Origin: Candidatus Nanoarchaeia archaeon
GTDB lineage: Archaea > Nanobdellota > Nanobdellia > SCGC-AAA011-G17 > JAFCDX01
Reading direction: 5' to 3'
Assembly (NCBI GenBank): GCA_028716945.1
Contig: JAQUOT010000001.1
Span: 187,927 to 251,926 of the forward strand
Length of the DNA stretch: 64,000 bases
The notes below the pieces were generated by a model. The model had not been told where the DNA came from and did not search any database. It worked only from the letters and a program-made list of their open reading frames with translations. The position numbers were made by a program, and so were the translations under genes. The number at the start of each line of letters is the position of its first letter. Positions within the stretch are counted from its first letter, which is position 1. Shown here one piece after another: positions 1 through 64,000 of the stretch.

Positions 1-1146
1 GTGCACAAAAATTCCACTATACGGATTAAAATTTATAATTTGACTATAATAATAATTTCCAGAATTATCACCTGCCTCATCAACCCAAGTTTCTTTTTTT
101 AATAATCTTTTTAATTCTAAAGAAGTAATTGTAGGTTTGATATTAAATAATGATTTTCCAAGAGTTAATTTATTTTGAGGAGTTTCAATTAAATAAGAAT
201 CATCACAAATTTTGTTTCCTGTTTGAACATTATCAAGAGTAGAAATACATTCTACTTTTTTAGTTAAGGTTATACTATTTGTTCCTATATTTAATACTAA
301 TTTTGAATCTATATCTTGTATTGTTGTGGGTACATTTGGTGTAAAAGCTATATTTGAATATTCATCTCCAACACTTAAAATTTTAATATTTATTTTTTTA
401 GTATTCCAATTTACTTTTGTTATCATAAATTTATCCATTTTATTTTCATGACAAGATTCGAAACAAACTCCTACAGGTGTTGAAATAGCTACTCCTTTAC
501 CAGAAGATTCTAATAATGCAGTACAAGAAGTTAGACTTGAAATTTTACAAGCACCATTTTCACAACCATTTGGACAAGTATAATAATCCCAAGCAACATT
601 TCCTCCAGAACAATAAGCTTCTGCTAAACGATTTGGATATAAAATTTGATCAGAACAACCATCATAATAAACTGCTCCCAAAGTATCTTTAACATTTCCA
701 GCAGTAAAATAATCTTTTTCATTATCAGAATCTACACAAGTATTAGCTGCAGATGTTGATAATGTAACACATTTTCCTCCAACACATTTTTTATTATATT
801 GAGAACAATCTACTTCAGCAAAATTAGAATTAATACTTTTACAATACCCTTCTATTAAAATATTGGTGTTATCTCCATATTTACAATAATCCCATCCAGT
901 AGTAGACGTAAATAAATTAGTTCCCAAACCATTTTTTGCATCGATTTTACCTTGAACATCTAAATTCCAATAACTAGAACTAGAACCATCTGATTTTATA
1001 CATGAATAAGTAGAAGCTTCTAAAGTTCTTGTATTATCTGAATTTGTTCCAAATAAATTAGTTAAAAAATTATTTATTGAAAAAGCAAATACAATTGGAG
1101 TTACTAAGATTAATAATAAAGAAAGTACAATCAAGCTCTTTTTCAT
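1..1146 (-). CDS. Giant Cys-rich secreted surface protein, N-terminal part (gene continues past window start); paralogue of 1187..3832
   Basis: Minus-strand ATG at 1144-1146. First about 61 codons and upstream 36 bp are identical to the 1187..3832 gene. Translation MKKSLIVLSLLLILVTPIVFAFS... is a signal peptide, followed by a 6-Cys domain (...CVDSDNEKDY...YYDGC...LAEAYCSGG...YTCPNGCENGAC) at about 558-760. Confidence 0.5.
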   Translation of the reverse strand, partial: MKKSLIVLSLLLILVTPIVFAFSINNFLTNLFGTNSDNTRTLEASTYSCIKSDGSSSSYWNLDVQGKIDAKNGLGTNLFTSTTGWDYCKYGDNTNILIEGYCKSINSNFAEVDCSQYNKKCVGGKCVTLSTSAANTCVDSDNEKDYFTAGNVKDTLGAVYYDGCSDQILYPNRLAEAYCSGGNVAWDYYTCPNGCENGACKISSLTSCTALLESSGKGVAISTPVGVCFESCHENKMDKFMITKVNWNTKKINIKILSVGDEYSNIAFTPNVPTTIQDIDSKLVLNIGTNSITLTKKVECISTLDNVQTGNKICDDSYLIETPQNKLTLGKSLFNIKPTITSLELKRLLKKETWVDEAGDNSGNYYYSQIINFNPYSGIFVH

Positions 1147-1182
1147 ATAAATAATATTAAAATTTATATATTTAAATCTTTT
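963..1182 (-). repeat. About 220-bp direct repeat, copy A (100% identical to 3647..3868): promoter plus signal peptide plus first about 60 codons
   Basis: Base-by-base comparison of 963-1182 with 3647-3868 shows identity, with sharp divergence on both sides. Confidence 0.85.
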
Positions 1183-1186
1183 GTTT

Positions 1187-3832
1187 TTATTTTTTAGAAG
1201 AAAGTTCAAGTCTAGCTTTTTGTTGGTTTCTTATTTTTTTGAAAATATAATCTAATTGGTTTTTCTTCCAACCTTTTTTAACCAAAGCATCTTTAATATC
1301 AATTTCAGATTTTTTATCTGCCAATTGTTTTTTAACATATGCTTCTAATTTTATTTCTTGTTCTTTATTTGAAATTGGAGATCCTCTTTTTATTATATAA
1401 TATTGCCAATATATGAAAACTCCAACAATTACAACTACTACAAATAATATTATTAAAATATACCATGGGAAACTTGATCCACAATCGGCCTTACACCATC
1501 CCTCTTCTAATGGATGACATACTCCATCTCCACATTGATATTCTGGTTCTTCAGTTATTTCTGTTTTAGTTGTAATAGAACATTGTTCTGAAGTAGAACT
1601 TAACTGATTTCCTGTGGTTGTATCATAAGTATAAACTGTTCTTGTTCCTATTCCATCTCCTTCGGGATCTATACAATCTCCTAATCTCTGTTCGTAAGAA
1701 CTTTGACTAGCCATAACAGAAGTTATTATACTACAAATTCCACCAATACAACATTTAACTGAATCTGATGAAGCTACAGAAATAAATTGTCCGGTTGTTC
1801 CAGTACATTGTTGATTTTCTAAACATATTTGTCCATCTAAATTATTACAAGTATAATCAGAATAATCTATTGTAAGTTCTTTACATTGCCCAGTACTAAG
1901 ATCTCTTGATTGACAAGACACACATTCTTCATCTTCTAAAGTACAAGTAGTAGTACAACTTGGATCACATGCATCTCCTTTCCCATCATTATCACAATCT
2001 GCTTGATCCTCATTATAAATGTATATGCAATTATCTTCATCATCACAAATTCCATCTTCATCATAATCATCTTCACATTCTAAGCAAGCAGCATTAGATA
2101 CACAAGCACTATCTGCACAATCTGTTAATCCATTACAATTATTATCAATATTATCAGTACAACTAGTTTCTGATTGAGCACAAGAAGAAGGGGTACATCC
2201 TCCATTATTACATCCATACCCATATGTTTGACAATCAACAACTAAAGTCCATACATTATTTTTACATTCTTGTACATTAGTTCCTAAACATCTTAACTGA
2301 TTTTCTTGACAAACAGCAGCTATACAACTTGTAGCAGATGTACAACAATTTAAACAATCACTTACTCCAGTTATAAGACTAGAACATGTTTGTCCAGATG
2401 TACAACAAACACCATTTTTTTGAGCACAAGTTTGTGAATTAGAAGAAGTAGTACCACATTGATTAGCAGTGCCTGCACCACCACAAGTTTCAGCAGCACT
2501 AACATTACAAGTTAATGTCCCTGTTTTAGATAGATTAGTTCCACAATTTGTTGAAACAATTTTATTTCCACAAAACGAACTTAGGTCTGGAGTAAATATA
2601 ATGGGAGTACATCCACTTCCTCCTACGCCTGCAGCACCACTAACAGTACAACTTTTAATTAATGAAAATTGATTAGTACATGCAGCATCTGTACAATATT
2701 GTTGCCCACCTATACCGGGATTAAAAACTTGACAAATAGACCAAGTTGAACAAGTTGATGTTGTACAAACTCCTTTAGATCCACTTCCTCCTGAAGAAGA
2801 AATATTTGAACTATTAATTTTTTTACAAAGGGTACCAATATCTCCTATATCTCCAACATTACATTTTGAATTTGGTACATATGTTGTACAATTATAAGTA
2901 GTATTTACCCACCTTGTTCCTCCACAATAATAAAAATTTCCAGAGGTACATAAATATTTTCCCCTCATACCAGCAGTACAATTTATTCCATTAAAGTTAA
3001 TTTGAGAAGTATCTCCACAAGTTTTAGCAGTAAATACTACTTTATTTGACAAAGCTCCATTCCATACCCAAACAACATATTTTTGTCCAGGTTCTAAAAC
3101 ATAACTTGGAGATAAGGGTTGTACATTTCCAGCTACATCTCCAGAACCGGTTAATTTTATATTAAACTCATTAAGTGTAAAGGTTTCGGTTGCTTTTGAT
3201 GTATCTTTTACTTCTATAGCATAATAGGTTGATGTAGAAGGATCTGCATTACTTATTTCTCCTTTAAAAACATCAATACTATAAGTTCCACTACTAGGAA
3301 CACTTCCACCACTAAAAGTTATATTTACTTTTGATTTAGTTCCTTCACAAGAAGTTGTAATAGTTGAAGATAAAGTTACGGGGGTTATTATACTTCCTGC
3401 TCCACCCGAAGTTGTGGGTGTAACACATTTTCCACTGCTACATATTTTACCATAATCAGAACAATCTATTTTTCCAATATAAAATGAATTTACAGTATTT
3501 CCACAATACCATTCTCCTAAAAGAGTACCTGTAGTATCTTGTCCAATATCTTTAAGACAATAATCAGAACCTACTACTTGGGTTGTAGAGCTAGAACCAA
3601 TCGCAGAAGTAGTTAATGTAATTTTACTAATTTTACCTTGGATATTATAATTCCAATAACTAGAACTAGAACCATCTGATTTTATACATGAATAAGTAGA
3701 AGCTTCTAAAGTTCTTGTATTATCTGAATTTGTTCCAAATAAATTAGTTAAAAAATTATTTATTGAAAAAGCAAATACAATTGGAGTTACTAAGATTAAT
3801 AATAAAGAAAGTACAATCAAGCTCTTTTTCAT
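1187..3832 (-). CDS. Giant Cys-rich surface protein (signal peptide, many Cys-rich and beta-rich repeats, C-terminal TM helix, short basic cytoplasmic tail)
   Basis: ORF track 1187..3877. I moved the start to Met-16 (ATG 3830-3832) because everything upstream is the conserved promoter shared with the copy at 1146. C-terminus has the TM helix FPWYILIILFVVVVIVGVFIYW plus a lysine-rich tail. Confidence 0.6.
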   Translation of the reverse strand: MKKSLIVLSLLLILVTPIVFAFSINNFLTNLFGTNSDNTRTLEASTYSCIKSDGSSSSYWNYNIQGKISKITLTTSAIGSSSTTQVVGSDYCLKDIGQDTTGTLLGEWYCGNTVNSFYIGKIDCSDYGKICSSGKCVTPTTSGGAGSIITPVTLSSTITTSCEGTKSKVNITFSGGSVPSSGTYSIDVFKGEISNADPSTSTYYAIEVKDTSKATETFTLNEFNIKLTGSGDVAGNVQPLSPSYVLEPGQKYVVWVWNGALSNKVVFTAKTCGDTSQINFNGINCTAGMRGKYLCTSGNFYYCGGTRWVNTTYNCTTYVPNSKCNVGDIGDIGTLCKKINSSNISSSGGSGSKGVCTTSTCSTWSICQVFNPGIGGQQYCTDAACTNQFSLIKSCTVSGAAGVGGSGCTPIIFTPDLSSFCGNKIVSTNCGTNLSKTGTLTCNVSAAETCGGAGTANQCGTTSSNSQTCAQKNGVCCTSGQTCSSLITGVSDCLNCCTSATSCIAAVCQENQLRCLGTNVQECKNNVWTLVVDCQTYGYGCNNGGCTPSSCAQSETSCTDNIDNNCNGLTDCADSACVSNAACLECEDDYDEDGICDDEDNCIYIYNEDQADCDNDGKGDACDPSCTTTCTLEDEECVSCQSRDLSTGQCKELTIDYSDYTCNNLDGQICLENQQCTGTTGQFISVASSDSVKCCIGGICSIITSVMASQSSYEQRLGDCIDPEGDGIGTRTVYTYDTTTGNQLSSTSEQCSITTKTEITEEPEYQCGDGVCHPLEEGWCKADCGSSFPWYILIILFVVVVIVGVFIYWQYYIIKRGSPISNKEQEIKLEAYVKKQLADKKSEIDIKDALVKKGWKKNQLDYIFKKIRNQQKARLELSSKK

Positions 3833-3868
3833 ATAAATAATATTAAAATTTATATATTTAAATCTTTT
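3647..3868 (-). repeat. About 220-bp direct repeat, copy B (promoter and signal-peptide cassette)
   Basis: Identical to 963..1182. Confidence 0.85.
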
Positions 3869-3873
3869 TATTT

Positions 3874-5895
3874 TCAAAATAAAGGTTTTATTCTGGTTTC
3901 TTTCAAAGCTTCCTTAATTTGTTCCTCTTTCCACCCTTTTATTCTTAAAGAACTTATAATTTGTTCTTTTGGAATACCTTGATTTATTTTAACTTGAATA
4001 TAATTTGATAATCTTGCTAAACTTAATTCTTTTTCAATATCGGATTGTGGCCAACCTGCTCTTTCTAATTCCTCTTTTATATTCTTCAAAGGAACTTTTG
4101 CATTTAAAGATTTTTGAATATATTCTTTCATTTTTTCAACATTAACAGGTCTTACTTTTATTGTAGGTTCTTGTTTTATTTCTTTTACAAAAGTTTGAGG
4201 AGCAACTTCTTTTGGTTGAACTATCGGACTTGATTCTTCAACAACTGCTCTTTTTCTTTGTACATAAGTATAAATTATAATTACTAAAATCATAATGAAA
4301 ACTATTCCAGAAATTAAACTTACTCCAATAAGCACCTTATTTGATTTATTTTCAAGATTAGTGTTAGTACCTAAATTAACATTTGTAGTTGTTCCTGCTA
4401 AAACAGTAGAAGTACAAGAAATAGAACAGCAAATTCCTGATCCCGAATGTAATAAAGTAGAACTACTACAAGTTTGATTACTTCCACAAACATAACCATT
4501 TTCTAAAGAGCAAGAACAATCTGAATCTCCTCCAACGCAAGATATAGAACAACCATCATTTATTCCACAAGTAGAACCAGTACAAGATTCATTAATTGCA
4601 GGTCTTCCTGTTAAAGTTCCACAATTATTTTCATCAATACAAGTTCTTGTTCTTACATTATTAACACAAGAAGTCCAATTTGTACAATTCCAAGTTTCAG
4701 AACAGGAAGAAGTAGAATTTGTAATATTAATTAAGAATAAATTACCAACAACATACAATCCTAAACTATCATTAGCACTAAATCTTATTAAATTGGTTCC
4801 AGTCCAGTTTGCTTTTGGAACAAATTCTGCTTCATCATTAGAATTTATAAAAATAGAAATAGAATTATTTCCGGTGAAATTATAAATTAATTTTTGTCCA
4901 TCTGGTTCTGAGAAATAATCCTCTAATTCTAAACTATCATTGGTATTTTTTCTCCAAGACATATTATCAAAATTATCTTTTAATATAGGAGGAGAATTTA
5001 ACATATCAATACTGCTTGAATTTACATAAGTTCCTTTAATCGTATCGTTAGCACTAATAGTACATGTCCATTCATCTATATGACTTTCAGTTATCTGTAC
5101 AGAAATATTACAAGATTTTCCATTTACCCAAGAATCTCCAGAACAAGATACATCTCCAGATTTAAATGGACTAGCAAAATTAGTTTCATTCCACAAAATG
5201 TATTTAACATTAACAGTACTACTATCCGTATCTTTAACAATAGAAGAACAATTTACATAATCTTTTACTCTAAACTTATTTGAACCAGTTAAATTAGTAA
5301 AAGAAACATCTGTTATTGTAGGAGGATTAGTTGTTACAGGAGCAGAAACTGTAAAACTTTTTGTATCTGAAATTAAAACATCTGCACTGTAATTTAAAAT
5401 GAATTCTAAAGTATAAGTTCCAGCACTTAAGGCAGATAATCCAGAAAAAGCAGATATAGGAGTACTTACAGTAACTTCAGAAAGCGTTGAAAATGCTCTT
5501 CCAGGTTGTTCAGGATTTTCCCAAGCCCAATCAGGACTATCATGACTTCCATCTTTAAAAATTTGACCATCAATACAATTTTTTGGATTTGCATTTGAGT
5601 TAGTTAAAAAATTTTCTAAAGTTAGAGTACTACGTTGTATAACTTGGTCTCCAGAATCTTTTATACCTATATAAACATTTGAAGACCCATTACAAGGAAT
5701 AACATCGCCTGCTAAAAATTTTATTGAAATATCTCCAGTTAATGATTGCCCTGCAGTTATAGTATCTAAATCAATATTATCTTTAACAACGTTTCCAGTA
5801 ATAGATGGCTTCATTAACATAAAAACTAAAAATGAGAATACAAATATTGCAAATATAAAAACGCTCAATTCTCTATCTTTTTTAATATGTACCAC
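3874..5895 (-). CDS. Large surface protein: signal anchor, Ig/PKD-like beta domains, Cys-rich stalk, TM helix, cytoplasmic tail with repeated K-G-W-x-x-Q motif
   Basis: 673-aa ORF. N-terminal hydrophobic segment; C-terminal Cys-rich region (CSETWNCTNWTSC...), then TM helix VLIGVSLISGIVFIMILVIIIY and a tail carrying ...RAGWPQSDIEKEL... and ...RIKGWKEEQIKEAL... Confidence 0.55.
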   Translation of the reverse strand: MVHIKKDRELSVFIFAIFVFSFLVFMLMKPSITGNVVKDNIDLDTITAGQSLTGDISIKFLAGDVIPCNGSSNVYIGIKDSGDQVIQRSTLTLENFLTNSNANPKNCIDGQIFKDGSHDSPDWAWENPEQPGRAFSTLSEVTVSTPISAFSGLSALSAGTYTLEFILNYSADVLISDTKSFTVSAPVTTNPPTITDVSFTNLTGSNKFRVKDYVNCSSIVKDTDSSTVNVKYILWNETNFASPFKSGDVSCSGDSWVNGKSCNISVQITESHIDEWTCTISANDTIKGTYVNSSSIDMLNSPPILKDNFDNMSWRKNTNDSLELEDYFSEPDGQKLIYNFTGNNSISIFINSNDEAEFVPKANWTGTNLIRFSANDSLGLYVVGNLFLINITNSTSSCSETWNCTNWTSCVNNVRTRTCIDENNCGTLTGRPAINESCTGSTCGINDGCSISCVGGDSDCSCSLENGYVCGSNQTCSSSTLLHSGSGICCSISCTSTVLAGTTTNVNLGTNTNLENKSNKVLIGVSLISGIVFIMILVIIIYTYVQRKRAVVEESSPIVQPKEVAPQTFVKEIKQEPTIKVRPVNVEKMKEYIQKSLNAKVPLKNIKEELERAGWPQSDIEKELSLARLSNYIQVKINQGIPKEQIISSLRIKGWKEEQIKEALKETRIKPLF

Positions 5896-5934
5896 CTCTC
5901 CTTATATTTAATAACAATAAGCGGTATATAAAAT

Positions 5935-6486
5935 TTATTCTTTATGCTCTTTTATGATTTCTGCTTGAAATTTGTATATTTTTACAAATTTGTCCTTCCA
6001 AAAGTTCTCTGACAACCCTGCTTTATAACATAAGGAATCCAAAAACTCAGTCAAATTCATTTTATGTTCAATAGGAACTTGGGGCAATAACAATCCTTTT
6101 CTTCCCAAATATTCTATAATTAATCCATCTTTTCCAAGTTTTATTTTCTTCAAATATTCTTCTGGAGTTTTTACTTTGATTAATTTAGGAATTGTTAATA
6201 TTGAAATTTCTATGGAAAACTTTTCTCCTTGTTTTAAAGATTCAAATCTATTATCAGAGAATGCAGCAAATCTCGCGGCTTCTGCAATGCTTTTTCCAAG
6301 AATATTATAAGGTTCAATAAAACCAATACACCCTTTTAATTTTCTTTTGGAATATAAAGTAACAAAAACACCTTTTTTTTCTTTGAATTTATTTAATTCT
6401 TTTTCATCAATTTCCTTACCAGAAAAATAAGTTTCTATGGATTTTCTAGCTAACTCTAATAATTTCTTAGCTTGCAATTTATTCAT
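5935..6486 (-). CDS. AMMECR1-domain protein
   Basis: 183 aa with the conserved ...KLKGCIGFIEP... core typical of the AMMECR1 family. Confidence 0.6.
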   Translation of the reverse strand: MNKLQAKKLLELARKSIETYFSGKEIDEKELNKFKEKKGVFVTLYSKRKLKGCIGFIEPYNILGKSIAEAARFAAFSDNRFESLKQGEKFSIEISILTIPKLIKVKTPEEYLKKIKLGKDGLIIEYLGRKGLLLPQVPIEHKMNLTEFLDSLCYKAGLSENFWKDKFVKIYKFQAEIIKEHKE

Positions 6487-6508
6487 ACAAAATTAAAGAA
6501 TTACAAAT

Positions 6509-6766
6509 TTATAATCTTTTAGATTCTTTTCTTAATTCATCTACTATTTTCTTAAGCGAAGAAATAGTGCTTGTTAATGATTTTTTAGGATCTTTGCTTT
6601 CTACTATAAATACTGGACTACTAGTTAAAGGATGTTCTACTTTATAACCTGCTATATCCGAATTTTTAGTTAATTCTTTTCTTAAAACATTACAAAGAGT
6701 ATGATTTTCTCCTTTGATTTCAAATTTTAACTTTGTTTTTGTTTGTTCTAAAATATTGAGTTCCAT
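6509..6766 (-). CDS. rpoL: DNA-directed RNA polymerase subunit L (Rpo11)
   Basis: 85 aa. ...GENHTLCNVLRKEL...AGYKVEHPL... matches the Rpo11/RpoL signature (HTLGNxLR...Y..HPL). Confidence 0.6.
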   Translation of the reverse strand: MELNILEQTKTKLKFEIKGENHTLCNVLRKELTKNSDIAGYKVEHPLTSSPVFIVESKDPKKSLTSTISSLKKIVDELRKESKRL

Positions 6767-6805
6767 TTTTCTTTTAATATATGTAATTCAGTATATAGTT
6801 CTTTT

Positions 6806-7282
6806 TTAAACCTTTCGTTTCTCTTTTATATTTAACAAATCCCCTATTTTTAAAGTACCATCTTTTAAATTTAAACTAGGTTTATGGGTTTCAGGATTGA
6901 CATAATATGCCTTAAAAGTGTCTATCAATTTTATACTTAATATTTTCTCTATATTTTTAGCCATTCTAAAAGTAGGTACTAATTTATTGGATTCTAAATT
7001 TCTAATAGTAATAATTCTATCATACATTTTATTTGCTAAATCTTCTTCTGTCCAGTTTAATTTTAATCTAGCATTTTTAATTCTTGAAGAGAAATCAGGA
7101 ACAATCATTTCATTTTCTTCTTCTTTTTGTAATTCCAGAATTTTTTCTTCTATTTCTTTTGGTTTTATTTCAACAGCTTTTCCAAGAGCAATACAATTAG
7201 AACAAGCTTTAATTAAAACTCCTTCAAAAATAGCTTCTCTTGTTTCGCATTCCTTTTTATTACAAACTGCACAATTATTCAT
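6806..7282 (-). CDS. mbf1: Archaeal multiprotein bridging factor 1 (Zn-ribbon plus XRE-type HTH)
   Basis: N-terminal C-x2-C...C-x2-C (CAVCNKKEC...CSNC), then an HTH segment IKNARLKLNWTEEDLANKM. Confidence 0.5.
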   Translation of the reverse strand: MNNCAVCNKKECETREAIFEGVLIKACSNCIALGKAVEIKPKEIEEKILELQKEEENEMIVPDFSSRIKNARLKLNWTEEDLANKMYDRIITIRNLESNKLVPTFRMAKNIEKILSIKLIDTFKAYYVNPETHKPSLNLKDGTLKIGDLLNIKEKRKV

Positions 7283-7949
7283 TTTTTACAAGAGCAAATA
7301 CTTCTCCAACGCTTGTAAAACCTTCTTTTTTATCTTTATTATTTACTATTATTGTTGGTGCTTTTGTAATATTATAATAATTCTTTACTAAATTCAAAGT
7401 TGGCTCATCAAATTGTCTATCTATAGAAAATATCTTAATATTAATATCTTGTCTATTTGCTAAATTATCTAAAACATAACCCTGCTTTATTGAATTATCC
7501 TCTTCCAAATCATAAAAATATAAAATAATATTTTGTTTATTATCACATTTTTTATTATAATCTATGAAAAGAGAATAAGCCCTTATTTCAAGTAAAAAAT
7601 ATTGTTCTCTTAATGAATCATATTCTTTTTCTTTTAATATATTTTTATCATCATATTCCATTAACCTCTGTCCTAAATCATATAAATTTCCAGAACTTGA
7701 AGAAAGTCTTTCTTTTATTAAATTACAATTTCCTATATCTAAGGATTCTAAGAATTGTTGCTCAACAAAAATGCTGATTATATCTAAATTATTTTGGTTT
7801 AAATTATAAGCAACATCACTTGTTCTTAAATCATCCCAAATTTTTGCAGTATAAAATCCTAATAGAAATATAGCTACAGTAATTACTAGCGCTGTTATGA
7901 AAATATCTTTTCTTATCTTTGGCATTTTACCATTTCCTCTTAGCCCCAA
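7275..7949 (-). CDS. Membrane-anchored hypothetical protein (N-terminal TM), last gene of the glycosyltransferase cluster
   Basis: 224 aa with a single N-terminal hydrophobic helix. Overlaps both neighbouring genes. Confidence 0.3.
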   Translation of the reverse strand: MGLRGNGKMPKIRKDIFITALVITVAIFLLGFYTAKIWDDLRTSDVAYNLNQNNLDIISIFVEQQFLESLDIGNCNLIKERLSSSSGNLYDLGQRLMEYDDKNILKEKEYDSLREQYFLLEIRAYSLFIDYNKKCDNKQNIILYFYDLEEDNSIKQGYVLDNLANRQDINIKIFSIDRQFDEPTLNLVKNYYNITKAPTIIVNNKDKKEGFTSVGEVFALVKNE

Positions 7950-9162
7950 AAGCCTCTAAAACAAAGGCATTCATCCATTGCAGACTCCTTAACATAGGAT
8001 ATAACAATAAATATATAAGGGTAATGAAATGGAATTTCCACCTCTGATTAAAGTATTTATGGGCATAGATATAGATATAAAAACCAAATATAAAACTAGC
8101 AATTACAGGAAACCATATTCTTATATCTAAGCTTAAAATAAAATCTTTTACAGATGGCCATTCTATTATAAAATCAAATATTCCAAATCCCAACGTAATT
8201 ATCTTTGTTAAGGTTGTATAAACATATCTTAAAAATTGATAAGCAAATAATAAAAATGAAAATAAAACCATTAACATTGTTGTAACATTCAAAGGTAATT
8301 GGAACAACCCAATTAAACCATAATTTTTGTTAAAGAACATTTTTTTATATTTCCAGTTGTTTGTGATAAAACCTCTGAACCATCTTACTCTTTGTTTCCA
8401 GAAAGCCCTTATATTCAAAGGTCCATTTGTATAATTAATACTCCTTGGTTCTATAATTACATTATATTTATTATACCTCAATTTTAATGCAACTTCTAAG
8501 TCTTCTGTTAGATTGTTTTTGTCAAAACCCCCTAATTTTTTAATTAAATCTGTTCTGTAAACCGTCATAACTCCATGAGTCATGTGTAATGCTCCGATTC
8601 TAGATATTAATTTTCTAACAAAACTAGATAGAATATATTCTAATCTTTGTATTCTACCTAAATAGTTTATATCATTATTTATTAAAACAGAACTAATTAC
8701 CGCACCAATCTCCGGATCTGAGAAATGATTTACAATTAATTTCAAAGAATTTTTATCTACAAAAGAATCTGAATCAACTCTTGCAAAAAATTCAGTATCA
8801 ATTTGTTGCAAGGCAGCATTCAATGTTCCTGCTGCATTTCCACTATTGATTTTGTTTTGAATTAATTTAATATTTTTATGTTTTTTACAATATTCTTTAA
8901 TAATTAAAGGAGTATTATCTGTAGAAGCATCATCTGCTACAATTATTTTTAATTTATCTTTCGGATAATCCAGATTAAGTATAGAATCTAAGGTTTTTGC
9001 TATATTTTTTTCTTCATTATATGCAGGAACGACTACAGTAACTTTTGGAATTTCTTTTAATGGCTGCGGTTCTTTTGGTTCTCCTAAACCAACTATAATT
9101 AACCAAAAGATAGATACATATAGTGAAATGAAACACAATATCCATATATATATTTCAAACAT
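7927..9162 (-). CDS. Family-2 glycosyltransferase, processive type (QxxRW motif) with C-terminal TM helices
   Basis: VVVPAYNEE...DDASTDNT (GT-A fold, DxD), RVDSDS, and QRVRWFRG (Q-x-x-R-W, hallmark of processive beta-glycan synthases), followed by multiple TM helices. Confidence 0.65.
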   Translation of the reverse strand: MFEIYIWILCFISLYVSIFWLIIVGLGEPKEPQPLKEIPKVTVVVPAYNEEKNIAKTLDSILNLDYPKDKLKIIVADDASTDNTPLIIKEYCKKHKNIKLIQNKINSGNAAGTLNAALQQIDTEFFARVDSDSFVDKNSLKLIVNHFSDPEIGAVISSVLINNDINYLGRIQRLEYILSSFVRKLISRIGALHMTHGVMTVYRTDLIKKLGGFDKNNLTEDLEVALKLRYNKYNVIIEPRSINYTNGPLNIRAFWKQRVRWFRGFITNNWKYKKMFFNKNYGLIGLFQLPLNVTTMLMVLFSFLLFAYQFLRYVYTTLTKIITLGFGIFDFIIEWPSVKDFILSLDIRIWFPVIASFIFGFYIYIYAHKYFNQRWKFHFITLIYLLLYPMLRSLQWMNAFVLEAFGAKRKW

Positions 9163-9178
9163 TTTAACCCCCTGAATA

Positions 9179-10642
9179 TTAACAAACTAATTTGTAAACC
9201 TGTAAATTTTTTTCAAAGCAATCTGTATCAAACTTCTTACTATCTATATTGTATAATTTTTTAACCTTTTCTGATAAAAAGATATATTTTATGTTATTTT
9301 CTTTCATTTTTGAAATGGTTCTCTCTCCTGAATTTGAACTAAATAAAATTCCTGCGTCTAACATCCTCTTCTCCGGATTTGGTGCTAATAAGAAATTTGT
9401 ATCAAAAAAGTTTTTCTTGCCTGAAAAATAATTAATCAAATTTCCTTCATAAATAGTACCAATGACTATATCATTTTTATCCTGAGAATCTTGTTTTATC
9501 CATTGCAAAGATTCAATTTCTATATTACTAGGAACCTGGCTTGCAGTGTTTTTTGCCATGGTAAATGAAGGGTAAACTGAAAATAATACTAATAAAATTA
9601 CAAATATACTTAAAAGTAATTTATTCCAATGTGCTACTTTTGTTAATTTTAGATATTTAAAAAAATTATAGATGGTTAATGCAGACAAAATTGAAGCAGA
9701 TAATCCTATAAAAACTAAAGCTGTATAAAAATTAATCATTTTCAACGAGAGCAAAATTAGATTGGTTATTAATAATGAAGATATTAAAAATATTGCTTTC
9801 TTTTTGTATTTTGTAATTCCTTTATAAATAGTTATAAATCCAAATATTAAAGGAATGTAACCTAAATGATACATTATAGAAAGGATATTTATTTGTTTAA
9901 AAGAAGCCACAGATAATGAGCTAGGCAAATTGTTCCATAATACACTTATTCCATAACTTAACAAAGAATCTTTATAAATTAATAAATTTGTTAGTAAAGT
10001 AATAATTAAAAAAGATAATATCAAGATTATTTCATTTTTATTTAATTCAGAATCTTCTGCATAAGAAAAAACTAAATAAATTATAAAAAATAAAATTACT
10101 AGAATAGAGATTGGACTTAATAAAGCCAAAATGAGTGAGGATAATAAAAATAGAGAAAAGTATGTTTTTTTATCAAGGTTTAAAATACAATAAATCATAA
10201 AAAATATTAAAGGAAATGCAATGCAATACACAGAAACCTTGTTTAATGTTTCTCTAATTGCTAAAGGGACAAAACCCACCATGAATGCAGAAATTAATGC
10301 AGATCTTTCATCGTTTATTATTTGTTTTGATATTAAATAAGCAAGTATTACTAATAAAGACATAAAAAATTGTAAGATTATTTTATCTGCCCAAGGAATA
10401 AATGAAATCGCAGCTAAAAAATATGAAAATAGGGGTGAATTATTTACAGGCCTTCCTGAATAACTCAGTTCATCATAAATCATGGGTTTTAAATTTTCCT
10501 TGACATAATCTGCTTGTCTTAAATTGGCATAAGAAGTATCATCTGAAAATGAATTTTCTGGGGTGGATAAAGAAAAGTTCAATCTAAATAAAAATACAAC
10601 CAAAAACAAAACCAACAAAATTATTTTATATATTTTATTCAT
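9179..10642 (-). CDS. Multi-TM GT-C-like glycosyltransferase (ArnT/PMT/AglB-like architecture)
   Basis: 487 aa with about 11 predicted TM helices plus a C-terminal soluble domain, adjacent to the GT2. Homology is not verifiable here. Confidence 0.35.
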   Translation of the reverse strand: MNKIYKIILLVLFLVVFLFRLNFSLSTPENSFSDDTSYANLRQADYVKENLKPMIYDELSYSGRPVNNSPLFSYFLAAISFIPWADKIILQFFMSLLVILAYLISKQIINDERSALISAFMVGFVPLAIRETLNKVSVYCIAFPLIFFMIYCILNLDKKTYFSLFLLSSLILALLSPISILVILFFIIYLVFSYAEDSELNKNEIILILSFLIITLLTNLLIYKDSLLSYGISVLWNNLPSSLSVASFKQINILSIMYHLGYIPLIFGFITIYKGITKYKKKAIFLISSLLITNLILLSLKMINFYTALVFIGLSASILSALTIYNFFKYLKLTKVAHWNKLLLSIFVILLVLFSVYPSFTMAKNTASQVPSNIEIESLQWIKQDSQDKNDIVIGTIYEGNLINYFSGKKNFFDTNFLLAPNPEKRMLDAGILFSSNSGERTISKMKENNIKYIFLSEKVKKLYNIDSKKFDTDCFEKNLQVYKLVC

Positions 10643-11114
10643 TTTTTAATTTTAAATTATTATCTACTACATCAAAATAATCAAAGAACTTTTGAGTTAA
10701 TTTTAACATTCTTGTTCTTCCAGATTTTTCCGAAGTAACAAAACTACTTTCTTTTAAGAAATGAATATGATCATATGCTTTATTTCCTCTTATTTTTATG
10801 ATTTCTGCTTGTAAAACAGGTTGTTTGTATGCGATTACTGCCAAAGTTTCTTGTGTAGGAAAATCCAACTCAGAATCCGATAACAATTTTTCACTCAAAT
10901 ATAAATATTCTTTCTTTAAACAGAGCTTCCATTTATCTGCTTCATTTACTAATTCTAATGGTCCTTGTCTTTTAGAGTATTCATCTTTTAATTCAAGTAA
11001 TTTTTGAGCGATTAATCCTTGAGAACCTATGCTTGTTAAACTAGCTATTTCTGGTACAGATACAGGTCTTCCTAATATGAATAATACCGACTCTATTTTA
11101 TTCCTATTTTCCAT
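10635..11114 (-). CDS. scpB: Segregation and condensation protein B (ScpB-like, tandem winged helix)
   Basis: N-terminal ...ESVLFILGRPVSVPEIASL... and second repeat ...TQETLAVIAYKQPVLQAEIIKIRG... match the ScpB pattern. Confidence 0.55.
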   Translation of the reverse strand: MENRNKIESVLFILGRPVSVPEIASLTSIGSQGLIAQKLLELKDEYSKRQGPLELVNEADKWKLCLKKEYLYLSEKLLSDSELDFPTQETLAVIAYKQPVLQAEIIKIRGNKAYDHIHFLKESSFVTSEKSGRTRMLKLTQKFFDYFDVVDNNLKLKNE

Positions 11115-11216
11115 AGGTTTTTTATTAGAAATAAGTATAAAAAACTAACTATATTAGTTTTTATTTTTCGAAGAATATAATTTGCATTAGTTTAAGTATT
11201 ACTCAAGAAAAAGTTT

Positions 11217-11570
11217 TTAATTCAAATATATTGGTTTCTTATCTTTGTCTGGTGTACCTCTAGGATTTTTTGGAGGTTCTTGAGAATGACCAACATAAAA
11301 TCTTAATAGAACAGTTAATGCCAACAGTTCTTCCTGTTGTACATTCATATAATCACGAGGTTTATCTTTCACAGCCTCGAATAGATCATAAAAACAATAC
11401 CACATCTCATCCCATAAAACTCTTCCTCGTTCAACTGCTTCTTTCCAAGTTTGAGGATGTTCATTATACAACAATTCTCCTTTATGTCTAAGGTGGTTAT
11501 TCCAATCAAGTTCATAAACCTTTTTACTTAATGCTTCAATTCTACGTTCTAATTCAATTACTTGATTCAT
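11217..11570 (-). CDS. Hypothetical Trp-rich protein (orphan)
   Basis: 117-aa ORF flanked by two about 150-bp intergenic regions. Codon usage is noticeably less AT-biased than neighbours. Confidence 0.3.
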   Translation of the reverse strand: MNQVIELERRIEALSKKVYELDWNNHLRHKGELLYNEHPQTWKEAVERGRVLWDEMWYCFYDLFEAVKDKPRDYMNVQQEELLALTVLLRFYVGHSQEPPKNPRGTPDKDKKPIYLN

Positions 11571-11721
11571 AACTTATTAATATTTACGATTGTTTATAAA
11601 TCTTTCGATTTGTTATTACTATAAAGTTATTAATATAAATTAACATTCGTCTAAAATTAATTCTTTAATAAAAAGGTTACTTTGAGGTTATTATTATTTA
11701 TAAAAACATTAACTTTAAATA

Positions 11722-12090
11722 TTACTCTAACCCTTGGTATTCTAAAGATTGTTTTTCGCTTAAACAAGCACCATCAAAACATCCTTCTTCACAATAAACT
11801 ATCATTGTTTGGAAATTAAAAGAATTTGTCGAATCACAATTATACTCTTTTAATCTATTTGCATCTACGCAATAATCTGTTCTTTCACGCAGATTACAAT
11901 CGTCTCCTCTTACTGAAACAGTTCCTTTTAGATTAATACTTCCTTGGTCTGTATCTTTACAAGATTTATCACAACCAACAAGAACATTACTAGTTGTTGT
12001 AAATTGAGTTACTCCCAAAGTTAATAAAAGAATTACTGCTATAAGTAATAAAGCAGATAATAAAACTTCTTTATTAAATTTCTTTGCCAT
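11722..12090 (-). CDS. Small membrane-anchored 6-Cys protein, paralogue 1 of 5 (CxDTDxG ... TDYC ... EYxC ... CxxGCxDGAC)
   Basis: N-terminal hydrophobic anchor, then CKDTDQG...TDYC...KEYNC...CEEGCFDGAC. Confidence 0.55.
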   Translation of the reverse strand: MAKKFNKEVLLSALLLIAVILLLTLGVTQFTTTSNVLVGCDKSCKDTDQGSINLKGTVSVRGDDCNLRERTDYCVDANRLKEYNCDSTNSFNFQTMIVYCEEGCFDGACLSEKQSLEYQGLE

Positions 12091-12091
12091 T

Positions 12092-12487
12092 TTATTTTAT
12101 GCAAGCTCCATCTTTACAACCTTTTTCACAAATAACCAATTTATCATTATATTCACTATAAGTAAAATCTTGAGAGTTAGAACTTTCTGGATCTGATCCA
12201 CAGAAATATTCTTTTACGGCAGAATATTTATTTTCTTCATTTGGTCCAACCTGTACATAAGCACAATAATCGGTTTTTGCTTCAAAAGCATAGCGTCCTT
12301 TGCTTACCGCAGTTACTGTACCTTTAACAAATTGATTATATCCTCCATCTGTATCATTACAACTTCTTTTTAGAAGAACGTTTCCAGTTGTAAAATTTAT
12401 AAAGCTTAATATAAAAAATGCGCAAACAGATACTATTAAAATTAGAATAATATAATCCCTAACATCCACTTCTTTTTTCTTTTTCAT
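12092..12487 (-). CDS. Small membrane-anchored 6-Cys protein, paralogue 2
   Basis: CNDTDGG...KTDYC...KEYFC...CEKGCKDGAC. Starts 1 nt after paralogue 1 ends. Confidence 0.55.
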   Translation of the reverse strand: MKKKKEVDVRDYIILILIVSVCAFFILSFINFTTGNVLLKRSCNDTDGGYNQFVKGTVTAVSKGRYAFEAKTDYCAYVQVGPNEENKYSAVKEYFCGSDPESSNSQDFTYSEYNDKLVICEKGCKDGACIK

Positions 12488-12561
12488 ATCTTATTTATAC
12501 ATTTAATTATTTATAAAGATTTCTATATAAATTAAAAAAATAAAAAATAAAAAATTTTAAT

Positions 12562-12891
12562 TTATTGTAAGCATGCTCCGTTTTGACAGCCATTTGCACA
12601 ATAAACTGAAGGATCTCTGTTATATCCGCTTGCATCTGCCACATTACAATTAAATTCTACTAATGTCTTTCCTGTTGAATCATCCATAGAACAATAATCT
12701 GTTTGTGGGTCAAAAGCAGTTCCTCCAGAATCAGTACCTGTTACAGTACCTTGCATGTAAATACTTCCACCATCAGTATCTTGACAAGAAACTTTTATAA
12801 CTTTTCCTGTTGTTAAAATACCTGATGCTAAAAGCACTGCTAAAACGAGCAAAACTACTAATCCGATTATAGTTTTGTCTTTTGTATCCAT
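12562..12891 (-). CDS. Small membrane-anchored 6-Cys protein, paralogue 3
   Basis: CQDTDGG...QTDYC...VEFNC...CANGCQNGAC. Confidence 0.55.
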   Translation of the reverse strand: MDTKDKTIIGLVVLLVLAVLLASGILTTGKVIKVSCQDTDGGSIYMQGTVTGTDSGGTAFDPQTDYCSMDDSTGKTLVEFNCNVADASGYNRDPSVYCANGCQNGACLQ

Positions 12892-12931
12892 AATTTAATT
12901 AAGAACAATCTATATTTAAATGTTTCTAAAC

Positions 12932-13267
12932 TTATTCTATGCAAGCGCCGTCTTTACAACCCTTTTCACAAACAACTAATTCAGATTCCCAATTATTTGG
13001 AGTAAGCAAATTACAGTTATATTCTTTTAATTCCTTTGTATTTTCTAAAGAACAATAGTCTGTTTCTTCAAATTGGGCATTGTAATCAGTATATCCTGTT
13101 ACTATTCCTTTTACATAAATACTTCCACTATCTGTATCTTCACAATGTGCTTTAAAACTAAATCCAGTAACTTTCTCAAAAAATCCTGTTGCAAAAAATA
13201 ATAAATATAAAGACAGTATTACAAAAATTACCAATAATTTTCTTGAAAAACCTTCAAATAATTTCAT
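12932..13267 (-). CDS. Small membrane-anchored 6-Cys protein, paralogue 4
   Basis: ORF track 12932..13309. Start moved to MKLFEGF (ATG 13265-13267) to remove the overlap with paralogue 5. CEDTDSG...ETDYC...KEYNC...CEKGCKDGAC. Confidence 0.5.
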   Translation of the reverse strand: MKLFEGFSRKLLVIFVILSLYLLFFATGFFEKVTGFSFKAHCEDTDSGSIYVKGIVTGYTDYNAQFEETDYCSLENTKELKEYNCNLLTPNNWESELVVCEKGCKDGACIE

Positions 13268-13281
13268 TTTGAAATAAAAAA

Positions 13282-13650
13282 TTATCTCTCGCAAGCCCCG
13301 TTCTTGCAACCATATTCACAAACAATAAATTTATAGGAATATGCGTTTTTGTCTGTTTCTTCTGGGTCAATATCATGCAAACAATAATATTCTTTTAAAA
13401 CATCGGTTTTTTCAGGATTATCTTCATAATATACACAATAGTCTACTTCATTAATCTGTATTTGAGAAGGATATTGGTGTCCTGAAAGCTTTCCTCTAGC
13501 AAATTCATTATCTCCACTATCAGTATCATAACAATAGCCTGCACGCATACTTTGCCCAGTAGTATAATTTATAGTATTATTTAGCACAATTAAAACTGCT
13601 AAAACAACTAAGATTGCAGAACCTATCACCACTTTATCTCTATTATCCAT
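13282..13650 (-). CDS. Small membrane-anchored 6-Cys protein, paralogue 5
   Basis: CYDTDSG...VDYC...KEYYC...CEYGCKNGAC. Confidence 0.55.
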   Translation of the reverse strand: MDNRDKVVIGSAILVVLAVLIVLNNTINYTTGQSMRAGYCYDTDSGDNEFARGKLSGHQYPSQIQINEVDYCVYYEDNPEKTDVLKEYYCLHDIDPEETDKNAYSYKFIVCEYGCKNGACER

Positions 13651-13690
13651 AATAAATATTAAATTTAATGAATATTTAAACTTTTTGTTT

Positions 13691-14782
13691 TTATTTAATA
13701 GGATATCTAAGTATAGCTGCTACTCCACCGATATCTTTTAGCTGTACCCCTTCTCTTGATTCTGTAGAAATCATTCTTACTTCGGTTTTGTATTTTTCTG
13801 CTTCTTCTTCAAGTTCTTCTATTTGTTTATCTGGAAGATTTTCAGATAATAATAAAACATCTACTGCACCCAAAGCCAAAGCTTTTTTGGTTTCAATTAA
13901 TCCATAAGTTGTTTTTTCTTCTTCCCTTGCTAATTTTTCGAAAAACTTTTGCATAATCTCTTTTTCTACAGTTATTTCTTCTTCTGCAAGAACTTCGTGA
14001 CTTCTTTCAACTAAATCATGTAATCCAGATTCTCCAGTATAAGATAAATCTTTTACAGCAATTATTTTTTTTCTTATTTCAGTTAATAAATAATTTCCAT
14101 CTACAAATTCTTGTTTTGTAGTACCAGGTCCACCAATTAATACTCCTTTTAAATCTGGTTTATTAAAAAATTCTTTGTTTGCAAATTCTGCAACCCTTTT
14201 ATAAAATTCGTGAGCTGCTTCTTCTCTTAAACGAGCATATCTTTGTTGTGAGAATCCACCTGTTTTTACTTTTCCTGGAACACCCGAAGTCATTGTAACT
14301 AGATTCTTAATATTTGTTCCTCTCAATAATCCAACATTGGCCTCTCTTTTATCAAGAACAATTAAACCAAATGTTTCTTTGATATTAATCATGTCTATCA
14401 AAGGTTCTAGTAAAAAAGTTTGATCACATCTATATACTCGCATGTTAATCGGTTCAGGAGGTTCTATAGACCAAACTTTAATATCAACTTTATTTTCTTT
14501 TTCAGAAGCATTTCCTGCAAAAACAGCCAATCCGTTCTCTGGAGTTCTTTTGTATAATCTTAAATGTTGTATCATCCTTTCAATAGAATCTATGACATGC
14601 ATTCTTGTTGTTTTATCTTTAATATTAGAAGCAGTTCCTTGTTCTTGAAATAAGTGATTCATAATTTTAACTAATTCATAACCTGCTGGAACATAAACAG
14701 AAACTAACTCAGTATGTCTTCCTCTAATTCCTTCTAATTCTTTTAATGTTTTCTTTAAAATATATCTTTCTTTTATATTCAT
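13691..14782 (-). CDS. prf1: Peptide chain release factor aRF1 homologue, with GGF in place of GGQ and NIKD in place of NIKS
   Basis: N-domain ...GTASNIKDKTTR...LYKRTPENGLAVFAG aligns to eRF1/aRF1 GTASNIKSRVNR...NGL.V. Middle domain KVKTGGFSQQRYARLREE aligns to HGRGGQSALRFARLR. Phe codon TTC at 14252-14254. Confidence 0.75.
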   Translation of the reverse strand: MNIKERYILKKTLKELEGIRGRHTELVSVYVPAGYELVKIMNHLFQEQGTASNIKDKTTRMHVIDSIERMIQHLRLYKRTPENGLAVFAGNASEKENKVDIKVWSIEPPEPINMRVYRCDQTFLLEPLIDMINIKETFGLIVLDKREANVGLLRGTNIKNLVTMTSGVPGKVKTGGFSQQRYARLREEAAHEFYKRVAEFANKEFFNKPDLKGVLIGGPGTTKQEFVDGNYLLTEIRKKIIAVKDLSYTGESGLHDLVERSHEVLAEEEITVEKEIMQKFFEKLAREEEKTTYGLIETKKALALGAVDVLLLSENLPDKQIEELEEEAEKYKTEVRMISTESREGVQLKDIGGVAAILRYPIK

Positions 14783-14783
14783 T

Positions 14784-17144
14784 TTAAAATTCTATTTTTA
14801 AGTTATCTCCAAATTTAATCTCTTTTGCATTTGTAACAGCTTTCAAATCATCAAAAAATTCTTTTATAATCTTTTCATTCTTTTTTTCTATAGTAATAAT
14901 AACAGGTTCTTTCATTGATTTGTTATTTTTAGTTTTGAATTGTCTTACTTCATTAATTATATCTAAAACTAAATCTCCATCTTTTTCTAAATCTGTGTCT
15001 TTTAACTTTTTATCATACTCTGGCCAAGAAGTTAAATGTATGCTTTCTTTTTTCTTTAAAGTTTCTTGATAAATTTCTTCTGTTATAAAAGGAGTAATTG
15101 GGCCTAACATTTTTAATAAACAGATTAAAGTCTTATGTAAAGTATATTGTGCAGACATTCTAGAATCTTTTCCTCTTTTATCTGGATTATATAATCTATC
15201 TTTAACAATTTCTAAATAATTATCACAAAATATATGCCAAAAGAAATTTTCTATTTTTTGTTTTGGTTTTGAATAAGAATAATTTTCAAAATCTTCTGTG
15301 CATTCTTTTACTAAATTATTTAGTTTTATCAATAACCATTCATCAAATTTCTCTAGTTTTTTATTTTCTTTTTCTTTGTAATCTTGTAAGTGCATTGCAA
15401 CGAATTTGGAAGCATTCCATAATTTTGTTATTAATTTTTGTCCTGTAACTAAATCTTTTTCCTGATAATCTAAATCCTCTCCCAATTTTGAACCTGCTGC
15501 CCAAAACCTCATAGCATCTGTACCAAATTTATCTAAAACTTGTTTAGGATCAATAACATTTCCTAAAGATTTAGACATTTTTTCTCCACCAATTGTAACA
15601 TAACCAGAAATTGTAATATCTTTCCAAGGAATCTCTTTTTCGTGTAAATAAGATTTAGTTATGGTATAAAATGCCCAAGTTCTTATAATATCATGTGCTT
15701 GTGGTCTAAGAGAAAATGGAATTTTTATTTTTCCATTTACTAGAGAAGAAGCAATTTGTGGTGTTAAAGAAGAAGTTGCCCAAGTATCCAAAACTTTTTC
15801 TTCTCCGTTTGCATCTTGTTTACATTTAGGACATTTCTTTTTTGTTTGTAAAGGATCTATAGGTAATTCTTTTTCTTCAGGCAAGATTATTTCTCCACAT
15901 TTTTTACATTCCCAAACCGGAATAGGAATACCAAAGTGCCTGTCTCTTGAAATAGACCAATCCCATTCTAACCCATTTACCCAATTTTCATATCTTTTAA
16001 ACATGAATTCAGGATACCATCTAACTTTCTTCCCTTGTTCAATTAATTTTTTCTTTTTATCTAATATTTTAATAAACCATTGTTTTGTTGGAAGAAGTTC
16101 TATTTCAGTTCCACATCTGTCGTGTACGTTAACTATATGACTTATTGGTTTTTGTTCAGTAATTAAATCTACATTTTTTAAATCTTCAAGAATTTGCTTT
16201 CTTGCTTCTTTTATTTTAAGCCCTTTATATTTTCCAAAGTTTAAAGTTCCATCTTGATTAAAAACTATTTTTGGAGTAAGTTTATGTTTTGTTATTGCTT
16301 GTGCATCATATTTATCTCCATAAGAACATATCATTAATACTCCTGTTCCTTTTCCTATATCTGCAGATTCGTCAGCAATTATAGGAACTTCGAAATTAAA
16401 TAAAGGAACTTTTGCTTTTTTACCAACTAAATTTTTATAACGTTCATCAGAAGGATTTACAAATACAGCAACACATGCGGGCAATAATTCTGGCCTTGTT
16501 GTTGCTATTAACAAATCTTTTCCATTTGCTTTAAATTTCAAAGTAGAAAATAAACTTTCTAAATTTTTGTCTTCTAATTCTGCTTGTGCAACAGTAGTTC
16601 TACAATCTGTACACCATAAAGTTGGAAAGTCTTTAACATAAATATCTCCTTGTTTAAACAAATCAATAAAAGATTTTTGAGAAACTTTTTGAGTTGGTTT
16701 ATCTATAGTAGAATAATATATATTAAAATCTGCACTCATTGCTATATCTTTCCAATCTTGTATAAACCCAGGAGTTTGTTCTTTTAAAGTTTTTAAACAT
16801 AATTCAATAAATGCTGCCCTAGATATAGATTTACTTTTAATATTATTTGTTTTTTCTACAAATCTTTCTGTAGGTAACCCATTATCATCTGTTCCGAAAG
16901 GATAAAATACATTTTTTCCAGACATTCTTTGGTATCTTGCTATAAAATCTTGTTGTGAATATGAAAAAGCATGACCAATGTGCATTTTACCAGAAATATA
17001 AGGAGGAGGCGTATCTATAGAATAAACTGGTTTCTTTGAATTTATATCAAACTTGTAAATCTTATTCTTTTCCCAGTATTCCTTCCACTTCTTCTCTGAT
17101 GCTTTAAAATCATAATTCTGACTTGTCATATTAATTATCTCCAA
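14784..17144 (-). CDS. valS: Valyl-tRNA synthetase (archaeal type)
   Basis: PPPYISGKMHIGHAFSYSQQDFIARYQRMSGKNVFYPFGTDDNGLPTE (HIGH region as in archaeal ValRS) and KMSKSLGNVIDP. Confidence 0.75.
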   Translation of the reverse strand: MEIINMTSQNYDFKASEKKWKEYWEKNKIYKFDINSKKPVYSIDTPPPYISGKMHIGHAFSYSQQDFIARYQRMSGKNVFYPFGTDDNGLPTERFVEKTNNIKSKSISRAAFIELCLKTLKEQTPGFIQDWKDIAMSADFNIYYSTIDKPTQKVSQKSFIDLFKQGDIYVKDFPTLWCTDCRTTVAQAELEDKNLESLFSTLKFKANGKDLLIATTRPELLPACVAVFVNPSDERYKNLVGKKAKVPLFNFEVPIIADESADIGKGTGVLMICSYGDKYDAQAITKHKLTPKIVFNQDGTLNFGKYKGLKIKEARKQILEDLKNVDLITEQKPISHIVNVHDRCGTEIELLPTKQWFIKILDKKKKLIEQGKKVRWYPEFMFKRYENWVNGLEWDWSISRDRHFGIPIPVWECKKCGEIILPEEKELPIDPLQTKKKCPKCKQDANGEEKVLDTWATSSLTPQIASSLVNGKIKIPFSLRPQAHDIIRTWAFYTITKSYLHEKEIPWKDITISGYVTIGGEKMSKSLGNVIDPKQVLDKFGTDAMRFWAAGSKLGEDLDYQEKDLVTGQKLITKLWNASKFVAMHLQDYKEKENKKLEKFDEWLLIKLNNLVKECTEDFENYSYSKPKQKIENFFWHIFCDNYLEIVKDRLYNPDKRGKDSRMSAQYTLHKTLICLLKMLGPITPFITEEIYQETLKKKESIHLTSWPEYDKKLKDTDLEKDGDLVLDIINEVRQFKTKNNKSMKEPVIITIEKKNEKIIKEFFDDLKAVTNAKEIKFGDNLKIEF

Positions 17145-17188
17145 TTAGAAATATTTAAATATATTGTATTTAATTTTAAAGGTAGAAT

Positions 17189-17338
17189 GGAGCGGTAGCT
17201 CAGAAAGGTTTTGAAGTTTAAGACCTTGAGCAACCTGGGAGAGCATAGAAATATCTCAAACCACGCTGAAGCCGTGGATGAAAGGTTATACGTCTAGTAT
17301 ACCTTGCCAAATCGGGGGTTCAAATCCCCCTCGCTCCA
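17189..17338 (+). tRNA. tRNA-Phe (anticodon GAA) with three insertions: D-loop about 27 nt, 16 nt at position 26/27, about 31 nt in the variable region
   Basis: Manual fold: acceptor GGAGCGG/TCGCTCC (G-U at pair 7), D-stem GCTC/GAGC, anticodon arm CCACG-CTGAAGC-CGTGG, T-arm GGGGG-TTCAAAT-CCCCC, discriminator A. The variable-region insert forms a hairpin TATAC-gtcta-GTATA. Confidence 0.5.
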
Positions 17339-18026
17339 TTTTCTTTATATTTTTAATATTAGAACTTCTTATTAATTTAATAAAAGAGGAGGCATTATTA
17401 TAACCGCTTATTTGTATTTTATATTTTTCATACCTTTTATTAGTTCTTTTATCTATATAATTTTCATGTCCTACATAATGATCTATCTTTTGAATTTTAA
17501 TCCAATCAGATATTTTGTATATTAAATTTTTATCTTTTAGACCAAGATTAATAACTGGATAAAATTTATATTTTCCGTGATTCTTTTTTAAACACAAAGA
17601 ACCATCTGTATCAAAAATTCCTTTAATGAATGCTTTAGCATAAATTTTATTATCCCATATCCATCGAGGAACCTTATTTCTATAATTTATTTTTTTATAA
17701 CCTATAATATTAAGAAAAGATAATATCCCTTTAGATCTCTTTGTTAAGATTAAAGTATTAATCTTTTTCTTTTGATATAAATTCATCTTTACATTGAATA
17801 AAAACAAAACTTTATCTTTAATATAGTTTGAATAATTCCTCTCATCTTTGAGATTACTAAAAATAGAAAAAATATAATCATTGCTTCCTAAATTATAATA
17901 AACATGGCCATCTCCAGACAAAATACCTAAAAATTCTGACAAGTCTCTAGAAGAGGATTTAGGAAAAATAATTTTATTCTTAATATCTTGGTGACTTAGT
18001 TGAATATCTGATAAATCAAATTTCAT
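17286..18026 (-). CDS. LAGLIDADG-family homing-endonuclease-like protein, copy 1
   Basis: Motifs LGILSGDGHV and KGIFDTDGSL (two LAGLIDADG-type helices, so a single-chain enzyme). Start set at MKFDLSDI (ATG 18024-18026) because upstream sequence is conserved non-coding in copy 2. The last about 17 codons are antisense to the tRNA-Phe 3' half. Confidence 0.55.
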   Translation of the reverse strand: MKFDLSDIQLSHQDIKNKIIFPKSSSRDLSEFLGILSGDGHVYYNLGSNDYIFSIFSNLKDERNYSNYIKDKVLFLFNVKMNLYQKKKINTLILTKRSKGILSFLNIIGYKKINYRNKVPRWIWDNKIYAKAFIKGIFDTDGSLCLKKNHGKYKFYPVINLGLKDKNLIYKISDWIKIQKIDHYVGHENYIDKRTNKRYEKYKIQISGYNNASSFIKLIRSSNIKNIKKMERGGFEPPIWQGILDV

Positions 18027-18048
18027 GATTAATAAAAAGCGAATTTGA

Positions 18049-18115
18049 TTTATAAATCTGGCGCGCACCCATCTGCAAGTTGCAATTTGTTAGAATATAT
18101 ATTTTGTGGAATATA
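18049..18115 (-). promoter_or_regulatory. Conserved about 65-bp upstream element of the LAGLIDADG paralogues (TATA box TTTATAAA about 23 nt before the ATG, plus GC-rich palindromic block)
   Basis: tttataaatctggcgcgcacccatctgcaagttgcaatttgttagaatatatatttt is nearly identical at 63404..63460. Contains palindromes GCGCGC and TTGCAA-C-TTGCAA. Confidence 0.4.
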
Positions 18116-18163
18116 GATAGACGCCTTAGAAACCTTTAAATATAATCTAAGATTAATTAAGAT

Positions 18164-18676
18164 ATGCAAAATAAAAAAGGTGCAATTGAACTTTCTATGA
18201 CCACTATTATAGTTATTATTCTTGGAGTCACTTTATTGAGTTTAGGATTAATGTTTATTAAAGGAACATTTGGAAACATAACTGATATTACAGACAAAAC
18301 TTTTGATCAAGCTGATGATATAATAAAAGATTATATGGTAACTGGAACAACCAAAATGTACATTCTTGATTCAAACGTAGCAATGAAAGCAGGAACTATA
18401 AATACAATATATGTGGGTATTAAAAATCAACTAGGAAGAGATGATGAATTTTATTTGAAAGCAAAACCTGCAAATGATAAAAGCGATGTAGGTTGGTTAG
18501 AGCTTGCAACAGAACCACAAACTATAGAAGCTGGAAGTTATGCTACAATTGCTTTTTTCCTTAAAGTTCCTAAAAAAACGATTCCTGGAGAAACATATAT
18601 TTATTCTATAGAATCATATGCAAAGAGTCAAACAAAACCTTATGCTAATCAGCTTTTAACAGTTATAACAGAATAA
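18164..18676 (+). CDS. Archaeal type-IV-pilin-like protein (class III signal peptide)
   Basis: MQNKKGAIELSMTTIIVIILGVTLLSLGL: a K-G/A-I-E-L-S prepilin-peptidase-type site followed by a hydrophobic helix. Confidence 0.4.
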   Translation: MQNKKGAIELSMTTIIVIILGVTLLSLGLMFIKGTFGNITDITDKTFDQADDIIKDYMVTGTTKMYILDSNVAMKAGTINTIYVGIKNQLGRDDEFYLKAKPANDKSDVGWLELATEPQTIEAGSYATIAFFLKVPKKTIPGETYIYSIESYAKSQTKPYANQLLTVITE

Positions 18677-18710
18677 ATAACTTTTTAAATTAAATTTCTT
18701 TCATTTTCTT

Positions 18711-20099
18711 ATGATAAAACTATTCAATACCTTAACAAGAAAAAAAGAAGAGTTTAAACCAATTAAAACTAAAGAAGTGGGAATTTATTCTTGTGGATTA
18801 ACCGTTTATAATTATGGGCATATAGGTAATTTTAGAGCTTTTGTATTTGCAGACTTATTGCATAGATATTTTGAATACAAAGGATTTAAAGTAAAACATA
18901 TTACAAATATAACTGATGTAGATGATAAAACCATTCGTGATTCACAAAAAGAAAAATTATCTTTAAAACAATTTACTTCTAAATATGAAAAAGCTTTTTT
19001 TGAGGATATTAAAACTTTGAATATTAAAGAATCTTTCAAATATCCTAAAGCTACAGAACACATTAAAGAAATGGTTTCTATAATAAAAAAATTATTAGAT
19101 AAAGGTTATGCTTACAAAACAGATGATGGAATTTATTTTAAAATTTCTAAAGATAAAGAATATGGTAAATTAGCTCATTTAAAATTTGCTGATTTAGAAG
19201 CAGGAGCATCTGAAAGAGTAACAAAAGACGAATATGATAAAGAAAATGTACAAGACTTTTGTTTATGGAAATTTTATGATAAATTAGATGGAGATGTTTT
19301 CTGGGATACAGAAATTGGAAAAGGAAGACCTGGATGGCATATAGAATGTTCTGCAATGTCAATGAAATATCTAGGAGAAACCTTTGATATTCATACTGGT
19401 GGAATTGATTTAATATTTCCTCATCATGAAAATGAAATTGCTCAATCAGAATGTGCAACAGGGAAAAAATTTGTAAATTATTGGTTGCATAATGAATTTA
19501 TTTTAGTTGATGGTAAAAAAATGTCTAAATCTCTGGGTAATTTTTATACTTATAGAGATGTTCTTGCAAAAGGGTATTCTGGAATGGAAATAAGATATTC
19601 CTTATTAAGCACACATTATAGAATCCCATTTAATTTTACTTTTGAGGGGCTTGATTCTGCTAGAAACTCGCTAAAAAGACTTAATGAATTTGTAAATAGA
19701 TTAAATTTTGTAAAATCAGACAAAGATAGCAAAAAAGTTTCTGATTTAATTAAAAACGTTAAAAAAGAATTTGAAGAATCCTTAGATGATGATTTAAATA
19801 TTGCAAATGCTCTTGCTTCAATCTTTGGTTTTATCAGTGAGATAAATAAATTAAAAATAAGTAAAAAAGAAGCAAAAGAAATATTAAAAACATTAAATGA
19901 ATTTGATCAAGTTCTTGGTTTAAACTTAATTTCAAAAAAAGAATCTATTCCAAAAGAAATAAAAGAATTAATGGATAAAAGAGAAAAATATAGAAAAGAA
20001 AAAGACTGGAAAAAGGCCGATGAAATTAGAGATAAATTAAAAGAAAAAGGATTTGTTCTTGAAGATACTAAAGAAGGAATTATTTGGAAAAAAGCTTAA
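18711..20099 (+). CDS. cysS: Cysteinyl-tRNA synthetase
   Basis: GLTVYNYGHIGNFRAF (HIGH), zinc-binding C...C...H...E, KMSKSLGN. Confidence 0.85.
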   Translation: MIKLFNTLTRKKEEFKPIKTKEVGIYSCGLTVYNYGHIGNFRAFVFADLLHRYFEYKGFKVKHITNITDVDDKTIRDSQKEKLSLKQFTSKYEKAFFEDIKTLNIKESFKYPKATEHIKEMVSIIKKLLDKGYAYKTDDGIYFKISKDKEYGKLAHLKFADLEAGASERVTKDEYDKENVQDFCLWKFYDKLDGDVFWDTEIGKGRPGWHIECSAMSMKYLGETFDIHTGGIDLIFPHHENEIAQSECATGKKFVNYWLHNEFILVDGKKMSKSLGNFYTYRDVLAKGYSGMEIRYSLLSTHYRIPFNFTFEGLDSARNSLKRLNEFVNRLNFVKSDKDSKKVSDLIKNVKKEFEESLDDDLNIANALASIFGFISEINKLKISKKEAKEILKTLNEFDQVLGLNLISKKESIPKEIKELMDKREKYRKEKDWKKADEIRDKLKEKGFVLEDTKEGIIWKKA

Positions 20100-21598
20100 A
20101 ATTTATCATCATAAGGCACTAGTTCTATTTTACTTATCTCATCTACATGTTTTTTAGCTTTATCTAGTATTTGTTTAAACATATTTTCATAAGAAACTAT
20201 TTTTCCATCTAATTTTAATTTATAATTATGGAGTTCTGATTGTAGATTAATTTTGTCTCTGTTCAATTCTTGACAAACACCTGTTCTAGGTTTAAATTCT
20301 AAAGGTTTATCAAAAAATTTGTATAAATATTGTACTGCTCCAAAATAATCATCAGGAGATTCTCCAACAGTAATTTCATCCACTCTATTCATAAAATTAT
20401 TAAAATGACTTAATAATTGGTAAAAAGCATCTTGATGTATCCCTGTATATAGTTTTCCTGTAGGAACATCTAATTTTAAGTCCCATTTTTTAGTAAAAGA
20501 TAAAAAAAGTTCTTCAATAGTTTTTGGTGAATCTTGTTTTTTAGTTCCTTCTACTTCTGAAGCAGGTAATCCTTTTATTAATTCATAAAAAGTTTTTACG
20601 CTTTCCAAATTTTGGTAATTTAATAAATTATTTTTTAATTCTGGAATTAAATTTCTTTTTTTAACACCTTTGATATTAAATCTTTCTATTAATTCAGATA
20701 ATTCATTTTTATAATAATCTTCTGTTATATCTTTTTTAATAAATTTTTGTATTAAAGGACTTAATTCCATATCGAGAACTACTTCTAAAGTAGCTTGATC
20801 TTTTATTATATCTTGTAGAGAACGTGAAACAAATCCGTCTATATTTTCTAGAACATAACTAAGTGTCCATATTCTTAACTTTTTTAATTTATGATAATTT
20901 TTTTCTAAATTTTGTTTTAGATTATTCTGTAATCTTTGCTTTACTGAAAATTGTATTCCTACACCAAAATCTATTTTATCAACAACTTCTTTATAATTAT
21001 TTATTATAGCTTCTAATGTTTCAAAGGTACTCCCTAAAATAGTTTCTCTTTCTCCATATTCATGATTAGGATGATAATTATCAAAAGATTTTATATAAAC
21101 TTCTAAGGATTTTAAAAATTGAACATTATCAAATACAAATAAGTCTACAGGATCAATTATAGATTGTTCATCATTAATCATAAAAGTATGAATCTGTTTA
21201 ACAAATTTTAATGATTTAAGTTTGTTTAACCCAGTGGAAACTTCTTGAACCGGACGATGAAGAATGTCTGCTATTCCTTCTAAAGTTTCTCCTTTCTTAA
21301 TTAAAGACATTAATGAAATATAAAAAGGATCTTTTAGAATTTCTTCGTTAGATTGATTAATTTGTTTCAAATCTACTTCCCATTGGTCTGCTTGTTTAGA
21401 TATAGAACGTTCAGTATAAGATTGATAAAGGTTATTTAACCAAGGTAAATTATCTATTAAATTTGAAGTAGAATTTCCTTTAAGTGAAGCTATTTGTTCT
21501 GAATCTGTTTGAGTTGAAATTGGTTTTCCTAGAGCTAAAGCTAATTTTTCCAATTCTGCTTGCATTTCTTGATCTAACTTTTCTACCATTTTTATCAC
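20096..21598 (-). CDS. Hypothetical cytoplasmic protein (500 aa)
   Basis: Long ORF with typical local codon usage. No motif recognised. Confidence 0.35.
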   Translation of the reverse strand: MIKMVEKLDQEMQAELEKLALALGKPISTQTDSEQIASLKGNSTSNLIDNLPWLNNLYQSYTERSISKQADQWEVDLKQINQSNEEILKDPFYISLMSLIKKGETLEGIADILHRPVQEVSTGLNKLKSLKFVKQIHTFMINDEQSIIDPVDLFVFDNVQFLKSLEVYIKSFDNYHPNHEYGERETILGSTFETLEAIINNYKEVVDKIDFGVGIQFSVKQRLQNNLKQNLEKNYHKLKKLRIWTLSYVLENIDGFVSRSLQDIIKDQATLEVVLDMELSPLIQKFIKKDITEDYYKNELSELIERFNIKGVKKRNLIPELKNNLLNYQNLESVKTFYELIKGLPASEVEGTKKQDSPKTIEELFLSFTKKWDLKLDVPTGKLYTGIHQDAFYQLLSHFNNFMNRVDEITVGESPDDYFGAVQYLYKFFDKPLEFKPRTGVCQELNRDKINLQSELHNYKLKLDGKIVSYENMFKQILDKAKKHVDEISKIELVPYDDKF

Positions 21599-21679
21599 TA
21601 TATAATAGATACGCTATTTAAAAACTTTTCGATATTAAAAAATAAAAAAGAAATTTATTTATTGTTGCCCTGCTTGGGT

Positions 21680-22528
21680 TTATTGCTGATTTTGTTCTTG
21701 TATTTCTGTGTTTTCACCAGAATTTTCTTCTTGGTTTTCAACTTCGGCAGTTACTTGTTCTCCAGCAGCAGTTTGATTTCTCAATCTTTCTTGTTCTCTT
21801 TCTTGGATTGGTTCTTCAGTAGCAGCTTCGTCTCTTAATCTTTTTTGTTCTTTAGTTTCTTTCATTACTTTATTGGCTACTCTTTCTTGTTTAACTTCGC
21901 TCATATTGTTGTATCTTTCTTCTGCTGCCCTAAGTCTAGTCAAAGTCTTGTCAATACCTGGAGATGTAACATTTTTAGCTTGTAATTTTTGTTGAATTAT
22001 ATCCAGAACAGTAATATGCTTTTGCAAATTATATTCTAATCTTTCAGATTTAGTTACATTTTCTTTCGCAAATTGTTCTTTTAATTCAGAAAGTTCTTGG
22101 ACAAGTTGAGCATGAAATCCTTCAGCTTTTGCTAAAGATTTCAAATCTCCTTTCTTAGCCATTTCTTTCATTTCTGACAATCTTCTTTGAGCAAACTGTA
22201 ATTTCTTTTCTGCTTGCTTTTCTTTACTTATTGTCATCCACAAGCTTATTTTTTCTGCAAATCTTTTCCAACCATAAGCAACTGGCTGATCTGGTGTTGC
22301 TCCTACATTTTCTGTTTCGTTTGTAGTAGCATCATCTATGGATTCAGTTAATTCAGTTGTCTCACTAGGAGTTAGATTTTCAGAATCTGTTGAAATTTCA
22401 GTAATTTCTGGTGTAACAGTTTCTTCGTTTGTTCCAACAACATTTTCAGTAGTATCTTCTGCAAGAACTACGTTTAATGTTACTAAAACTAACAAAAGTG
22501 TTACAAAAATACTAAATATTTTTTTCAT
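21680..22528 (-). CDS. Secreted acidic coiled-coil protein (hypothetical)
   Basis: Signal peptide MKKIFSIFVTLLLVLVTLNVVLA, an acidic low-complexity region, then K/E-rich heptad-like segments. Confidence 0.35.
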   Translation of the reverse strand: MKKIFSIFVTLLLVLVTLNVVLAEDTTENVVGTNEETVTPEITEISTDSENLTPSETTELTESIDDATTNETENVGATPDQPVAYGWKRFAEKISLWMTISKEKQAEKKLQFAQRRLSEMKEMAKKGDLKSLAKAEGFHAQLVQELSELKEQFAKENVTKSERLEYNLQKHITVLDIIQQKLQAKNVTSPGIDKTLTRLRAAEERYNNMSEVKQERVANKVMKETKEQKRLRDEAATEEPIQEREQERLRNQTAAGEQVTAEVENQEENSGENTEIQEQNQQ

Positions 22529-22607
22529 TTATTGCCTCCATCAAAATTTTTATTAATATTAGATTAATAAGATTATATATAAAGAAACTTTATTTGTAAA
22601 AAATTTA

Positions 22608-22684
22608 AAGCTTTACGAAGCTTCTTAACACTATTTGGAACTCATTTTAAGCTTCTTTTTATTAAAGAAAATTATATAAAGCTT
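22608..22684 (+). promoter_or_regulatory. Four AAGCTT palindromic hexamers (22608, 22618, 22649, 22679) around the TATA box upstream of 22702..23343
   Basis: By rough count the hexamer is expected well under once in 150 bp at this base composition. The last copy abuts the TATA-like ttatataaa. Confidence 0.35.
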
Positions 22685-22701
22685 TAATAGTTGTAGCTAC
22701 A

Positions 22702-23343
22702 ATGAAAAATATTGGTATAATTCTTACTTTATTAGGAATATTTTTAATTAGTTTAATCTCAGTTAATGCAATTACAGCAACAATACAAGGAAGTGTATAT
22801 GATCTAACTTTAGATAAAGTAAATAATGTAATTCTTGAAATTAATACTATTCCTGAACAAACTTATGTTGCAAAAATAGGAGATTATTCTTTTGAAAGCA
22901 TTCCTGTTGGAGATTATGTTATAAAAGCTTACACCCAAGATAGATCCTTAATAACTACTGAAAATATTACTATAAACCAAGAAGGAACTTACACTATAGA
23001 TTTATTTTTAATACCTGAATTCGAAGAAAAAGAAACCAAATCTACAAATTATCTTTATTATATAATCCCTTTTATATTAATCTTAATTTTAATAGCAATC
23101 ATTTACAAAAGATTAAAAATACCTAAAAAAGTAGAGCTAAAAATTGAAGGGGTAAAAGATGATCTTGAAAAAGTAATTGAAATAATCAAAAAAGAAGGTG
23201 GAAGAACTACTCAAAAGGATATTAGGGAAAAGATAGGCTTGTCTGAAGCCAAGGTAAGCTTAATGATAGTAGAACTAGAAGATAAAGGTATTATAAAAAA
23301 GATTAAAAAAGGAAGAGGCAATATCATCATTTTAAACAAATAA
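22702..23343 (+). CDS. Membrane-tethered winged-helix regulator (extracellular beta-sandwich domain, one TM, cytoplasmic MarR/ArsR-like wHTH)
   Basis: Signal peptide; beta-rich ectodomain; TM helix YLYYIIPFILILILIAIIY; C-terminal ...GRTTQKDIREKIGLSEAKVSLMIVELEDKGIIKK... Confidence 0.4.
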   Translation: MKNIGIILTLLGIFLISLISVNAITATIQGSVYDLTLDKVNNVILEINTIPEQTYVAKIGDYSFESIPVGDYVIKAYTQDRSLITTENITINQEGTYTIDLFLIPEFEEKETKSTNYLYYIIPFILILILIAIIYKRLKIPKKVELKIEGVKDDLEKVIEIIKKEGGRTTQKDIREKIGLSEAKVSLMIVELEDKGIIKKIKKGRGNIIILNK

Positions 23344-23380
23344 AAACCTTTTTAAAGGGGTTATATCTTTCTAAATTAAT

Positions 23381-23794
23381 ATGTCAATCTACAATAAAGA
23401 TACAAATAAGTTGATAGAGAAAGCAGCAGAAGAGCTAAAAAATATTCCAGAAATTAAAGCTCCAATCTGGGCTCCATTTGTTAAAACCTGTGCTGGAAAG
23501 CAAAGGCCTCCTGCAAAGAAAGATTGGTGGTATCATAGAACAGCTTCATTATTAAGAAAATTATATATTGCTCAAGGTCCAATTGGTGTTTCTAAATTAA
23601 GAAAAAAATATGGGCATAGAAAACACAGAGGTTTTAGACCAGAAAAAGCATATACTGGTTCGGGAAATGTTATAAGAAAAATATTACAACAATTAGATAA
23701 AGCAGGATTCTCAAAACAAGTTGAAAAAGGAGTTCATAAAGGAAGAATAATTACTCCAAAAGGAAAATCTTTCTTGGATAAATTAGCAAAGTAA
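23381..23794 (+). CDS. rps19e: Ribosomal protein eS19
   Basis: ...FVKTCAGKQRPP...WWYHRTASLLRKLY... is characteristic of S19e. Confidence 0.75.
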   Translation: MSIYNKDTNKLIEKAAEELKNIPEIKAPIWAPFVKTCAGKQRPPAKKDWWYHRTASLLRKLYIAQGPIGVSKLRKKYGHRKHRGFRPEKAYTGSGNVIRKILQQLDKAGFSKQVEKGVHKGRIITPKGKSFLDKLAK

Positions 23795-23795
23795 A

Positions 23796-23963
23796 ATGGT
23801 AAAAAGATTAATACAAAAATTAAGATTAGGAAAAAGATTAGCTCAAACAAAGTGGGCTCCATTCTGGACTATTCCAAAGAAATATGGAAAAGGTCGTAGA
23901 GTACATCCTTCAAGACATACTGAAATTAAAAGATCCTGGAGAAGAACCAAATTAAAAGTATAA
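23796..23963 (+). CDS. rpl39e: Ribosomal protein eL39
   Basis: 55-aa ORF not in the track: MVKRLIQKLRLGKRLAQTKWAPFWTIPKKYGKGRRVHPSRHTEIKRSWRRTKLKV. Confidence 0.6.
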   Translation: MVKRLIQKLRLGKRLAQTKWAPFWTIPKKYGKGRRVHPSRHTEIKRSWRRTKLKV

Positions 23964-23964
23964 A

Positions 23965-24489
23965 ATGGCAGACTTAGAAAGAAATTATGTTATACCTCTT
24001 AGAAAAGGTTTTTTAAAAGTACCAATTTACAAAAGAACTAAAAGAGCAATTTCTGAAGTAAGAAAATTCATTATAAGACATATGAAAGTTGAAGAAGTTA
24101 AAATCTGTGCTAATTTAAATCATTTCTTATGGGCAAAAGGTTGTACAAATCCTCCTACCAGAATTAAAATTAAAACAAGAAAAGAAGGAACTTATGCTTT
24201 AGTAGAATTACAAGATTATGATTTCCCTAAGAAAAAAGAAGAAGTTAAAGAAACTAAAATTGAAAAAGCTCTAAATGATAAAGACGTAGAAGGTAAAAAA
24301 GAAGAGAAATTATTAAAGAATGAACCTGAAAAGAAAGAAAATCTTGCTCCTGGTCCTGAGAAAAAAGAAGAATTAAAAACAAAACAGATAGAAGAAAGAT
24401 TAAAAAAAGAAAAAATTGTTAATAAATCACAAAAAAGAATGATTAAACACGAAAAACAGAACAAATCATTTATTAAAACAAGTCATTAA
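23965..24489 (+). CDS. rpl31e: Ribosomal protein eL31 with K/E-rich C-terminal extension
   Basis: ...NYVIPLRKGF...RTKRAISEVRKFIIRHMK... is L31e-like. The last about 90 aa are lysine/glutamate-rich. Confidence 0.65.
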   Translation: MADLERNYVIPLRKGFLKVPIYKRTKRAISEVRKFIIRHMKVEEVKICANLNHFLWAKGCTNPPTRIKIKTRKEGTYALVELQDYDFPKKKEEVKETKIEKALNDKDVEGKKEEKLLKNEPEKKENLAPGPEKKEELKTKQIEERLKKEKIVNKSQKRMIKHEKQNKSFIKTSH

Positions 24490-24520
24490 TTTTTATATTC
24501 ATAACTTATCTTTCACAAAT

Positions 24521-25513
24521 ATGAATAAATTGCCTTTTGAAGAAATTAAAAGAACTATTCTAATTAAGAAAGAAGCTAAAACTTCTGATAAATATGGAAG
24601 TTCTCCTGAAAATAGAACTATTCAAGAATTGTTTGATAAAGGAGTTATTTGTTTAAACAAACCTTCAGGACCTACAAGTCATCAAACAGTAGATTATCTA
24701 AAAAGAATTTTAAATACAAAAAAAGCAGGACATGGAGGAACTTTAGATCCAGGAGTTTCTGGAGTTTTACCAATTGCTTTAAACGAGGCAACAAGAATAT
24801 TACAAATTTTATTAAAAGGTGGAAAAGAATATGTTGCTTTAATGCATTTACATAAAGATATTCCTGAAAAAGAAATAAGAACTTCTGTAGAAAAAACCGT
24901 AGGAAAAATAAATCAGCTTCCTCCTGTAAGATCTGCAGTAAAAAGACAATTAAGACAAAGAGAAATTTATTATTTAGAAATTTTAGAAATAAAAGACCAG
25001 GATGTTTTATTCAAAGTAGGTTGTGAAGGAGGAACTTATATAAGAAAATTAATTGTTGATTGGGGTAAAATTTTAAAAACAAATGCACACATGGTAGAAT
25101 TAGTAAGGACTAAAGCAGGACCTTTTAATGAAAATGAATGGTATTCTTTACAAGACATACAAGATGCTTATACAGAATTTATAGAAAATAAAAATGATTC
25201 TTTATTAAAAAAAATAATAAAACCTGTTGAATTTACTATTTCTTTCTTGCCAAAAATTTGGGTTTTTGATTCTGCAATAGATAGTTTATGTCATGGAGCT
25301 AATTTAAATGTTCCAGGAATTTCTAAATTAGAATCAGATATTAAAGAAAACGATTTAGTTGCTGTTCTAAGTCTAAAAGATGAGTTAATATGCCTTGGAC
25401 AGGCTAAAATGACTTCTGAAGACATTTTAAAGAAAAGTAAAGGATTAGTTATAGAAACAAACAAAGTTTTTATGAAAATAGATACTTATAAAAAAGACGA
25501 TAGTCTTGAATAA
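24521..25513 (+). CDS. cbf5: tRNA/rRNA pseudouridine synthase Cbf5 (TruB family with PUA domain)
   Basis: ...PSGPTSHQTVDYLKRIL...KAGHGGTLDPGVSGVLPIAL... (TruB catalytic Asp motif). Confidence 0.8.
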   Translation: MNKLPFEEIKRTILIKKEAKTSDKYGSSPENRTIQELFDKGVICLNKPSGPTSHQTVDYLKRILNTKKAGHGGTLDPGVSGVLPIALNEATRILQILLKGGKEYVALMHLHKDIPEKEIRTSVEKTVGKINQLPPVRSAVKRQLRQREIYYLEILEIKDQDVLFKVGCEGGTYIRKLIVDWGKILKTNAHMVELVRTKAGPFNENEWYSLQDIQDAYTEFIENKNDSLLKKIIKPVEFTISFLPKIWVFDSAIDSLCHGANLNVPGISKLESDIKENDLVAVLSLKDELICLGQAKMTSEDILKKSKGLVIETNKVFMKIDTYKKDDSLE

Positions 25514-25808
25514 AAACATGTTAAATAACATTTTATTTATGAGCAGAGTAAAGATTACTATAGAAGGTTCTGTACAAGGAGTTTTCTTCAGATATTTTAT
25601 GAAAAACCATGCAACTGCTTTAGGTTTAACAGGATATGTTAGAAATTTAAATAATAAAGTTGAAGCTGTTTTAGAAGGAAATACTGATAAAATAAAACAT
25701 TTAATTGAATTATGTAAAAAGGGACCAATTAGTGCTAAAGTAACTAAAATGGATATTAAAGACGAAATGTATAGAGGAGAATTCAGAAGTTTTAGAATTA
25801 TATATTAA
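25506..25808 (+). CDS. acyP: Acylphosphatase
   Basis: ...VQGVFFRYFMKNHATALGLTGYVRNLNNKVEAVLEG... is the acylphosphatase signature. The true start may be the internal Met (MSRVKI...). Confidence 0.6.
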   Translation: MNKNMLNNILFMSRVKITIEGSVQGVFFRYFMKNHATALGLTGYVRNLNNKVEAVLEGNTDKIKHLIELCKKGPISAKVTKMDIKDEMYRGEFRSFRIIY

Positions 25809-25844
25809 AAAACTATTTAAACTAAATTAATTTGCTAATTCTAT

Positions 25845-27410
25845 ATGGCAAAAGAAATTCATTGGGCAGATTTAGCAGCAGAAAACTTAATTAAAATAAA
25901 AAATAAAGAAAGTTATGTCTGTGCATCCGGAATAACTCCTTCAGGAACCGTTCATTTCGGAAATTTTAGAGAAGTAATTACAACTGCTTTGATTATTAAA
26001 GCTTTAGAAGATAAAAGTAAAAAAGCTAAGTTCATTTATTCTTGGGATGATTATGATGTTTTTAGAAAAATCCCTAAAAATATGCCTAATCAAGAAATAC
26101 TACAAAAATATCTTAGACAACCTATAATAGATATTCCTGATACTTTTGGTTGTCATAAAAATTATGCTGAACATAATGAAAAAAAATTTGAAAATGATTT
26201 GCCTTTAGTAGGTATAAAACCTAAATTCATAAGCCAAGCTAAAATGTATAGAGAATGCAAATATGCTGAAGAAATTAAAACAGCTATGATTAACAGAAAA
26301 AAGATTGTTGTTATTTTAAATAAATACAGAGAAGAACCTTTAGAAGAAAATTGGTATCCTTTATCAATCTATTGCGAAAAATGTAATACTGATGACACAC
26401 AAATTACAGATTATGATGAAAAATATTCTGTTTCTTATGTTTGCAATGCTTGTAAATTTAAAGATACTTTTGATTTTAGGAAAAAAGGTATATCTAAATT
26501 AAGTTGGAGAGCAGATTGGCCAATGCGTTGGTATTATGAAAATGTTGACTTCGAACCTGGAGGAAAAGATCATTCTGTAGCAGGAGGTTCTTATTCAACT
26601 GCAAAAGAAATAGTAAAAGAAGTATGGAAAAAAGAAGCCCCATTTTATGTAATGTATGATTTTATAGGAATAAAAGGTATTGGAGGAAAAGTATCCAGTT
26701 CAAAAGGAAATGTAATAACCTTAGGTGAAGTCCTAGAGATATATGAACCGGAAATTACAAGATGGATATTTGCAGCATCAAGACCAAATGCAGAATTCTC
26801 CATATCTTTTGATTTAGATATCTTAAATGATTATGAAACTTTTGATAAATGCGAAAGAACTTATTTTGGAGAAGAAAAAATTGAAAATGAAGATAGACTA
26901 CAAAAAGAAAAAAGAATTTATGAATTATCCTGCATGGAAATTCCAAAGAAATTACCAATACAACCTTCATTCAGGCACTTAACAAATTTATTACAAATAC
27001 ACAATATGAATGAAAAAGAAGTTATAAAATCCTTTGAAAATGAAGTAAAAAATGAATTCGATAAAAAAAGAGTAAAAAACAGAACAATTTGTGCTAAAAA
27101 TTGGTTAGAAAAGTATGCTCCAGAAGAACTTAAATTTAAAGTCCAAGAAAATATTAATATAAAATTAGATAAGAAACAAAAAGATATTATAAAATCTTTA
27201 ATAAAAGTTTTAGAAAAGAAAAAATACAAAGAGCAGGATTTATTCAATGAATTTTATACTATAATCAATGAAAACAAAATAAAACCAGATGAATTTTTTA
27301 AATTAACTTATAATATTTTAATTAACAAAGAACGTGGTCCAAAACTAGCAACTTTAATCTTAGCAATAGGTCAAGAAAAAATCATTAACTTGCTTAAAAA
27401 GGTTTCTTAA
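25845..27410 (+). CDS. lysK: Lysyl-tRNA synthetase, class I (archaeal LysK)
   Basis: ...SGITPSGTVHFGNFRE... (HIGH-like) and ...KVSSSKGN... (KMSKS-like), which is class-I LysRS architecture. Confidence 0.8.
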   Translation: MAKEIHWADLAAENLIKIKNKESYVCASGITPSGTVHFGNFREVITTALIIKALEDKSKKAKFIYSWDDYDVFRKIPKNMPNQEILQKYLRQPIIDIPDTFGCHKNYAEHNEKKFENDLPLVGIKPKFISQAKMYRECKYAEEIKTAMINRKKIVVILNKYREEPLEENWYPLSIYCEKCNTDDTQITDYDEKYSVSYVCNACKFKDTFDFRKKGISKLSWRADWPMRWYYENVDFEPGGKDHSVAGGSYSTAKEIVKEVWKKEAPFYVMYDFIGIKGIGGKVSSSKGNVITLGEVLEIYEPEITRWIFAASRPNAEFSISFDLDILNDYETFDKCERTYFGEEKIENEDRLQKEKRIYELSCMEIPKKLPIQPSFRHLTNLLQIHNMNEKEVIKSFENEVKNEFDKKRVKNRTICAKNWLEKYAPEELKFKVQENINIKLDKKQKDIIKSLIKVLEKKKYKEQDLFNEFYTIINENKIKPDEFFKLTYNILINKERGPKLATLILAIGQEKIINLLKKVS

Positions 27411-27507
27411 GAATTTTAGTTGCAAAAGCTTTATAAATACTAAAAATCATTTAAACAGTAAATTAAGCCATTTAAAGGCAAAAAAACATAATAGGGAGGT
27501 AGAAAGA

Positions 27508-27678
27508 TGTCAGAATTACTTGTTGTTAGAGCAAAATTAAAAGATTACTGTAAAGGCATGAATGTTTCTGGAGAATTAGGAGAAGCATTAAGCAAGAAAG
27601 TTGAAAAAGTATTAGCTGATGCAGTAGAAAGAGCACAAGCTAATAAAAGAAAGACCGTAATGCCTTATGATTTATAAA
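27508..27678 (+). CDS. Small basic protein (56 aa), hypothetical
   Basis: ATG preceded by a Shine-Dalgarno-like gggaggtagaaag. MSELLVVRAKLKDYCKGMNVSGELGEALSKKVEKVLADAVERAQANKRKTVMPYDL. Not in the ORF track because it is under 60 aa. Confidence 0.3.
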
Positions 27679-27754
27679 TAATTTTTTGTTTTATTTTTTT
27701 ATTCTTTTTTTCATTAATCAAAAGATATAAATAGTTCTATAATTTTTATAAATT

Positions 27755-28144
27755 ATGTCTAAACAAAAGGGGAGTAGAGCAGAAAGAGAGCTTCTTCATA
27801 TGTTATTTGATGAATCTTTCCATGTGGTTCGTTCTGCAGGTTCGGGATCTATAGGATTACCAAATCCAGATTTAATAGCTGGAAGAGATGGAAGAATTCT
27901 AGCTATAGAATGTAAATCTCTCAAAAATACAAGTAAATACTTTAAAGAGCAAGAAATAAAAGAATTAAAACAATTTTCTAAGAAATTTGGTGCAGAAGCT
28001 TGGTTAGGAATAAGATTTGATAATATTGGTTGGTTTTTTATACATCCTGATAAATTAAACAAAACTAAATCTAATTATTATGCAATTTCATTAGAAGAAT
28101 TAAAAGAGAAAGGTTTAAATTTCAAGGAGCTAATCAAAAAGTAA
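27755..28144 (+). CDS. hjc: Holliday junction resolvase Hjc
   Basis: ...KGSRAERELLHML...VVRSAGSG...PDLIAGRDGRILAIECKS... (Hjc catalytic E/D/K pattern). Confidence 0.7.
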   Translation: MSKQKGSRAERELLHMLFDESFHVVRSAGSGSIGLPNPDLIAGRDGRILAIECKSLKNTSKYFKEQEIKELKQFSKKFGAEAWLGIRFDNIGWFFIHPDKLNKTKSNYYAISLEELKEKGLNFKELIKK

Positions 28145-28145
28145 G

Positions 28146-28532
28146 ATGGTAGATTTAACACAAAGAGGAATTAAGAATATTATAAGGTATTCTGGATTAA
28201 AAGACTTAAATTTACAAGAACAAACCATTCTAAAGAACATTGCTGAAACTGAATATGAAAGAATACATAGAATGTTATCTGGAAATGTTATGGATTTGTT
28301 ATTAAATGTTAAAGTTCATGAAAAAGGTGGAAAGAAAAAATATAGTGTTCATACCAAAATTGTTGGTGCTTCTGATGTAATAACTTCTGAAGCATTTGGA
28401 TGGGATATAAAAACCGTTACAAGAGATTCTATTATAAAATTAGGAAATAATATTAAAAAACAATTCAAAGAAGAAGGAAGAAAGTGGCCAAGAGGCATGA
28501 AAGAGTTAATAAGAAGATTTTGGAATAAATAA
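28146..28532 (+). CDS. Hypothetical protein (128 aa) in an operon with hjc
   Basis: ORF starts 2 nt after the hjc stop. No motif recognised. Confidence 0.35.
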   Translation: MVDLTQRGIKNIIRYSGLKDLNLQEQTILKNIAETEYERIHRMLSGNVMDLLLNVKVHEKGGKKKYSVHTKIVGASDVITSEAFGWDIKTVTRDSIIKLGNNIKKQFKEEGRKWPRGMKELIRRFWNK

Positions 28533-28533
28533 G

Positions 28534-28746
28534 ATGTGGAGTATAGACGCTTTATTAAATAGTATAGCAACTGATGCTGTTGAAGAAGGATCAAGAGACC
28601 ACTTTTATGATGAAGCAAGCAATAGAGAATTTATTCCTGAAAATCCAGAAAGATATAAAACAGATAAAAAGTCTAATCTTCCACCAATAAACTTTGATCT
28701 TGAACTTATTCGCGGCTCAGATGGGCATTTGTATTGGGTAGAATGA
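28534..28746 (+). CDS. Hypothetical small protein (70 aa)
   Basis: Tight spacing between neighbours. 3' end overlaps the next gene. Confidence 0.3.
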   Translation: MWSIDALLNSIATDAVEEGSRDHFYDEASNREFIPENPERYKTDKKSNLPPINFDLELIRGSDGHLYWVE

Positions 28747-29744
28747 AAGAAGCTCTATTCTATAAAAAATTAAAGAATAAAATAGTTCAATGTCAATTAT
28801 GCCCTAATTTTTGTGTTTTAAAAGAAAATGAACCTGGAAAGTGCCTTGCTAGAAAGAATATTTCTGGAAAATTAATATCTTTGTCTTATGGAAAACCTAT
28901 TGCAATGAATATAGACCCAATTGAGAAAAAACCTTTCTTTCATTTTATGCCTGGAGAAAAAGTATTTTCTATTGGGACAGCGGGTTGTACATTTAAATGT
29001 TTAAACTGCCAAAATTTTGATATAAGTCAGATAAGTCCAGAAGATATTTCAACACAATTTGTTTCTCCAGAAGAAATAATTGATAAAGTTAAAAAATCTG
29101 GATGTAAAATTATTGCTTATACTTATTCTGAACCAACAACAATGTTTGAATATATGTTAGATATTTGTAAACTAGCAAAGAAAGAAAAAATAAAAAATGT
29201 TTTTGTAAGTAATGGATATATTAATGAAAAACCTTTACAAGAACTATGCAAATACATTGATACAGCAAATATCGATTTAAAATCAATAAATAATGAATTT
29301 TATGAGAAAATTTGCTCTGGAAAATTAGAACCAGTATTAAAAGCATTGAAAATATTACATAAAAATAAAGTTTGGATTGAAATTACAAATTTAATAATCC
29401 CAAGATTGAATGATTCTTCAAAAGACATTGAAAAATTGTGTAAATGGGTTAAAAATCTGGATAAAAACATTCCAATTCATTTTTCAAGATTCTTTCCAAT
29501 GTATAAATTATTAAATAAACCAGAAACCCCTAATAAAACACTTGAAAATGCTTATAAAATAGCAAAGAAACAAGGATTAAAGTATATTTACATTGGAAAC
29601 TTAGAAACCGATAAAGAAAATACCTATTGTCCTAAATGTAATTCATTATTGATAGAAAGAAATAGATACCAGATAATAAAAAATAATATAAAGGGAGATA
29701 AATGTTATAATTGTAATGCAAAAATACCAGGTGTTTTTAATTAG
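28734..29744 (+). CDS. AmmeMemoRadiSam-system radical SAM enzyme (AmrS-like)
   Basis: N-terminal C-x2-C-x3-C...C cluster (CQLCPNFC...GKC) and the radical-SAM motif GTAGCTFKCLNCQN. Confidence 0.6.
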   Translation: MGRMKEALFYKKLKNKIVQCQLCPNFCVLKENEPGKCLARKNISGKLISLSYGKPIAMNIDPIEKKPFFHFMPGEKVFSIGTAGCTFKCLNCQNFDISQISPEDISTQFVSPEEIIDKVKKSGCKIIAYTYSEPTTMFEYMLDICKLAKKEKIKNVFVSNGYINEKPLQELCKYIDTANIDLKSINNEFYEKICSGKLEPVLKALKILHKNKVWIEITNLIIPRLNDSSKDIEKLCKWVKNLDKNIPIHFSRFFPMYKLLNKPETPNKTLENAYKIAKKQGLKYIYIGNLETDKENTYCPKCNSLLIERNRYQIIKNNIKGDKCYNCNAKIPGVFN

Positions 29745-30855
29745 TATCTTTATAATTTTGTTTTCTAGTACAGTTCTTGCTGAATTAAGGATAAATGAAG
29801 TAGTATACAACCCTTTAGGAAAAGATAATTACAAGGAATTTGTAGAAATTTACTCTGATGAACCAATTAATCTAACAAATTGGACTATTTCAGATGGAGA
29901 TTCTGAAGATATTTTAAAAAAATTGAATGATATTGATTCAAATTACGCATTAATTGTAGAAACAGATTATATTTTAAACATTCCAGAAAATGTTGCTTTA
30001 TATTCTGCAGGTGCTTCAATAGGAAATGGTTTAAGTGAAGATGATAAAGTAACTTTATATGATTCATATAAAAAAGAAATTGCTTCAATGCAGATATTTA
30101 AAATAGATGAAGGATATTCTTTAGAATTTTTTGAAAATAATTATTATAAATCATTAAATTTAAATGGAACACCCGGTTCTGAAAATTCTATAAAAGAAAT
30201 TCCAAAAGAAGAACCAGAAGAAGAGATTGAAAATGAAAGTTCAGAAGAAGAAAAAGTTGATACAACAAATTTAGATCAAGAATCCACAATAGAAATAACA
30301 AAATATCCGGAAAAAATAGGATTTGGAGAAAATATCTCTATAGAAATTAATGTTTATAGAGGTTCTACAGCAAAATATGCAGTTTATTTTTATGTGGGTA
30401 AAGACAATAAAACTTTAATAACTAATAAAATTTCTGAGCATGCACGTATAAAATATATGAATTATACCTTTAATTTTACAATCCCTTTGAAATCTAATTG
30501 TAAAGATAAATATGAACCAGGAAAGTACTATATTTTTGTAGAAGGGCTTGAATTAAAAGAAAATAAAGAAATAGAGGTTTCTGAAGATACCCATTGTAAA
30601 ACCCTAGAAAATACCACTAATACCCCTTTAAAACAAGAATTAACGACAGAACAACAGATAGAAGAAGATATTCAAACCAAAACAGAAAGTAATATAAATA
30701 CCAATCCTGAAAAAGTTACTGGAAATGTTATTTATGAGTCTTCGGATTTTAAAGCCAAGAGATTATCAATATATTTCCTATGTGTAATACTAATATTACT
30801 TGTAATATTTTTATTTGCGAGAAAAAATGAAACTAAAGATCAAAGCAATAATTGA
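29716..30855 (+). CDS. Surface protein with lamin-tail-domain (LTD) and C-terminal TM anchor
   Basis: Signal peptide; LRINEVVYNPLGKDNYKEFVEIYSDEPINLTNWTISDG (LTD signature); C-terminal TM helix LSIYFLCVILILLVIFLF. Confidence 0.5.
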   Translation: MQKYQVFLISIFIILFSSTVLAELRINEVVYNPLGKDNYKEFVEIYSDEPINLTNWTISDGDSEDILKKLNDIDSNYALIVETDYILNIPENVALYSAGASIGNGLSEDDKVTLYDSYKKEIASMQIFKIDEGYSLEFFENNYYKSLNLNGTPGSENSIKEIPKEEPEEEIENESSEEEKVDTTNLDQESTIEITKYPEKIGFGENISIEINVYRGSTAKYAVYFYVGKDNKTLITNKISEHARIKYMNYTFNFTIPLKSNCKDKYEPGKYYIFVEGLELKENKEIEVSEDTHCKTLENTTNTPLKQELTTEQQIEEDIQTKTESNINTNPEKVTGNVIYESSDFKAKRLSIYFLCVILILLVIFLFARKNETKDQSNN

Positions 30856-31228
30856 AATAGCAGGTTTTCCAGAGGAACACATAAAAAAAGTAATGAATGA
30901 AGTAATGGAAAACTTGGAAAAAGAAAAAGGAATACAAGTTATCACAAAAGATGTAGCAGAAGTAAAAAAAGTACAAGAGACATTATGGAGTACTTTTGCT
31001 GATCTTGAATTACAATTAGATGATATGGAAGTGTTAACAAATTTTTGCTTTAATTATATGCCTTCATCTGTAGAAATAATAGAACCATTAAAACTTGATG
31101 GAGAAATAAAACCTATAGAAAATATGATAAATGATTTGTTAGCTAGATTACATAATTTTACTATGTATTTAAAGAATTTACAAGCAGAAAATATTTTACT
31201 TAAAAAACAATTAGAAGAAAGAAAATAA
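30815..31228 (+). CDS. Hypothetical cytoplasmic protein
   Basis: 137-aa ORF overlapping the end of the upstream gene. Likely start is MKLKIKAI. Confidence 0.3.
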   Translation: MREKMKLKIKAIIEIAGFPEEHIKKVMNEVMENLEKEKGIQVITKDVAEVKKVQETLWSTFADLELQLDDMEVLTNFCFNYMPSSVEIIEPLKLDGEIKPIENMINDLLARLHNFTMYLKNLQAENILLKKQLEERK

Positions 31229-32527
31229 AGATTTTTTCTGTTTTTTTGCCTTTCTTGCTTTATAATAAATTATGAAAGAAACTGCTACAACAAAAAATAT
31301 CCCTAAGAGAGCTAATACTCTTCCAGTATTTAGTTGAGTTTCAGTTTTATAAGAGATTTCTGATTTATTTGCAAAAATATCTTCATTTTTGGGTATAATT
31401 GTAGTTTTATTGGTTGTTCCTTCTGGTTCTTTGTAAAAATAAACATAAACCGGAATCTGTAATTTTGTATTTTCATATTCTAAAATTATAGCCCCTTCAT
31501 AATTTCTATATAAAGATTTGTCTTCATTTATCCGAACATATTGCTTTTTAATTTCTCCAGGAATTATAACATCAAAATTAGAAGTGTTTAATTTAACTAT
31601 ATCTTGTAAATTTCCTGTCACATAAAATTTAATATTTGTAATATTTTTTGTAAAAGTATTTTTAAATCTTAGTTCTCCTCTTCTTGTTTCTTCTTTAGCC
31701 AAACTAAAATTTATTTTACTTATAGAATCTACAAATTGTATTGCATTCTCCGGAGTTTTTTCTATTAAAAAAGTGTTTGTAAAATTAATTACTGGTTTGA
31801 TTATAGCTGTTATTATATTTGTTTTGTTGGCGGGAATAGTTATATTGCTCTTAACTGGAATAATTGTTTTATTAACAACCACTATTTCTTTCTTTGTTGT
31901 TAATATTGGAAGATTATATTCTTTATTATTATATTTTATGTTTAATGTTTTATATCCTGGTTCTGTAAAAGAAACAGATACTTGTTTTAACATCCCTGAA
32001 TTTAAAATAAAATTATTATAATTTAAGGTTCCATTTCCTTCTTTAAATTGCAAAGTAATGTTGGTTGAATTTTTTCCATTGTTTTTTATATTTAAATTAA
32101 AACTAGTTGAACTGTCTAAATTTAAATTTAATGCAGCCGGTTCTATAGAGATTATAGGCTCTTCTCTGAATTTTAAATTAAAATTTATTGCTTCCGTAGA
32201 AGATTTTAAAAGTCCATTTTCTAAATAGGTATATTCTCTTAATTTAAACTTGTATGAAGGAGCATCAAAGGTATTTGGTATTTTAAAATATATATAATAC
32301 AGGTTTGGAGTAAATTTTACTATATAGAAAGGGGCTGCAATATTTCTATCTTCATTGTCATATAAACTTAAATCAGAAACTCCAATAGAAGAGGAGGGAG
32401 CATTTTCAAACTGCAATTTAATTAAAACAGTTTCGTCTGTAGAATAAATATTTCGTTCTATGTTTATTGCAGAATTTACTAATGGAAACATAAATACGAA
32501 TAATACCAGAATAATAAATTTTTTCAT
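31211..32527 (-). CDS. Secreted beta-rich surface protein with C-terminal TM anchor and basic tail
   Basis: Signal peptide MKKFIILVLFVFMFPLVNSA, Asn/Thr-rich body, TM helix ALLGIFFVVAVSFIIYY, tail KARKAKKQKK. Confidence 0.4.
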   Translation of the reverse strand: MKKFIILVLFVFMFPLVNSAINIERNIYSTDETVLIKLQFENAPSSSIGVSDLSLYDNEDRNIAAPFYIVKFTPNLYYIYFKIPNTFDAPSYKFKLREYTYLENGLLKSSTEAINFNLKFREEPIISIEPAALNLNLDSSTSFNLNIKNNGKNSTNITLQFKEGNGTLNYNNFILNSGMLKQVSVSFTEPGYKTLNIKYNNKEYNLPILTTKKEIVVVNKTIIPVKSNITIPANKTNIITAIIKPVINFTNTFLIEKTPENAIQFVDSISKINFSLAKEETRRGELRFKNTFTKNITNIKFYVTGNLQDIVKLNTSNFDVIIPGEIKKQYVRINEDKSLYRNYEGAIILEYENTKLQIPVYVYFYKEPEGTTNKTTIIPKNEDIFANKSEISYKTETQLNTGRVLALLGIFFVVAVSFIIYYKARKAKKQKKSLFSFF

Positions 32528-32532
32528 AATTA

Positions 32533-34542
32533 TTACTTGCCTAATAATTTTTTTGCTTCTGCTAATGATTTTTCTAATTCATCATCTACGCTTTTTTCTC
32601 TAGCAGATTTTTTTGGTGCAGCTTGTGTAGAGAAAGCAGGTAGTTGCCTTGCAGGCATTTGTTTTGGTCTTATTAATTCTGCACTGGGTCTAGGTCTTGT
32701 TGATAAATATTCCTCAAAACTTGGTTTCTTTTTTTTACCAAATTTAGCACCTAAATCTCCTGTAAAATCTTTAAAAGTTTTTCCTTTTTTAACATAATTT
32801 AAATAATAATAAGCTAAAAACATTAATAAAATTATCGCAATAATTATAATAATTATCCAAGGCCATATGCTTCCTTCTTCTGTAGTTGTTGTAGTTTCTT
32901 TTTCTATACAATCGCAACCAATACACTCGTATCCATCATCACAATCATAATCTGTAATACAATCATCACTAGAAGTACACTCTTCGGTTATGTCTGTAGA
33001 TAATTCACAACTACAACCAGCACTACACTCATATCCAACATCGCAACTACCTTCTTCACAAGCATCTCCAGCACTTAAAGAACATTCTCCCGTAGGTTCT
33101 GTTATAGTGGTTGTTCCACAAGTACAAGTTCTAAAATCACAAGTTCCAGTTTCACAAGCTAAATTAGGACCACACTCTACTGAATAATCATTACATAAAC
33201 AAGCATTATCATTTGAACAATCATTATCATAACAATCAACAAAAGTATCATTATCATTATCTATATTATCATTACAAACAGTTTCTATAGAGAGAGTAGC
33301 ATTTCCTCCTGTCTCTTCATTAGTTACTTCTTCTATATCTTCTTCACTTAAAGTAATAGAACTTTCTTTAAATCCTCCTGACAAAGCTATCAAAGCGGAG
33401 GCAGTATCTAAAATTTTATCATTCCAATTATGTTTTTTATTATTATATTTTAGAGTTAACCATTTTGTAGCATTTATGTAAGAGTCTGCATCATCTGGGG
33501 ATTGTATCATAGCTATTGCCCCAATCGAAGTAATATATACATCATCTAACCAAGAACCAGAAGATTTCTGATGTTCTTTCAACCAGTTAGAATAATAATC
33601 ACTTTCTGGAGTTACTAAATATAATAAAGATCTATGTAATGCATTTGTATCTTTATTTTCTTCTAGATAAGGTAAAGTGTTTACTTCTTCTCCGGCAATT
33701 GCTTTTAAAGCCCAAGTAGCATATAAAGTACTTTCATAATCACAAGTTCCTACTCCAGAAGCTATTGCAAAGCAAGCATTTTCTATTGTTAAAGTTGTTT
33801 TTTGTGTTTGTTCATCATGTAACAAATAATCTTCTGTAAAACCCGGTCTAACAATATGATATAATAAAGTAACACGTAAAGATTGATCTCCAACATTTAC
33901 ACAATCTATATCATATTTTTTAAATTTTTTATTCCCTATGGGCCCACATAAACTATCTGCATTTATCCAAGGTTTTGTTGGTCCAACTTCTACAGGTTTT
34001 GCAACAGTAGAACCTTCACAAGTTATTTGACAAGTACCATCTACACTAGAAGTAAATTGTATAATCCAACTACCGGCGGTTGCACCAGAAGCTATTTCCA
34101 TATTTTTAAGCCAGGTTGCAGTTTTATTAATATCTTGACCAGTTTTACCTAAAGCCAACAAAGCCAAAGCAGTATCTTTAACCTTACAAGAAGTTTTTGG
34201 AAAACATCCTCTTACCGAACTTTTATTTAATAATTTTAAAATACCTTGTTTAACCTCCGAATTATACTCTCCAAAGTTATTTATAGCCAATAACGAAAAT
34301 GTTAATTCAGGTATAGGTTTATTCCAAGAAGCATTTTTCATAGAATTTAATAACCAAGCATTCGCAACAGTATAATCTGTAATAGTTCCTTCTTCTGTAG
34401 CATTATCTATATCTTCTGCAAGGCATATAAAACTAGATATTATAAGTAAACTGGCTATTAAACACGTTAATCTTGGTAAACTCATCAAAGCACCTCTAAA
34501 ATAGTTTAATAGTAATATATTTAAAAAACTTTCTATTAGCAT
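32533..34542 (-). CDS. Large surface protein (helical repeat N-domain, Cys-rich acidic stalk, TM helix, long basic cytoplasmic tail)
   Basis: Signal peptide; repeated ...A(L/I)(L/A)AL...G/W segments suggest an alpha/alpha-toroid-like domain; Cys/Asp-rich stalk; TM helix WPWIIIIIIAIILLMFLAYYYL. Confidence 0.4.
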   Translation of the reverse strand: MLIESFLNILLLNYFRGALMSLPRLTCLIASLLIISSFICLAEDIDNATEEGTITDYTVANAWLLNSMKNASWNKPIPELTFSLLAINNFGEYNSEVKQGILKLLNKSSVRGCFPKTSCKVKDTALALLALGKTGQDINKTATWLKNMEIASGATAGSWIIQFTSSVDGTCQITCEGSTVAKPVEVGPTKPWINADSLCGPIGNKKFKKYDIDCVNVGDQSLRVTLLYHIVRPGFTEDYLLHDEQTQKTTLTIENACFAIASGVGTCDYESTLYATWALKAIAGEEVNTLPYLEENKDTNALHRSLLYLVTPESDYYSNWLKEHQKSSGSWLDDVYITSIGAIAMIQSPDDADSYINATKWLTLKYNNKKHNWNDKILDTASALIALSGGFKESSITLSEEDIEEVTNEETGGNATLSIETVCNDNIDNDNDTFVDCYDNDCSNDNACLCNDYSVECGPNLACETGTCDFRTCTCGTTTITEPTGECSLSAGDACEEGSCDVGYECSAGCSCELSTDITEECTSSDDCITDYDCDDGYECIGCDCIEKETTTTTEEGSIWPWIIIIIIAIILLMFLAYYYLNYVKKGKTFKDFTGDLGAKFGKKKKPSFEEYLSTRPRPSAELIRPKQMPARQLPAFSTQAAPKKSAREKSVDDELEKSLAEAKKLLGK

Positions 34543-34546
34543 TTAT

Positions 34547-35164
34547 ATGATTTTTAAGGAAATAAAGGCATTAAAAGTCAAAAACATCGAATATTTAGCT
34601 CAAGGAAAGAGATCTATAATATATACTGGAATTTTTAGAAATAAAAAAGTTGCAATTAAAACTGAAAAACCAGGAATAAGCGCTAAAGATAGAATTTTAA
34701 ATGAAGCTAAATTTCTTAAAATAATTAACAAATATAAAATTGGACCAAGATTAATCACTTCTAGAAAAAAATTTATGATCTATGAGTTTGTAAAAGGAAG
34801 ATTTATTCTTGATTCTTTTCCTGAAAAGAGTAAAAAAGAGATTTTAAAACTAATTAAAAACGTTTTAGAGCAATGTTTTATTTTAGATAAATTAAAAATT
34901 AATAAACTTGAAATGCATCATCCCATAAAACACATAATCATCGATAAAAAACCTGTTTTAATAGACTTTGAAAGAAGTTATTTAACAAATAATCCAAAAA
35001 ATGTAACTCAATTCTGCCAGTTTATTATGTCTCATCCTTTGATTGACATTTTAAATAATAAAAAAATAAAAATTGATAGAAATAATTTCATAAATATTGT
35101 AAAAGAATATAAAAGAGATAAAACTAAAAATAATTTAAAAAAAATAAAAAAAGAAATAAATTAA
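34547..35164 (+). CDS. Small Bud32/RIO-like protein kinase
   Basis: Gly-rich loop region ...LAQGKRSIIYTG..., VAIK lysine, about 200-aa kinase core, as in the KEOPS Bud32 subunit. Confidence 0.4.
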   Translation: MIFKEIKALKVKNIEYLAQGKRSIIYTGIFRNKKVAIKTEKPGISAKDRILNEAKFLKIINKYKIGPRLITSRKKFMIYEFVKGRFILDSFPEKSKKEILKLIKNVLEQCFILDKLKINKLEMHHPIKHIIIDKKPVLIDFERSYLTNNPKNVTQFCQFIMSHPLIDILNNKKIKIDRNNFINIVKEYKRDKTKNNLKKIKKEIN

Positions 35165-35895
35165 ATTAATCTACATGGCCTATTGCTTCTGTAAAACTGT
35201 CCTTGTGCATTTACACAAACATATGCATTACCGCCATTTGGTTTAGCCAAACTAGTAACTTTTAAACTATTGGTTTCACAAGTATTATCTGCATTACAAG
35301 AATTTGCTCTTACTTCTTCCAAAGTTTCTATATTTGTTGCACCTAACAAACCTTTAATTCCTGAAACGGCTGCATAAACTTCTTCATAAGTTATTAAAGC
35401 GTCCTTATTTGTATCTACAGAATTACAAAAGTCTGAACTAAATCCATACCCAATACAATCCTCTATTGAAATAGATTTTGTATAAGTATTAGAAACTTGT
35501 CCGAGAAGATTATTTGCTGCAGATAAATCAGGAATTTCTAATATTCCGTTTCCATCTGAATCATACAAAGTAATTCCAGCTATCTTACTTTTAATATAGT
35601 CATAAGCATATTGTGCTTCGGCAACAGTAATGTGATTATCATTATTTATATCTACCGAATTACAAAAGTTTAGACTTCTTTTTTCTGCACAATTATTAAC
35701 TAAAATAAATTGTACATTGGTATTATAAACCTGTCCAAGAAGACTAGTTGCTACACTTAAATCTGGAATTTCTAATATTCCGTTTCCATCTGAATCAAAT
35801 GGAACTGCTACTGCTTTTCCAGTATAACTAGCACCTATAATAAAAAGTGCTACCAATACTAAAACAATCGATAAGATTATAGTATTTCTTTCCAA
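35161..35895 (-). CDS. Secreted protein with two dockerin-like Ca-binding repeat modules
   Basis: Twice DSDGNGILEIPDLS...LLGQV...CNSVD(I/T)N(N/K)D...IT..E (D-x-D-G-N-G EF-hand-like dockerin signature) after a signal peptide. Confidence 0.45.
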   Translation of the reverse strand: MERNTIILSIVLVLVALFIIGASYTGKAVAVPFDSDGNGILEIPDLSVATSLLGQVYNTNVQFILVNNCAEKRSLNFCNSVDINNDNHITVAEAQYAYDYIKSKIAGITLYDSDGNGILEIPDLSAANNLLGQVSNTYTKSISIEDCIGYGFSSDFCNSVDTNKDALITYEEVYAAVSGIKGLLGATNIETLEEVRANSCNADNTCETNSLKVTSLAKPNGGNAYVCVNAQGQFYRSNRPCRLI

Positions 35896-35955
35896 AATTT
35901 TTCACCTCCTTTTAAATTTAATATTAAGTATTGATACATTTTACTATATAAATGT

Positions 35956-37266
35956 TTATTTTTTATTCTTTTTAGAATCTTTTCTCATTCTTGATTTTCT
36001 TATAGCATAATTTACAGGATTTTTTATCATTTTACATAATCCATCAGGCACACAAATCGCCATGCTTTTATAATAAGCAGGATTATCACAATTAGCAGGT
36101 AAAATGATGTTAGATTGTTTTTTAGACCATTCTAACTGAGATTTAGCATAACCTTCTCTTAAAGGTTCATAATTTTTCTTATTCCACTCATTCAAAGTTT
36201 TCTCAATTTTATCCAAAGGCCAATTGCAATGCCTTAAAAAATTAATTAAAATGAAAACTGCTCTTTTTCTTCCATCTTCTTTTAATCCTTTTAATAATAA
36301 TTTAATACAGGGAGGAAAATCTTCTTCTAAAATCTCATCTGTAGAGTTTTCATAAGTTTTCTTTTCTAATATTTTAACATCGGCTTTTTGGTTTTTCATG
36401 TTCCAATCATAAGATTGTAATAATAAATTTCTTGCACTTTCTTTGGTAACATTTTCCATATCTAAAAATATTAATTTAACTTTTACATTTTCAATTTTTG
36501 CATCTTCTAGTTTGAAAGTTCTTAATGCTTCTTTAGTTGGATTTAAAGGAATACTAACTAAATTAGATTTTTCATTTATAGAATATGGAGCACGAAACAT
36601 ATGCCTTGAAGAAATTAAAACAGAATCTATATCTACAATAGAATAAGGATCAAATTTTCCCTCTTTAACTAAATCTTTCATATGTTTAGTAAATTTTAGA
36701 GAAAGTTTATCTAAAGAATAAATCTTTAAAATCCTTTCAGTTAAAAAAGGTTTTATCATTTCTTTCAGGTAATTTGCAACTATTCTAACTAATTCTGGAA
36801 ATAATAATCTTGTTTGTTTTCCATTTAATTGTTCAGGAAAAGATTCATAAGGTATTCCTATATGAAATCCATGATTACCTGAAAATTTCAAGGAGATATC
36901 TTTTACATCATGAAAGATTAATGCTTCTAATAATAATTCTGCAGTAATTCTTGATATTTCTACATCTTTACAATCTATATCTAATAATAAATCCCACCCA
37001 CTTCTATTTTCATCTAATTCTCTTTTATTCATTCCAGGTTTTAATTGTAAGGGATCATGCCACCTTTCTTCTGAAATATGAAAAGAAGTCATTCCTTTTT
37101 TAACTAAATCATCTATATCTCCAGGAAAATTGATTGTATCTGGTCTTTTACCTCTCACATCAGAAAACCAGGCTTGCACTTCCCTATTTTGTGCTATCTT
37201 TAATAATTCATCTTTTACATCTTTTCTAGAATAATATTCTCTTATTTTCTTATAATCCAATTGCAT
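35956..37266 (-). CDS. priS: DNA primase catalytic subunit PriS with C-terminal Cys-cluster domain (possible fused PriS-PriL-CTD)
   Basis: ...DLLLDIDCKD... and ...FSGNHGFHIGIPY... are PriS catalytic motifs. C-terminal about 120 aa carry spaced Cys (CIKLL...HCNW...ANCDNP...CVPDGLC). Confidence 0.6.
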   Translation of the reverse strand: MQLDYKKIREYYSRKDVKDELLKIAQNREVQAWFSDVRGKRPDTINFPGDIDDLVKKGMTSFHISEERWHDPLQLKPGMNKRELDENRSGWDLLLDIDCKDVEISRITAELLLEALIFHDVKDISLKFSGNHGFHIGIPYESFPEQLNGKQTRLLFPELVRIVANYLKEMIKPFLTERILKIYSLDKLSLKFTKHMKDLVKEGKFDPYSIVDIDSVLISSRHMFRAPYSINEKSNLVSIPLNPTKEALRTFKLEDAKIENVKVKLIFLDMENVTKESARNLLLQSYDWNMKNQKADVKILEKKTYENSTDEILEEDFPPCIKLLLKGLKEDGRKRAVFILINFLRHCNWPLDKIEKTLNEWNKKNYEPLREGYAKSQLEWSKKQSNIILPANCDNPAYYKSMAICVPDGLCKMIKNPVNYAIRKSRMRKDSKKNKK

Positions 37267-37309
37267 AGTTTTTATAGAAATTTTACGAGTTTAAATAGAT
37301 TATTATAAA

Positions 37310-37846
37310 CTAACTCTTCTTTATATTACTACAACAATTATAACAACTAGTATAACTACAACTATTACAAGTTTTAGTACAAGGAGTAGAACAACTAAAA
37401 ATAGCACAATTACTTGCTCCTCCGGAAGTAGGAGCACTTATTAATTTATTTACACAACTAAATGTAATGGTTTTACCAATCCCATCTAAATTTTTTTTAA
37501 CAGCAGGAGAACAAGTTTCAGTATATTTTGCTCCTTTTGCATTTATGTAAGTATAAGGTAAAACACTCCAAGTAATAGCTGCTCCTTTTCTTCCAGTAAC
37601 AGAAGTTAAACAACTAGTTTTACCAGTACAAGTTGCTAATTGTATATTTGAAGCATCAAGACCTTTACAAGTTTTAGAATTTAATGTATTTGAAAATTTA
37701 CAAGTTACTTTTTCACTAATAACATTTGTTGCTTCAAGCGTCCTTAAATTATCTTGAGAATTAAAACTAGATAATATATCAAATAAAAATAATCCTAATA
37801 CTGCAAAAAATAATACAACTAATAAAGTCTTTACCTCTTTTACCAT
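37310..37846 (-). CDS. Small secreted Cys-rich protein driven by the same promoter motif as the giant surface proteins
   Basis: Signal peptide, ...RTLEATN... segment also found in 1187..3832, C-terminal Cys/Ser/Thr-rich tail (CSTPCTKTCNSCSYTSCYNCCS). Promoter motif at 37861..37883. Confidence 0.45.
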   Translation of the reverse strand: MVKEVKTLLVVLFFAVLGLFLFDILSSFNSQDNLRTLEATNVISEKVTCKFSNTLNSKTCKGLDASNIQLATCTGKTSCLTSVTGRKGAAITWSVLPYTYINAKGAKYTETCSPAVKKNLDGIGKTITFSCVNKLISAPTSGGASNCAIFSCSTPCTKTCNSCSYTSCYNCCSNIKKS

Positions 37847-37860
37847 CAACTTATTAGAAT

Positions 37861-37883
37861 ATTTATATATTTAAATCTTTTTA
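37861..37883 (-). promoter_or_regulatory. Shared promoter motif atttatatatttaaatcttttta (third copy; others at 1162..1182 and 3848..3868)
   Basis: 23-nt identity, positioned 15-37 nt upstream of the start codon in all three cases (TATA-box position for a leaderless mRNA). Confidence 0.5.
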
Positions 37884-37885
37884 TA

Positions 37886-38332
37886 CTAATATTTATGCCC
37901 CTTTTTGTGGTCATGATGCATTTTGCAGTCTAATTGTATTATTTCTTCCTGTAATTCATGTGCTTTTAAGTCTGCAAATTTTAGATTATTATCAATATTC
38001 ATCAAAGCTTCTTGAAGTTCTTTAATTTGTTCTTGAATCAAAGATTTGGCTTCAGGTATTGTTTTTTTAACAGAAACATCAGCACCCACATTAATTAATA
38101 GTTCTTTTGTATTATTAATAGAACCTTCAACAAAAACTCCTGCACTCAAAGGAAAAAAAGCTTTGGAATTTTCTTTAACTTTTGTTAAATCATCTAAATC
38201 TATGTCTAATCTCATTAATTCTTCAACTTGTTGTTGTAAAATAGAATGTTGTTGTTGAACCTGTTTTATTTGTTGGTCAAGCATCTGTAATTCAATATAC
38301 TTTTGTTGTAGAATTTGTTCTTGGTCGCTCAT
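37886..38332 (-). CDS. pfdA: Prefoldin alpha subunit with His-rich C-terminus
   Basis: Two coiled-coil arms flanking a beta-hairpin region (...FFPLSAGVFVEGSINNTKELLINVGADVSV...). Ends ...KMHHDHKKGHKY. Confidence 0.5.
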   Translation of the reverse strand: MSDQEQILQQKYIELQMLDQQIKQVQQQHSILQQQVEELMRLDIDLDDLTKVKENSKAFFPLSAGVFVEGSINNTKELLINVGADVSVKKTIPEAKSLIQEQIKELQEALMNIDNNLKFADLKAHELQEEIIQLDCKMHHDHKKGHKY

Positions 38333-38706
38333 TTCTTCTTAGATTCTTTTTTAACTTTTTTATCAGTTTTTTTAGGAACTTCTTTTATAGGTTTATTTTT
38401 ATTTTTAATAACTTTTAATCTCTTTGGTCTTTCAGCTTTTTTCTTTTCTTTGCCTTTCTTAGCAATAACTTCAAGTTTTTCTTTTTTCATTGCTGCATGA
38501 ACATCTGAGCTAGAAGCACCTTTTTTTATTTTCAATATAATATCTAAAGGTTCTAAATGTTTTGTATTGCATAATTTTCTTTTTACGCTTCCATCAATTA
38601 AAACAAAATTCTTATTTTTTTTATCAAAATCTACTATTACTGCAATTTTTCCTGCTTCTCTTCCTGCAAGTTTTACACATGCTCTTCCAATATCAAATAA
38701 TACCAT
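38329..38706 (-). CDS. rpl14e: Ribosomal protein eL14 with K-rich tail
   Basis: MVLFDIGRACVKLAGREAGKIAVIVDF...NFVLIDG (KOW-type L14e). Confidence 0.65.
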   Translation of the reverse strand: MVLFDIGRACVKLAGREAGKIAVIVDFDKKNKNFVLIDGSVKRKLCNTKHLEPLDIILKIKKGASSSDVHAAMKKEKLEVIAKKGKEKKKAERPKRLKVIKNKNKPIKEVPKKTDKKVKKESKKK

Positions 38707-38708
38707 TT

Positions 38709-38990
38709 TTATCTCCTAAATTTTGCTTTTATTAATTCTCTTGTACAATTTGAACATAAATATCCACCATAAGGCCTCGATGGTTTTTTATAAGTTTTAG
38801 GTAAATTTTTCATTACAGAAGGCAACTCACGTAAAGTTCCTTTCAAAGGTTTTTTGCAATTAGCACATTTTACATGAGAAGGTTTTCTTTTTCTATAATG
38901 TAAAGTTACTTTATTTCCAGGTAATTTTACATAAATCTTTCTTAATTTTCTTGATCTTGCTCTCTTCCTTGGTTGTTTAAAAGTTACCAT
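38709..38990 (-). CDS. rpl34e: Ribosomal protein eL34
   Basis: ...LHYRKRKPSHVKCANCKKPLKG... C4 zinc ribbon of L34e. Confidence 0.7.
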   Translation of the reverse strand: MVTFKQPRKRARSRKLRKIYVKLPGNKVTLHYRKRKPSHVKCANCKKPLKGTLRELPSVMKNLPKTYKKPSRPYGGYLCSNCTRELIKAKFRR

Positions 38991-39009
38991 TTTTTCTAAA
39001 TTTTTTGAT

Positions 39010-39783
39010 TTAATAAACCTTAAAAAGCTTTCTAAATATACTATTTAATATCACTGCCATAATAATATATACCCATAACCACCCCAATCCAAATATCTTT
39101 ATAGGGGCATTACTGACTGTAATTGTCTTAATATCTTGGTTTACAATTTCTATAGGGGTAAGATATTCTTTATTATTTGAAATTAGGATATCTTTACTAT
39201 AAGTTTTATTATTATAATCAAAAGTTAATGAATATTTCCCTTCTTGTTTGGCCTTTAATAAAAAACCTGCTTTTTTGTCTTCAACTTTTTTTGTATCTGA
39301 ATCTAAACTTTCTATATTTTCAGGAAGAATTATTTTTATATCTCCAAGATTTTCTTTGAAAGTTAAATTTACTGAAAATTCCTGGTCTGGAGTTATAGCA
39401 TTATAAGCTAAATGAGTTGAAAACCAACCAAATATTATCAAAATTGGAATCATAGTGATTAACATTGGTTTCATAGTTTGTTTCATTTGCACCATGCTTT
39501 TTTCCATAGAAATTTTTTGTAATTCCATTAATTTTTTAGAATCATTTTTAGATTCATCCATTTTTTTTCTGAGGTCTTTCATTTCATCTCTTATAGATTT
39601 TAATAATGCTTGATCTGTTAATTTTTTATAAGCAACTATAGAAATTAAAGTTACAATCAAAGTAATTATTAAAATAGCAAAGAAAGGATGTAATTTTAAT
39701 AAAGGTCCAAAAATTGGATTCAAAATTGGATTAAATATACTACCAAACCAATCAGTCATTGAAGAAGCCATTTTATTTTGCAA
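39010..39783 (-). CDS. Archaeal YidC/Oxa1-like insertase (DUF106 family) with C-terminal extension
   Basis: TM1, a long charged coiled-coil (...IRDEMKDLRKKMDESKNDSKKLMELQKISMEKSMVQMKQTMKP...), TM2/TM3. Position right after secY is typical. Confidence 0.45.
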   Translation of the reverse strand: MQNKMASSMTDWFGSIFNPILNPIFGPLLKLHPFFAILIITLIVTLISIVAYKKLTDQALLKSIRDEMKDLRKKMDESKNDSKKLMELQKISMEKSMVQMKQTMKPMLITMIPILIIFGWFSTHLAYNAITPDQEFSVNLTFKENLGDIKIILPENIESLDSDTKKVEDKKAGFLLKAKQEGKYSLTFDYNNKTYSKDILISNNKEYLTPIEIVNQDIKTITVSNAPIKIFGLGWLWVYIIMAVILNSIFRKLFKVY

Positions 39784-41188
39784 TCATCTTCCTTAATGCA
39801 GGATACATATCCATCATATGTTGCTTTGCAATATCTTCGTACATTCTATAAACAATCATAACTGTTAATAATATTCCAGTACCTCTACCTAAAGCACCAG
39901 ATAAATCTGCAGCAGATGCAACAATACCTATTGTAACTGCTCCCATTATTGTTAAAGGTAGAATATATCTTTTTAATATTGATTCTAAAACTCTAGGATC
40001 TCTTCTAAACCCTGGAATTTGTAAACCAGACGCCATAATATTTTTTGCTTGTGATTCTGCATCCATTCCAGCAGTCTGCATCCAAAATAATGCAAAAATT
40101 ACTGATCCCACAACCATAAATATTAAATAAACAAAAGCATGGAATAAACTACTTGGAGTAAATGCGCCTGTCAAAATAGTTCTTAAAATATCTGGACTAT
40201 ATATCCAAGAGACTAAACCTGAAGCAGGAACGTTCCCTGAAAAAGTTCCTAGTATAGGGCGTCCCCAATTTTCAAAGAATCTTGCAATTAATTGAATATT
40301 TGCCATTAATGCCGCAGTTAAAATAACAGGAATATTGCTAGTATATAAGAAATTCAATGGCCACCTTATTCCATAACCTCTAACTCTTCCAAAACTTAAA
40401 GGAATTTCAATTTTAATTGCTTGAAAATATACCGACATAAAAAATACAGCTATTGTAGCAAGTATTGTTGATAATGCTAAAATTGCTCCAGTAGGATCTC
40501 CTCCAGATAGAGAAAGGAAGAAAACCCAAAGTGCTCCAACAGGAGATTGACCTGAACCAAATGCCCAAGTTCCAGTTGTTGTTAAAGGTGAGAAAGCTCT
40601 AATGAAAACTTCCATTGAAACATTAGCGGCTATGAATAATGAAATACCTGAACCAAATCCCCATTTCTGCATAATCTCATCCATATATAATACCATTAAT
40701 CCACCAAGAATTAATTGTCCAATCAAAACTAATTGCATTATGAAATAAGTTCCAGGAGCTAAACCATCTGCGGGAGCTAAACCTCCCATAAAAACATAAA
40801 TTGCTCCTTCAAAAATTATAAAAAAGATTGATAATAATTTTTGGAATCCTTGGAATTTTAGTCTTCCTTCTTTTGTATGAGTATCAAATTTCATTAATCC
40901 AGAACCATTCAATAATTGTAATACAATTGATGCAGTAACAATTGGCCCAATACCTAAAGACATTATAGAACCAAATTGTGCTCCTAAAATAATTGATAAT
41001 TGTTGAAATTGAGCTAATGAATTTTTACCAAGCCCAAATAAAGGAATAACTGATAAAACAAAGAATGAAATTAAAACTATTAAAGTCCATTTTAATTTTT
41101 CATTAAAACCTAATTTCTTTTCTAATGGACCTTTTACTTCAGGAAGATTCGCTAGAAACGTTTCTATTAGGGACAACCACTTCACCAC
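39773..41188 (-). CDS. secY: Preprotein translocase SecY
   Basis: 10-TM protein with SecY-typical segments (...GIGPIVTASIVLQLL..., ...MLLMFLAL-like). Position after uL15. The annotated start overlaps rpl15 and the true start is probably an internal Met. Confidence 0.85.
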   Translation of the reverse strand: MVKWLSLIETFLANLPEVKGPLEKKLGFNEKLKWTLIVLISFFVLSVIPLFGLGKNSLAQFQQLSIILGAQFGSIMSLGIGPIVTASIVLQLLNGSGLMKFDTHTKEGRLKFQGFQKLLSIFFIIFEGAIYVFMGGLAPADGLAPGTYFIMQLVLIGQLILGGLMVLYMDEIMQKWGFGSGISLFIAANVSMEVFIRAFSPLTTTGTWAFGSGQSPVGALWVFFLSLSGGDPTGAILALSTILATIAVFFMSVYFQAIKIEIPLSFGRVRGYGIRWPLNFLYTSNIPVILTAALMANIQLIARFFENWGRPILGTFSGNVPASGLVSWIYSPDILRTILTGAFTPSSLFHAFVYLIFMVVGSVIFALFWMQTAGMDAESQAKNIMASGLQIPGFRRDPRVLESILKRYILPLTIMGAVTIGIVASAADLSGALGRGTGILLTVMIVYRMYEDIAKQHMMDMYPALRKMIAK

Positions 41189-41609
41189 CCATTGCTTCTA
41201 TTTTTTCTTTTGCTTTTTCTGAACAAGCATTACAGATAATTTTTAATTTATTTTTTACTTTTCCAGAACCAAGCAGTTTTTCATATCCAAATTCGTTTAA
41301 ATCAATAACATAAACAGAACCTTCTTTCTTTGCAAACTTTTCTAAGTTTTTTTCGAGATCTTCTATATTAATTGCTTCAAGTTTTGTTTGAGATCTTTTT
41401 ATTTTAATTGAATTAAAGCCGTGTTTACCATAATAATCTTTACCTTCATATTTTAAAATAGCAATTTTCTTATGAGCTGCTCTTTTTCCAGTTCCTGCCT
41501 TTCCAACTCCTCCACGGTTACCAGATCCTCTGTGTCTGTGCTTACCTCCCCATCCACAAGTTCTAGTTGCCCTAAATCTTGTATCTTTTCTTCTTTTTCT
41601 AACTACCAT
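41139..41609 (-). CDS. rpl15: Ribosomal protein uL15
   Basis: ...TRTCGWGGKHRHRGSGNRGG... Confidence 0.8.
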   Translation of the reverse strand: MVVRKRRKDTRFRATRTCGWGGKHRHRGSGNRGGVGKAGTGKRAAHKKIAILKYEGKDYYGKHGFNSIKIKRSQTKLEAINIEDLEKNLEKFAKKEGSVYVIDLNEFGYEKLLGSGKVKNKLKIICNACSEKAKEKIEAMGGEVVVPNRNVSSESS

Positions 41610-41610
41610 T

Positions 41611-42081
41611 TTATAACATCCTTTTTATTAAATCATTTATTTTATTTCCTCTATAACCTAAAGCACCACCCATACTAAAAGGAATTTTAATTCCGCCACG
41701 TTCAAAACCTTTTCTTGGAGGTGTTAATCTGAAATATTTTTTAAGACCAGGGATGTCTCTTAATTCTTTTTTTAATTTCATAAACTCTTCTGTAAATTCA
41801 TCAAAACTTAATTTTGCATTTTTTTTCAAATATTCTTCTGTTAATAATTGGTTTCCTGCAATTCTTCCTCTCTTTTTTAATAACTCTTTGAAAGTTTCTT
41901 TGTCTAATTCTCCCCAAGTAACAAAGTCCTTTACTAAAGTTAACATTCCAACACTTGAAGGATCTGCTCTTACAAGAACGCAAGAATTCTTTCTATGTAA
42001 ATTCAACATAGTTAAAGTATCCTTTACTGGTTTCTTTAGACCAATTATTCCTCTCACTTGAATTATTGCTATTCTTGACAT
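41611..42081 (-). CDS. rpl30: Ribosomal protein uL30
   Basis: MSRIAIIQVRGIIGLKKPVKDTLTMLNL... Confidence 0.8.
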   Translation of the reverse strand: MSRIAIIQVRGIIGLKKPVKDTLTMLNLHRKNSCVLVRADPSSVGMLTLVKDFVTWGELDKETFKELLKKRGRIAGNQLLTEEYLKKNAKLSFDEFTEEFMKLKKELRDIPGLKKYFRLTPPRKGFERGGIKIPFSMGGALGYRGNKINDLIKRML

Positions 42082-42082
42082 T

Positions 42083-42910
42083 TTACTTCTGCACTTTCAT
42101 TTTATTTAATTGTTTTAAAGCTTCAAATCCAGCTTTTAATAAATTTAATTTGGTATTTGTTGTTCCAAAAGTTTTGGAATATACATCTTTTATTCCTGCC
42201 ATTTCTAATAAATTTCTTAATTCTTTTTCTACAATTAATCCTGTACCTTTTGGAGCAGGTTTAAATGTTACTCTTACTGAACCACATCCTCCAGAAACAG
42301 CGAATGGAATTGTATGATTTTCTCCACAACCACAAGCCCATGAACCACAACCAAATTTAATTTTAATTATATTTAATTTTGCATTTTTAATTGCTTTTTC
42401 TCTTGCTGGAACAGTTTCTTTTGCTTTTCCTAATCCAATTCCAACATAACCATTATGATTTCCAACAACTACGAGAGTTGAGAATTTAGGTTTGTTTCCT
42501 TCTTTAGTTTTTTTCTGGGTTTGTTTCCAAATACTTCTCTTTCCTCCACCGAATTTACCTTTAGATTGACCTATACAAATTAAAACGTGAGTTAAATTTG
42601 GAATTAATCTATCTGCTATTTCTGGTTCTAAGAAAGGTTTTGGATTATCTAGTATTTCATCAATATTAGTTATTTCTCCAGAAGCAACTTTTCTACCTAG
42701 CTCTGTTTTTGGTTTCCATTCTTTTTCAACAATTTTTATTCCACGTTCTTCTGCTGCTACATCGGTTACTTCTTTCAAAACTTCTATAATTGCCTTTTCT
42801 TCCAGAACTGCTTTTTCTTCTACAGCCAGTTCTTTCTGCATTCCATCTACCTTAGCAACATCTTCTCCGGGATGTTTTTCTCTTGGTGCTTTTCTTGTTA
42901 TTTTTTCCAT
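42083..42910 (-). CDS. rps5: Ribosomal protein uS5 with N-terminal acidic extension
   Basis: ...VVVGNHNGYVGIGLGKAKE... Confidence 0.8.
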   Translation of the reverse strand: MEKITRKAPREKHPGEDVAKVDGMQKELAVEEKAVLEEKAIIEVLKEVTDVAAEERGIKIVEKEWKPKTELGRKVASGEITNIDEILDNPKPFLEPEIADRLIPNLTHVLICIGQSKGKFGGGKRSIWKQTQKKTKEGNKPKFSTLVVVGNHNGYVGIGLGKAKETVPAREKAIKNAKLNIIKIKFGCGSWACGCGENHTIPFAVSGGCGSVRVTFKPAPKGTGLIVEKELRNLLEMAGIKDVYSKTFGTTNTKLNLLKAGFEALKQLNKMKVQK

Positions 42911-42911
42911 T

Positions 42912-43454
42912 TTACATCTTCATTATTTTATTTTTTAAGTCTTCAAACTCCTCTTTTAATTTTTCTGGTTTGTTTTTTGAAAACTGTAATTTATTTTTTG
43001 TATTTTGAGAATAGTTTATTATATGTTTTCCTTGTATCCTATCTTCACTTGGGTAAATTTCATCTGTATGTGGAATTTCTATTTTTGAATCAACAACTCC
43101 TTTTAAAGCAGCATATATCCTTTCTCCAGCTCCGAATAAACCCATATCCAAAATTGCTTTTTTAATGTTTTTCTTTTTTGCTTCAGCTCCTGCTAATAGA
43201 CCTGTTAAATATGCTGCAGGAACATTACCTGTATTTGCCTTCCATCCTAATTTTTTTAATTCACAACTATTACAAGAAACTAAAACTTTGTCTCCTTTTG
43301 GAGAATAATCAACAAATTGAATAATTATATTATTAAGAGTTTTTCTTATGACTAATCTTGTCTTTCCAGAACTAAGTAATTTTAATCTAGTTCTATAATC
43401 CGTTCTTCTTTCAGATTTTCTCTTATATTCCTTAAATCTTTTCTGTTGTTTCAT
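42912..43454 (-). CDS. rpl18: Ribosomal protein uL18
   Basis: ...RLVIRKTLNNIIIQFVDYSPKGDKVL... Confidence 0.8.
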   Translation of the reverse strand: MKQQKRFKEYKRKSERRTDYRTRLKLLSSGKTRLVIRKTLNNIIIQFVDYSPKGDKVLVSCNSCELKKLGWKANTGNVPAAYLTGLLAGAEAKKKNIKKAILDMGLFGAGERIYAALKGVVDSKIEIPHTDEIYPSEDRIQGKHIINYSQNTKNKLQFSKNKPEKLKEEFEDLKNKIMKM

Positions 43455-43906
43455 TTTTTCTTATTTACCAAATTATATTCATTCATGAATAGTTTTATGT
43501 GTCTTACGCTTCTGAAAAATCCTCCCTTAGCCTTATTTCTTAAGATTCTATAATTATGTTTATTTACTATTTCTTTTTGTCTTAACTCTTTCAAGAATTT
43601 TCTTTGTGCTCTTATTCTTGAGATCCAATCGTGTTTTCTTGATAATCTTGCAGTTTTAAATCCTTGTCTTGAACCTTTTCCTTGACGTCTTCCTTTTCTT
43701 CTTTGAATAATAATTCTTCTTGCACCAGATCTTGAATGACCATCTTTTTGCTCTTTAATAATAACTCCTTGTTTAACCAAAGCATGAATATCTCTTCTTG
43801 TAATTGCTTCTTTTATTTCGGAGAGCTTTTCCTCATTAAATTTAACTCTCTTTCTGCCTACTCCAAGCAGTCTTATAGCTAATTTTTTCTTTGGTCCTAA
43901 TTTCAT
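43451..43906 (-). CDS. rpl19e: Ribosomal protein eL19
   Basis: MKLGPKKKLAIRLLGVGRKRVKFNEEKL... Confidence 0.8.
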   Translation of the reverse strand: MKLGPKKKLAIRLLGVGRKRVKFNEEKLSEIKEAITRRDIHALVKQGVIIKEQKDGHSRSGARRIIIQRRKGRRQGKGSRQGFKTARLSRKHDWISRIRAQRKFLKELRQKEIVNKHNYRILRNKAKGGFFRSVRHIKLFMNEYNLVNKKK

Positions 43907-43907
43907 T

Positions 43908-44435
43908 TTACATTCCCTTCTTTACCATATCTTTTAATTCTGATTCTTGTTCTTTTTTCTTGGTTTCTTCTTTTTCTTTTATTTCAGTTTCAGATTTTTC
44001 TTTAGCTTTCTTTTCAAGTTCTTCTTTTTTCTTTTGTTTTTTACTTAATTTTTCTTCCTTTATTTTTTTCTTAGCTTCAAATTCTTTTTTAACATCTTCA
44101 ATAAACTTATCAACGTTTTTTAAATTTAATATATTCAGTTTCTTTTCTTTTATTTTATGTAATAACTCTACTTTTTTCTTTAATCCTAAGTTTGAACTTA
44201 TAACAATGATATTTTCTTTTGTAACTTTTTCTAAATCTTTTATACTACTTACTAAAATCGGAGTTAAATTTTTAACTTTGAATTTTAATATATTTGAATT
44301 TCCGAAACCTATTGAAGGTATATTTGAGTGTCCTCTTCTGTGTCTTCTAATTTTATTATGCATTCCACGAGGCTTTCTCCAACTAGTAAAACCTTTCATA
44401 TTTTCATCTGTTCTTGTAAATTTTACTCTACTCAT
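43908..44435 (-). CDS. rpl32e: Ribosomal protein eL32 with about 90-aa K/E-rich C-terminal extension
   Basis: ...WRKPRGMHNKIRRHRRGH...IGFG... Confidence 0.75.
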   Translation of the reverse strand: MSRVKFTRTDENMKGFTSWRKPRGMHNKIRRHRRGHSNIPSIGFGNSNILKFKVKNLTPILVSSIKDLEKVTKENIIVISSNLGLKKKVELLHKIKEKKLNILNLKNVDKFIEDVKKEFEAKKKIKEEKLSKKQKKKEELEKKAKEKSETEIKEKEETKKKEQESELKDMVKKGM

Positions 44436-45001
44436 TGTTCACCTGGTTTCTTAATTATAAAACAACCATCTTGGAAACGTGTTTTATCTCTCTTACCAAC
44501 ATTAGTTAATTTTTCTAAGGTTGCTCCCATCAATCCTAATTTTTCTTTATTATTTCCAGTTAAAGTTATTATGTCTCCAGTTAATTTTGCATTAATATTA
44601 TCAAATAATTTCACTCTTCTTGGAACTTTTTCTCCTAAAAAGTTTTTAATTACAATATCTCTTCCTTCAATTATTGTAGTAATTGGGAAATGTCCTGAAC
44701 AAATTTTTACTTGACATTCATATCCTTCTTTAACGCCAAGTAACATATTTTTTATGTGAGCAGCAGTAGAATTAAGATGCATTTTATCTTTTTTATTTAC
44801 TTTTTTGCCTATAGGTTTAATTGAAATTTTATTTTCTTGTTTTTCCATTTTTAATCTAGGATTTATGAATTCTCTTTCTGAACTTCCTTTTGGACCATTC
44901 ACTTTTACTAAAAAGTTAGATATATCTACAGAAACTCCTTCAGGTATTACTATGTTTGGTAATTTTATCCTTACATGTTTCTTTTCTGTTTTTTGTTTCA
45001 T
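44432..45001 (-). CDS. rpl6: Ribosomal protein uL6
   Basis: Two-domain L6 pattern ...IPEGVSVDISNFLVKVNGPKG... Confidence 0.8.
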   Translation of the reverse strand: MKQKTEKKHVRIKLPNIVIPEGVSVDISNFLVKVNGPKGSSEREFINPRLKMEKQENKISIKPIGKKVNKKDKMHLNSTAAHIKNMLLGVKEGYECQVKICSGHFPITTIIEGRDIVIKNFLGEKVPRRVKLFDNINAKLTGDIITLTGNNKEKLGLMGATLEKLTNVGKRDKTRFQDGCFIIKKPGEQ

Positions 45002-45002
45002 T

Positions 45003-45395
45003 TTAGTAACAGTATGCGATTAATTTTCCTCCAATACCTTTCTCTTTAGCTTGTTTATTTGTCATCAAACCTTGTGAAGTTGACATAATTAAGATACCAA
45101 AATCTTTAGCAGGTAAAAATCTTTTTTCGAATTTTTCATATTCTGCTAGATTAACTGAAAATCTTGGTTTTATAACTTTACAATTATTAATGTGACCAAT
45201 CAAATTAATTTCTAATTCTCCGCCACGCGCTTCATTTACTACCTTAAATTCTCCGATATAATTATAATCTTTTAATATTTGTAAAACTAACTTCATTACT
45301 TTTGATACAGGTCTAGTTTTACATGTTGCTTTTCCACCTTTTTCACAATTCAACATATGTGAAAATACATTTGCTAAAGTATCGTTATTTGCCAT
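45003..45395 (-). CDS. rps8: Ribosomal protein uS8
   Basis: MANNDTLANVFSHMLNCEKGGK... Confidence 0.8.
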   Translation of the reverse strand: MANNDTLANVFSHMLNCEKGGKATCKTRPVSKVMKLVLQILKDYNYIGEFKVVNEARGGELEINLIGHINNCKVIKPRFSVNLAEYEKFEKRFLPAKDFGILIMSTSQGLMTNKQAKEKGIGGKLIAYCY

Positions 45396-45396
45396 T

Positions 45397-45627
45397 TTAA
45401 CTATATTTTTTAAAGCCTATTGACGAAGCTACCTCCCTGAAACATTGTCTACAAAAATCTAAACCATATTTTTTATTATGTGCTCCAATTCTTCCGCATC
45501 TTTTACATTTTCTAACTGCTTTTCCATATTTTCTTGTTTTAGGAGCATTATGCTTAATGAACTTCTTATGTTTAGCCGGTTTTCCTACTAATTGTTTTAT
45601 TGCTTTATCATAGCTACTATAACTCAT
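45397..45627 (-). CDS. rps14: Ribosomal protein uS14 (zinc type)
   Basis: ...[25 protein letters not shown]... Confidence 0.8.
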
Positions 45628-46145
45628 TTTTCTCCTCCAGTTACTAAACCAAATTCTTTTTCCATAAATTTAATTGCTTCTTCTTTTGTGATTCTATGAC
45701 TTGCAGGTACTTTTCTTGATTGAATTTTTCTTTTTTTAATTCTAAATCCTGCTCTAATTAAAGTAACTGAAACTTCTAAACCAGACATACCAATATCTGG
45801 TTTATAATCAACACCAGGTATATCTATGTATTCTGAAATTCCAAATCCGAAATTACCTTCTTTATCGAATTTTCTTTCTGAAACTTTATTATCAATAGCT
45901 TTCAATAGATTTTTTAATAATTCTACTGCCTTTTTTCCTCTTATAGTTACTTTGCAAGCAACTTCTAAATTAGGTCTCAAACCCCAATCTGGAATTCTTT
46001 TTTGTGTTTTTGTTCTAACAGGTTTTCCTTTAGTAATATAATTTAATAATTTTATAGCTTTCTCTAGCTTTTCTCCAGGCTCTCCAACTCCAATATTTAT
46101 GGTTACCTTTTCAATTTTTATATTTCTCATTAAATTGTCTTTCAT
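45624..46145 (-). CDS. rpl5: Ribosomal protein uL5
   Basis: ...[20 protein letters not shown]... Confidence 0.8.
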
Positions 46146-46146
46146 T

Positions 46147-46836
46147 TTATATATCTATTACTGGTTTTTCTTTTCCTATTACGAAAGCATAATCTTTTAG
46201 TGTTTCGTATTTTTTTGTTCCTATTGTAAAAATAATTTTAGCTTTCTTATCAAAAGTTCCATTTTCTATTTTATCAACTTTACCCACATTTCCTACATAA
46301 GAACCGTCTGTTAAATAAATCACAGCACCTTTCTCTAATTTTAAAGTATCTTTAATATCTCCTTTTTCTAAATCTAATACTATTGTATCTCCAACAGTAT
46401 AAGCATTTTTATCAAGAAGTTTATTTCTTCCGTCGTGAAGATGTATTTGTATTTTTTTATTTTTAACTACGGTTTTTCCAGTAACTTTACATAATTTTGT
46501 TTTTGAATCTTTGATTTCTTTTAAGATAAAATCTCCATTTTTATTATAAAGAACAATATTTTGTATTTTTAAATCAGGAACTTCAATAATATCCATAATT
46601 CCAACAGGGAATTTATATTCATTTCTTTTTATTTTATTAATAAATAATTTTCCATCTTGTAATATCTTTTTAACTTCTTTTGTTGTCTCTGCTATTTTCA
46701 AAATTTCTTTTAATATGATATTAACAGTTATACATTTATGTAAACCATGCGGACCAGGCAAAGGTCTTGCTGTCCAAGTATTTTCTTTTCTAGAGATTGG
46801 CCAATTCTTTGGTGAGGGTATTCTTTTTATGTGCAT
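46147..46836 (-). CDS. rps4e: Ribosomal protein eS4
   Basis: MHIKRIPSPKNWPISRKENTWTARP... Confidence 0.8.
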   Translation of the reverse strand: MHIKRIPSPKNWPISRKENTWTARPLPGPHGLHKCITVNIILKEILKIAETTKEVKKILQDGKLFINKIKRNEYKFPVGIMDIIEVPDLKIQNIVLYNKNGDFILKEIKDSKTKLCKVTGKTVVKNKKIQIHLHDGRNKLLDKNAYTVGDTIVLDLEKGDIKDTLKLEKGAVIYLTDGSYVGNVGKVDKIENGTFDKKAKIIFTIGTKKYETLKDYAFVIGKEKPVIDI

Positions 46837-46837
46837 T

Positions 46838-47233
46838 TTATTTCTCCTTCTTCATATTCTGTTCTAATTTTATTTTTCTTTTTTTATCATCTAAATTTAA
46901 ACTTGTAATCATCAAATTTGAAGGGTATATTGGATAGTAAGATTTTGTTCCGTCTCTTCTTATATGTTGGACATTTTCTATTGTAACTTTACATTTTCTT
47001 AAGTTTACATTAACAATTTTTCCAGATATTTTTTTAAATTGCCCTTTCATAACTTTAACAGTATCTCCTTTTCTAATTCTTATTGATCTTTTATTATATT
47101 TTTTCTTTAAGTCTTTTGATAAATGAACATTCAAGAATTTTCCTTTAATATGTAATGGAGCATTGTATCTATACTTTCTCTGCTTTCTAGGTTGTTTACT
47201 AGATTTCCATGAAGTTGAAAATTCTTGTTTCAT
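46838..47233 (-). CDS. rpl24: Ribosomal protein uL24
   Basis: KOW motif ...IRKGDTVKVMKGQFKKISGKIVNVNL... Confidence 0.75.
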   Translation of the reverse strand: MKQEFSTSWKSSKQPRKQRKYRYNAPLHIKGKFLNVHLSKDLKKKYNKRSIRIRKGDTVKVMKGQFKKISGKIVNVNLRKCKVTIENVQHIRRDGTKSYYPIYPSNLMITSLNLDDKKRKIKLEQNMKKEK

Positions 47234-47235
47234 TT

Positions 47236-47637
47236 TTATAATATAATACTAGCCATTTTTGATATTGGTGGCCATCTATCTGCTGCCTCCTTAGCAATTG
47301 GTCCTTTAAACATAGTACCTTTTGGATTTCCTTTTTCATCTTTTAATACTACTGCGGCATTATCTTCGAATTTAACACGTTCTCCATTAGGTCTTCTGTA
47401 TTCTTTTTTCTGTCTAACAATAACTGCAAATACAACTTGTTTTCTCATTTCAGGATTTCCCTTACATACCGATGCTTGAATTAAATCTCCTACTCCACCA
47501 GTTGGAACTCTTCCTTTACTGGTATTTCTATTATAAAAGGAAATTATTCTCAATTCTTTAGCACCAGAGTTGTCACAAGTTGGAATCCTTGTTTCCTTCT
47601 GGAATGCATTTGTTACATTTGCTTTTAATGCTTTCAT
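47236..47637 (-). CDS. rpl14: Ribosomal protein uL14
   Basis: ...CDNSGAKELRIISF... Confidence 0.85.
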   Translation of the reverse strand: MKALKANVTNAFQKETRIPTCDNSGAKELRIISFYNRNTSKGRVPTGGVGDLIQASVCKGNPEMRKQVVFAVIVRQKKEYRRPNGERVKFEDNAAVVLKDEKGNPKGTMFKGPIAKEAADRWPPISKMASIIL

Positions 47638-47969
47638 TTTTCATCCTTTGATTTTTCAATTACTATGAAATTTTTTGCTTTAGCTATAGGTCTACATTCA
47701 GCTATTTTTACTATATCCCCAATTTCTGCATTTATACAATCAGGATTATGAGCTTTTATTCTAGTTCTTTTCTTTTCGTATCTATCATATTTTTTAAGGA
47801 AAAATACTCTAGGCCATTCTACTGTAACGGTCTTATTAACATTTTTCTTGATAACTTTACCTGTAAATAGTCTTCCTCTTAGACTTATTGTTCCATGGAA
47901 AGCACAATTTACATCATTGCACTTTTCTTTTGGTGCTTGTACATCAATTCCGATTGATTTTTTTGCCAT
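47634..47969 (-). CDS. rps17: Ribosomal protein uS17
   Basis: ...CNDVNCAFHGTISLRGRLFTGKVIKKNVNKTVTVEW... Confidence 0.75.
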   Translation of the reverse strand: MAKKSIGIDVQAPKEKCNDVNCAFHGTISLRGRLFTGKVIKKNVNKTVTVEWPRVFFLKKYDRYEKKRTRIKAHNPDCINAEIGDIVKIAECRPIAKAKNFIVIEKSKDEK

Positions 47970-47970
47970 T

Positions 47971-48219
47971 TTATTTTGTCCTTTTCTTTATCCTGTCTTC
48001 AGGTCTTGAAACAATTGACTTTCCGTCAATTTTTGTGACTTTGTTTCCTGTGAAAAGATCAAATTCGACTTGATCCTTTATTATTTTTTTATCACCCTTC
48101 TTTGTTGAAAGCAAAATTGTATTTCTTGTCTCATCAATTACCTTGCCCTCGACGTTCATCAGTGATTTGTTTTTTGATTTTGTGATCTTTATATCGCTAC
48201 CGATTAACTCTTCTTTCAT
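47971..48219 (-). CDS. rnp1: RNase P protein component 1 (Rpp29/Pop4)
   Basis: ...LIGSDIKITKSKNKSLMNVEGKVIDETRNTILLST... in the canonical slot between uL29/SUI1 and uS17. Confidence 0.55.
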   Translation of the reverse strand: MKEELIGSDIKITKSKNKSLMNVEGKVIDETRNTILLSTKKGDKKIIKDQVEFDLFTGNKVTKIDGKSIVSRPEDRIKKRTK

Positions 48220-48524
48220 TGTACTTCAATTGTATCTGCATTAAAGCCAAATTTGACTAACCATTGTTTTACTTTTTCTTTATGATTTCCTTGTAATTCA
48301 ATTATTCCATCTTTCAAAGTTCCGCCACAAGCTAAACTTGATTTTAATTTTGTAGCTAATTCTTTGATGTTTACATCATTCTTGTTTAATCCTTCAACGA
48401 TTGTCATTTTTTTACCGTAGCTTCTTTCGACAGTTTTGATTTTTATCTTTTGTTTTTCTTTAGCCAAAACTTCGCATACGCAAAGGTCTTTTGGTAAACC
48501 ACACTTGTCACAAATCTCGCTCAC
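48216..48524 (-). CDS. sui1: Translation initiation factor SUI1 (aIF1) homologue
   Basis: ...SSLACGGTLKDGIIELQGNHKEKVKQWLVKFGF... Confidence 0.7.
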   Translation of the reverse strand: MSEICDKCGLPKDLCVCEVLAKEKQKIKIKTVERSYGKKMTIVEGLNKNDVNIKELATKLKSSLACGGTLKDGIIELQGNHKEKVKQWLVKFGFNADTIEVQ

Positions 48525-48530
48525 TTACTC

Positions 48531-48731
48531 TTAACCTCCTTTAATTTTTTTTTCATTTAATAAAGTTAATATTTTTGCAATGGTTTTTCTTAATGATTTT
48601 ATTTTACCTGGATTTTCTGGACTAGTACCTGTAGCCACTTGAGCATTAAGTTTCATTAATTCCTTTTCTATTTCTTCTAATCTAGCTTTCATGGTTTTTT
48701 CATCTAATTTTCTAAGTTCTTTTGTTTTCAT
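48531..48731 (-). CDS. rpl29: Ribosomal protein uL29
   Basis: MKTKELRKLDEKTMKARLEEIEKELMKLNAQ... Confidence 0.7.
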   Translation of the reverse strand: MKTKELRKLDEKTMKARLEEIEKELMKLNAQVATGTSPENPGKIKSLRKTIAKILTLLNEKKIKGG

Positions 48732-49558
48732 TTTTTATCTTCTGCTTTTTTCTCTGTTTTATGTTCTTTCTTTTTAACTTCTTTTTTTACTTTTTTCTCA
48801 ACGTTCTCAAGTTCTTTTTCAACTTTTTTTAATTCAGTTTCAATTTCTTTTTCTTCAATAGTTTCTTTTTTCAATTCTTTCTCAAATTTTTTAACATTTT
48901 CTTTGATTTCTTTTTCAATATCTTTTATTCCTTCTTTAACTGCTTCAACTTCTATAGGTTGTTCTTTTAATGTAACTTTATCAGGTAATTGAACATCTGG
49001 TTTTAGTATTGAAATTTTTACACCAATTGCTCCAGATCTTAACAAAGCAACAGCATAAGCTTTGTTTACTTTGTTCATTGAAACATCTCCTGATTTTTTC
49101 AAATAACCTGCTTTAAATCTCCAAGATTTTGCTCTTACACTAGGAAGTCCTCTTCCAGAGATTACTATTTCTGCTCCAAGAGCTCCTGCATTAATTATAT
49201 CTTCTAAAACTTTGTAACCAATTGATTTGAATCTCTTTGGACCGAATTTTTCGAATGAAGATACAATTCTTTTTGCAACAGATAAAGCATTCAAACTAGG
49301 ATTATCTATTTCTGCTACTTCTATTTGAGGATTTTCTAAATTAAAGTTTTTCTTCAATAATTTTGTTAAATCTTGGATGTTTGAACCTTTTCTTCCAACA
49401 ACTAATCCAGGTCTTGATGTGTAAATAATTATTTTTTCACCTAAAGGAGTTTTTTGTATTTCAGTATGCGAATAACTAGCTCTATTCAAATATTGGAAAA
49501 TAAATTCTTCTATTTGTTGCTTTCTCATTTTTTCACTAAGTATCTGTCTTTCAATCAT
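48728..49558 (-). CDS. rps3: Ribosomal protein uS3 (KH domain) with K/E-rich tail
   Basis: ...IIIYTSRPGLVVGRKGSNIQDL... Confidence 0.8.
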   Translation of the reverse strand: MIERQILSEKMRKQQIEEFIFQYLNRASYSHTEIQKTPLGEKIIIYTSRPGLVVGRKGSNIQDLTKLLKKNFNLENPQIEVAEIDNPSLNALSVAKRIVSSFEKFGPKRFKSIGYKVLEDIINAGALGAEIVISGRGLPSVRAKSWRFKAGYLKKSGDVSMNKVNKAYAVALLRSGAIGVKISILKPDVQLPDKVTLKEQPIEVEAVKEGIKDIEKEIKENVKKFEKELKKETIEEKEIETELKKVEKELENVEKKVKKEVKKKEHKTEKKAEDKK

Positions 49559-50004
49559 TTTTTAGTTTCCTTTTTTACTTCTTTCTTTTCTTCAGTTTTT
49601 TTCTCAACTTTTTCTTTTTCTTTAAGTACTAATTCAATATGAGTTGATTTCATTTGTCTTCTTCTTTTTCTACCAAAATGCCAGCTAGTAGGACCAAAAT
49701 TAGCAACTGCTTTTGCTATGAATAAATTTCCGGTTAATCCTTTGTTTTCTGCATTTTTTTCAACACTATTTAATAAATTTAATATTTCAGTACAAGCATT
49801 TATTGCAAATCTTCCTGCAGCCATTCCTCTTTTATGTCCCATATCTCTATTAAATGTTTTAAATGGAATTGGTTTTTTCAAATCTATTGAATCTTGCAAT
49901 ATTTTTTTAGCTTTATCTAATTCTTTATCTCTAATAGATTTACAAATTTCAATACTTTGTTTAGTTGAAATCCTTAATCCTTGTACGTTTAATTTAGCTT
50001 CCAT
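49555..50004 (-). CDS. rpl22: Ribosomal protein uL22
   Basis: ...NVQGLRISTKQSIEICKSIR... Confidence 0.8.
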   Translation of the reverse strand: MEAKLNVQGLRISTKQSIEICKSIRDKELDKAKKILQDSIDLKKPIPFKTFNRDMGHKRGMAAGRFAINACTEILNLLNSVEKNAENKGLTGNLFIAKAVANFGPTSWHFGRKRRRQMKSTHIELVLKEKEKVEKKTEEKKEVKKETKK

Positions 50005-50011
50005 TTTTCAT

Positions 50012-50407
50012 TTATTTAACTGATGCTGAAGCACTTGATCTTGTAGCTCCAATACCTGGTGCTGAGTGTGCAACTTTCTTTCTTGTAGCAGCAAACTCTC
50101 CAAGATAATGTCCTACCATATCTTCAGCGATTAATGTAGGAATGTATTCTTTACCATTATAAATATGAATTGTTAAACCAACCATCTCTGGTAAAACTAT
50201 CATATCTCTGACTTGAGTTTTAACTGGTTTCTTTGTTCTTCCTTCTTTGAATTTTTTTACTTTTAATAATAATAATTTTTCTTGATCATTAAATCCTCTT
50301 GTTAAAGATCTTCTTTGTCTAGCTGGGAAAATCTTTGCTAATTCAGATAATGACATTTTCTGCATTTCTTCTATTGTCTTTCCTTTGTATGTAAATTTCT
50401 TTGCCAT
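50012..50407 (-). CDS. rps19: Ribosomal protein uS19
   Basis: ...GKEYIPTLIAEDMVGHYLGEFAATRK... Confidence 0.8.
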   Translation of the reverse strand: MAKKFTYKGKTIEEMQKMSLSELAKIFPARQRRSLTRGFNDQEKLLLLKVKKFKEGRTKKPVKTQVRDMIVLPEMVGLTIHIYNGKEYIPTLIAEDMVGHYLGEFAATRKKVAHSAPGIGATRSSASASVK

Positions 50408-50408
50408 T

Positions 50409-51134
50409 TTATCTTTGATGTCCTGTTCTTCTTGCTCTTATTAATCCAACTTTTGCTCCAGGTGGTGCTCCTTTTCTTGGAATAGTCTTTCTACCTTTAT
50501 GTCTTCCACGACCACAACCAAATGGATGGTTAATTGGATTCATGGAAACTCCTGAAACAATAGGATAAAATCTATTTTTAGCACGGAATGCAAAACGTTT
50601 AGTTCCTGCTTTAACAAATGGCTTTTCTTTTCTTCCACCACCAGCAATAACTCCAATAGTTGCTCTGCAATCTCCGTTTAAAGTTAAATTCTTCTTTGAA
50701 GGTAATTTTACTATGATTTCTCCAGATTCTAATTTTGAAACTAATCTTGCTGAAGAACCTGCTGTTCTTATTAATTTTCCACCATCGCCAGGCATTAATT
50801 CTAAATTATAAATGAAACTTCCTTCAGGAATATTTTTTAAAGGCAATATATTTCCATTTTTTGGTTGTGCTTTTGTTCCAGATTCAATTAAATCATTAAC
50901 AGCAACATTTTCTGGAGCAATAAATAAACAATCTTCTTTTGTATCAAACTGAACTTTTAATAAAGGTGCTGAATGACCTGCGCAATTTACTATATCAACA
51001 ATTTTTCCTTTTACAACTTCTTGTTCTTTATCATCATACTTTCTATACTTAACTTTTCCAATATAGTTGAAACTAGGTGCATTGAACCTTAAGGTTCCTC
51101 TTCCCCGTCTTTGCTGAATTAAATTCTTTCCCAT
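50409..51134 (-). CDS. rpl2: Ribosomal protein uL2
   Basis: ...NPINHPFGCGRGRHKGRKTIPRKGAPPG... Confidence 0.85.
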   Translation of the reverse strand: MGKNLIQQRRGRGTLRFNAPSFNYIGKVKYRKYDDKEQEVVKGKIVDIVNCAGHSAPLLKVQFDTKEDCLFIAPENVAVNDLIESGTKAQPKNGNILPLKNIPEGSFIYNLELMPGDGGKLIRTAGSSARLVSKLESGEIIVKLPSKKNLTLNGDCRATIGVIAGGGRKEKPFVKAGTKRFAFRAKNRFYPIVSGVSMNPINHPFGCGRGRHKGRKTIPRKGAPPGAKVGLIRARRTGHQR

Positions 51135-51135
51135 T

Positions 51136-51387
51136 TTACATTAATCCCAATTTTGTAATAACATCCATCGCAGGAGTATCTGGAGATAATTTGATATATG
51201 CTCTCTTTTCTCCTTCAAGAGTTATGTAAGTATTTACTTTAACAACTTTTACTTTGAACATTTCTTCAATAGCTTTTTTTATTTCTGGTTTTGTAGCTTT
51301 AAATTCTACTGCGAATAGTAATTTGTTTTCAGATTCTATCAATCTTACAGCTTTTTCCGTTGTTAAAGGATATTTTAATATTCTCAT
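51136..51387 (-). CDS. rpl23: Ribosomal protein uL23
   Basis: [28 protein letters not shown]... Confidence 0.8.
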
Positions 51388-52250
51388 TTCTTAGTAACCT
51401 TCTTCTTTTCTGTTTTCTTTTCAACTTTTTTAATTTGTTTTATTTCTTTTATAACTTCTTTAGGAATTTCTTTTATTGGAATAGTATCATTTGTGAATAA
51501 TTTGTTTTCTTTCAATTGATCAACTGCATTTTCAGTGTATAATGTTAATCTTCCAGGATTTGCTCCAGGTGCCAATAATTCTACATTTAAATTTCTTACA
51601 AAAGTTATATCTAACCCTGGTAAATTCAATGCTGATTTCAATAACTTACAGTTTTCATTTGAAACAACAATCAAAGGACCTTTTTTTGTAATGTATCTTC
51701 TTCCTCTTAATTTTCCTTTTCCTGCTCTTGTTTTTCTTTCTTCACATCTTTCTAATTCATTTTCTAATTTTAAATTCTTAAAAATATTATAAACTTCTTT
51801 TGTTTTTTGTAAATCTTCAAATTTATTTTCAATTATATAAGGTTTTGAACCTGCCAAAGCAGATCTTATTGCTTTTCTTCTTTCTTTTTTATTTATTTTT
51901 TCATCAAATATTTTTTCTGCTTTTGGAGGATGAGCTTTTCTTCCACCAACAGCATAAGGAGCAAATGCACCAACCCAACCAAATTGAGTTCCACGTCTCC
52001 ACATTGTTTTTCTTGGGGCTCTTGACATTCCCATACCATAAGCAGTTTTGTAATCTTTTCTTCTTCTAGATAATTTAGCAGAATTTCTTGTTCCTGCTTC
52101 ATACAAAGTACCATGACGTTGTCTGTTATGTGAAATTAAAGCAAAAAATGCTCTTTTAATTAAATCTGTTCTTACTTCTTCATCAAATTGTTCAGGTAAA
52201 TCTACTGATTTTGTTTTCTTTCCATCTAAATTATATACATCTGCTTTCAT
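51384..52250 (-). CDS. rpl4: Ribosomal protein uL4 with K-rich tail
   Basis: ...[20 protein letters not shown]... Confidence 0.8.
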
Positions 52251-53203
52251 TTTTTAATAAATCTAACCTCAAATTGTGTATCTGGTTTTGATTTTCTTAA
52301 AGCATGAGTTAATTGAATAAATCTTTTCTTTGGTCCAGGGATAGAACCTCTTACTAATACAAAATCATTTTTAATAACCCCATAACTTCTAAATCCTTCT
52401 TTAGTCATATTTTCTGGCTTATCAGGATTTATTGCTACAATTAAATTATTATATTGTGTTCTTGAAAAGAATCCTAATTGTCCTTGTTGAGGTAATTTCC
52501 AATGAACCTTTCTAGGAGTAGTAGGACCTGAGTTACCTGCAGCTCTTCTTCTTTTTTCTGATTTATGTGATTTTAAATTAACCCCAAATCTTTTTACAAC
52601 ACCTTGTACACCTTTACCGGTTGTAACTGCATGAATATCCACAAATTCTCCTTGTTTAAAAGTATCTGATAATCTTATTTCTTTTCCCAATAAATTCTTA
52701 GCAAAATTTAATTTTTCATCTTTGTTTCCAGACAAAGCTAATTCTATAACTTCTGGTTTTTTCTTTCCAATAGTTGTTAATTTAGGATTAGCATGAACTA
52801 AAATTCTAACATCATCAAAATTAGTTGGAAATTCTTGTTTTATTTCTTTTTTCTTAGGAAGGTTTATTTTTCTTTTTAATTCTTTATCAAATTTATCAGC
52901 AATAACATCTTTAATAATTGTAGAACCATAACCTGCTTTTTTGTAAAATCTTAAGGAGAAAACGTTTAAGGGTGGACATTCAATAATAGTTGTTGGCCAC
53001 GCTATTTCCGTATTTTTTGTTATTGAAGTAGATTTAATATCTTGTACAATACAATGTGTCATTCCTACTTTATATCCTGCAAAACCAAGTATTTTTACTT
53101 CTGGTTTTTTAGCCCAAGATCTTATTCTAGGGTAGATTCTTTTAGCCCTCTTTCTAGGATAAAACTGCCAACTTCCGTGTTTTGGTCTATGTCCTTTAGG
53201 CAT
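52247..53203 (-). CDS. rpl3: Ribosomal protein uL3
   Basis: MPKGHRPKHGSWQFYPRKRAKRIYPRIRSW... Confidence 0.85.
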   Translation of the reverse strand: MPKGHRPKHGSWQFYPRKRAKRIYPRIRSWAKKPEVKILGFAGYKVGMTHCIVQDIKSTSITKNTEIAWPTTIIECPPLNVFSLRFYKKAGYGSTIIKDVIADKFDKELKRKINLPKKKEIKQEFPTNFDDVRILVHANPKLTTIGKKKPEVIELALSGNKDEKLNFAKNLLGKEIRLSDTFKQGEFVDIHAVTTGKGVQGVVKRFGVNLKSHKSEKRRRAAGNSGPTTPRKVHWKLPQQGQLGFFSRTQYNNLIVAINPDKPENMTKEGFRSYGVIKNDFVLVRGSIPGPKKRFIQLTHALRKSKPDTQFEVRFIKK

Positions 53204-53328
53204 TTTCTTTGATTATTTTTTAGTTTTATAGGCATTTATAAGCCTTTCTAGAATTAGCGACTAATTATTTTTATTACTGGTTGTGAAGTAAAGGTAATTT
53301 TAAAGTATTGATAAGATTTATATAGTTT

Positions 53329-53940
53329 TTGATTGTTTGGAGTTCTATGAAAACAAGGGGTTTAATTATATTTCCAATATTATTAGGATTGGTTTTATTT
53401 ATTTCTGGATGTAATACTATAACTGGAGAAGTTATTGGTTGTGGAGACCATTATTCATTTGTAGCAAATGCTTGTTGTTTAGATCAAAATGCAAATAAAA
53501 TATGTGATAAAGACGAATTTGCAATAAGAGAAGAATGTAGTATTAAAAGTGAATTTAAATGCTTATCTTACCAAGCAACCCCAGATAAAATAACTATAAA
53601 ATTAAAACCTGCTTTAAGTACAACAATTCCAATAGGTGACGGAGAAATAACTGCAGAGATGTTACCTGTTGCTGCTATATCCAAAATAACTCTACCTGAA
53701 GTAGGAATAAATGGTTGTAAAGGAGTTTACATTGATACTGTTGAAAATGGATTCAGAGGAACAGAAGAAAAAACATTTGAAATTCCTTGTGTAAGTGATA
53801 AAGGAGTTATTGATTCTGATATTATAATAGATTTCCTAGTTTACAAACCATCACATGCAAAAGGGCCATCAGCACCAACTTATAATTCTATAACTGCTTC
53901 TGTTAAAGGAACCTTTAGATCTTTAGTTGAAGAAGTTTAA
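53329..53940 (+). CDS. Secreted or lipoprotein-like hypothetical protein
   Basis: Signal peptide ending ...LFISGCNT (lipobox-like), Cys-rich mature part. Confidence 0.35.
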   Translation: MIVWSSMKTRGLIIFPILLGLVLFISGCNTITGEVIGCGDHYSFVANACCLDQNANKICDKDEFAIREECSIKSEFKCLSYQATPDKITIKLKPALSTTIPIGDGEITAEMLPVAAISKITLPEVGINGCKGVYIDTVENGFRGTEEKTFEIPCVSDKGVIDSDIIIDFLVYKPSHAKGPSAPTYNSITASVKGTFRSLVEEV

Positions 53941-54620
53941 ACCAATAATTCATGCTCTTTTTTTATTTCTTTTCCATCTAAATTTAGAATTCTAATTATT
54001 TTTCCTTTTCTTTTAGCTAATAATCTTGCTTTAGCAAAATCATCTTCACTTTCTTTAGGAATTATTAAATCTGTAATTTCATAAATATGTTTTATTATCA
54101 AATTACTAAAATCTTCTTTAACATCAAAAGTAAATTCTTTTGTAATATCTGTATTTTCAAATGAAGCAGAACAAAAATTATCTTTTAATGTACCTCCTGG
54201 TTTAGGTAAGGAATCTTTACAAGACAAATTGCAATTATCTGCTCTTAATTTCAATAATAAAAAATCAAACTTGAATTTTTCAATTATTTCTAATAATTTT
54301 TCTTTGGTAATTTCTTGTTCGGTAATGTCTGCCCTGTAAACTTTTCCCCTCTTAGAATATTCATTTTGTAAATCTAATTCTTTTTCAAAGTCTCTAAAAG
54401 CGACTATTGCTCCAGAAATATTAATTTTTGAAGAAGCTTCTTTAGCAATTAAGTAACATAAGAAGTTTGAAAACTCAAAACTTGTTTTTACAGATAATTT
54501 TTTAGATTTTTTTAAAGTAATTAAAGCTCTATCAGTATAATTACCTTTTCCAAATCTTTTAAATTGTTCATGAGCTAATTCGCTTCCTTTATTTTCAAAT
54601 ATTTCTTTTATGAAATTCAT
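53937..54620 (-). CDS. Hypothetical protein (227 aa)
   Basis: ORF only; no motif recognised. Confidence 0.3.
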   Translation of the reverse strand: MNFIKEIFENKGSELAHEQFKRFGKGNYTDRALITLKKSKKLSVKTSFEFSNFLCYLIAKEASSKINISGAIVAFRDFEKELDLQNEYSKRGKVYRADITEQEITKEKLLEIIEKFKFDFLLLKLRADNCNLSCKDSLPKPGGTLKDNFCSASFENTDITKEFTFDVKEDFSNLIIKHIYEITDLIIPKESEDDFAKARLLAKRKGKIIRILNLDGKEIKKEHELLV

Positions 54621-54726
54621 TTTTCACCTTGAATCATTTTATTATATTTTCCTTGTCCTATTAAAACCCAGTAGATTACTCCAACTGCAGTTATTCCAAG
54701 CATTACTATAAGCCAATTATTCATTT

Positions 54727-55221
54727 TTAAAGTTTTCCCATCTTACCTAAATGAAATTGGTAAGATAAATTATTAAATTCATTTGAATTATATAAATAAG
54801 ATTCTAATCTCCCACACAAAAATACATCTTTTATTTCATTTAATAAAATTATCCTACTACACGAAGTACAAGAAGGATCTCCTGGAAACTTACCAACCTC
54901 TCCCCCTTTATCTAATTTAACATGATATAATGTAGAATTTTTTATTTTAGAAGGATTATTTCTTAATGCTAATTGTATTGCATAATCCTCAGCATGTATT
55001 GCCCTACACAATTCTAAATGAGTTCCTCCTTCTAAATCAGTTCTTAAACAAGGATCACAAATATCTACACCAACAGGGAGATTATTTGCTTGAGATATTA
55101 AATTTCCATAAAAATCTACTATTATTACCCCTCGTTTAGATTTCTTACATTTAGAAAGTTTAGCTATACTTGTACAAATTTCTATATATTTTTTAATATC
55201 ATTAGAGTTAATTATTTCCAT
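54727..55221 (-). CDS. dCMP/cytidine deaminase family zinc enzyme
   Basis: ...SKRGVIIVDFYGN... and ...CRAIHAEDYAIQLA... (H-A-E) and ...PSCTSCSRIIL... (PC-x2-C). Confidence 0.55.
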   Translation of the reverse strand: MEIINSNDIKKYIEICTSIAKLSKCKKSKRGVIIVDFYGNLISQANNLPVGVDICDPCLRTDLEGGTHLELCRAIHAEDYAIQLALRNNPSKIKNSTLYHVKLDKGGEVGKFPGDPSCTSCSRIILLNEIKDVFLCGRLESYLYNSNEFNNLSYQFHLGKMGKL

Positions 55222-55792
55222 TTTTGTCCACCAAATAATTTAATATTGTAATACATTGTGAAGTAAAATAGTTTGTTCTTCCTAAACTAAATACTTCTTT
55301 TGTGTATCTTTTTATAAATTTTTTGTTGTTTTTAGGAATTCCTTCATGGTCTCCTAAAATAAATATTGGATTTTCTTTTAATCCTATATTAGAAATATCT
55401 TTTCCTCTTTTATCCAATAAATAAAAGTTTTTCTTACCTGATTCAACTAATTCTTTTATTAAAGCTTGAAAAGATTTTTTCTCTACAAAGATTCCTGGAA
55501 AAGCTTTTATTTTTTTACCTTGTTTATACTTCCATAAAACACTTTTTAATAAATTACCTACATCTTTTTTAGATATAGGCATTTCAGAATCATAAATAAA
55601 TTCGATATGTCTTGGTGGATCTGGTGGTCCATTAAGAATTAAATGAAAAATTGTATCTTCACGCATGTTATTTGAAACAAAAAAAGCATTAATTATAGAA
55701 TGTATAACTATGTCTAAACGTCCTGCTTGCATTAAATCATTAAAATTTCCTGAGGTTTGTCCATGATTGGATATTAAGATAAATTCTCTCAT
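55208..55792 (-). CDS. trmY: tRNA (pseudouridine54-N1)-methyltransferase TrmY-like (SPOUT, COG1901)
   Basis: MREFILISNHGQTSGNF...GRLDIVIHSIINAFFVSNNMREDT...LILNGPPDPP... closely follows the TrmY N-terminal pattern. Confidence 0.55.
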   Translation of the reverse strand: MREFILISNHGQTSGNFNDLMQAGRLDIVIHSIINAFFVSNNMREDTIFHLILNGPPDPPRHIEFIYDSEMPISKKDVGNLLKSVLWKYKQGKKIKAFPGIFVEKKSFQALIKELVESGKKNFYLLDKRGKDISNIGLKENPIFILGDHEGIPKNNKKFIKRYTKEVFSLGRTNYFTSQCITILNYLVDKNGNN

Positions 55793-55844
55793 AATTAATT
55801 CTAAATATTAACCTTTATAAATCTTAACTAAGTTTAAACATTAT

Positions 55845-55939
55845 AGCCCCTTAGTGTAGTGGCCAAATTGATTAAAAATCAAGGCTAGGCATACGAGACT
55901 CTGGATCTTGTGACGGAAGTTCGAATCTTCCAGGGGCTA
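55845..55939 (+). tRNA. tRNA-Gln (anticodon CUG) with about 22-nt D-arm intron
   Basis: Acceptor AGCCCCT/AGGGGCT (A1-U72 as in archaeal tRNA-Gln), anticodon arm CGAGA-CTCTGGA-TCTTG, T-arm GGAAG-TTCGAAT-CTTCC, discriminator A. D-arm insert contains hairpin TTGAT-taaaa-ATCAA. Confidence 0.55.
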
Positions 55940-55940
55940 C

Positions 55941-56013
55941 GCTCCCATAGTCTAGCGGTTAAGGATATGAGCTTCTCGAGCTCGTGACCTGGGTTCAAAT
56001 CCCAGTGGGAGCA
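55941..56013 (+). tRNA. tRNA-Glu (anticodon CUC), intronless, 1 nt downstream of tRNA-Gln
   Basis: Acceptor GCTCCCA/TGGGAGC, anticodon arm TGAGC-TTCTCGA-GCTCG, T-arm CTGGG-TTCAAAT-CCCAG. Confidence 0.65.
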
Positions 56014-56183
56014 TAATCAACTTCATTCTTAACTCACAGCGCTCAAATAATTATCCCTTCTTATAAGACTTATAACCTTAGTTCTTAACTCTGAGAGTTA
56101 GCAACAGTTATGATGTTGCTCTAGTAAACTATTATATCCTAAATCACAATAATATTTAAAAAGATAATTGAACTAAATTTAGT

Positions 56184-56366
56184 ATGAAAAACTCGTTAAA
56201 TGAGCTACTTATTTATCTAGGGATATTGATAGGATTATTTAATACATTTATGATACCAAATATATTGGAGATATCTAAAATATTCTGGTGGATTTCTGGT
56301 ATCGCGGTATTAATATTTACTATACCTACGCTTATTAAAGCATATCAAGTTATTATAGGCAAATAA
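56184..56366 (+). CDS. Small 2-TM membrane protein (hypothetical)
   Basis: 60-aa hydrophobic ORF. Confidence 0.25.
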   Translation: MKNSLNELLIYLGILIGLFNTFMIPNILEISKIFWWISGIAVLIFTIPTLIKAYQVIIGK

Positions 56367-56384
56367 ATTATAGGGGTTAAAAAG

Positions 56385-56636
56385 ATGTTTAATAAAAAAG
56401 ATTTATCAAATGTTAAAACAATATTCTTGAGCCCATTATTTTGGAAATATTCTACAATCACTTTATCAGAAATATTTTGTGTTTTTGTTATTTCCAATAT
56501 ATTATTTTCTACTGACCCTTGGTTTACAAATCTATATAAAACCCCCTATGTTATTTTCTTATTATTATTCCTCTTCCTTTATTATGTAATGGAAATATTT
56601 AAACAAAGGGAAAACTTACAAAAAGTAAAAATATAA
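56385..56636 (+). CDS. Small 2-TM membrane protein (hypothetical)
   Basis: 83-aa hydrophobic ORF preceded by an SD-like ggggttaaaaag. Followed by hairpin TTATCTT-ctcg-AAGATAA plus a T-tract (terminator-like). Confidence 0.25.
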   Translation: MFNKKDLSNVKTIFLSPLFWKYSTITLSEIFCVFVISNILFSTDPWFTNLYKTPYVIFLLLFLFLYYVMEIFKQRENLQKVKI

Positions 56637-56861
56637 AATAGACATCTGTCGATTTATCTTCTCGAAGATAATAATCTTTTTATACCTCTTTATCCTTATA
56701 CTAAAAACAGCGCACAAAAGTCTGATTAACAAAACAAAGGACAGGAAACTGACCTTAGTAGAGTTAAGGACAAAGTTGGTTCCGCACGGCGGGAGCATCT
56801 ATAATTTTACTATTTCTAAATTATAAATAAACTTTATATAGTTGCTTCACTTAATTATATT

Positions 56862-57827
56862 ATGTTAAGGTTAGAAATTCCTAAAGAAGATTTGGTAAAT
56901 CTATATGAAAAAGAGAAACTTACAACTTTTCAAATAGCGGAAAAACTTAATTGTTGTCAAGCAACAATCTGGAAAAGATTAAAAGAATATGATATAAAAA
57001 CAAGAATTTCTGGAATTGAGAGGGTTAAAATAACAAAAGAAAAACTTTTTGATTTATATATAAATAAAAAATATTCTACTTGGAAAATTGAAAAAATAAC
57101 TGAAATCCCAAGGGGAACGATACATAGAAAACTTAAAGAGTTTGGAATTCAATCAAGAGATATTTCCGACTCCCATATTATCTATGAAAAAAGAGATTTT
57201 TCTGGGGATCCTTTAGAAAAAGCTTACCTTATAGGATTTAGAATTGGGGATCTGGGAGTTAGAAAAAGAGGTGCTAAAAGTAAATTAATCTGTGTTGCTA
57301 GTGGAAGCACCATAGAAGAACAGATAATTCTAATAAAAAATTTATTTAAAAATTATGGAAAAGTTTGGATTAAAAAATCAAAAAATAATAAAATAAATGT
57401 ATATGTATACCTTAATTTATCTTTTGGTTTTTTATTAGATAAAAAGATTCCAAAAGAATTAGAAAAAAACAAAAAACTATTTTTTGCATTCCTGGGAGGA
57501 TTTACAGATGCGGAAGGGAGTATGAAATTAAATAAAAATATGGCTTATTATTCTTTAGGAAATTATGATAGTAAATTATTATTTAAGATATATAACTATC
57601 TAAATAAATATGGAATAAAATGTAATAAACCTCATTCAGATAATAGAATTGGAACTTTCAATAGTCAGGGATATAAATACAACTCAAATTATTGGACATT
57701 AAAAATTTGTAGAAAAGAAGAATTATACAAATTACTTAAAGAATTAAAACCTCACATTAAACATAAAAATAAAATAAAAGATTTAAATATAGTAGAAAAT
57801 AACCTAATCGAAAGGATTAAAAGTTAA
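56862..57827 (+). CDS. LAGLIDADG-family endonuclease-like protein with two N-terminal HTH repeats, copy 3
   Basis: Two HTH-like repeats (...TTFQIAEKLNCCQATIWKRLKEY... and ...YSTWKIEKITEIPRGTIHRKLKEFG...), then LAGLIDADG-type motifs LIGFRIGDLGV and LGGFTDAEGS. Confidence 0.5.
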   Translation: MLRLEIPKEDLVNLYEKEKLTTFQIAEKLNCCQATIWKRLKEYDIKTRISGIERVKITKEKLFDLYINKKYSTWKIEKITEIPRGTIHRKLKEFGIQSRDISDSHIIYEKRDFSGDPLEKAYLIGFRIGDLGVRKRGAKSKLICVASGSTIEEQIILIKNLFKNYGKVWIKKSKNNKINVYVYLNLSFGFLLDKKIPKELEKNKKLFFAFLGGFTDAEGSMKLNKNMAYYSLGNYDSKLLFKIYNYLNKYGIKCNKPHSDNRIGTFNSQGYKYNSNYWTLKICRKEELYKLLKELKPHIKHKNKIKDLNIVENNLIERIKS

Positions 57828-57844
57828 AAAGATAATATATTAAC

Positions 57845-59371
57845 ATGAAAAAGTTTTACGTAACAACCCCAATATATTATGTAAATGATATAGCTAGTAT
57901 AGGCCATGCTTACACTACTTTTGCAGCAGATACCTTAGCTAGATGGCATAGATTAAAAGGAGAAGATGTTTTTTTCTTAACAGGTTTAGATGAAAACTCT
58001 CAAAAAACAGTCAAAGCAGCAGAAACTGCAGGTGTTAAAGATTTAAAAGAATATACTAATCAAATGGCTTTGAAATGGACTTCTACTTGGAAAAATCTAA
58101 ACATTTCTAATAATGGATTTATAAGAACTACTGAAGCTAAACATAAAAAATTAGTAAAAGAATTCTTTATGAAAGTGTATGAAAAAGGGGATATTTACAA
58201 AGGGAAATATGAAGGATTATATTGCGAAGGATGTGAATGTTTTTATACTGAATCAGACCTAGTAGAAGGAAAATGTCCTTTTCACAAAACAGAACCAAAG
58301 TTTATATCTGAAGAAAATTATTTTTTTAAATTAACAAAATATGCAGATAAAATATTAACTTACATAGAAAAAAATCCTGATTTTATTTTACCTAATTCCA
58401 GAAAAAATGAAGTTGTAGAATTTATTAAGATGGGATTAAAAGATATTAGTATTTCTAGACCAAATGTTGATTGGGGAATTCCCTTACCAATAGACAAAAA
58501 TCATCATTTCTGGGTATGGTTTGATGCTTTACCAAATTATATCACTGGAGCTCCAAAATATTGGCCTGCAAATTGTCATTTATTAGCAAAAGATATTTTA
58601 AGATTCCATTGCGTTATTTGGCCTGCTATGTTAATGAGTGCAGGTTATGACTTACCAAAACAATTATTTGTACATGGATTTTTAACTATTAATGGACAAA
58701 AGATGTCAAAATCTTTAGGCAATGCTATAGACCCAAATGTTTTAGCTCAAAAATATTCTGTAGATTCATTAAGATATTATTTAATGCGTAGCATTCCATT
58801 TGGAGAAGATGGAGATTTTTCAGAAAAAGCATTAATAACAAGAACAAATACAGAATTAGCAGATTCTCTGGGTAATTTATTAAATAGAGTTGTTTCTATG
58901 TGTGAAAAATATTATGATTCTAAAATACCAAAAGCAAAAGAAGACAAAGAATTAAGTTCAAAATTAGATTTTAAAAAAATTGATTCCTTAATATTAAATT
59001 ATAAGTTACATGAGGCTTTAGCAGAAATATTTTACTTTGTAGATCAATGTAATAAATATGTAAATGAAAAAGAACCTTGGAATTTAGCTAAAAATCAGAA
59101 AGAAGATGAACTTGAAAAGGTTTTATTTAATTTGGCAGAATCATTAAGAATAATTTCTCAATTAATTTATTCTTTTATGCCAGAAACAGCAGAAAAAATA
59201 AATGAACAGCTTGGATTTAAATTAAGAGATAGTTTTGACTTGAAATGGGGTAATGCAAAATCAAAAGGTATAAAAAAAGGAGAAACTTTGTTTAAAAAAA
59301 TTGGCCTAACTGATGGACTTAAAAAATCTTCAAATGATGGTTTAAAAGGGGGACCTAGAAATGGACTTTAA
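57845..59371 (+). CDS. metG: Methionyl-tRNA synthetase, catalytic core only
   Basis: ...PIYYVNDIASIGHAYTT... (HIGH), C-x2-C...C-x2-H knuckle (CEGCEC...CPFH), KMSKSLGN. Confidence 0.85.
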   Translation: MKKFYVTTPIYYVNDIASIGHAYTTFAADTLARWHRLKGEDVFFLTGLDENSQKTVKAAETAGVKDLKEYTNQMALKWTSTWKNLNISNNGFIRTTEAKHKKLVKEFFMKVYEKGDIYKGKYEGLYCEGCECFYTESDLVEGKCPFHKTEPKFISEENYFFKLTKYADKILTYIEKNPDFILPNSRKNEVVEFIKMGLKDISISRPNVDWGIPLPIDKNHHFWVWFDALPNYITGAPKYWPANCHLLAKDILRFHCVIWPAMLMSAGYDLPKQLFVHGFLTINGQKMSKSLGNAIDPNVLAQKYSVDSLRYYLMRSIPFGEDGDFSEKALITRTNTELADSLGNLLNRVVSMCEKYYDSKIPKAKEDKELSSKLDFKKIDSLILNYKLHEALAEIFYFVDQCNKYVNEKEPWNLAKNQKEDELEKVLFNLAESLRIISQLIYSFMPETAEKINEQLGFKLRDSFDLKWGNAKSKGIKKGETLFKKIGLTDGLKKSSNDGLKGGPRNGL

Positions 59372-59528
59372 CATAAAAAATTGTACTTTATGTTATTCAA
59401 TAAAAGGTGAACAAATTCTTTTAGGTATTAAAAAAAAGGGTTTTGGAAAAGGAAATTTAAATGGGTTTGGTGGGCATGTAGAAGATAATGAAACAATTAA
59501 AAATAGCAATATACAAGTAATAATGTGA
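59361..59528 (+). pseudogene. Truncated NUDIX (MutT-like) hydrolase N-terminal remnant
   Basis: 55-aa ORF MDFNIKNCTLCYSIKGEQILLGIKKKGFGKGNLNGFGGHVEDNETIKNSNIQVIM. It contains the start of the Nudix box (G-x5-E...) but stops before the R-E-x-x-E-E helix. It overlaps the metG stop and the next start. Confidence 0.4.
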
Positions 59529-59534
59529 TCTAAA

Positions 59535-59900
59535 ATGGTAGAAGGCATAAAAAAAGCAGAACATTGTGGGGATAAAATAACTATAGATGAATTTGGAAAA
59601 GTAGATCTAAGAATTGCTCAAATTAAAGCAGTAAAAAATCATCCTAATGCAGATAAATTATATATTCTTGATGTAAGTTTAGGCAAAGGAGAACATGATG
59701 TTCAAATTGTAGCAGGAATAAGGCAAGCCTATACTGAAGATGAATTAATTGGAAAGAAAATTATAATGGTTAGAAACTTAGAACCTGCAGTATTAAGAGG
59801 AGTAGAAAGTGAAGGTATGTTATTAGCTGCAGAATTCAAAGGAAAAATAGTTCTTTTAACAGTTGATAAAGATATAGAAACTGGGGCTAAAATAAAATAA
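59535..59900 (+). CDS. Stand-alone tRNA-binding domain protein (Trbp111/CsaA-like; equivalent to a MetRS C-terminal domain)
   Basis: ...KVDLRIAQIKAVKNHPNADKLYILDVSLGKGEHDVQIVAGI...MVRNLEPAVLRGVESEGMLLAAEF... is the OB-fold tRNA-binding domain signature. Confidence 0.7.
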   Translation: MVEGIKKAEHCGDKITIDEFGKVDLRIAQIKAVKNHPNADKLYILDVSLGKGEHDVQIVAGIRQAYTEDELIGKKIIMVRNLEPAVLRGVESEGMLLAAEFKGKIVLLTVDKDIETGAKIK

Positions 59901-59902
59901 TT

Positions 59903-60304
59903 ATGAAAAAAGTTTTAGTTTGGGGAACCTTTGATGGATTACATAAAGGACATTTAGAATTTCTAAAAAATGCGAAGAGTTTAGGAGATAAATTATATAT
60001 TATAATTATCCCAGACAAAGCAGTAAAAGAAAACAAAGGGAAATACCCTATAAAAAATGCAGAAGAAAGAAAAAAAGAATTATTAAAATTAAAATTTGTA
60101 ACTGAAGTTTATAGCGGACTTTATGAGGAGAATTTAAAATACATTTTAAAATTAAAACCAGAGGTAGTTATCTTCGGATATGATCAAAAAACTAAATGGG
60201 AAGAAAATCTAAAGAAAACTCTTTCTTCAAAAGGAATTTTTCCAGAATATATTTATTTAGAAGAATATAATAATGGAATTCATTCTAGTGATTTAAATAA
60301 ATAA
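59903..60304 (+). CDS. ribL: Archaeal FAD synthetase RibL-like nucleotidyltransferase
   Basis: ...VLVWGTFDGLHKGHLEFLKNAKSLGD...IIIPDKAVKENKG... (HxGH nucleotidyltransferase motif and RibL-like spacing). Confidence 0.55.
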   Translation: MKKVLVWGTFDGLHKGHLEFLKNAKSLGDKLYIIIIPDKAVKENKGKYPIKNAEERKKELLKLKFVTEVYSGLYEENLKYILKLKPEVVIFGYDQKTKWEENLKKTLSSKGIFPEYIYLEEYNNGIHSSDLNK

Positions 60305-60323
60305 AAAAAAGAAAAAAATAAAT

Positions 60324-60506
60324 TTATTTACAACATTTTGATGCCCACATTAATTTATGTAGTCCCATCAAAATTATTAAAACAGCAAATAATTGTACTA
60401 TAGTTGGTTGTTTAAGCCAAGCCCAAAGACCAATTGCTATTAAAATTAGTCCACCAACTAAAATCATTGGTTTAGAATGTTTGCACATTCCCATTTCTTT
60501 TGCCAT
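60324..60506 (-). CDS. Mini 2-TM membrane protein (paralogue of 60511..60681)
   Basis: MAKEMGMCKHSKPMILVGGLILIAIGLWAWLKQPTIVQLFAVLIILMGLHKL... Confidence 0.3.
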   Translation of the reverse strand: MAKEMGMCKHSKPMILVGGLILIAIGLWAWLKQPTIVQLFAVLIILMGLHKLMWASKCCK

Positions 60507-60510
60507 TTTC

Positions 60511-60681
60511 TTATTTCATTAACTTATAATTTCTTACAAGTTTACCTATACCTATTACTAAAACTACTAAAGCTACAATCCAACCTTGCAAATTAAGCAA
60601 TGAAGCAGGTATTACACCTAATTGTGCTAGAACTAGCCATAGACCAAGTATAGTTACTAACCAAGCTGTTAGTTTTGCCAT
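60511..60681 (-). CDS. Mini 2-TM membrane protein (not in track; 56 aa)
   Basis: My translation of the minus strand gives MAKLTAWLVTILGLWLVLAQLGVIPASLLNLQGWIVALVVLVIGIGKLVRNYKLMK. It shares the (I/A)(L/I)GLW-x-(V/W)L-x-Q architecture with the neighbouring ORF. Confidence 0.3.
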   Translation of the reverse strand: MAKLTAWLVTILGLWLVLAQLGVIPASLLNLQGWIVALVVLVIGIGKLVRNYKLMK

Positions 60682-60786
60682 TTTTTCCTCCTTTTATTGA
60701 GTTATATGAGAGAAATGACTCCCAACCACCTAAGAATCTAAAGGACTTTAGGTTTATAAAGATTTTTATAAGGTTTTAAAAGTATA

Positions 60787-60882
60787 TGAGCCCGCGGAGA
60801 TTTGAACTCCGGGCCCCCACCAATGATTTGGTTTAAATCCAATTTATCAGAGTGGTGCGCTACCAGGCTGCGCCACGGGCTC
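60787..60882 (-). tRNA. tRNA-Ile (anticodon GAU) with about 22-nt intron at or near the canonical 37/38 position
   Basis: Reverse complement: acceptor GAGCCCG/CGGGCTC, D-arm GCGC-AGCCTGGTA-GCGC, anticodon stem CCACT/GGTGG, loop CTGATAA followed by insert attggatttaaaccaaatcatt, T-arm CGGAG-TTCAAAT-CTCCG, discriminator A. Confidence 0.55.
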
Positions 60883-60961
60883 ATGAGATATATTGTTAAA
60901 AGATAATTTATAAGGTTTTTGAATTGATAAAGTTTAAATAATATTAAATTTTAACTATCCT

Positions 60962-61630
60962 ATGCAGAGGTGGCTACATAAATTAGAACATTGGGTAGAT
61001 AAATTAATACCTATCTCTTTAATTGTTTTAATTGGTTTAATCATAGGAGAATTATTCTATAAAGAACAAATACATCCTTATTTAACTTTTGTAACAATAG
61101 CAGATTGGGGTATAATAGGTTTATTTGTTATAGATTTAACTTTTAAATGGTTCAGAGTAAGAAATATTCCAAAATTCTTAAAAAAATATTGGTTAGATAT
61201 TTTAGCTATATTTCCGTTTTTTTTAGTTTTTAGAGCTTTAGAAGGAGTTGGAGAATTAATTACTGTAGTAAGCGAATACTTTACTCCTACACAAAAAGTA
61301 GTTCATGCTGGAACAGAAATAGGTAAAGAAGTTATAATAATAGAGGAAGGTACTGCTAAAATAATTAAAGAAGCTGAAGCAGCAGGAAAATTATCAAGAA
61401 CAGAAAGATTTGCAAGATTTTTAAGACCTTTAGCAAGGGCTCCAAGATTTTTACATTTAACAGATAAAGATACAAAAAAAGAATTTAAAAAAGAGATTAA
61501 ATTTATAGAAAAAGAAGAAAGAAAAGTAGTTAAAAAAGAAGAATCTTTCTTTGTAAGATTATATAAACATATAGTAAAAGTAATTGTCTTCTTTGAAAAA
61601 CCTTCTCATCATAAAAAGAGAAAGATTTAA
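60962..61630 (+). CDS. Membrane protein, ion-channel-like (hypothetical)
   Basis: About 4 TM segments, ...WLDILAIFPFFLVFR... resembles channel S5/S6-type helices. C-terminal charged domain. Confidence 0.3.
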   Translation: MQRWLHKLEHWVDKLIPISLIVLIGLIIGELFYKEQIHPYLTFVTIADWGIIGLFVIDLTFKWFRVRNIPKFLKKYWLDILAIFPFFLVFRALEGVGELITVVSEYFTPTQKVVHAGTEIGKEVIIIEEGTAKIIKEAEAAGKLSRTERFARFLRPLARAPRFLHLTDKDTKKEFKKEIKFIEKEERKVVKKEESFFVRLYKHIVKVIVFFEKPSHHKKRKI

Positions 61631-61673
61631 AAGAAGCGGCAGTTAACAACCACCGTCAAATTTTAAATAAAAA

Positions 61674-62687
61674 ATGGAAAAAAAAGAAATACTTGCACAT
61701 TTTAGTTATGGAAGTGCTATAAGAAATGCTATAGAAAAAATAACTAATGCTAATCGTGGAGTTTTAGTTGTTTTTGTTAAAGATAAGGGTATTAAAAAAA
61801 TAAGTGTTGGTGGTTTTAAAATAAATGAAGAGTTTTCTGAAGAAAGACTTGCTGAATTAGCAAAATTAGATGGAGCAATATTGGTAGATAATAAACTACA
61901 AAAAATAATTAGTGCTAATGTCTTATTAAATCCGAGTATAAAAATTCCTAGTACAGAAACAGGTACAAGACATCAAGCAGCAGAAAGAACTGCAAGACAA
62001 TTAGATACAATGGTTCTTGCTATTTCTGCAAAAACAGGAACTGCAATGGTATATCATGGAAATGGTAAATTAAAATTAAATAATTTAGGTAAAATATTCA
62101 CAAAGACTGGAGAAGCACTAAGAATTATTGAAAAGCATAGAGAATTATTTAAAGTTTTAATAAAAAAGTTTGATACTTTTGAATTATTAGAAATGGTTAC
62201 ATTAGAAGACCTTGCTTCTATATTTCAAAGAGAAAAAATAATGGATTCTGTTGCAGATATAATCTCTGTTTATTTAAGCGAATTAGGTGATGAAGGAGAA
62301 TTAACAGAATTACAATTAAAAGAAATTATAACTTATGTTCATGCAGAATTAGCTGCAATTATGGCAGATTATCATGATTATTTTAATTTTGATAAGATAA
62401 TTGAAGAATTAAAAGACTTAAAACGTGATGAAATTGTAGTTAAAGAAAACATTTTTAAAATATTCTTAGATAATAGAAAAAAAGAAGATACATTAATACC
62501 GAAAGGTTATAGAATATTAAAGAACATCCCTATTTTAACAGAAGAAAATATAAAGTTATTAATGGAAACTTTCCCAAGTTTAAAAGAATTAATTTCTGCT
62601 CAAGAAGAAGAATTAGCTGCTATCAAATCTATAGGAAATAAAAAGGCTAAAGCTATAAGAGAATATCTATTAAAAGCACAGATTTAA
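61674..62687 (+). CDS. DisA-like diadenylate cyclase (DAC domain, helical linker, C-terminal HhH)
   Basis: ...LDGAILVD..., ...TGTRHQAAERTARQ..., ...AISAKTG... (DAC motifs DGA / GTRH..A / S..TG). C-terminal ...EEELAAIKSIGNKKAKAIREYL is a helix-hairpin-helix. Confidence 0.55.
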   Translation: MEKKEILAHFSYGSAIRNAIEKITNANRGVLVVFVKDKGIKKISVGGFKINEEFSEERLAELAKLDGAILVDNKLQKIISANVLLNPSIKIPSTETGTRHQAAERTARQLDTMVLAISAKTGTAMVYHGNGKLKLNNLGKIFTKTGEALRIIEKHRELFKVLIKKFDTFELLEMVTLEDLASIFQREKIMDSVADIISVYLSELGDEGELTELQLKEIITYVHAELAAIMADYHDYFNFDKIIEELKDLKRDEIVVKENIFKIFLDNRKKEDTLIPKGYRILKNIPILTEENIKLLMETFPSLKELISAQEEELAAIKSIGNKKAKAIREYLLKAQI

Positions 62688-63382
62688 GAATTATTTCTAA
62701 AATAATAATATTTTTTCCAATGTTTGGGGTTATTAGGAGAGATAATTTTCATCCATTTATTTAACATAAATTCTCCTCTAATTGAAACCTTATATAAATC
62801 TAACCAATTATGATTTTTATGTTTATAAGAATAGATTGTAGAACGAATTCCTAATTTGTTTATTAAATTATTTAATTGTAATCCTAAAGGTTTAGAAGTG
62901 GTGCTTATCTCTAAACGAGGATATAATTTTTTATATTTTGGTTGTAAATATAAAGTTCCATCCGTATCAAAGATTCCTTTAACCACATTAATAGTATACT
63001 CCTTTCTATTTAAGAAACAAGAAGGTATACAAATATCAAATTTTTTACCAAGAGGTAATTTAAGAATTTTATTTTTAAATTCGATTAATGAATCATCCCA
63101 AATTTGAAATCCAAATACTTTTGTAGAAGGCATTTCTTTTGGTTTTATTTTTAAATCATAAACTTTTTTATATAAATCTATAATTTTATTATTATAATGT
63201 TCTTTATCATCAAACATATGCCCCCTTAAAGAATAAAGTCCTTTAGACGTATTTCCGTTTTTGTAAAAATTCATACTTCCATCTCCAATATGCAATCCTG
63301 TTTCTTCTGCTAATTCTATTATTGGTTTTTCTGGAAGTATAAGTTTAGTGCTTTGCTTAATGTCAGATAAATCAAACTTCAT
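62684..63382 (-). CDS. LAGLIDADG-family homing-endonuclease-like protein, copy 2
   Basis: MKFDLSDI... (first 8 aa identical to copy 1), motifs LHIGDGSM and KGIFDTDGTL. Confidence 0.55.
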   Translation of the reverse strand: MKFDLSDIKQSTKLILPEKPIIELAEETGLHIGDGSMNFYKNGNTSKGLYSLRGHMFDDKEHYNNKIIDLYKKVYDLKIKPKEMPSTKVFGFQIWDDSLIEFKNKILKLPLGKKFDICIPSCFLNRKEYTINVVKGIFDTDGTLYLQPKYKKLYPRLEISTTSKPLGLQLNNLINKLGIRSTIYSYKHKNHNWLDLYKVSIRGEFMLNKWMKIISPNNPKHWKKYYYFRNNS

Positions 63383-63403
63383 AATTAAGATAAGTAAATT
63401 TCA

Positions 63404-63460
63404 TTTATAAATCTGGCGCGCACATCTTGCAAGTTGCAATTTGTTAGAATATATATTTTA
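63404..63460 (-). promoter_or_regulatory. Conserved upstream element of the LAGLIDADG paralogues, second copy
   Basis: tttataaatctggcgcgcacatcttgcaagttgcaatttgttagaatatatatttt, versus 18049..18115. Confidence 0.4.
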
Positions 63461-63488
63461 GAGAATATATTTTAAATAAAAAGAAAAG

Positions 63489-63618
63489 CGCCTTAGGGAG
63501 GACTCGAACCTCCGACCACCTGATTAACAGTCTCACCTTTCCATATTGGAAAACAGGTGCTCTACCCTTCAGATCTTCTGAACCTAAAAGGCCAGATGGT
63601 TTGCTGAGCTACTAAGGC
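63489..63618 (-). tRNA. tRNA-Asn (anticodon GUU) with two introns (about 36 nt in the D-loop; 22 nt inside the anticodon stem, position 30/31)
   Basis: Reverse complement: acceptor GCCTTAG/CTAAGGC, D-stem GCTC/GAGC. After removing ttttccaatatggaaaggtgag the anticodon arm is CCTGA-CTGTTAA-TCAGG. T-arm GGAGG-TTCGAGT-CCTCC, discriminator G. Confidence 0.5.
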
Positions 63619-63657
63619 ATGATTTAAAAGACTTAGAATTAATTTAAAAAGGTTTCC

Positions 63658-64000
63658 TTAATCAATAAAGTCTTTATTCTTTATCTTTTCAGGCAGATAT
63701 TTATCAGAAATAAAGCTTATAATACCACTTCTTAATTTATAACTATCCGCCCATTTAGCATAAGCATTCCATCCATTAAAACTTTCTAATAGATTATCAT
63801 AAATAATTTCATTGTTTTTGTATTGAGATATTCTAAATAATATTTTTCTTATATTTCTTTTTCTTAATAATTTATGATAATAGAAATTTCTAAAACCTAC
63901 AAAGTCTATGCCTTTTGATAAAGAGATTATTTTTGATTTTTCTGAATGCAACTCTAGTTTTAGCTCTTTATTTAGGAAATTATTTATTTGTTCCTTCCAA
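63658..64000 (-). CDS. Reverse transcriptase, C-terminal part (ORF is open to the window end)
   Basis: ...GIDFVGFRNFYYH... (RT block 7, F-L/V-G-F) and ...ESFNGWNAYAKWADSY... (thumb/X-domain G-W-x-x-Y motif). No in-frame stop up to position 64000. Confidence 0.5.
   Translation of the reverse strand, partial: WKEQINNFLNKELKLELHSEKSKIISLSKGIDFVGFRNFYYHKLLRKRNIRKILFRISQYKNNEIIYDNLLESFNGWNAYAKWADSYKLRSGIISFISDKYLPEKIKNKDFID

Follow-up and report, generated by a model that had tools for sequence, protein, structure and literature searches.

The analysed window is a 64,000-nt stretch (64 kb) of DNA from a Candidatus Nanoarchaeia archaeon, a tiny organism of the DPANN group. Every gene concerned lies on its minus strand: two genes, here called A and B, and five small genes, here called S1 to S5. 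Their products all start with a hydrophobic segment and contain one or two copies of a domain with six cysteines (the 6-Cys domain). The features are as follows.

1..1146, minus strand: 5' part of gene A, from its translation (codons 1-382 of 751; the remainder lies past the window edge)
1078..1146, minus strand: N-terminal hydrophobic signal or anchor segment of A (aa 1-23), from sequence; same residues as in B
766..1005, minus strand: 6-Cys domain, A copy 1 (aa 48-127); 24.1 bits and E 2e-6 over the full model
547..741, minus strand: 6-Cys domain, A copy 2 (aa 136-200); 57.5 bits, E 8e-17
1187..3832, minus strand: gene B, an ORF of 881 aa; the 881-aa product is also present in a public assembly
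3422..3691, minus strand: 6-Cys domain, B copy (aa 48-137); 17.3 bits, E 2.8e-4
1391..1471, minus strand: putative C-terminal transmembrane helix of B (aa 788-814), from hydrophobicity; basic cytoplasmic tail after it
944..1188, no strand: 245-nt direct repeat, copy 1 (upstream region and first ~200 nt of A)
3630..3874, no strand: 245-nt direct repeat, copy 2 (5' end of B)
11722..12090, minus strand: S1, 122 aa, N-terminal hydrophobic anchor and one domain (11764..11964; 58.6 bits)
12092..12487, minus strand: S2, 131 aa (domain 12101..12364; 54.1 bits)
12562..12891, minus strand: S3, 109 aa (domain 12571..12789; 58.2 bits; modelled with AlphaFold2, pLDDT 94.3)
12932..13267, minus strand: S4 (domain 12941..13147; 63.4 bits)
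13282..13650, minus strand: S5, 122 aa (domain 13291..13536; 49.6 bits)

Full-length A, recovered from locus L001 (6530..8785), has 751 aa and, judging from hydrophobicity, is probably a secreted Cys-rich protein. The architecture of B comprises a signal peptide, one 6-Cys domain, more Cys-rich regions, a C-terminal transmembrane helix and a cytoplasmic tail, with TSP3-like acidic repeats at 1955..2161 and TSP_3 and NF033662 matches at aa 553-625. At 751 and 881 aa, neither protein is the giant that a preliminary description of this DNA had taken it for. The two copies of the 245-nt repeat are 97% identical, the first 184 coding nucleotides of A and B are 100% identical, and copy 1 of the repeat spans the first Cys of the 6-Cys domain in A. 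In each of S1-S5, the domain makes up the entire ectodomain (~70 aa; aa 35-109 in S3). Translation of S4 likely starts at the ATG at 13267 rather than at the TTG at 13309; its orthologue P0008 begins with MKLFEGF. Pfam searches with the neighbouring genes at 7275..7949, 9179..10642 and 11217..11570 gave sub-threshold matches only.

Homology of the domain copies in large and small proteins

We built a family profile from 1,051 domain copies found in 150 unrelated proteins, leaving A and B out of the input. When run on the window, this profile identified eight copies: one each in S1-S5 (50-63 bits), two in A and one in B. The next-best match among 820 six-frame segments had an E-value of 0.08. 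A profile of the C-terminal half of the domain revealed no further half-domains in B (e.g. VVDCQTYGYGCNNGGC) beyond the eight known copies, and B thus has a single copy. The preliminary description had located the copies approximately, at ~558-760 in A and ~3380-3650 in B; their exact boundaries are 547..741 (A copy 2) and 3422..3691, and A copy 1 had been overlooked.

The likeness might be a by-product of Cys-rich, low-complexity composition, the A and B segments and the small-protein domain having no common ancestry. This possibility is favored by a search with a profile built from S1-S5 alone, which barely detected A (E 0.003) and did not see B, and by the N-terminal copy of B being Ser/Thr-rich with long insertions. 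However, the highest score among 2,000 composition-matched shuffles was 13 bits, against 62, 30 and 23 bits for the three A/B copies, none of which was equalled by a shuffle. A regular expression for Cys and acidic residues had seven matches in the window and none in 300 shuffles, and a 14-sequence profile detected A at E 2.6e-8. Profile-to-profile alignment against a 55-sequence profile with hhalign, proposed at the outset as a check, gave probabilities of 98.1% for A copy 2 (E 7.9e-14) and 93.9% for B (E 1.6e-7, 67 of 68 columns), with full-length coverage. The Cys align throughout, as do the D/E/G signature positions, and in an alignment with 37 two-domain segments the 12 Cys of the A tandem are without exception invariant. 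Other Cys-rich regions of the window, the rest of B included, had no profile score. The shuffles, the hhalign results and the aligned Cys and signature positions essentially refute the compositional explanation, to which we assign a negligible chance.

Loss of Cys spacing under gap scoring had been named as the observation that would overturn the proposed relationship; with gaps scored, the spacing lies within the family range in all A/B copies. In the family, C1-C2 is 24-34 (maximum 49), C2-C3 is 9-17, C3-C4 is 11-16, C4-C5 is 3, 5 or 6 and C5-C6 is 4; the corresponding values are 26/14/11/3/4 in A copy 2, 38/13/11/6/4 in A copy 1 and 42/17/13/6/4 in the B copy. The C1-C2 values of A copy 1 and the B copy lie above the 95th percentile and below the family maximum. 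Five acidic or glycine positions are also conserved in the family: D at C1+2 (85%), D at C1+4 (94%), D at C2-2 (96%), E at C3-3 (95%) and G at C6-2 (93%). All five are present in S1-S5 and A copy 2. Both A copy 1 and the B copy have Lys in place of the first Asp of CxDxD and keep the other four positions, so any acidic site would be incomplete there.

A copy 2 (TCVDSDNEKDY...CPNGCENGAC) belongs to the canonical subtype and is the only one of the three copies that follows the strict scaffold CxD[ST]D ... CxxGCxxGAC, which had been ascribed to both large proteins. A copy 1 is of a divergent subtype with a long C4-C5 loop, and the B copy (SCIKSDGSS...DCSDYGKICSSGKC) is divergent as well, with a long C1-C2 insertion. 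These two carry CIKSD and the longer C4-C5 loop (CSDYGKIC / CSQYNKKC), itself a common variant inside the family (CPSGYxCxxGxC). They share 46% identity and are clearly paralogues. Taken alone, the B copy would be moderately significant (17 bits), additional weight coming mainly from its paralogy with A copy 1.

Profile searches, hhalign and shuffles agree that the same 6-Cys module is present in A, B and S1-S5, in line with the AlphaFold2 models of A and S3 described below, and at the level of sequence comparison the A/B copies are demonstrably homologous to the domain of S1-S5. Free-standing (S1-S5) and embedded (A and B) versions of the module coexist in one genome, as originally proposed.

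Size, distribution and predicted fold of the family

An exhaustive search of cluster representatives (50% identity) with E-values of 1e-3 or lower yielded a family of 7,373 representatives. We rely on this count because word-indexed searching is too coarse for the family; with the 55-sequence profile, it returned only six small proteins, and with the N-terminal region of A it gave no match at all, A itself included. Domain length is ~65-90 residues, with six Cys, and the family consensus reads TCTDSDGGKNYYVKGTVTG...TDYC...LKEYYC...CPNGCSDGACI. Proteins giving the top family matches are 330-3,760 aa long and contain 3-24 matched stretches (copies) each. Using the consensus sequence as a query, we gathered 78 GTDB loci, 63 of which are archaeal (mostly Woesearchaeota, Aenigmatarchaeota and Nanoarchaeota) and 15 bacterial, including seven from CPR; contigs that bear the labels Methanosarcinales, Cloacimonadota or Phycisphaerae may be mis-binned. 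The 48 complete ORFs in these loci comprise 29 multi-copy proteins, 17 single-copy proteins of at least 200 aa and two small single-copy proteins. Hydrophobic N-termini were found in 127 of the 142 top family matches vs 15 of 51 ORFs in the window, which, as far as hydrophobicity can tell, suggests that the domain is extracytoplasmic. Domains co-occurring with it include Peptidase_C25 together with Dockerin, CBM96 with S-layer, CARDB, and Kre9/KNH Ig-like domains. These searches establish a very large, uncurated family whose domain usually occurs as 2-24 tandem copies in N-terminally hydrophobic, presumably secreted proteins, mainly in DPANN archaea and also in some CPR bacteria.

No Pfam profile matched the consensus, A copy 2, S3 or an eight-repeat protein at E-values up to 10, and neither NCBIfam nor PDB has an entry for the family. 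We found no named homologue of the domain, nor any mention of it in the literature on cysteine-rich, disulfide or surface proteins of DPANN, Nanoarchaeia or Woesearchaeota. The family is large and widespread in ultra-small archaea and bacteria, yet none of the domain and structure libraries that we searched contains it.

Structure prediction of the repeated unit, also proposed at the outset, was carried out for S3 and the A tandem. The AlphaFold2 model of S3 (pLDDT 94.3) is a small all-beta fold. In the model of the A tandem (pLDDT 86.6; 71-92 for copy 1 and 91-97 for copy 2) both copies are beta, and the order of strands relative to the Cys is the same in the two models. In Foldseek comparisons with PDB and BFVD, no solved or viral structure was significantly similar to the domain model, and an HMM search of PDB sequences with the domain returned nothing meaningful. 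The best structural matches, all weak, were of the CBM14/peritrophin-A type (Avr4, 6bn0; Der p 23, 4zce). An analysis of correlated Cys loss among the 1,051 copies found no informative paired losses, the Cys being nearly invariant.

Origin of the small-gene array and possible function of the domain

The account that we favor, with a probability of about 0.8, is that A and B are mid-sized secreted or anchored proteins carrying a 6-Cys domain of the S1-S5 type, that this domain serves as a scaffold or binding module, and that the S1-S5 array is independent of A and B. The N-terminal regions of A and B would display two copies and one copy, respectively, of the all-beta domain. On the outside of the cell, its six invariant Cys would pair into three disulfides and so stiffen a small beta scaffold; a putative cation- or ligand-binding site would be made up of four acidic residues that are nearly invariant (two in CxDxD, the D at C2-2 and the E at C3-3); and the C1-C2 and C3-C4 loops, which vary in length, may confer specificity. 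Given these features, the module could act as a bead-like spacer or a binding unit, held membrane-distal at the N-terminus in A and B, whereas in S1-S5 one N-terminal anchor would keep it close to the membrane. The domain, with its conserved cluster of acidic residues, is best read as an extracytoplasmic module that would serve as a scaffold or in binding and is probably stabilized by disulfides.

The array had also been thought to be tied to the large proteins, which holds at the family level only. A closer link, in which the small genes were carved from A/B-like genes or their products pair with A and B at the surface, would fit the distance of ~8 kb between the array and A/B in one genome and on one strand, as well as a relative in which a 643-aa four-copy protein adjoins the small-gene array. 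However, S1-S5 are mutual best matches, each other's nearest relatives; when ~1,000 family copies are ranked by closeness to them, the A/B copies come at ~650-950. A copy 2 is nearer to copies from other organisms and phyla (60 bits) than to S1-S5 (at most 27 bits). Related genomes contain syntenic arrays of six and three small genes between aRF1 and scpB. Together with the mutual best matches, these arrays indicate that the S1-S5 array was likely born by local tandem duplication, independently of the A/B copies. Moreover, the domain is so common in DPANN (7,373 representatives) that its co-occurrence in one genome is expected, and its presence in both the array and A/B does not imply that the two are specifically linked in function or evolution. 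Such a link is very improbable; the sharing of the domain by small and large proteins is ordinary domain modularity.

Other alternatives concern the chemistry and function of the domain. Instead of forming disulfides, the six Cys could ligate Zn or Fe-S, making a metal-stabilized or redox-active extracellular module for anoxic habitats. The organisms are largely anaerobic, and the closely spaced C-terminal Cys (CxxGCxxGxC) look like metal-binding knuckles. The extracytoplasmic location, the lack of His or other typical co-ligands at conserved positions, the confident AlphaFold2 model obtained without metal, and a thioredoxin gene nearby in L001 with a weak Thioredoxin_3 match on a syntenic gene in locus L004 argue against metal ligation, none of them decisively, and we consider it improbable. 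A CBM14/peritrophin-A-like carbohydrate-binding module, through which cells or their enzymes would attach to glycans of the host or to chitin-like polymers, would resemble the 6-Cys domain in several respects: CBM14/peritrophin-A modules (Cladosporium fulvum Avr4, Der p 23) are likewise small (~50-80 aa), extracellular, beta-rich and six-Cys, and are also used singly or in tandem. However, the CBM_14 Pfam profile matched none of the four queries listed above at E-values up to 10, and solved CBM14/peritrophin-A structures have no significant structural similarity to the 6-Cys domain; we regard this assignment as unlikely.

Known extracellular beads offer further comparisons for the favored scaffold or binding module. 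LDL-A and thrombospondin type-3 ("acidic double-disulfide") repeats are likewise Cys-rich beads with an Asp/Glu cluster in large surface proteins, and in these families the cluster binds Ca2+. By analogy, binding of Ca2+ by the 6-Cys domain can be put forward only as a hypothesis. LDL-A and TSP3-type modules have roughly half the length and consist mainly of loops, whereas the 6-Cys domain is ~70 aa and all-beta, and TSP_3/NF033662, LDL-A and EGF-like profiles have no match over it, the TSP_3 and NF033662 matches in B lying at aa 553-625. CARDB, PKD and Big/Ig-like beads have the same architectural role, being strung in tandem in proteins that are secreted or anchored and that also contain enzymes and adhesion domains; however, they are 90-100-aa sandwiches without conserved Cys, whereas the 6-Cys domain is smaller with six invariant Cys, and no fold match to them was found.

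Attachment to other cells is the way of life of DPANN archaea and CPR bacteria, whose surface proteome is mostly unannotated. The 6-Cys domain appears to be a recurrent building block of this proteome, and a formal family definition would provide annotation for thousands of "hypothetical" proteins. A more speculative and rather doubtful proposal is that the domain has a novel structure and mediates cation-dependent binding or adhesion in ultra-small DPANN/CPR episymbionts alone, as their equivalent of LDL-A or cadherin-type beads, with the arrays of three to six genes between aRF1 and scpB in this Nanoarchaeia lineage encoding diversified, minimal host-contact receptors. The S1-S5 ectodomains (~70 aa) are small, confidently modelled and easily expressed targets for tests of host contact.

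The six-Cys domain in A, B and the small proteins

The domain, a module of about 70 residues whose six Cys we number C1 to C6, occurs in two surface proteins, A (two copies) and B (one), and once in each of five small membrane-anchored proteins, S1-S5. All of these genes lie on the minus strand:

1..1146 (-): A, partial gene
766..1005 (-): A copy 1, aa 48-127, absent from the preliminary description
547..741 (-): A copy 2, aa 136-200, TCVDSDNEKDY...YYDGC...AEAYC...YYTCPNGCENGAC
1187..3832 (-): B
3422..3691 (-): B copy, aa 48-137, SCIKSDGSS...SDYC...GEWYC...DCSDYGKICSSGKC
11722..13650 (-): S1-S5

Protein A begins with MKKSLIV..., and in each small protein a hydrophobic segment at the N-terminus precedes a single six-Cys region of ~70-90 residues with the signature CxDTDxG...G...DYC...lkEYxC...vxCexGCkdGAC. 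A copy 1 is a paralogue of the B copy (46% identity), and both have an unusual C-terminal end, CxxYxxxCxxGxC. This is a common family variant: C4-C5 comprises 5 or 6 residues in ~33% of family copies, for example CPSGYxCxxGxC or, in the S4 orthologue P0008, CTNYGMRCVDGAC.

A profile built from S1-S5 only matched A weakly (E 0.003) and did not match B; adding nine homologues (14 sequences) improved the match to A to E 2.6e-8. The 14-sequence profile was run against 1.84 billion cluster representatives, and a new profile was made from 1,051 copies taken from the 150 best matches, with A and B not used as input. Searched against the complete set of 820 six-frame segments from the window, it recovered the eight expected copies and nothing else: A copy 2 (57.5 bits, E 8e-17), A copy 1 (24.1 bits, E 2e-6), the B copy (17.3 bits, E 2.8e-4) and S1-S5 (50-63 bits). 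For each of the three copies in A and B, none of 2,000 composition-matched shuffles equalled the real score. Against a 55-sequence alignment, hhalign gave the B copy a probability of 93.9% (E 1.6e-7, 67/68 columns) and A copy 2 one of 98.1% (E 7.9e-14). When the A tandem was aligned with 37 two-domain segments of other proteins, 12/12 Cys fell in invariant columns. Since Cys spacings in A and B are also within the family range, the preliminary observation that the domain of the small proteins is embedded in A and B is confirmed. The same description called these proteins giant; at full lengths of 751 aa (A) and 881 aa (B), neither is.

The small-gene array and its genomic setting

The proposed tie between the small-protein array and the large surface proteins is partly supported: it holds as family membership and does not extend to a specific link. 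The closest relatives of S1-S5 are one another (S1-S4 65 bits, S3-S4 66, S2-S5 61), whereas A copy 2 scores at most 27 bits against them and 60 bits against copies of other organisms; relative to the small proteins, the A and B copies rank ~650-950 of ~1,000. In related Nanoarchaeia genomes, the interval between aRF1 and scpB contains syntenic arrays of small genes, one with six and one with three. Judged from these comparisons, the array is a common module that has expanded in tandem within this lineage, and the sharing with A and B is ordinary modularity. In one related genome (Ga0265297_10000017, locus L002, 4413..6344), a gene for a 643-aa protein with four copies sits between valS and aRF1, directly beside the six-gene array; in the window, no gene lies there.

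A 535,886-bp contig of a metagenome-assembled Candidatus Nanoarchaeia (DPANN) genome encodes the hypothetical proteins that S1-S5 match, PHD81_01060-01080. The window is AT-rich (G+C ~27%) and contains archaeal ribosomal-protein, aRF1 and aminoacyl-tRNA-synthetase genes. Synthetase genes at 14784..17144 and 57845..59371 are adjoined by free-standing LAGLIDADG-like ORFs, of which there are three, at 17286..18068 (-), 56862..57827 (+) and 62684..63382 (-) (Pfam LAGLIDADG_3, E 7e-4, 5e-5 and 3e-9, respectively); two of the three start with MKFDLSDI.

The six-Cys family and its predicted structure

The family itself, rather than the sharing between A/B and S1-S5, is what makes the domain of interest. 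It comprises 7,373 cluster representatives at E<=1e-3; tightening the cut-off to E<=1e-10 leaves 2,412, and to E<=1e-30, 247. The top-scoring 150 of the 7,373 are 330-3,760 aa long with 3-24 matched stretches. The domain is missing from the libraries searched: sampled members had no Pfam or NCBIfam match over it up to E 10. Named members are labelled "hypothetical protein [Candidatus Nanoarchaeia archaeon]", and we found no mention of the family in the literature. A scan of GTDB species representatives, with the family consensus as query, confirmed 232 sites and yielded 78 loci. By the submitters' own taxon labels, some of which may reflect binning errors, 63/78 loci are archaeal (Woesearchaeota 19, Aenigmatarchaeota 8, Nanoarchaeota/-ia 7, Micrarchaeota 3, Pacearchaeota 2, and others) and 15/78 bacterial, including 7 from CPR/Patescibacteria. 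The family is abundant and largely confined to ultra-small symbionts.

The copies are homologous, occur in an extracytoplasmic context and are used like beads on a string. Among complete domain-bearing ORFs of the GTDB loci, 29/48 are multi-copy, 17/48 have a single copy in a protein of at least 200 aa and 2/48 are small single-domain proteins. All partner domains are extracellular (Peptidase_C25 with Dockerin_1, CBM96 with S-layer, CARDB, Kre9/KNH Ig-like), and a hydrophobic N-terminus is present in 127/142 top family matches versus 15/51 window ORFs.

AlphaFold2 predicts an all-beta domain for S3 (55-row alignment, pLDDT 94.3). The A tandem (aa 47-202) reached pLDDT 86.6 (copy 2 91-97, copy 1 71-92), with the same strand succession relative to the Cys. 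Structural relatives were undetectable, with no significant Foldseek match in PDB or BFVD and no HMM match among PDB sequences. We envisage a small beta scaffold stabilised by disulfides, with variable C1-C2 and C3-C4 loops. Near-invariant positions are acidic (D at C1+2, 85%; D at C1+4, 94%; D at C2-2, 96%; E at C3-3, 95%) or Gly (one at 92%; C6-2, 93%), and the acidic cluster may bind a cation or ligand. A carbohydrate-binding, CBM14-like domain is a weaker alternative, and it is conceivable that the Cys ligate metal. In the most likely arrangement, the copies in A and B, right behind the signal peptide, occupy the distal end of the protein, and the lone domain of S1-S5 is held by the N-terminal anchor. 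B ends in a TM helix and cytoplasmic tail, and A in an EF-hand/dockerin-like module.

Other features of the surface genes

The A module (DSGDNGILEIPDYDTAQNLF...CNDVDKNKNGYV; C-terminus of A, locus L001 6530..8785, beyond the window) occurs twice in a 244-aa secreted ORF, 35161..35895 (-), where Pfam reports EF-hand_7/EF-hand_1 (E 2e-7 / 9e-8). It is a dockerin/EF-hand-like surface module common to otherwise unrelated proteins and probably binds Ca2+. A second Cys module, CTPxxFTPxLxxxCGxKIVxTNCGxxLSKxGTLTC, with no relation to the six-Cys domain, is common to B (aa ~405-450, ~2480..2620 -) and A (C-terminal part, in L001).

The neighbours A and B share a 245-nt direct repeat (97% identity) at their 5' ends (944..1188 and 3630..3874, respectively). 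It spans ~42 nt upstream and the first 184 coding nt (100% identical), which encode the first 61 aa, signal peptide included; protein identity is ~45% further on. So abrupt a change points to recent gene conversion or recombination affecting promoter and leader rather than uniform divergence of tandem duplicates.

Acidic Cys repeats in B (1955..2161 -; CTDNIDNNCNGLTDCADSAC...DEDGICDDEDNC...DCDNDGKGDAC) gave sub-threshold matches to TSP_3 (E 0.006) and an NCBIfam acidic double-disulfide repeat (E 2e-6); a similar motif, CNDNIDNDNDTFVDCYDNDCSNDNAC, occurs in a 669-aa membrane protein, 32533..34542 (-). B (1187..1390 -) and its neighbour C, a 673-aa surface protein (3874..5895; end at 3874..4200 -), finish with a TM helix and basic cytoplasmic tail repeating ...L...GW....I...L (KKGWKKNQLDYIF; AGWPQSDIEKEL; IKGWKEEQIKEAL), which may be a shared docking motif (weak Pfam YfjL_N match, E 0.006).

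Between the array and A/B/C lie three genes, 7275..7949, 7927..9162 and 9179..10642, all (-). One of them encodes a GT2 glycosyltransferase homologue (so annotated by Pfam in L002 and L004, where the locus is syntenic), another a polytopic membrane protein of 487 aa, and another a ~220-aa membrane-anchored protein whose L004 orthologue weakly matches Thioredoxin_3. A thioredoxin gene comes after A (L001 9798..10121). Together they may serve surface-protein maturation (glycosylation, thiol-disulfide chemistry). Finally, many secreted window ORFs (11722..13650, 3874..5895, 35161..35895, 53329..53940) carry the short motif TG[KNQE][AVS][VLM] just past their hydrophobic N-terminal stretch, as in ILTTGKVIKV, SITGNVVKD, SYTGKAVAV and TITGEVIG; it is possibly a conserved processing site.

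Follow-up and report, generated by a model that had tools for sequence, protein, structure and literature searches.

A predicted promoter and signal-peptide leader shared by two tandem surface-protein genes of a Nanoarchaeia archaeon is probably maintained by recurrent gene conversion

Two surface-protein genes, here called A and B, lie in tandem on the minus strand at the beginning of the 64-kb stretch of archaeal DNA that was analysed, which we refer to as the window. Gene A (1187..3832; 881 aa, delimited by its ORF and translation) encodes a leader followed by a Cys-rich N-terminal domain, Cys-rich modules, a weak TSP3-like Ca-binding repeat, a C-terminal transmembrane (TM) helix and a cytoplasmic tail, and is named at NCBI as a 'thrombospondin type 3 repeat-containing protein'. 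Gene B (751 aa) is represented in the window by its 5′ 382 codons (1..1146, minus strand) and is complete on contig L001 (6530-8785). Its product comprises a leader, Cys-rich domains, an S-layer-like module at residues 313-613 and an EF-hand/dockerin-like C-terminus, without a TM anchor. The 3′ ends of the two genes are unrelated, with a TM helix plus tail in A versus an EF-hand-like domain in B. Gene B is 54% identical over 311 aa to P0003, a protein that matches PF05124 (34.7 bits against a cutoff of 23.9). Pfam searches with A, B and their neighbours returned sub-threshold matches only, and B, having no Pfam match, does not reach the PF05124 gathering score; because of this and of the identity of only 54% to P0003, we regard B as the carrier of an S-layer-related module and not as a PF05124 member by model. 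Upstream of A, an ORF for a 673-aa surface protein (3874..5895, minus strand) ends in a TM segment and a 'KGW' cytoplasmic tail, the same layout as in A. An AF2 model of residues 1-144 of A, built from a five-sequence alignment, reached a mean pLDDT of 56.6, a quality too low for fold comparison.

Base-by-base comparison at an offset of 2686 revealed that window positions 963-1182 (leader of B) and 3649-3868 (leader of A) form a single exact run of 220 bp. The repeat is direct, with both copies on the minus strand, and each copy consists of positions -36 to -1 plus codons 1-61 of its ORF. A run of this length has a probability of ~1e-49 against a background identity of 60%, although both genomes considered in this work are short-read metagenome assemblies, in which de Bruijn bubble-popping could have removed a few real differences between copies, and the figure of 100% accordingly holds at the level of the assembly. 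A repeat search extended the pair to 245 nt at 97% identity (944-1188 and 3630-3874), and in the 64-kb window found no third copy of the leader and no other long exact repeat. At the upstream edge, identity stops 4-5 nt past the preceding gene's stop codon, and A and B have intergenic spacers of only 40-41 bp ahead of them; the leader of A is bounded by the stop codon of the 673-aa gene, which does not itself carry this leader. The downstream edge is ragged over ~19 nt (944..962, minus strand, in B; partner 3630-3648 in A), where 14 of 19 nt match. Codons 62-144 then fall to 59.6% nucleotide and 37% amino acid identity between A and B, and past codon 144 the two genes cannot be aligned except for one Cys module of ~40 aa. 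An earlier reading of this DNA, made from the sequence only, had placed the second copy at 3647-3868, two positions too far at its start; the exact identity itself, the 36 bp upstream of the ATG, the span of about 61 codons and the strong divergence of the remainder all agree with the present ORF positions and alignments. That reading had also described identity as stopping abruptly on both sides, which is accurate as to the sharp drop, although upstream this comes mostly from the two copies abutting different genes and downstream the boundary is ragged. It had called the genes giant; at 881 and 751 aa they are better described as large.

The leader is predicted to combine elements of expression and export. 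In an archaeal core promoter, the centre of the TATA box lies about 26-27 nt ahead of the transcription start, with a purine-rich BRE before it. Reading from the sequence, we assigned a BRE-like AAAAGA and a TATA box TTTAAATA to gene A (3855..3868, minus strand; BRE-like element 3863-3868, TATA box 3855-3862) and the same pair to gene B (1169..1182, minus strand; 1177-1182 and 1169-1176, respectively). AAAAGA-TTTAAATA occupies -36 to -23 relative to the ATG, with the TATA box at -30 to -23, and TATA-like motifs ahead of ORFs in the window cluster at -30/-29 (8 of 12 occurrences). The predicted promoter therefore fits the archaeal pattern in both position and sequence, and appears to be contained in full within the 36 bp. 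Given the promoter-to-ATG spacing, the mRNAs of A and B are probably leaderless. A scan for sigma-70 promoters and terminators gave 19 sites against 18.6 expected, a bacterial model that is uninformative for an archaeon. Sec signal peptides possess a basic n-region, a hydrophobic h-region of 15-20 residues, and small residues at -3 and -1 of the cleavage site. Codons 1-23 of both genes (MKKSLIVLSLLLILVTPIVFAFS; 3764..3832 in A and 1078..1146 in B, both minus strand) encode a putative signal peptide whose segments, MKK / SLIVLSLLLILVTPIVF / A-F-S, fit this n/h/c pattern by eye, and AF2 places a helix at residues 3-33 with low confidence. A Sec type with cleavage after VFA or AFS is probable, followed within the leader codons by a linker and the first residues of the Cys-rich domain.

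A related genome with ~91% nucleotide identity and the same gene order carries orthologues of both genes, A_rel (L003:37-3192) and B_rel (L003:3233-5383), on a contig that is circular as judged from a terminal overlap of 1,674 bp. In a four-way alignment, A_rel and B_rel match each other exactly along 167 bp. This stretch has its -36 edge in common with the window tract and ends at codon 44, compared with codon 61 in the window genome. Inside it, 8 sites unite the two copies of each genome and no site unites orthologues; the 8 include two promoter sites (-9 and -2) and three synonymous sites, in addition to N26D and T29S. From alignment column 251 onward the pattern is reversed, with 17 sites grouping by orthologue and one by genome (Fisher p = 5.8e-6 for 8:0 versus 1:17). 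At codons 45-61, gene B of the window (B_win) has the sequence of A; a longer B-type segment ('C-T-K') is retained at this place in B_rel and in the outgroup P0012. Between genomes the leader is 94% identical and the adjacent domain 81%. The bodies of A and B have orthologues in the relative, arranged in the same order; A and B are only 57% identical to their own orthologues, versus 76-93% for neighbouring genes. The locus is also recombination-prone in other respects: A_rel contains an exact internal duplication of 424 bp, A of the window (A_win) contains a B-like 43-aa module that is absent from A_rel, and a further exact leader, 99 bp long, is common to two small adjacent genes of the relative.

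Taken together, these observations make it likely that the 220-bp identity is a gene-conversion tract, in which tandem, anciently diverged paralogous surface genes are kept identical at their 5′ ends by recurrent, non-reciprocal homologous recombination, with recurrence judged from one comparison since the locus was found in two genomes only. The pattern is that of gene conversion in three respects: a tract of complete identity sits between sequences that are diverged downstream and unrelated upstream; sites within the tract group the copies by genome, those beyond it by orthologue; and the exchange is non-reciprocal with a polarity that can be read from the A-type codons 45-61 of B_win. Since B_rel and P0012 share the B-type sequence at these codons, the direction was from A to B, after the two genomes split. 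As read from the assembled sequences, the alignment thus shows that the latest event in the window lineage copied A-type codons 45-61 into B (within 963..1182, minus strand), and it is the leader that moves and the bodies that stay. The sequence-only reading had invoked recent gene conversion, which the relative genome strongly supports, and had named ordinary slow divergence as what would overturn it. Slow divergence is excluded, because the relative's pair is identical yet differs from the window leader at 8 sites, while the flanks group by orthologue. With no mismatch in either the 220-bp or the 167-bp tract, the most recent conversion in each of the two lineages dates to roughly the final 5% of the period since the genomes split, and conversion must therefore be frequent relative to mutation.

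The converted stretch runs from the predicted core promoter through the start codon, the putative Sec signal peptide and the linker to the opening residues of the Cys-rich N-terminal domain. Conversion may proceed by RadA-type homologous repair, for example synthesis-dependent strand annealing, with the paralogue serving as template either from its distance of 2.7 kb or from a sister copy of the chromosome. The tract would be self-perpetuating, because enough homology exists only in the stretch that is already homogenised. Its 5′ limit would be set by the end of homology at the stop codon of the preceding gene, and its 3′ limit may wander inside the fast-evolving N-domain. As a consequence, the A and B proteins would share a leaderless-mRNA promoter and an export signal peptide. 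Homogenisation might be selected, through co-expression or export, or be a neutral by-product.

An alternative account would be a single recent leader capture or conversion in the window genome only, with the shared leader of the relative reflecting old common 5′ ancestry. One copying from A to B, from -36 to codon 61, indeed suffices for the window genome. For the relative, however, it requires that both copies remained unchanged while the genome diverged by ~9% and the adjacent N-domain by ~18%, and those copies, identical to each other, nonetheless sit 8 sites away from the window leader. All 8 substitutions could in principle have fallen in one lineage, given no change in the 2 x 167 bp of the other, which has a probability of about e^-8 at equal rates. 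The differing 3′ end points at codons 44 and 61 further indicate separate events, and we consider the single-event account unlikely.

As an alternative to gene conversion, the sequence-only reading had proposed a cassette mechanism with variable bodies swapped behind a constant leader, which it likened to the architecture of antigenic variation. Under programmed surface variation, the leader would act as a recombination handle with which bodies are swapped, deleted or amplified behind one expression and secretion module, either by pop-out of the 2,686-bp unit containing gene A or by unequal exchange between genome copies, resulting in on/off or body switching of surface proteins. An exact 220-bp direct repeat on either side of a whole surface gene can serve as a substrate at which deletions or duplications arise, and conversion is apparently frequent. 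The locus is dynamic between the genomes, as seen in the 424-bp duplication, the gain or loss of a module and the low conservation of A and B relative to their neighbours, and the relative has a second leader-sharing pair. Moreover, the surfaces of DPANN cells are believed to mediate contact with the host (bioRxiv 10.1101/2023.10.27.564410). Several findings oppose programmed variation. A and B are both intact, each with its own BRE/TATA and ATG, so neither is a silent or promoterless copy. The repeats are in direct orientation, an invertible element is absent, and none of the genes called within about 10 kb has a recorded Pfam family suggestive of a recombinase. Cassette replacement is not possible, because only a 5′ arm is common to the genes and there is no 3′ arm; likewise, we found no single expression site with promoterless silent cassettes and no invertible promoter with an inverted gene. 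Body order and orthology are kept in both genomes, with no exchange of bodies between the two compared. Extra leader copies or leaderless bodies, which the sequence-only reading had suggested might lie elsewhere as silent cassettes, were absent from 73 kb of sequence, from genome, metagenome and viral contig scans, and from 5.8e9 clustered or 1.84e9 representative proteins; across all searches, the leader was carried only by A, B and their two orthologues. The metagenome scan yielded no contig of a variant with A deleted, and neither a recombination intermediate nor a population variant was seen. Programmed surface variation is thus very unlikely, and the proposed swapping of cassettes finds no support here. 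We assign a similarly low probability to the broader proposal that identical leaders on tandem surface genes of these ultra-small episymbiotic archaea are maintained as handles, with frequent exchange at the leader, of which the two leader-sharing pairs would be independent instances, driving deletion, duplication and re-assortment of bodies between genome copies. If this were true, DPANN archaea would possess a simple recombinational system of surface variation with a bearing on attachment to hosts or escape from viruses.

The repeat, or its freedom from mismatches, could also have been produced by collapse or chimeric joining during metagenome assembly. The sequences of both genomes are MAG contigs, a few SNPs can be lost through bubble-popping, and the relative's contig begins exactly at the 5′ edge of the leader and terminates at the border of the 424-bp repeat, such that the assembler evidently treated both as repeat nodes. 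Nevertheless, each copy in the window has unique sequence attached at either end, neither reading frame is interrupted, and the window organism is represented by two contigs, of 67 kb and 536 kb, that have different ends and are 100% identical over 7,675 bp including both copies. An independent sample and species furthermore presents the same tandem layout with another tract length and lineage-specific bases, making an artefact highly improbable. Selection on the nucleotide sequence itself, as an embedded RNA, regulatory element or mobile element, has a negligible probability: the tract does hold a constrained promoter and translation start and is better conserved between genomes than the adjacent domain, but the genomes differ at promoter-spacer and synonymous sites, and nucleotide-level constraint is not indicated because these differences fall at ordinary, neutral-looking positions. 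As a structured RNA, the leader has a fold z of -1.29, which is not significant, and no Rfam match; as a mobile element, it has no terminal inverted repeats, no target duplications and no viral matches, and exists as only two copies of in-frame coding sequence.

Gene conversion is a well-known process, and no new mechanism is revealed here. In Neisseria pilE/pilS and Borrelia vlsE, one expression site is accompanied by many promoterless silent cassettes, and conversion alters the variable part. The present locus is similar in joining a constant 5′ expression and secretion part to a variable body and in using gene conversion, but here it is the constant part that is converted, and silent cassettes were not found. 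The sapA family of Campylobacter fetus, according to what Dworkin and Blaser are said to have described in 1995-1997, consists of S-layer-type genes in which a conserved 5′ segment runs from upstream of the ORF into N-terminal coding sequence ahead of divergent bodies; recombination reportedly occurs inside this segment, with a single promoter on an invertible segment and oppositely oriented silent homologues. A shared 5′ segment, divergent bodies and recombination within the segment are common to both systems, whereas the two genes described here are directly oriented with a promoter copy each, and inversion is not possible. Concerted evolution by gene conversion is known for tufA/tufB in Salmonella and was reportedly found for archaeal chaperonin subunits by Archibald and Roger in 2002. 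Efficient gene conversion in archaea is also known from Haloferax, where it equalises genome copies (PMC11276520). As in these three cases, paralogous tracts are identical within a genome and diverge between genomes, such that paralogues group by genome. In contrast to their conversion of whole or large parts of equivalent genes, the tract in A and B covers a predicted promoter, a putative signal peptide and about 38 mature residues on otherwise unrelated bodies. Among the outer-membrane adhesin paralogues babA/babB/babC of Helicobacter pylori, 5′ gene conversion (~60-240 bp from the start codon) creates chimeras in which the 5′ end of one gene is coupled to the body of another (PMC4552749). 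This resembles A and B in that paralogous surface-protein genes have a common N-terminal homology region subject to intragenomic 5′ conversion. However, the bab genes are bacterial and have a C-terminal region with >90% identity, dispersed loci, CT-repeat phase variation and demonstrated population-level switching; here, the proteins are unrelated to those of bab, only a 5′ arm is common and the genes are adjacent.

On the gene-conversion reading, A and B would provide a clean, internally controlled case of recurrent conversion in an uncultivated DPANN (Nanoarchaeia) archaeon with a genome of roughly 0.5-0.8 Mb. Homologous recombination between paralogues would then be active, and fast relative to mutation, in such reduced genomes, and would shape fast-evolving surface-protein loci thought to mediate host contact. 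For annotators and assemblers, exact repeats of 100-400 bp at the 5′ ends of surface genes call for caution, as in these genomes they are real features and also assembly break points. Leader-sharing pairs seen so far number two, namely A/B and the small-gene pair of the relative.

When the window was aligned against itself, positions 963-1182 and 3649-3868, offset by 2,686 bp, matched without a break over all 220 bases, confirming the exact identity described in the sequence-only reading, which had placed the second start at 3647, two bases off. A repeat search of the window extended the pair to 245 nt at 97% identity, identified it as the sole long exact repeat in the 64 kb, and returned no third copy there. 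Both copies lie on the minus strand and, as had been described, each comprises the 36 bp 5′ of an ATG and the first 61 codons of an open reading frame. Past codon 61 of this shared leader, the two genes (A and B) are 59.6% identical in nucleotides and 37% in amino acids over the rest of a common N-terminal Cys-rich domain (to about residue 144), beyond which they are unrelated save for one Cys module of ~40 residues. The upstream identity ends 4-5 nt past the stop codon of the preceding gene because the spacers are only 40-41 bp. With a chance expectation of ~1e-49 at 60% background identity, an exact 220-nt run cannot be chance.

Gene A (1187-3832, minus strand) is 881 aa long. Gene B, also on the minus strand, has its start at 1146 and extends past the window edge; its complete 751-aa sequence came from L001 (JAQTPZ010000005.1, NCBI GCA_028712455.1), a second contig of the same organism that is 100% identical to window positions 1-7675. 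The earlier description of both genes as giant was thus overstated. In gene A, Cys-rich modules and a thrombospondin-type-3 repeat scoring below threshold are combined with a C-terminal TM helix and a cytoplasmic tail; gene B is without an anchor. Residues 313-613 of gene B are 54% identical to P0003, a protein of the same genome that matches the S-layer-like family PF05124, and its last 80 residues resemble an EF-hand/dockerin-like repeat. On these features, A and B are predicted to be secreted or surface proteins whose bodies are for the most part non-homologous. The repeat at the C-terminus of B recurs in a 244-aa ORF (35161-35895, minus strand) that is homologous to those 80 residues; this ORF has a TM segment at its N-terminus, and its two tandem repeats of 234 bp, 81% identical, match EF-hand Pfam models. 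This hints that surface proteins may have a Ca-dependent dockerin-like module in common. The window has a G+C content of 27.5%, with archaeal neighbours recognized by Pfam (RpoL, AMMECR1, TFIIS-like zinc ribbon, PCNA) or from reading of translations (MBF1, aRF1); the NCBI source name is 'Candidatus Nanoarchaeia archaeon', a DPANN lineage.

In gene sense, the 5′ 36 bp of both leader copies read AAAAGA-TTTAAATA-TATAAATTTTAATATTATTTAT-ATG, with AAAAGA as a putative purine-rich BRE-like element and TTTAAATA as a predicted canonical archaeal TATA box, together spanning -36 to -23 from the ATG. Across window ORFs, TATA-like octamers begin at -30/-29 in 8 of 12 occurrences. In archaeal promoters, a TATA box at such spacing is expected where transcription starts at about the ATG; the leader spacing fits such a start, predicting a leaderless mRNA. 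By inspection, the codons from 1 onward appear to encode a Sec-type signal peptide (MKK / SLIVLSLLLILVTPIVF / AFS), followed by the linker INNFLTNLFGTNSDNTRTLEA and the first residues, first Cys included, of the Cys-rich domain. In an AF2 model of low confidence (pLDDT 56.6), residues 3-33 form a helix and a disordered stretch follows, with beta strands only from about residue 67.

Scanning species-representative genomes with the 61-aa leader revealed one relative, JBAZJB010000001.1 (JGI Ga0265297_10000017; 766,449 bp), syntenic with the window at about 91% DNA identity. Two stretches of its contig, L002 and L003, form an exact 1,674-bp terminal overlap (L002:9965-11638 = L003:1-1674), and the relative is therefore a closed circular genome of about 764.8 kb. 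Resolved via this overlap, its gene A is one 1,051-aa gene (L003:37-3192), and its gene B (P0002, L003:3233-5383) comes next. A four-way alignment showed the relative's A and B to be identical to each other over 167 bp. Like the window tract, this one begins at -36, but it stops at codon 44 instead of codon 61. Within these 167 bp, the window and relative differ at 8 sites, and at each of them the two copies of a genome agree. Two of the sites lie in the promoter spacer (-9 and -2), three are synonymous third-position changes, one gives N26D and two give T29S. No site there groups by orthologue; beyond the window tract, orthologue grouping holds at 17 sites and genome grouping at 1 (Fisher p = 5.8e-6 against the tract). 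Grouping by genome inside the tract and by orthologue outside it is a textbook sign of paralogues evolving in concert through gene conversion, the half of the earlier interpretation that stands.

At codons 45-61, gene B of the window is identical to A, while gene B of the relative has a different sequence, 12 nt longer, resembling the B-type domain (long pre-Cys segment, 'CTK') of the more distant P0012, a protein whose signal peptide is unrelated. After the split, then, the window lineage copied A-type sequence into B. Between orthologues, the N-domain differs by 18.5% and the leader by 5.9%. With 13 of 220 sites differing between the A leaders of the two genomes versus none between copies in either genome, the most recent conversion in each lineage falls in about the final 5% of the period since they separated. 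Both lineages are homogenised, with differing 3′ end points, which speaks for conversion that recurs often and against a single accident.

Such conversion could proceed by homologous-recombination repair, RadA-dependent in archaea, for example by synthesis-dependent strand annealing, with the paralogue 2.7 kb away or on another genome copy as template. The tract would perpetuate itself, since uninterrupted homology is found only in the homogenised stretch; its 5′ limit would be fixed at the upstream gene, where homology stops, and its 3′ limit would wander within the fast-evolving N-domain. Efficient gene conversion has been documented in Haloferax (PMC11276520). Homogenisation may be selected, for equal promoter strength and an equal export signal, or neutral. 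The evolutionary signature matches that of tuf genes and archaeal chaperonin paralogues, which undergo concerted evolution. The C. fetus sap S-layer genes likewise have a common 5′ segment beginning upstream of the ORF, but differ in their single invertible promoter. Functionally, the nearest counterpart is the bab adhesin family of H. pylori, where conversion ~60-240 bp from the start, in the 5′ region, joins N-terminal homology regions to different bodies (PMC4552749). The A/B case is unusual in two respects only: the converted unit is a mere promoter-plus-leader on otherwise unrelated proteins, and the organism is a DPANN archaeon.

Both genomes were assembled from metagenomes. The contig of the relative breaks exactly at the leader 5′ edge, showing that the assembler treated the stretch as a repeat node, and a few SNPs specific to one copy could have been lost when the graph was simplified, making '100%' an assembly-level figure. 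Four observations speak against a wholesale artefact: each leader copy runs into unique flanks; over 7.7 kb, two separate contigs of the window organism are in agreement; neither reading frame is broken; and an independent sample has the same A-B layout with another tract length and lineage-specific bases.

The A/B locus is clearly recombination-prone. Gene A of the relative contains an exact 424-bp internal duplication (L003:444-867 and L003:1251-1674, 807 bp apart) that is absent from window gene A; residues 408-450 of the latter form a B-like Cys module, 62% identical to B residues 624-664, that the relative's A is without. These surface genes are mosaics. Identity to the orthologues is just 57% for A and B versus 76-93% for neighbour genes. 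The relative also has a second exact leader of 99 bp on two adjacent small Cys-rich genes. Nevertheless, programmed surface variation, the cassette half of the earlier interpretation, is very improbable, as its defining features were tested and not found. Both genes are intact and each has a promoter, so there is no silent copy; their direct orientation makes promoter inversion impossible; and with only the 5′ arm in common, a body cannot be replaced by double recombination. In all collections searched, the leader is carried only by A, B and their two orthologues, and the bodies are orthologous, in unchanged order, in both genomes. The 220-bp direct repeats may occasionally delete or duplicate gene A. 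Ordinary slow divergence is ruled out because the differences between the genomes fall at promoter-spacer and synonymous sites, which shows the sequence to be free to vary, and a nucleotide-level functional element is likewise rejected, the leader having no Rfam match and a fold z-score of -1.29.

The relative's second leader pair (L002:1168-1266 and L002:1563-1661) consists of 8 bp upstream plus 30 codons (MDTKDKTIIGLVVLLVLAVLLASGILTTGK) ahead of diverged bodies; the window has a single orthologue (12562-12891, minus strand), 4 sites off both copies. The window carries five tandem small genes at 11722-13650 (minus strand; 109-131 aa) and the relative six. Each of the five pairs a TM or signal segment at the N-terminus with a single Cys-rich domain (C-x-D-[TS]-D..G ... 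DYC ... EY-C ... C-x-x-GC-x-[ND]-GAC), which also occurs in gene B (residues 137-200) and is repeated in proteins P0006 and P0007; the two scanned, 11722-12090 and 12092-12487, had no Pfam match. A thioredoxin gene (L001:9798-10121) lies between a TFIIS-like gene and a 94-aa ORF in the window organism and is absent at the matching position in the relative (L003). Two tRNA matches, a weak Rfam-only one at 17189-17338 (plus strand; 150 nt, 31.6 bits) and a tRNA-Ile at 60786-60883 (minus strand; 98 nt), are longer than a normal tRNA and so presumably contain introns. Finally, paralogous minus-strand ORFs at 17285-18026 and 62683-63382, the latter coming after sequence like a tRNA 3′ end (GGTTCGAGTCC), have in common a conserved upstream element of ~75 bp (regions to about 18100 and 63516); within it, a GC-rich 'GTGCGCGCCAG' lies directly against the TATA box, unusual at 27% G+C.

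Follow-up and report, generated by a model that had tools for sequence, protein, structure and literature searches.

A tandem array of five genes for small six-cysteine proteins in a DPANN archaeon belongs to a very common, unnamed family of extracellular modules

Introduction

Small disulfide-rich extracellular modules with six invariant cysteines and conserved acidic residues and glycines include the LDL-receptor class A (LDLa), EGF-like, and thrombospondin type 3 types, which exported proteins contain either singly or in long tandem series and whose inter-cysteine loops are variable. The DUF4215/Myxococcus cysteine-rich repeat (PF13948) is also a cysteine-rich extracellular repeat, found in prokaryotes. 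For their part, the apicomplexan 6-Cys (s48/45) proteins display a six-cysteine domain on tethered surface proteins, with both tandem genes and tandem domains. The cells of DPANN archaea are ultra-small, and attachment to other cells is their usual way of life.

Here we describe five consecutive open reading frames on the minus strand of a DPANN archaeon, at positions 11722 to 13650 of the 64,000-nucleotide stretch of DNA analyzed (the window). Each encodes an N-terminal hydrophobic segment followed by a six-cysteine domain of about 75 aa, which shares with the LDLa, EGF, and thrombospondin modules the features listed above and falls in a comparable size class. Its D-x-D-G-G-x-[ND] stretch recalls Ca2+-binding loops and is a putative site, as judged from sequence only. 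However, the module is about twice the length of an LDLa or EGF module and is predicted to be an all-beta domain of six strands, and Pfam gave no match to Ldl_recept_a, EGF, or TSP_3, whether for the five proteins or for those with 6 to 15 copies. Judged jointly by Pfam CBM_14 match, cysteine spacing, and fold match, it also does not qualify as a CBM14/peritrophin-A domain (e.g., Avr4, PDB 4z4a). The DUF4215 repeat accompanies the module in one small homolog (P0189), C-terminal to it, as a distinct motif of about 40 aa (C-G-N-G-...-C-D-D-G-N-...-D-G-C), and was not detected by Pfam in the window proteins. The likeness to s48/45 is one of analogy only: that domain is about 120 aa long, its proteins carry a GPI anchor instead of an N-terminal hydrophobic segment, the organisms differ, and Pfam s48_45 gave no match in the five proteins, the two domains being unrelated. 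The six-cysteine module defines a new domain family that is very common, unnamed, and uncharacterized and whose general type is familiar.

Results and discussion

Gene content of the array

The five minus-strand genes proposed in the first-pass annotation, which was made from the letters of the sequence without database searches, were confirmed as open reading frames, and all matched the family models (E values of 1e-26 to 1e-31 with HMM A3, and 6e-17 to 3e-21 with HMM A4). Also in agreement with that annotation, an N-terminal hydrophobic segment was seen in all five products. The g1 gene (11722-12090, 122 aa; ortholog L007_b) encodes eight cysteines, the extra pair lying in C-x-x-x-C1 and D-D-C, and a C-terminal tail of 13 residues; other genomes carry the same extra pair in their members of orthologous group A. 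Its start lies 1 nt past the stop of g2 (12092-12487, 131 aa; alignment and ortholog L007_a), whose product contains long insertions within the C2-C3 and C3-C4 loops, an N-F-T-T-G motif, and a seventh cysteine within the hydrophobic segment. The product of g3 (12562-12891, 109 aa) is the copy nearest the family consensus in the alignment, and AlphaFold modeling was carried out on its ectodomain (nt 12565-12816). The g4 product (12932-13267, 111 aa), assigned by the tree to orthologous group A, bears the juxtamembrane sequence FFxTGxFxxVTG. Finally, g5 (13282-13650, 122 aa; HMM E value of 1e-26 and ortholog L006_1) encodes a hydrophobic segment, an N-Y-T-T-G motif, and the six-cysteine domain, its ectodomain spanning nt 13285-13566.

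Two starts were considered for g4: the ATG at 13267 (MKLFEGF...) and a TTG at 13309, which would give a product of 125 aa (12932-13309) and a 28-nt overlap with g5. The ATG is probably the true start, since it agrees with ortholog L006_2. With this start, the intergenic gaps across the array are 1, 74, 40, and 14 nt, so that of the earlier estimate of 1 to 70 nt the lower value held and the upper one was slightly exceeded.

Conserved scaffold and predicted fold

Alignment of the five copies showed invariant columns at C-x-D-T-D-x-G, G, D-Y-C, E, C, and C-x-x-G-C-x-x-G-A-C, the same columns as those of the scaffold noted previously; the threonine of the T-T-G motif just past the hydrophobic segment was likewise invariant. 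The six cysteines ascribed to each protein were indeed present in all five, although g1 has eight and g2 a seventh. The description as diverged paralogues also stood. The domain is about 75 aa long, and pairwise identities ranged from 30 to 47%. When the comparison was extended to 60 diverse copies, the six cysteines and one glycine remained invariant, and D13, D15, G17, G23, D40, E54, and G76 were at least 90% conserved. Loop lengths varied from 23 to 42 residues for C1-C2, 5 to 32 for C2-C3, and 8 to 32 for C3-C4, with C5-x4-C6 being fixed.

All six cysteines were kept in 866 of 877 instances. The module is predicted to contain three disulfides, of which one pair is probably C4-C6, given that natural variants lacking C4 and C6 together, with C5 kept, were found in four independent instances. 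A syntenic thioredoxin-fold membrane protein, considered as possible disulfide machinery, was discarded, as it has no CxxC in the lineage of the array. The family alignment also contains a D-[ST]-D-G-G-x-[ND] stretch together with a conserved distal D and E, and the near-invariant acidic cluster (the D-x-D after the first cysteine, the D of D-Y-C, and the E of E-Y-x-C) is a possible site for binding a metal, for example Ca2+.

The AlphaFold models of the g3 ectodomain reached pLDDT values of 89.0 and 91.5 with alignments of 16 and 60 sequences, respectively, with identical strand patterns corresponding to an all-beta domain of six strands. Comparison of the modeled ectodomain with PDB folds yielded no match to a solved structure.

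A widespread family of exported repeat proteins

The family was defined by HMMs A3 and A4, the latter built for the most part on repeats of large proteins that are unrelated. An exhaustive HMM search retrieved 6,380 representative clusters at an E value of ≤1e-3 and 1,904 at ≤1e-10, and all named members were DPANN archaea. Thus, the domain is not peculiar to the five genes but a very abundant, DPANN-wide extracellular repeat. Word-index protein searches were insensitive to the domain (16 and 11 matches, versus 6,380 by exhaustive HMM), and a related-locus search from the five-sequence alignment, a narrow pattern, returned only three loci. The top HMM matches were mostly large exported proteins with 3 to 23 tandem repeats. 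Among 910 instances in 150 proteins, the median length was 75 aa and 76% had exactly six cysteines; 128 of the 150 large proteins carried an N-terminal export signal, and a C-terminal hydrophobic anchor was present in only 3. Co-occurring annotations were Dockerin_1, CARDB, InlB B-repeat, S_layer_C, and PEGA, and in one architecture the six-cysteine domain lay at the C terminus of a protein with Peptidase_S8 (subtilase) and Mucin2_WxxW. As judged from these co-domains, the family belongs to an extracellular setting. Small members also form independent tandem arrays elsewhere, with three copies at locus L013 and two each at L014 and L017.

The searches bore out the view that no named family includes the domain. 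For the five proteins, Pfam returned only noise (E ≥ 0.16) and NCBIfam nothing at E ≤ 10; the repeat was not recognized by Pfam even in proteins with 6 to 15 copies; PDB sequence searches with two profiles gave no match; and PADLOC and PHROGs were likewise empty, hence giving no link to defense or phages. A tblastn search with an eight-repeat member against phage and plasmid collections found no match, the literature searched held no description of the module, and the homology searches pointed to no ligand, partner, or activity. Neither the HMM comparisons nor the structure comparisons with PDB, both of a kind suggested in the first-pass annotation, matched a well-characterized family or fold.

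A sixth family gene, overlooked previously, lies at the edge of the window (ORF 1-1146, minus strand). Its 5' part (544-1146), recognized by translation and HMM A4 (full E value of 4.5e-19; domain E values of 5.6e-5 and 5.4e-15), belongs to a larger exported protein that the window edge truncates; it begins with a Sec signal peptide of the ordinary type, after which come two domain copies in tandem (nt 766-1014 and 544-753).

Conservation and selection

The array lies in the conserved order aRF1-array-ScpB-PMT_2 GT-C-PgaC-like GT2, and genomes 69 to 74% identical in aRF1 have three, four, or five copies between aRF1 and ScpB. In the tree, at least three orthologous groups were older than the split of genomes that are only about 70% identical in aRF1, in concordance with the old duplication proposed earlier. 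The dN/dS comparison among the five copies was uninformative, dS being saturated (0.66 to 2.0), and ortholog pairs were used instead. These gave dN/dS values of 0.18 to 0.42, compared with 0.057 for aRF1 at similar dS; g5 and L006_1 (84% identity) gave 0.18, g2 and L007_a 0.20, and g1 and L007_b 0.19. All scaffold cysteines were retained in the ortholog pairs from sister contigs, so the cysteine patterns, which the first-pass annotation had proposed checking for disruption, were intact. The array genes are real and are under purifying selection.

Between orthologs, the C2-C3 and C3-C4 loops showed no more than a slight excess of substitutions. Thus, the diversification claimed for the array is modest, and the combination of these dN/dS values with slight loop enrichment, which is no arms-race signature, weakens the earlier reading of the proteins as toxins or receptor decoys.

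Membrane segment and proposed role

All small members have 17 to 22 hydrophobic residues, preceded by a charged N-terminal head and followed by phi-T-G, whereas the ordinary Sec signals seen in the window and in large family members are not as long and terminate at AxA-like sites. The N-terminal segment thus resembles an uncleaved signal anchor rather than a Sec signal, although signal peptidase could cleave at the conserved T-G (T/V/L at -3 and G at -1), in which case the proteins would be released instead of anchored. The tether from the membrane segment to the first cysteine is only 5 to 12 residues, which makes a long-reach adhesin role unlikely for the single-module forms.

We favor, with a probability of roughly one-half, the reading that the five are envelope proteins with a signal anchor and a single module, whose role is to bind or organize surface components. 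In each, a membrane segment at the N terminus would lead through a very short, phi-T-G-bearing stalk to one all-beta extracellular module of about 75 residues, which would serve as a binding or assembly element right at the outer face of the cytoplasmic membrane. Its three length-variable inter-cysteine loops would give each paralogue a specific surface, and its likeliest role would lie in binding or organizing envelope components, whether these are surface glycans or the large repeat proteins. In three of six context types, the neighbors are glycan-synthesis genes (PMT_2 GT-C plus PgaC-like GT2, a GT2/GT4 cluster, and nucleotide-sugar enzymes plus PMT), which favors a link to glycans, but glycosylation genes were absent from the other three. 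The proximity may reflect inherited gene order in compact genomes, given that ScpB interrupts the link between the array and the glycosyltransferases in the window. Because the single-module forms carry the module alone, it is probably this module that constitutes the functional unit, although in the multi-repeat proteins it could act purely as a spacer. A role in host adhesion over long distances is less likely than this envelope role. A more specific version, which we consider doubtful, is that the module represents a new fold for metal-dependent module-to-module docking, cohesin/dockerin-like or cadherin-like, and that the anchored paralogues are cell-side receptors, each tethering a different partner among the giant anchor-less multi-repeat proteins and together forming an envelope or attachment apparatus of the episymbiont.

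The main competing explanation at the level of the module itself, rather unlikely in our judgment, is a passive spacer, that is, a rigid disulfide-stabilized bead for the stalks of giant proteins, the small proteins being low-function by-products, membrane-proximal pillars, or envelope fillers (e.g., S-layer support) with no specific ligand. Most members are indeed long arrays of 3 to 23 copies, as in Ig, PKD, or EGF stalks, conservation is centered on scaffold residues (cysteine, glycine, and acidic), and ortholog substitutions are spread almost evenly. However, it is hard to see what purpose a spacer without cargo would serve, and the anchored forms with one module are nevertheless conserved, with synteny and orthologous groups persisting under purifying selection across about 70% aRF1 identity; arrays of small members recur at independent loci; and the C-terminal fusion to a subtilase occupies the usual place of a binding module. 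If the T-G were cleaved, the proteins could instead be released effectors of about 80 residues, with tandem duplication as the source of their diversity and secretion as toxins, as antimicrobials, or as factors that manipulate the host. They are small, cysteine rich, and tandemly duplicated and evolve 3 to 7 times faster than aRF1, and phi-T-G fits the -3/-1 rule of signal peptidase I. Nevertheless, this alternative appears improbable: dN/dS is well below 1 and the orthologous groups are stable across genera, no immunity, transporter, or maturation genes adjoin the array, the PADLOC and PHROG searches were empty, the same module repeats in structural surface proteins, and the hydrophobic stretches are as long as a transmembrane helix, which sets them apart from the ordinary Sec signals found in this genome.

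Two further readings concern the company that the genes keep and the architecture of their products. The small proteins might be substrates or accessory subunits of the neighboring PMT_2-type GT-C and PgaC-like GT2 enzymes, with the juxtamembrane threonine (often in an N-x-T sequon) being glycosylated or the module acting as a lectin that retains the polymer. We regard this reading as quite unlikely. Similarity to archaeal type IV pilins or minor pilins assembling into a surface fiber is apparent in the short polar head, the hydrophobic helix of about 20 aa, the small beta-rich disulfide-containing domain, and the tandem paralogues. However, a class III signal ([KR]-G/A before the hydrophobic stretch) was found, by regular expression and inspection, in 0 of 19 array members, including the five array proteins, whereas it is present in a pilin-like ORF of the window (18164-18676; KKG/AIELS). 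Pilus ATPase and PilC genes were not adjacent, and within giant Sec-exported proteins the domain recurs as an internal repeat. The pilin hypothesis was thus rejected for lack of the class III signal peptide and is very improbable.

The module is among the commonest building blocks of DPANN exported proteins, with thousands of clusters and up to 23 copies per protein. A Pfam-type model of the family would annotate thousands of "hypothetical" DPANN surface proteins, and should the module be only a structural bead, the gain would lie mainly in annotation. For experiments on the module, the five-gene array is the simplest point of entry, with single ectodomains of about 80 residues, natural variants, and a confidently predicted fold.

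Transcription units

The array had been described as a tandem operon, but its putative signals point elsewhere. Within the array, TATA-like boxes at -29/-30 on the minus strand were found only for g5, g3, and g2: TTTAAATA at 13673-13680, 30 nt upstream of the g5 ATG and a putative promoter of a leaderless g5-g4 unit; TTTAAATA again at 12913-12920, 29 nt upstream of the g3 ATG; and TTTATAAA at 12510-12517, 30 nt upstream of the g2 ATG and a putative promoter of a g2-g1 unit. An oligo-T tract (TTTTTTATTTTTTATTTTTTT, 12534-12554, minus strand), read from the sequence 3' of the g3 stop between g3 and g2, resembles an archaeal terminator and may act as one; a scan for bacterial-type hairpin terminators found none at this tract. 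Given these boxes and the oligo-T tract, three leaderless units (g5-g4, g3, and g2-g1) are probably a better description than a single operon, and tight coupling was observed only for g5-g4 (14 nt) and g2-g1 (1 nt). A bacterial-type promoter and terminator scan of the window gave counts equal to the shuffled expectation, being uninformative for an archaeon, and positional analysis of TATA boxes was used in its place. Across the window, 11 of the 22 TATA-like boxes within 80 nt upstream of genes fell at -25 to -34, the background frequency of such boxes being 0.001 per nt.

Organization and sequence of the array

ORF analysis and alignment confirmed the five paralogues with a hydrophobic N terminus and a six-Cys scaffold described in the first-pass annotation, all on the minus strand: g1 (11722-12090, 122 aa), g2 (12092-12487, 131 aa), g3 (12562-12891, 109 aa), g4 (12932-13309, 125 aa from a TTG start), and g5 (13282-13650, 122 aa). 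With a GC content of about 27%, the window is AT-rich; it belongs to a MAG of Candidatus Nanoarchaeia (Woesearchaeota-type DPANN). NCBI entries PHD81_01060-01080 match four of the five proteins exactly, and PHO49_05000, a partial Nanoarchaeia entry of another MAG, is identical to the fifth. Read from TTG, g4 overlaps g5; ATG 13267 (MKLFEGF...) agrees with the start of the g4 orthologue and is more likely the true start. The genes are tandem and close, as had been noted, but the gaps are 1, 74, 40, and 14 nt rather than 1 to 70 nt. Pairwise identity was 30 to 47%, the invariant positions being C-x-D-T-D-x-G, one Gly, D-Y-C, one Glu, one Cys, C-x-x-G-C-x-x-G-A-C, and the Thr of a T-T-G motif directly after the hydrophobic segment. 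g1 contains eight Cys, and g2 a seventh one within its membrane segment.

A scan for bacterial-type promoters and terminators was uninformative. Four genes, namely g2, g3, g5, and the neighbouring orphan, have an archaeal TATA-like octamer exactly 29 to 30 nt upstream of their ATG codons; window-wide, such boxes peaked at -25 to -34 (11 of 22 boxes; background density, 0.001 per nt). No TATA-like box was found at g4 or g1, which begin 14 nt and 1 nt, respectively, past the preceding stop, and a 21-nt oligo-T tract lies 3' of g3. Instead of the single tandem operon initially proposed, three leaderless transcription units (g5-g4, g3, and g2-g1) would be the likeliest arrangement.

Selection on the array genes

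Orthologues of g5, g4, g2, and g1 were present in two sister contigs (L006 and L007; 95% aRF1 identity). Their dN/dS values were 0.18, 0.42, 0.20, and 0.19, respectively (Nei-Gojobori; dS, 0.35 to 0.57), versus 0.057 for aRF1 from the same contig pair. Thus, the array genes are under purifying selection, yet they evolve 3 to 7 times faster than this housekeeping gene. Among the five paralogues themselves, dS was saturated. Every scaffold Cys was kept in the sister orthologues, with none of the disrupted patterns that had been envisaged there, and the C2-C3 and C3-C4 loops had accumulated only slightly more substitutions (0.22 to 0.27 per site) than the remaining positions (0.15 to 0.17 per site).

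In L006, an insertion in a loop of the g5 orthologue (1779-2171) has brought an additional Cys pair (SENCLDNNPETEC), and the g4 orthologue (2190-2540) has the C-terminal spacing C-x6-C-x4-C, not C-x3-C-x4-C. These two changes, within approximately 5% aRF1 divergence, show that loops are rapidly remodelled while the scaffold stays fixed.

Conserved positions and predicted fold of the module

Across 60 diverse copies of the module, the six Cys and one Gly were invariant, and D13, D15, G17, G23, D40, E54, and G76 (numbered according to the g3 ectodomain) were at least 90% conserved. All six Cys were kept in 866 of 877 full-length instances. The sole recurrent double loss affected C4 and C6, in four different proteins that all retained C5, a pattern that favours a disulfide between C4 and C6 and a C5 that is bonded into the core. 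The length of C5-x4-C6 was fixed; C1-C2 (23 to 42), C2-C3 (5 to 32), and C3-C4 (8 to 32) varied and accommodated paralogue-specific insertions. AlphaFold2 predicted with confidence a compact, all-beta domain comprising six main strands and a hairpin at the C terminus, with pLDDT values of 89.0 and 91.5 from 16- and 60-sequence alignments, respectively, and the same strand pattern in both.

The module matched nothing in Pfam, NCBIfam, PHROGs, PADLOC, or, with two profiles, the PDB sequences. Foldseek placed the model in no well-characterised family, the best E values being 1.9 against PDB and 1.8 against BFVD, nor was a description found in the literature searched. The module is therefore an analogue of LDLa, EGF, CBM14, and the apicomplexan 6-Cys domain, all small disulfide-rich extracellular modules, and belongs to none of these families; it is probably structurally novel.

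Distribution of the family

The domain had been regarded as unrecognised, which holds insofar as no named family matched, but it is not an orphan. When 1.84 billion representative proteins were searched exhaustively by HMM, the yield was 6,380 clusters at an E value of ≤1e-3, 1,904 at ≤1e-10, and 154 at ≤1e-30. The best 150 of the 6,380 were 328 to 3,760 aa long, with 3 to 23 matched stretches each, and contained 910 module instances (median, 75 aa), 76% with exactly six Cys and 79% with C-x-D-[ST]-D. An N-terminal export signal was found in 128 of these 150 proteins and a C-terminal hydrophobic anchor in only 3. The repeat went unrecognised by Pfam in all the large family proteins scanned; the Pfam domains that co-occurred with it were Dockerin_1, CARDB, InlB B-repeat, and S_layer_C. 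Peptidase_S8 and Mucin2_WxxW also occurred with the module, which was then C-terminal, and one member is annotated as a PEGA-domain protein. In the window, the edge-cut ORF 1-1146 (minus strand) encodes an ordinary Sec signal peptide and, behind it, two copies of the module in tandem, as matched by the family HMM (E value of 4.5e-19 with the broader HMM, A4). All the taxon-named members belong to DPANN archaea (Nanoarchaeia/Woesearchaeota, Altiarchaeota, and Micrarchaeota), and a tblastn search of phage and plasmid collections with an 8-repeat member gave no match. The module is a new, uncharacterised domain family of a familiar kind, the disulfide-rich extracellular repeat, abundant in DPANN archaea.

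Small distant members occurred as a singleton within a GT2/GT4 cluster (L011/L012), as three tandem genes adjoining nucleotide-sugar enzymes and a PMT-type GT-C (L013), and as two tandem genes or singletons amid housekeeping genes (L014 to L017). Since tandem small genes recur at independent loci, single-module arrays are a recurrent habit of the family. The association with glycan genes, in three of six context types, is only suggestive.

The conserved locus

Four other Woesearchaeota/Nanoarchaeia assemblies showed the order (ValRS)-aRF1-[three or four small genes]-ScpB-~485-aa membrane protein-GT2-~217-aa TM protein, with all the small genes being family members and aRF1 only 69 to 74% identical to that of the window. 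A neighbour-joining tree revealed at least three orthologous groups older than the splits of these genomes. Group A (g4, L001_1, L002_1, and L008_1) bears the juxtamembrane signature FFxTGxFxWVTGK and usually eight Cys; g5 and g2 form a lineage-specific pair. These stable groups, together with dN/dS values well below 1, weaken the receptor-decoy or toxin role, with its arms-race flavour, suggested at first.

The orphan gene between g1 and ScpB (11217-11570, minus strand, 117 aa; TATA-like box at -30) encodes a cytoplasmic-looking protein with one Cys and no TM segment, had no match in Pfam, NCBIfam, PADLOC, or PHROGs, and is missing at the corresponding position in L001, L002, and L008. Downstream of ScpB lies a conserved minus-strand pair, a 487-aa multi-pass membrane protein (9179-10642) and a PgaC/IcaA/NodC-like processive GT2 synthase (7927-9162). 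The latter is related to processive polysaccharide synthases along its full length, its best NCBIfam match (PgaC/IcaA; E value of 8e-51) falling far below the equivalog cutoff, and the L008 orthologue of the former is a PMT_2-type GT-C glycosyltransferase (E value of 8e-7). The pair suggests a surface polysaccharide or protein-glycosylation module. Also syntenic is a TM-anchored thioredoxin-fold-like protein (7275-7925, minus strand; orthologues at L001 12016-12669, L002 8857-9507, and L008 9846-10505), in which C67 and C127 are invariant and the canonical CxxC is kept only in L001 (C-L-D-C); possibly, it represents an extracytoplasmic redox protein that has degenerated or is atypical.

The N-terminal segment and the probable role of the module

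In the window and at the other loci, the small single-module members begin with a short polar head and 17 to 22 hydrophobic residues, followed by phi-T-G-x-phi located 5 to 25 residues before Cys1. The juxtamembrane motif [ILVFT]-T-G-[NKQRSY]-x-[AVIL] is common to g1-g5, L001, L002, L008, L013, L014, L016, and L017, its Thr lying within an N-x-T sequon in about a third of cases. It differs from the ordinary Sec signals of the same genomes and might serve specifically for cleavage, glycosylation, or sorting.

A signal anchor, with the N terminus inside and the domain outside, is favoured by comparison with the ordinary Sec signals of the window and of the large family proteins, which are shorter and terminate in lipoboxes or AxA-like sites. 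The T-G is also compatible with a peptidase site, at which the N terminus might be cleaved. That the products are cleaved, secreted effectors we consider unlikely. Pilin-like subunits are very improbable: a class III signal was absent from all the small members examined, whereas the 170-aa ORF at 18164-18676 (plus strand) carries a textbook archaeal one, type IV pilin-like (MQNKKG|AIELSMTTIIVIILG). A long-reach form of the adhesin first proposed is unlikely with a stalk of only about ten residues.

The earlier interpretation as a whole was partly supported. With a probability of roughly 0.5, each of g1-g5 would encode one membrane-tethered copy of an envelope module that is widespread in DPANN archaea; the module would itself serve for binding or assembly, with loops that differ between paralogues, and would act at the surface of the membrane on components of the envelope, namely glycans or the large repeat proteins. 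The small proteins consist of the module alone, and for this reason it is probably the functional unit; that it is a passive structural bead seems unlikely, although less so than secretion as effectors. A role as glycosylation substrates or accessories is less probable than either. The module is worth naming and solving, and the present results do not indicate an unusual mechanism.

Other exported Cys-rich proteins of the window

The adjacent minus-strand genes 1187-3877 and 1-1146, both large, exported, and Cys-rich, share an identical N terminus of ~60 to 80 residues (MKKSLIVLSLLLILVTPIVFAFSINNFLTNLFGTNSDNTRTLEASTYSCIKSDGSSSSYWN), which implies that their 5' ends were recently duplicated or recombined. 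Of this pair, the 896-aa protein contains 68 Cys, a C-terminal TM anchor, and a D-rich stretch resembling TSP3 (weak Pfam match). Three further exported Cys-rich ORFs fell outside the family by HMM: 53347-53940 (plus strand; 9 Cys, lipobox-like LFISG|C followed by NTITGEVI) and 32533-34542 (32 Cys) and 37310-37846 (14 Cys), both on the minus strand. The genome appears to depend to a large extent on extracytoplasmic proteins rich in disulfides.
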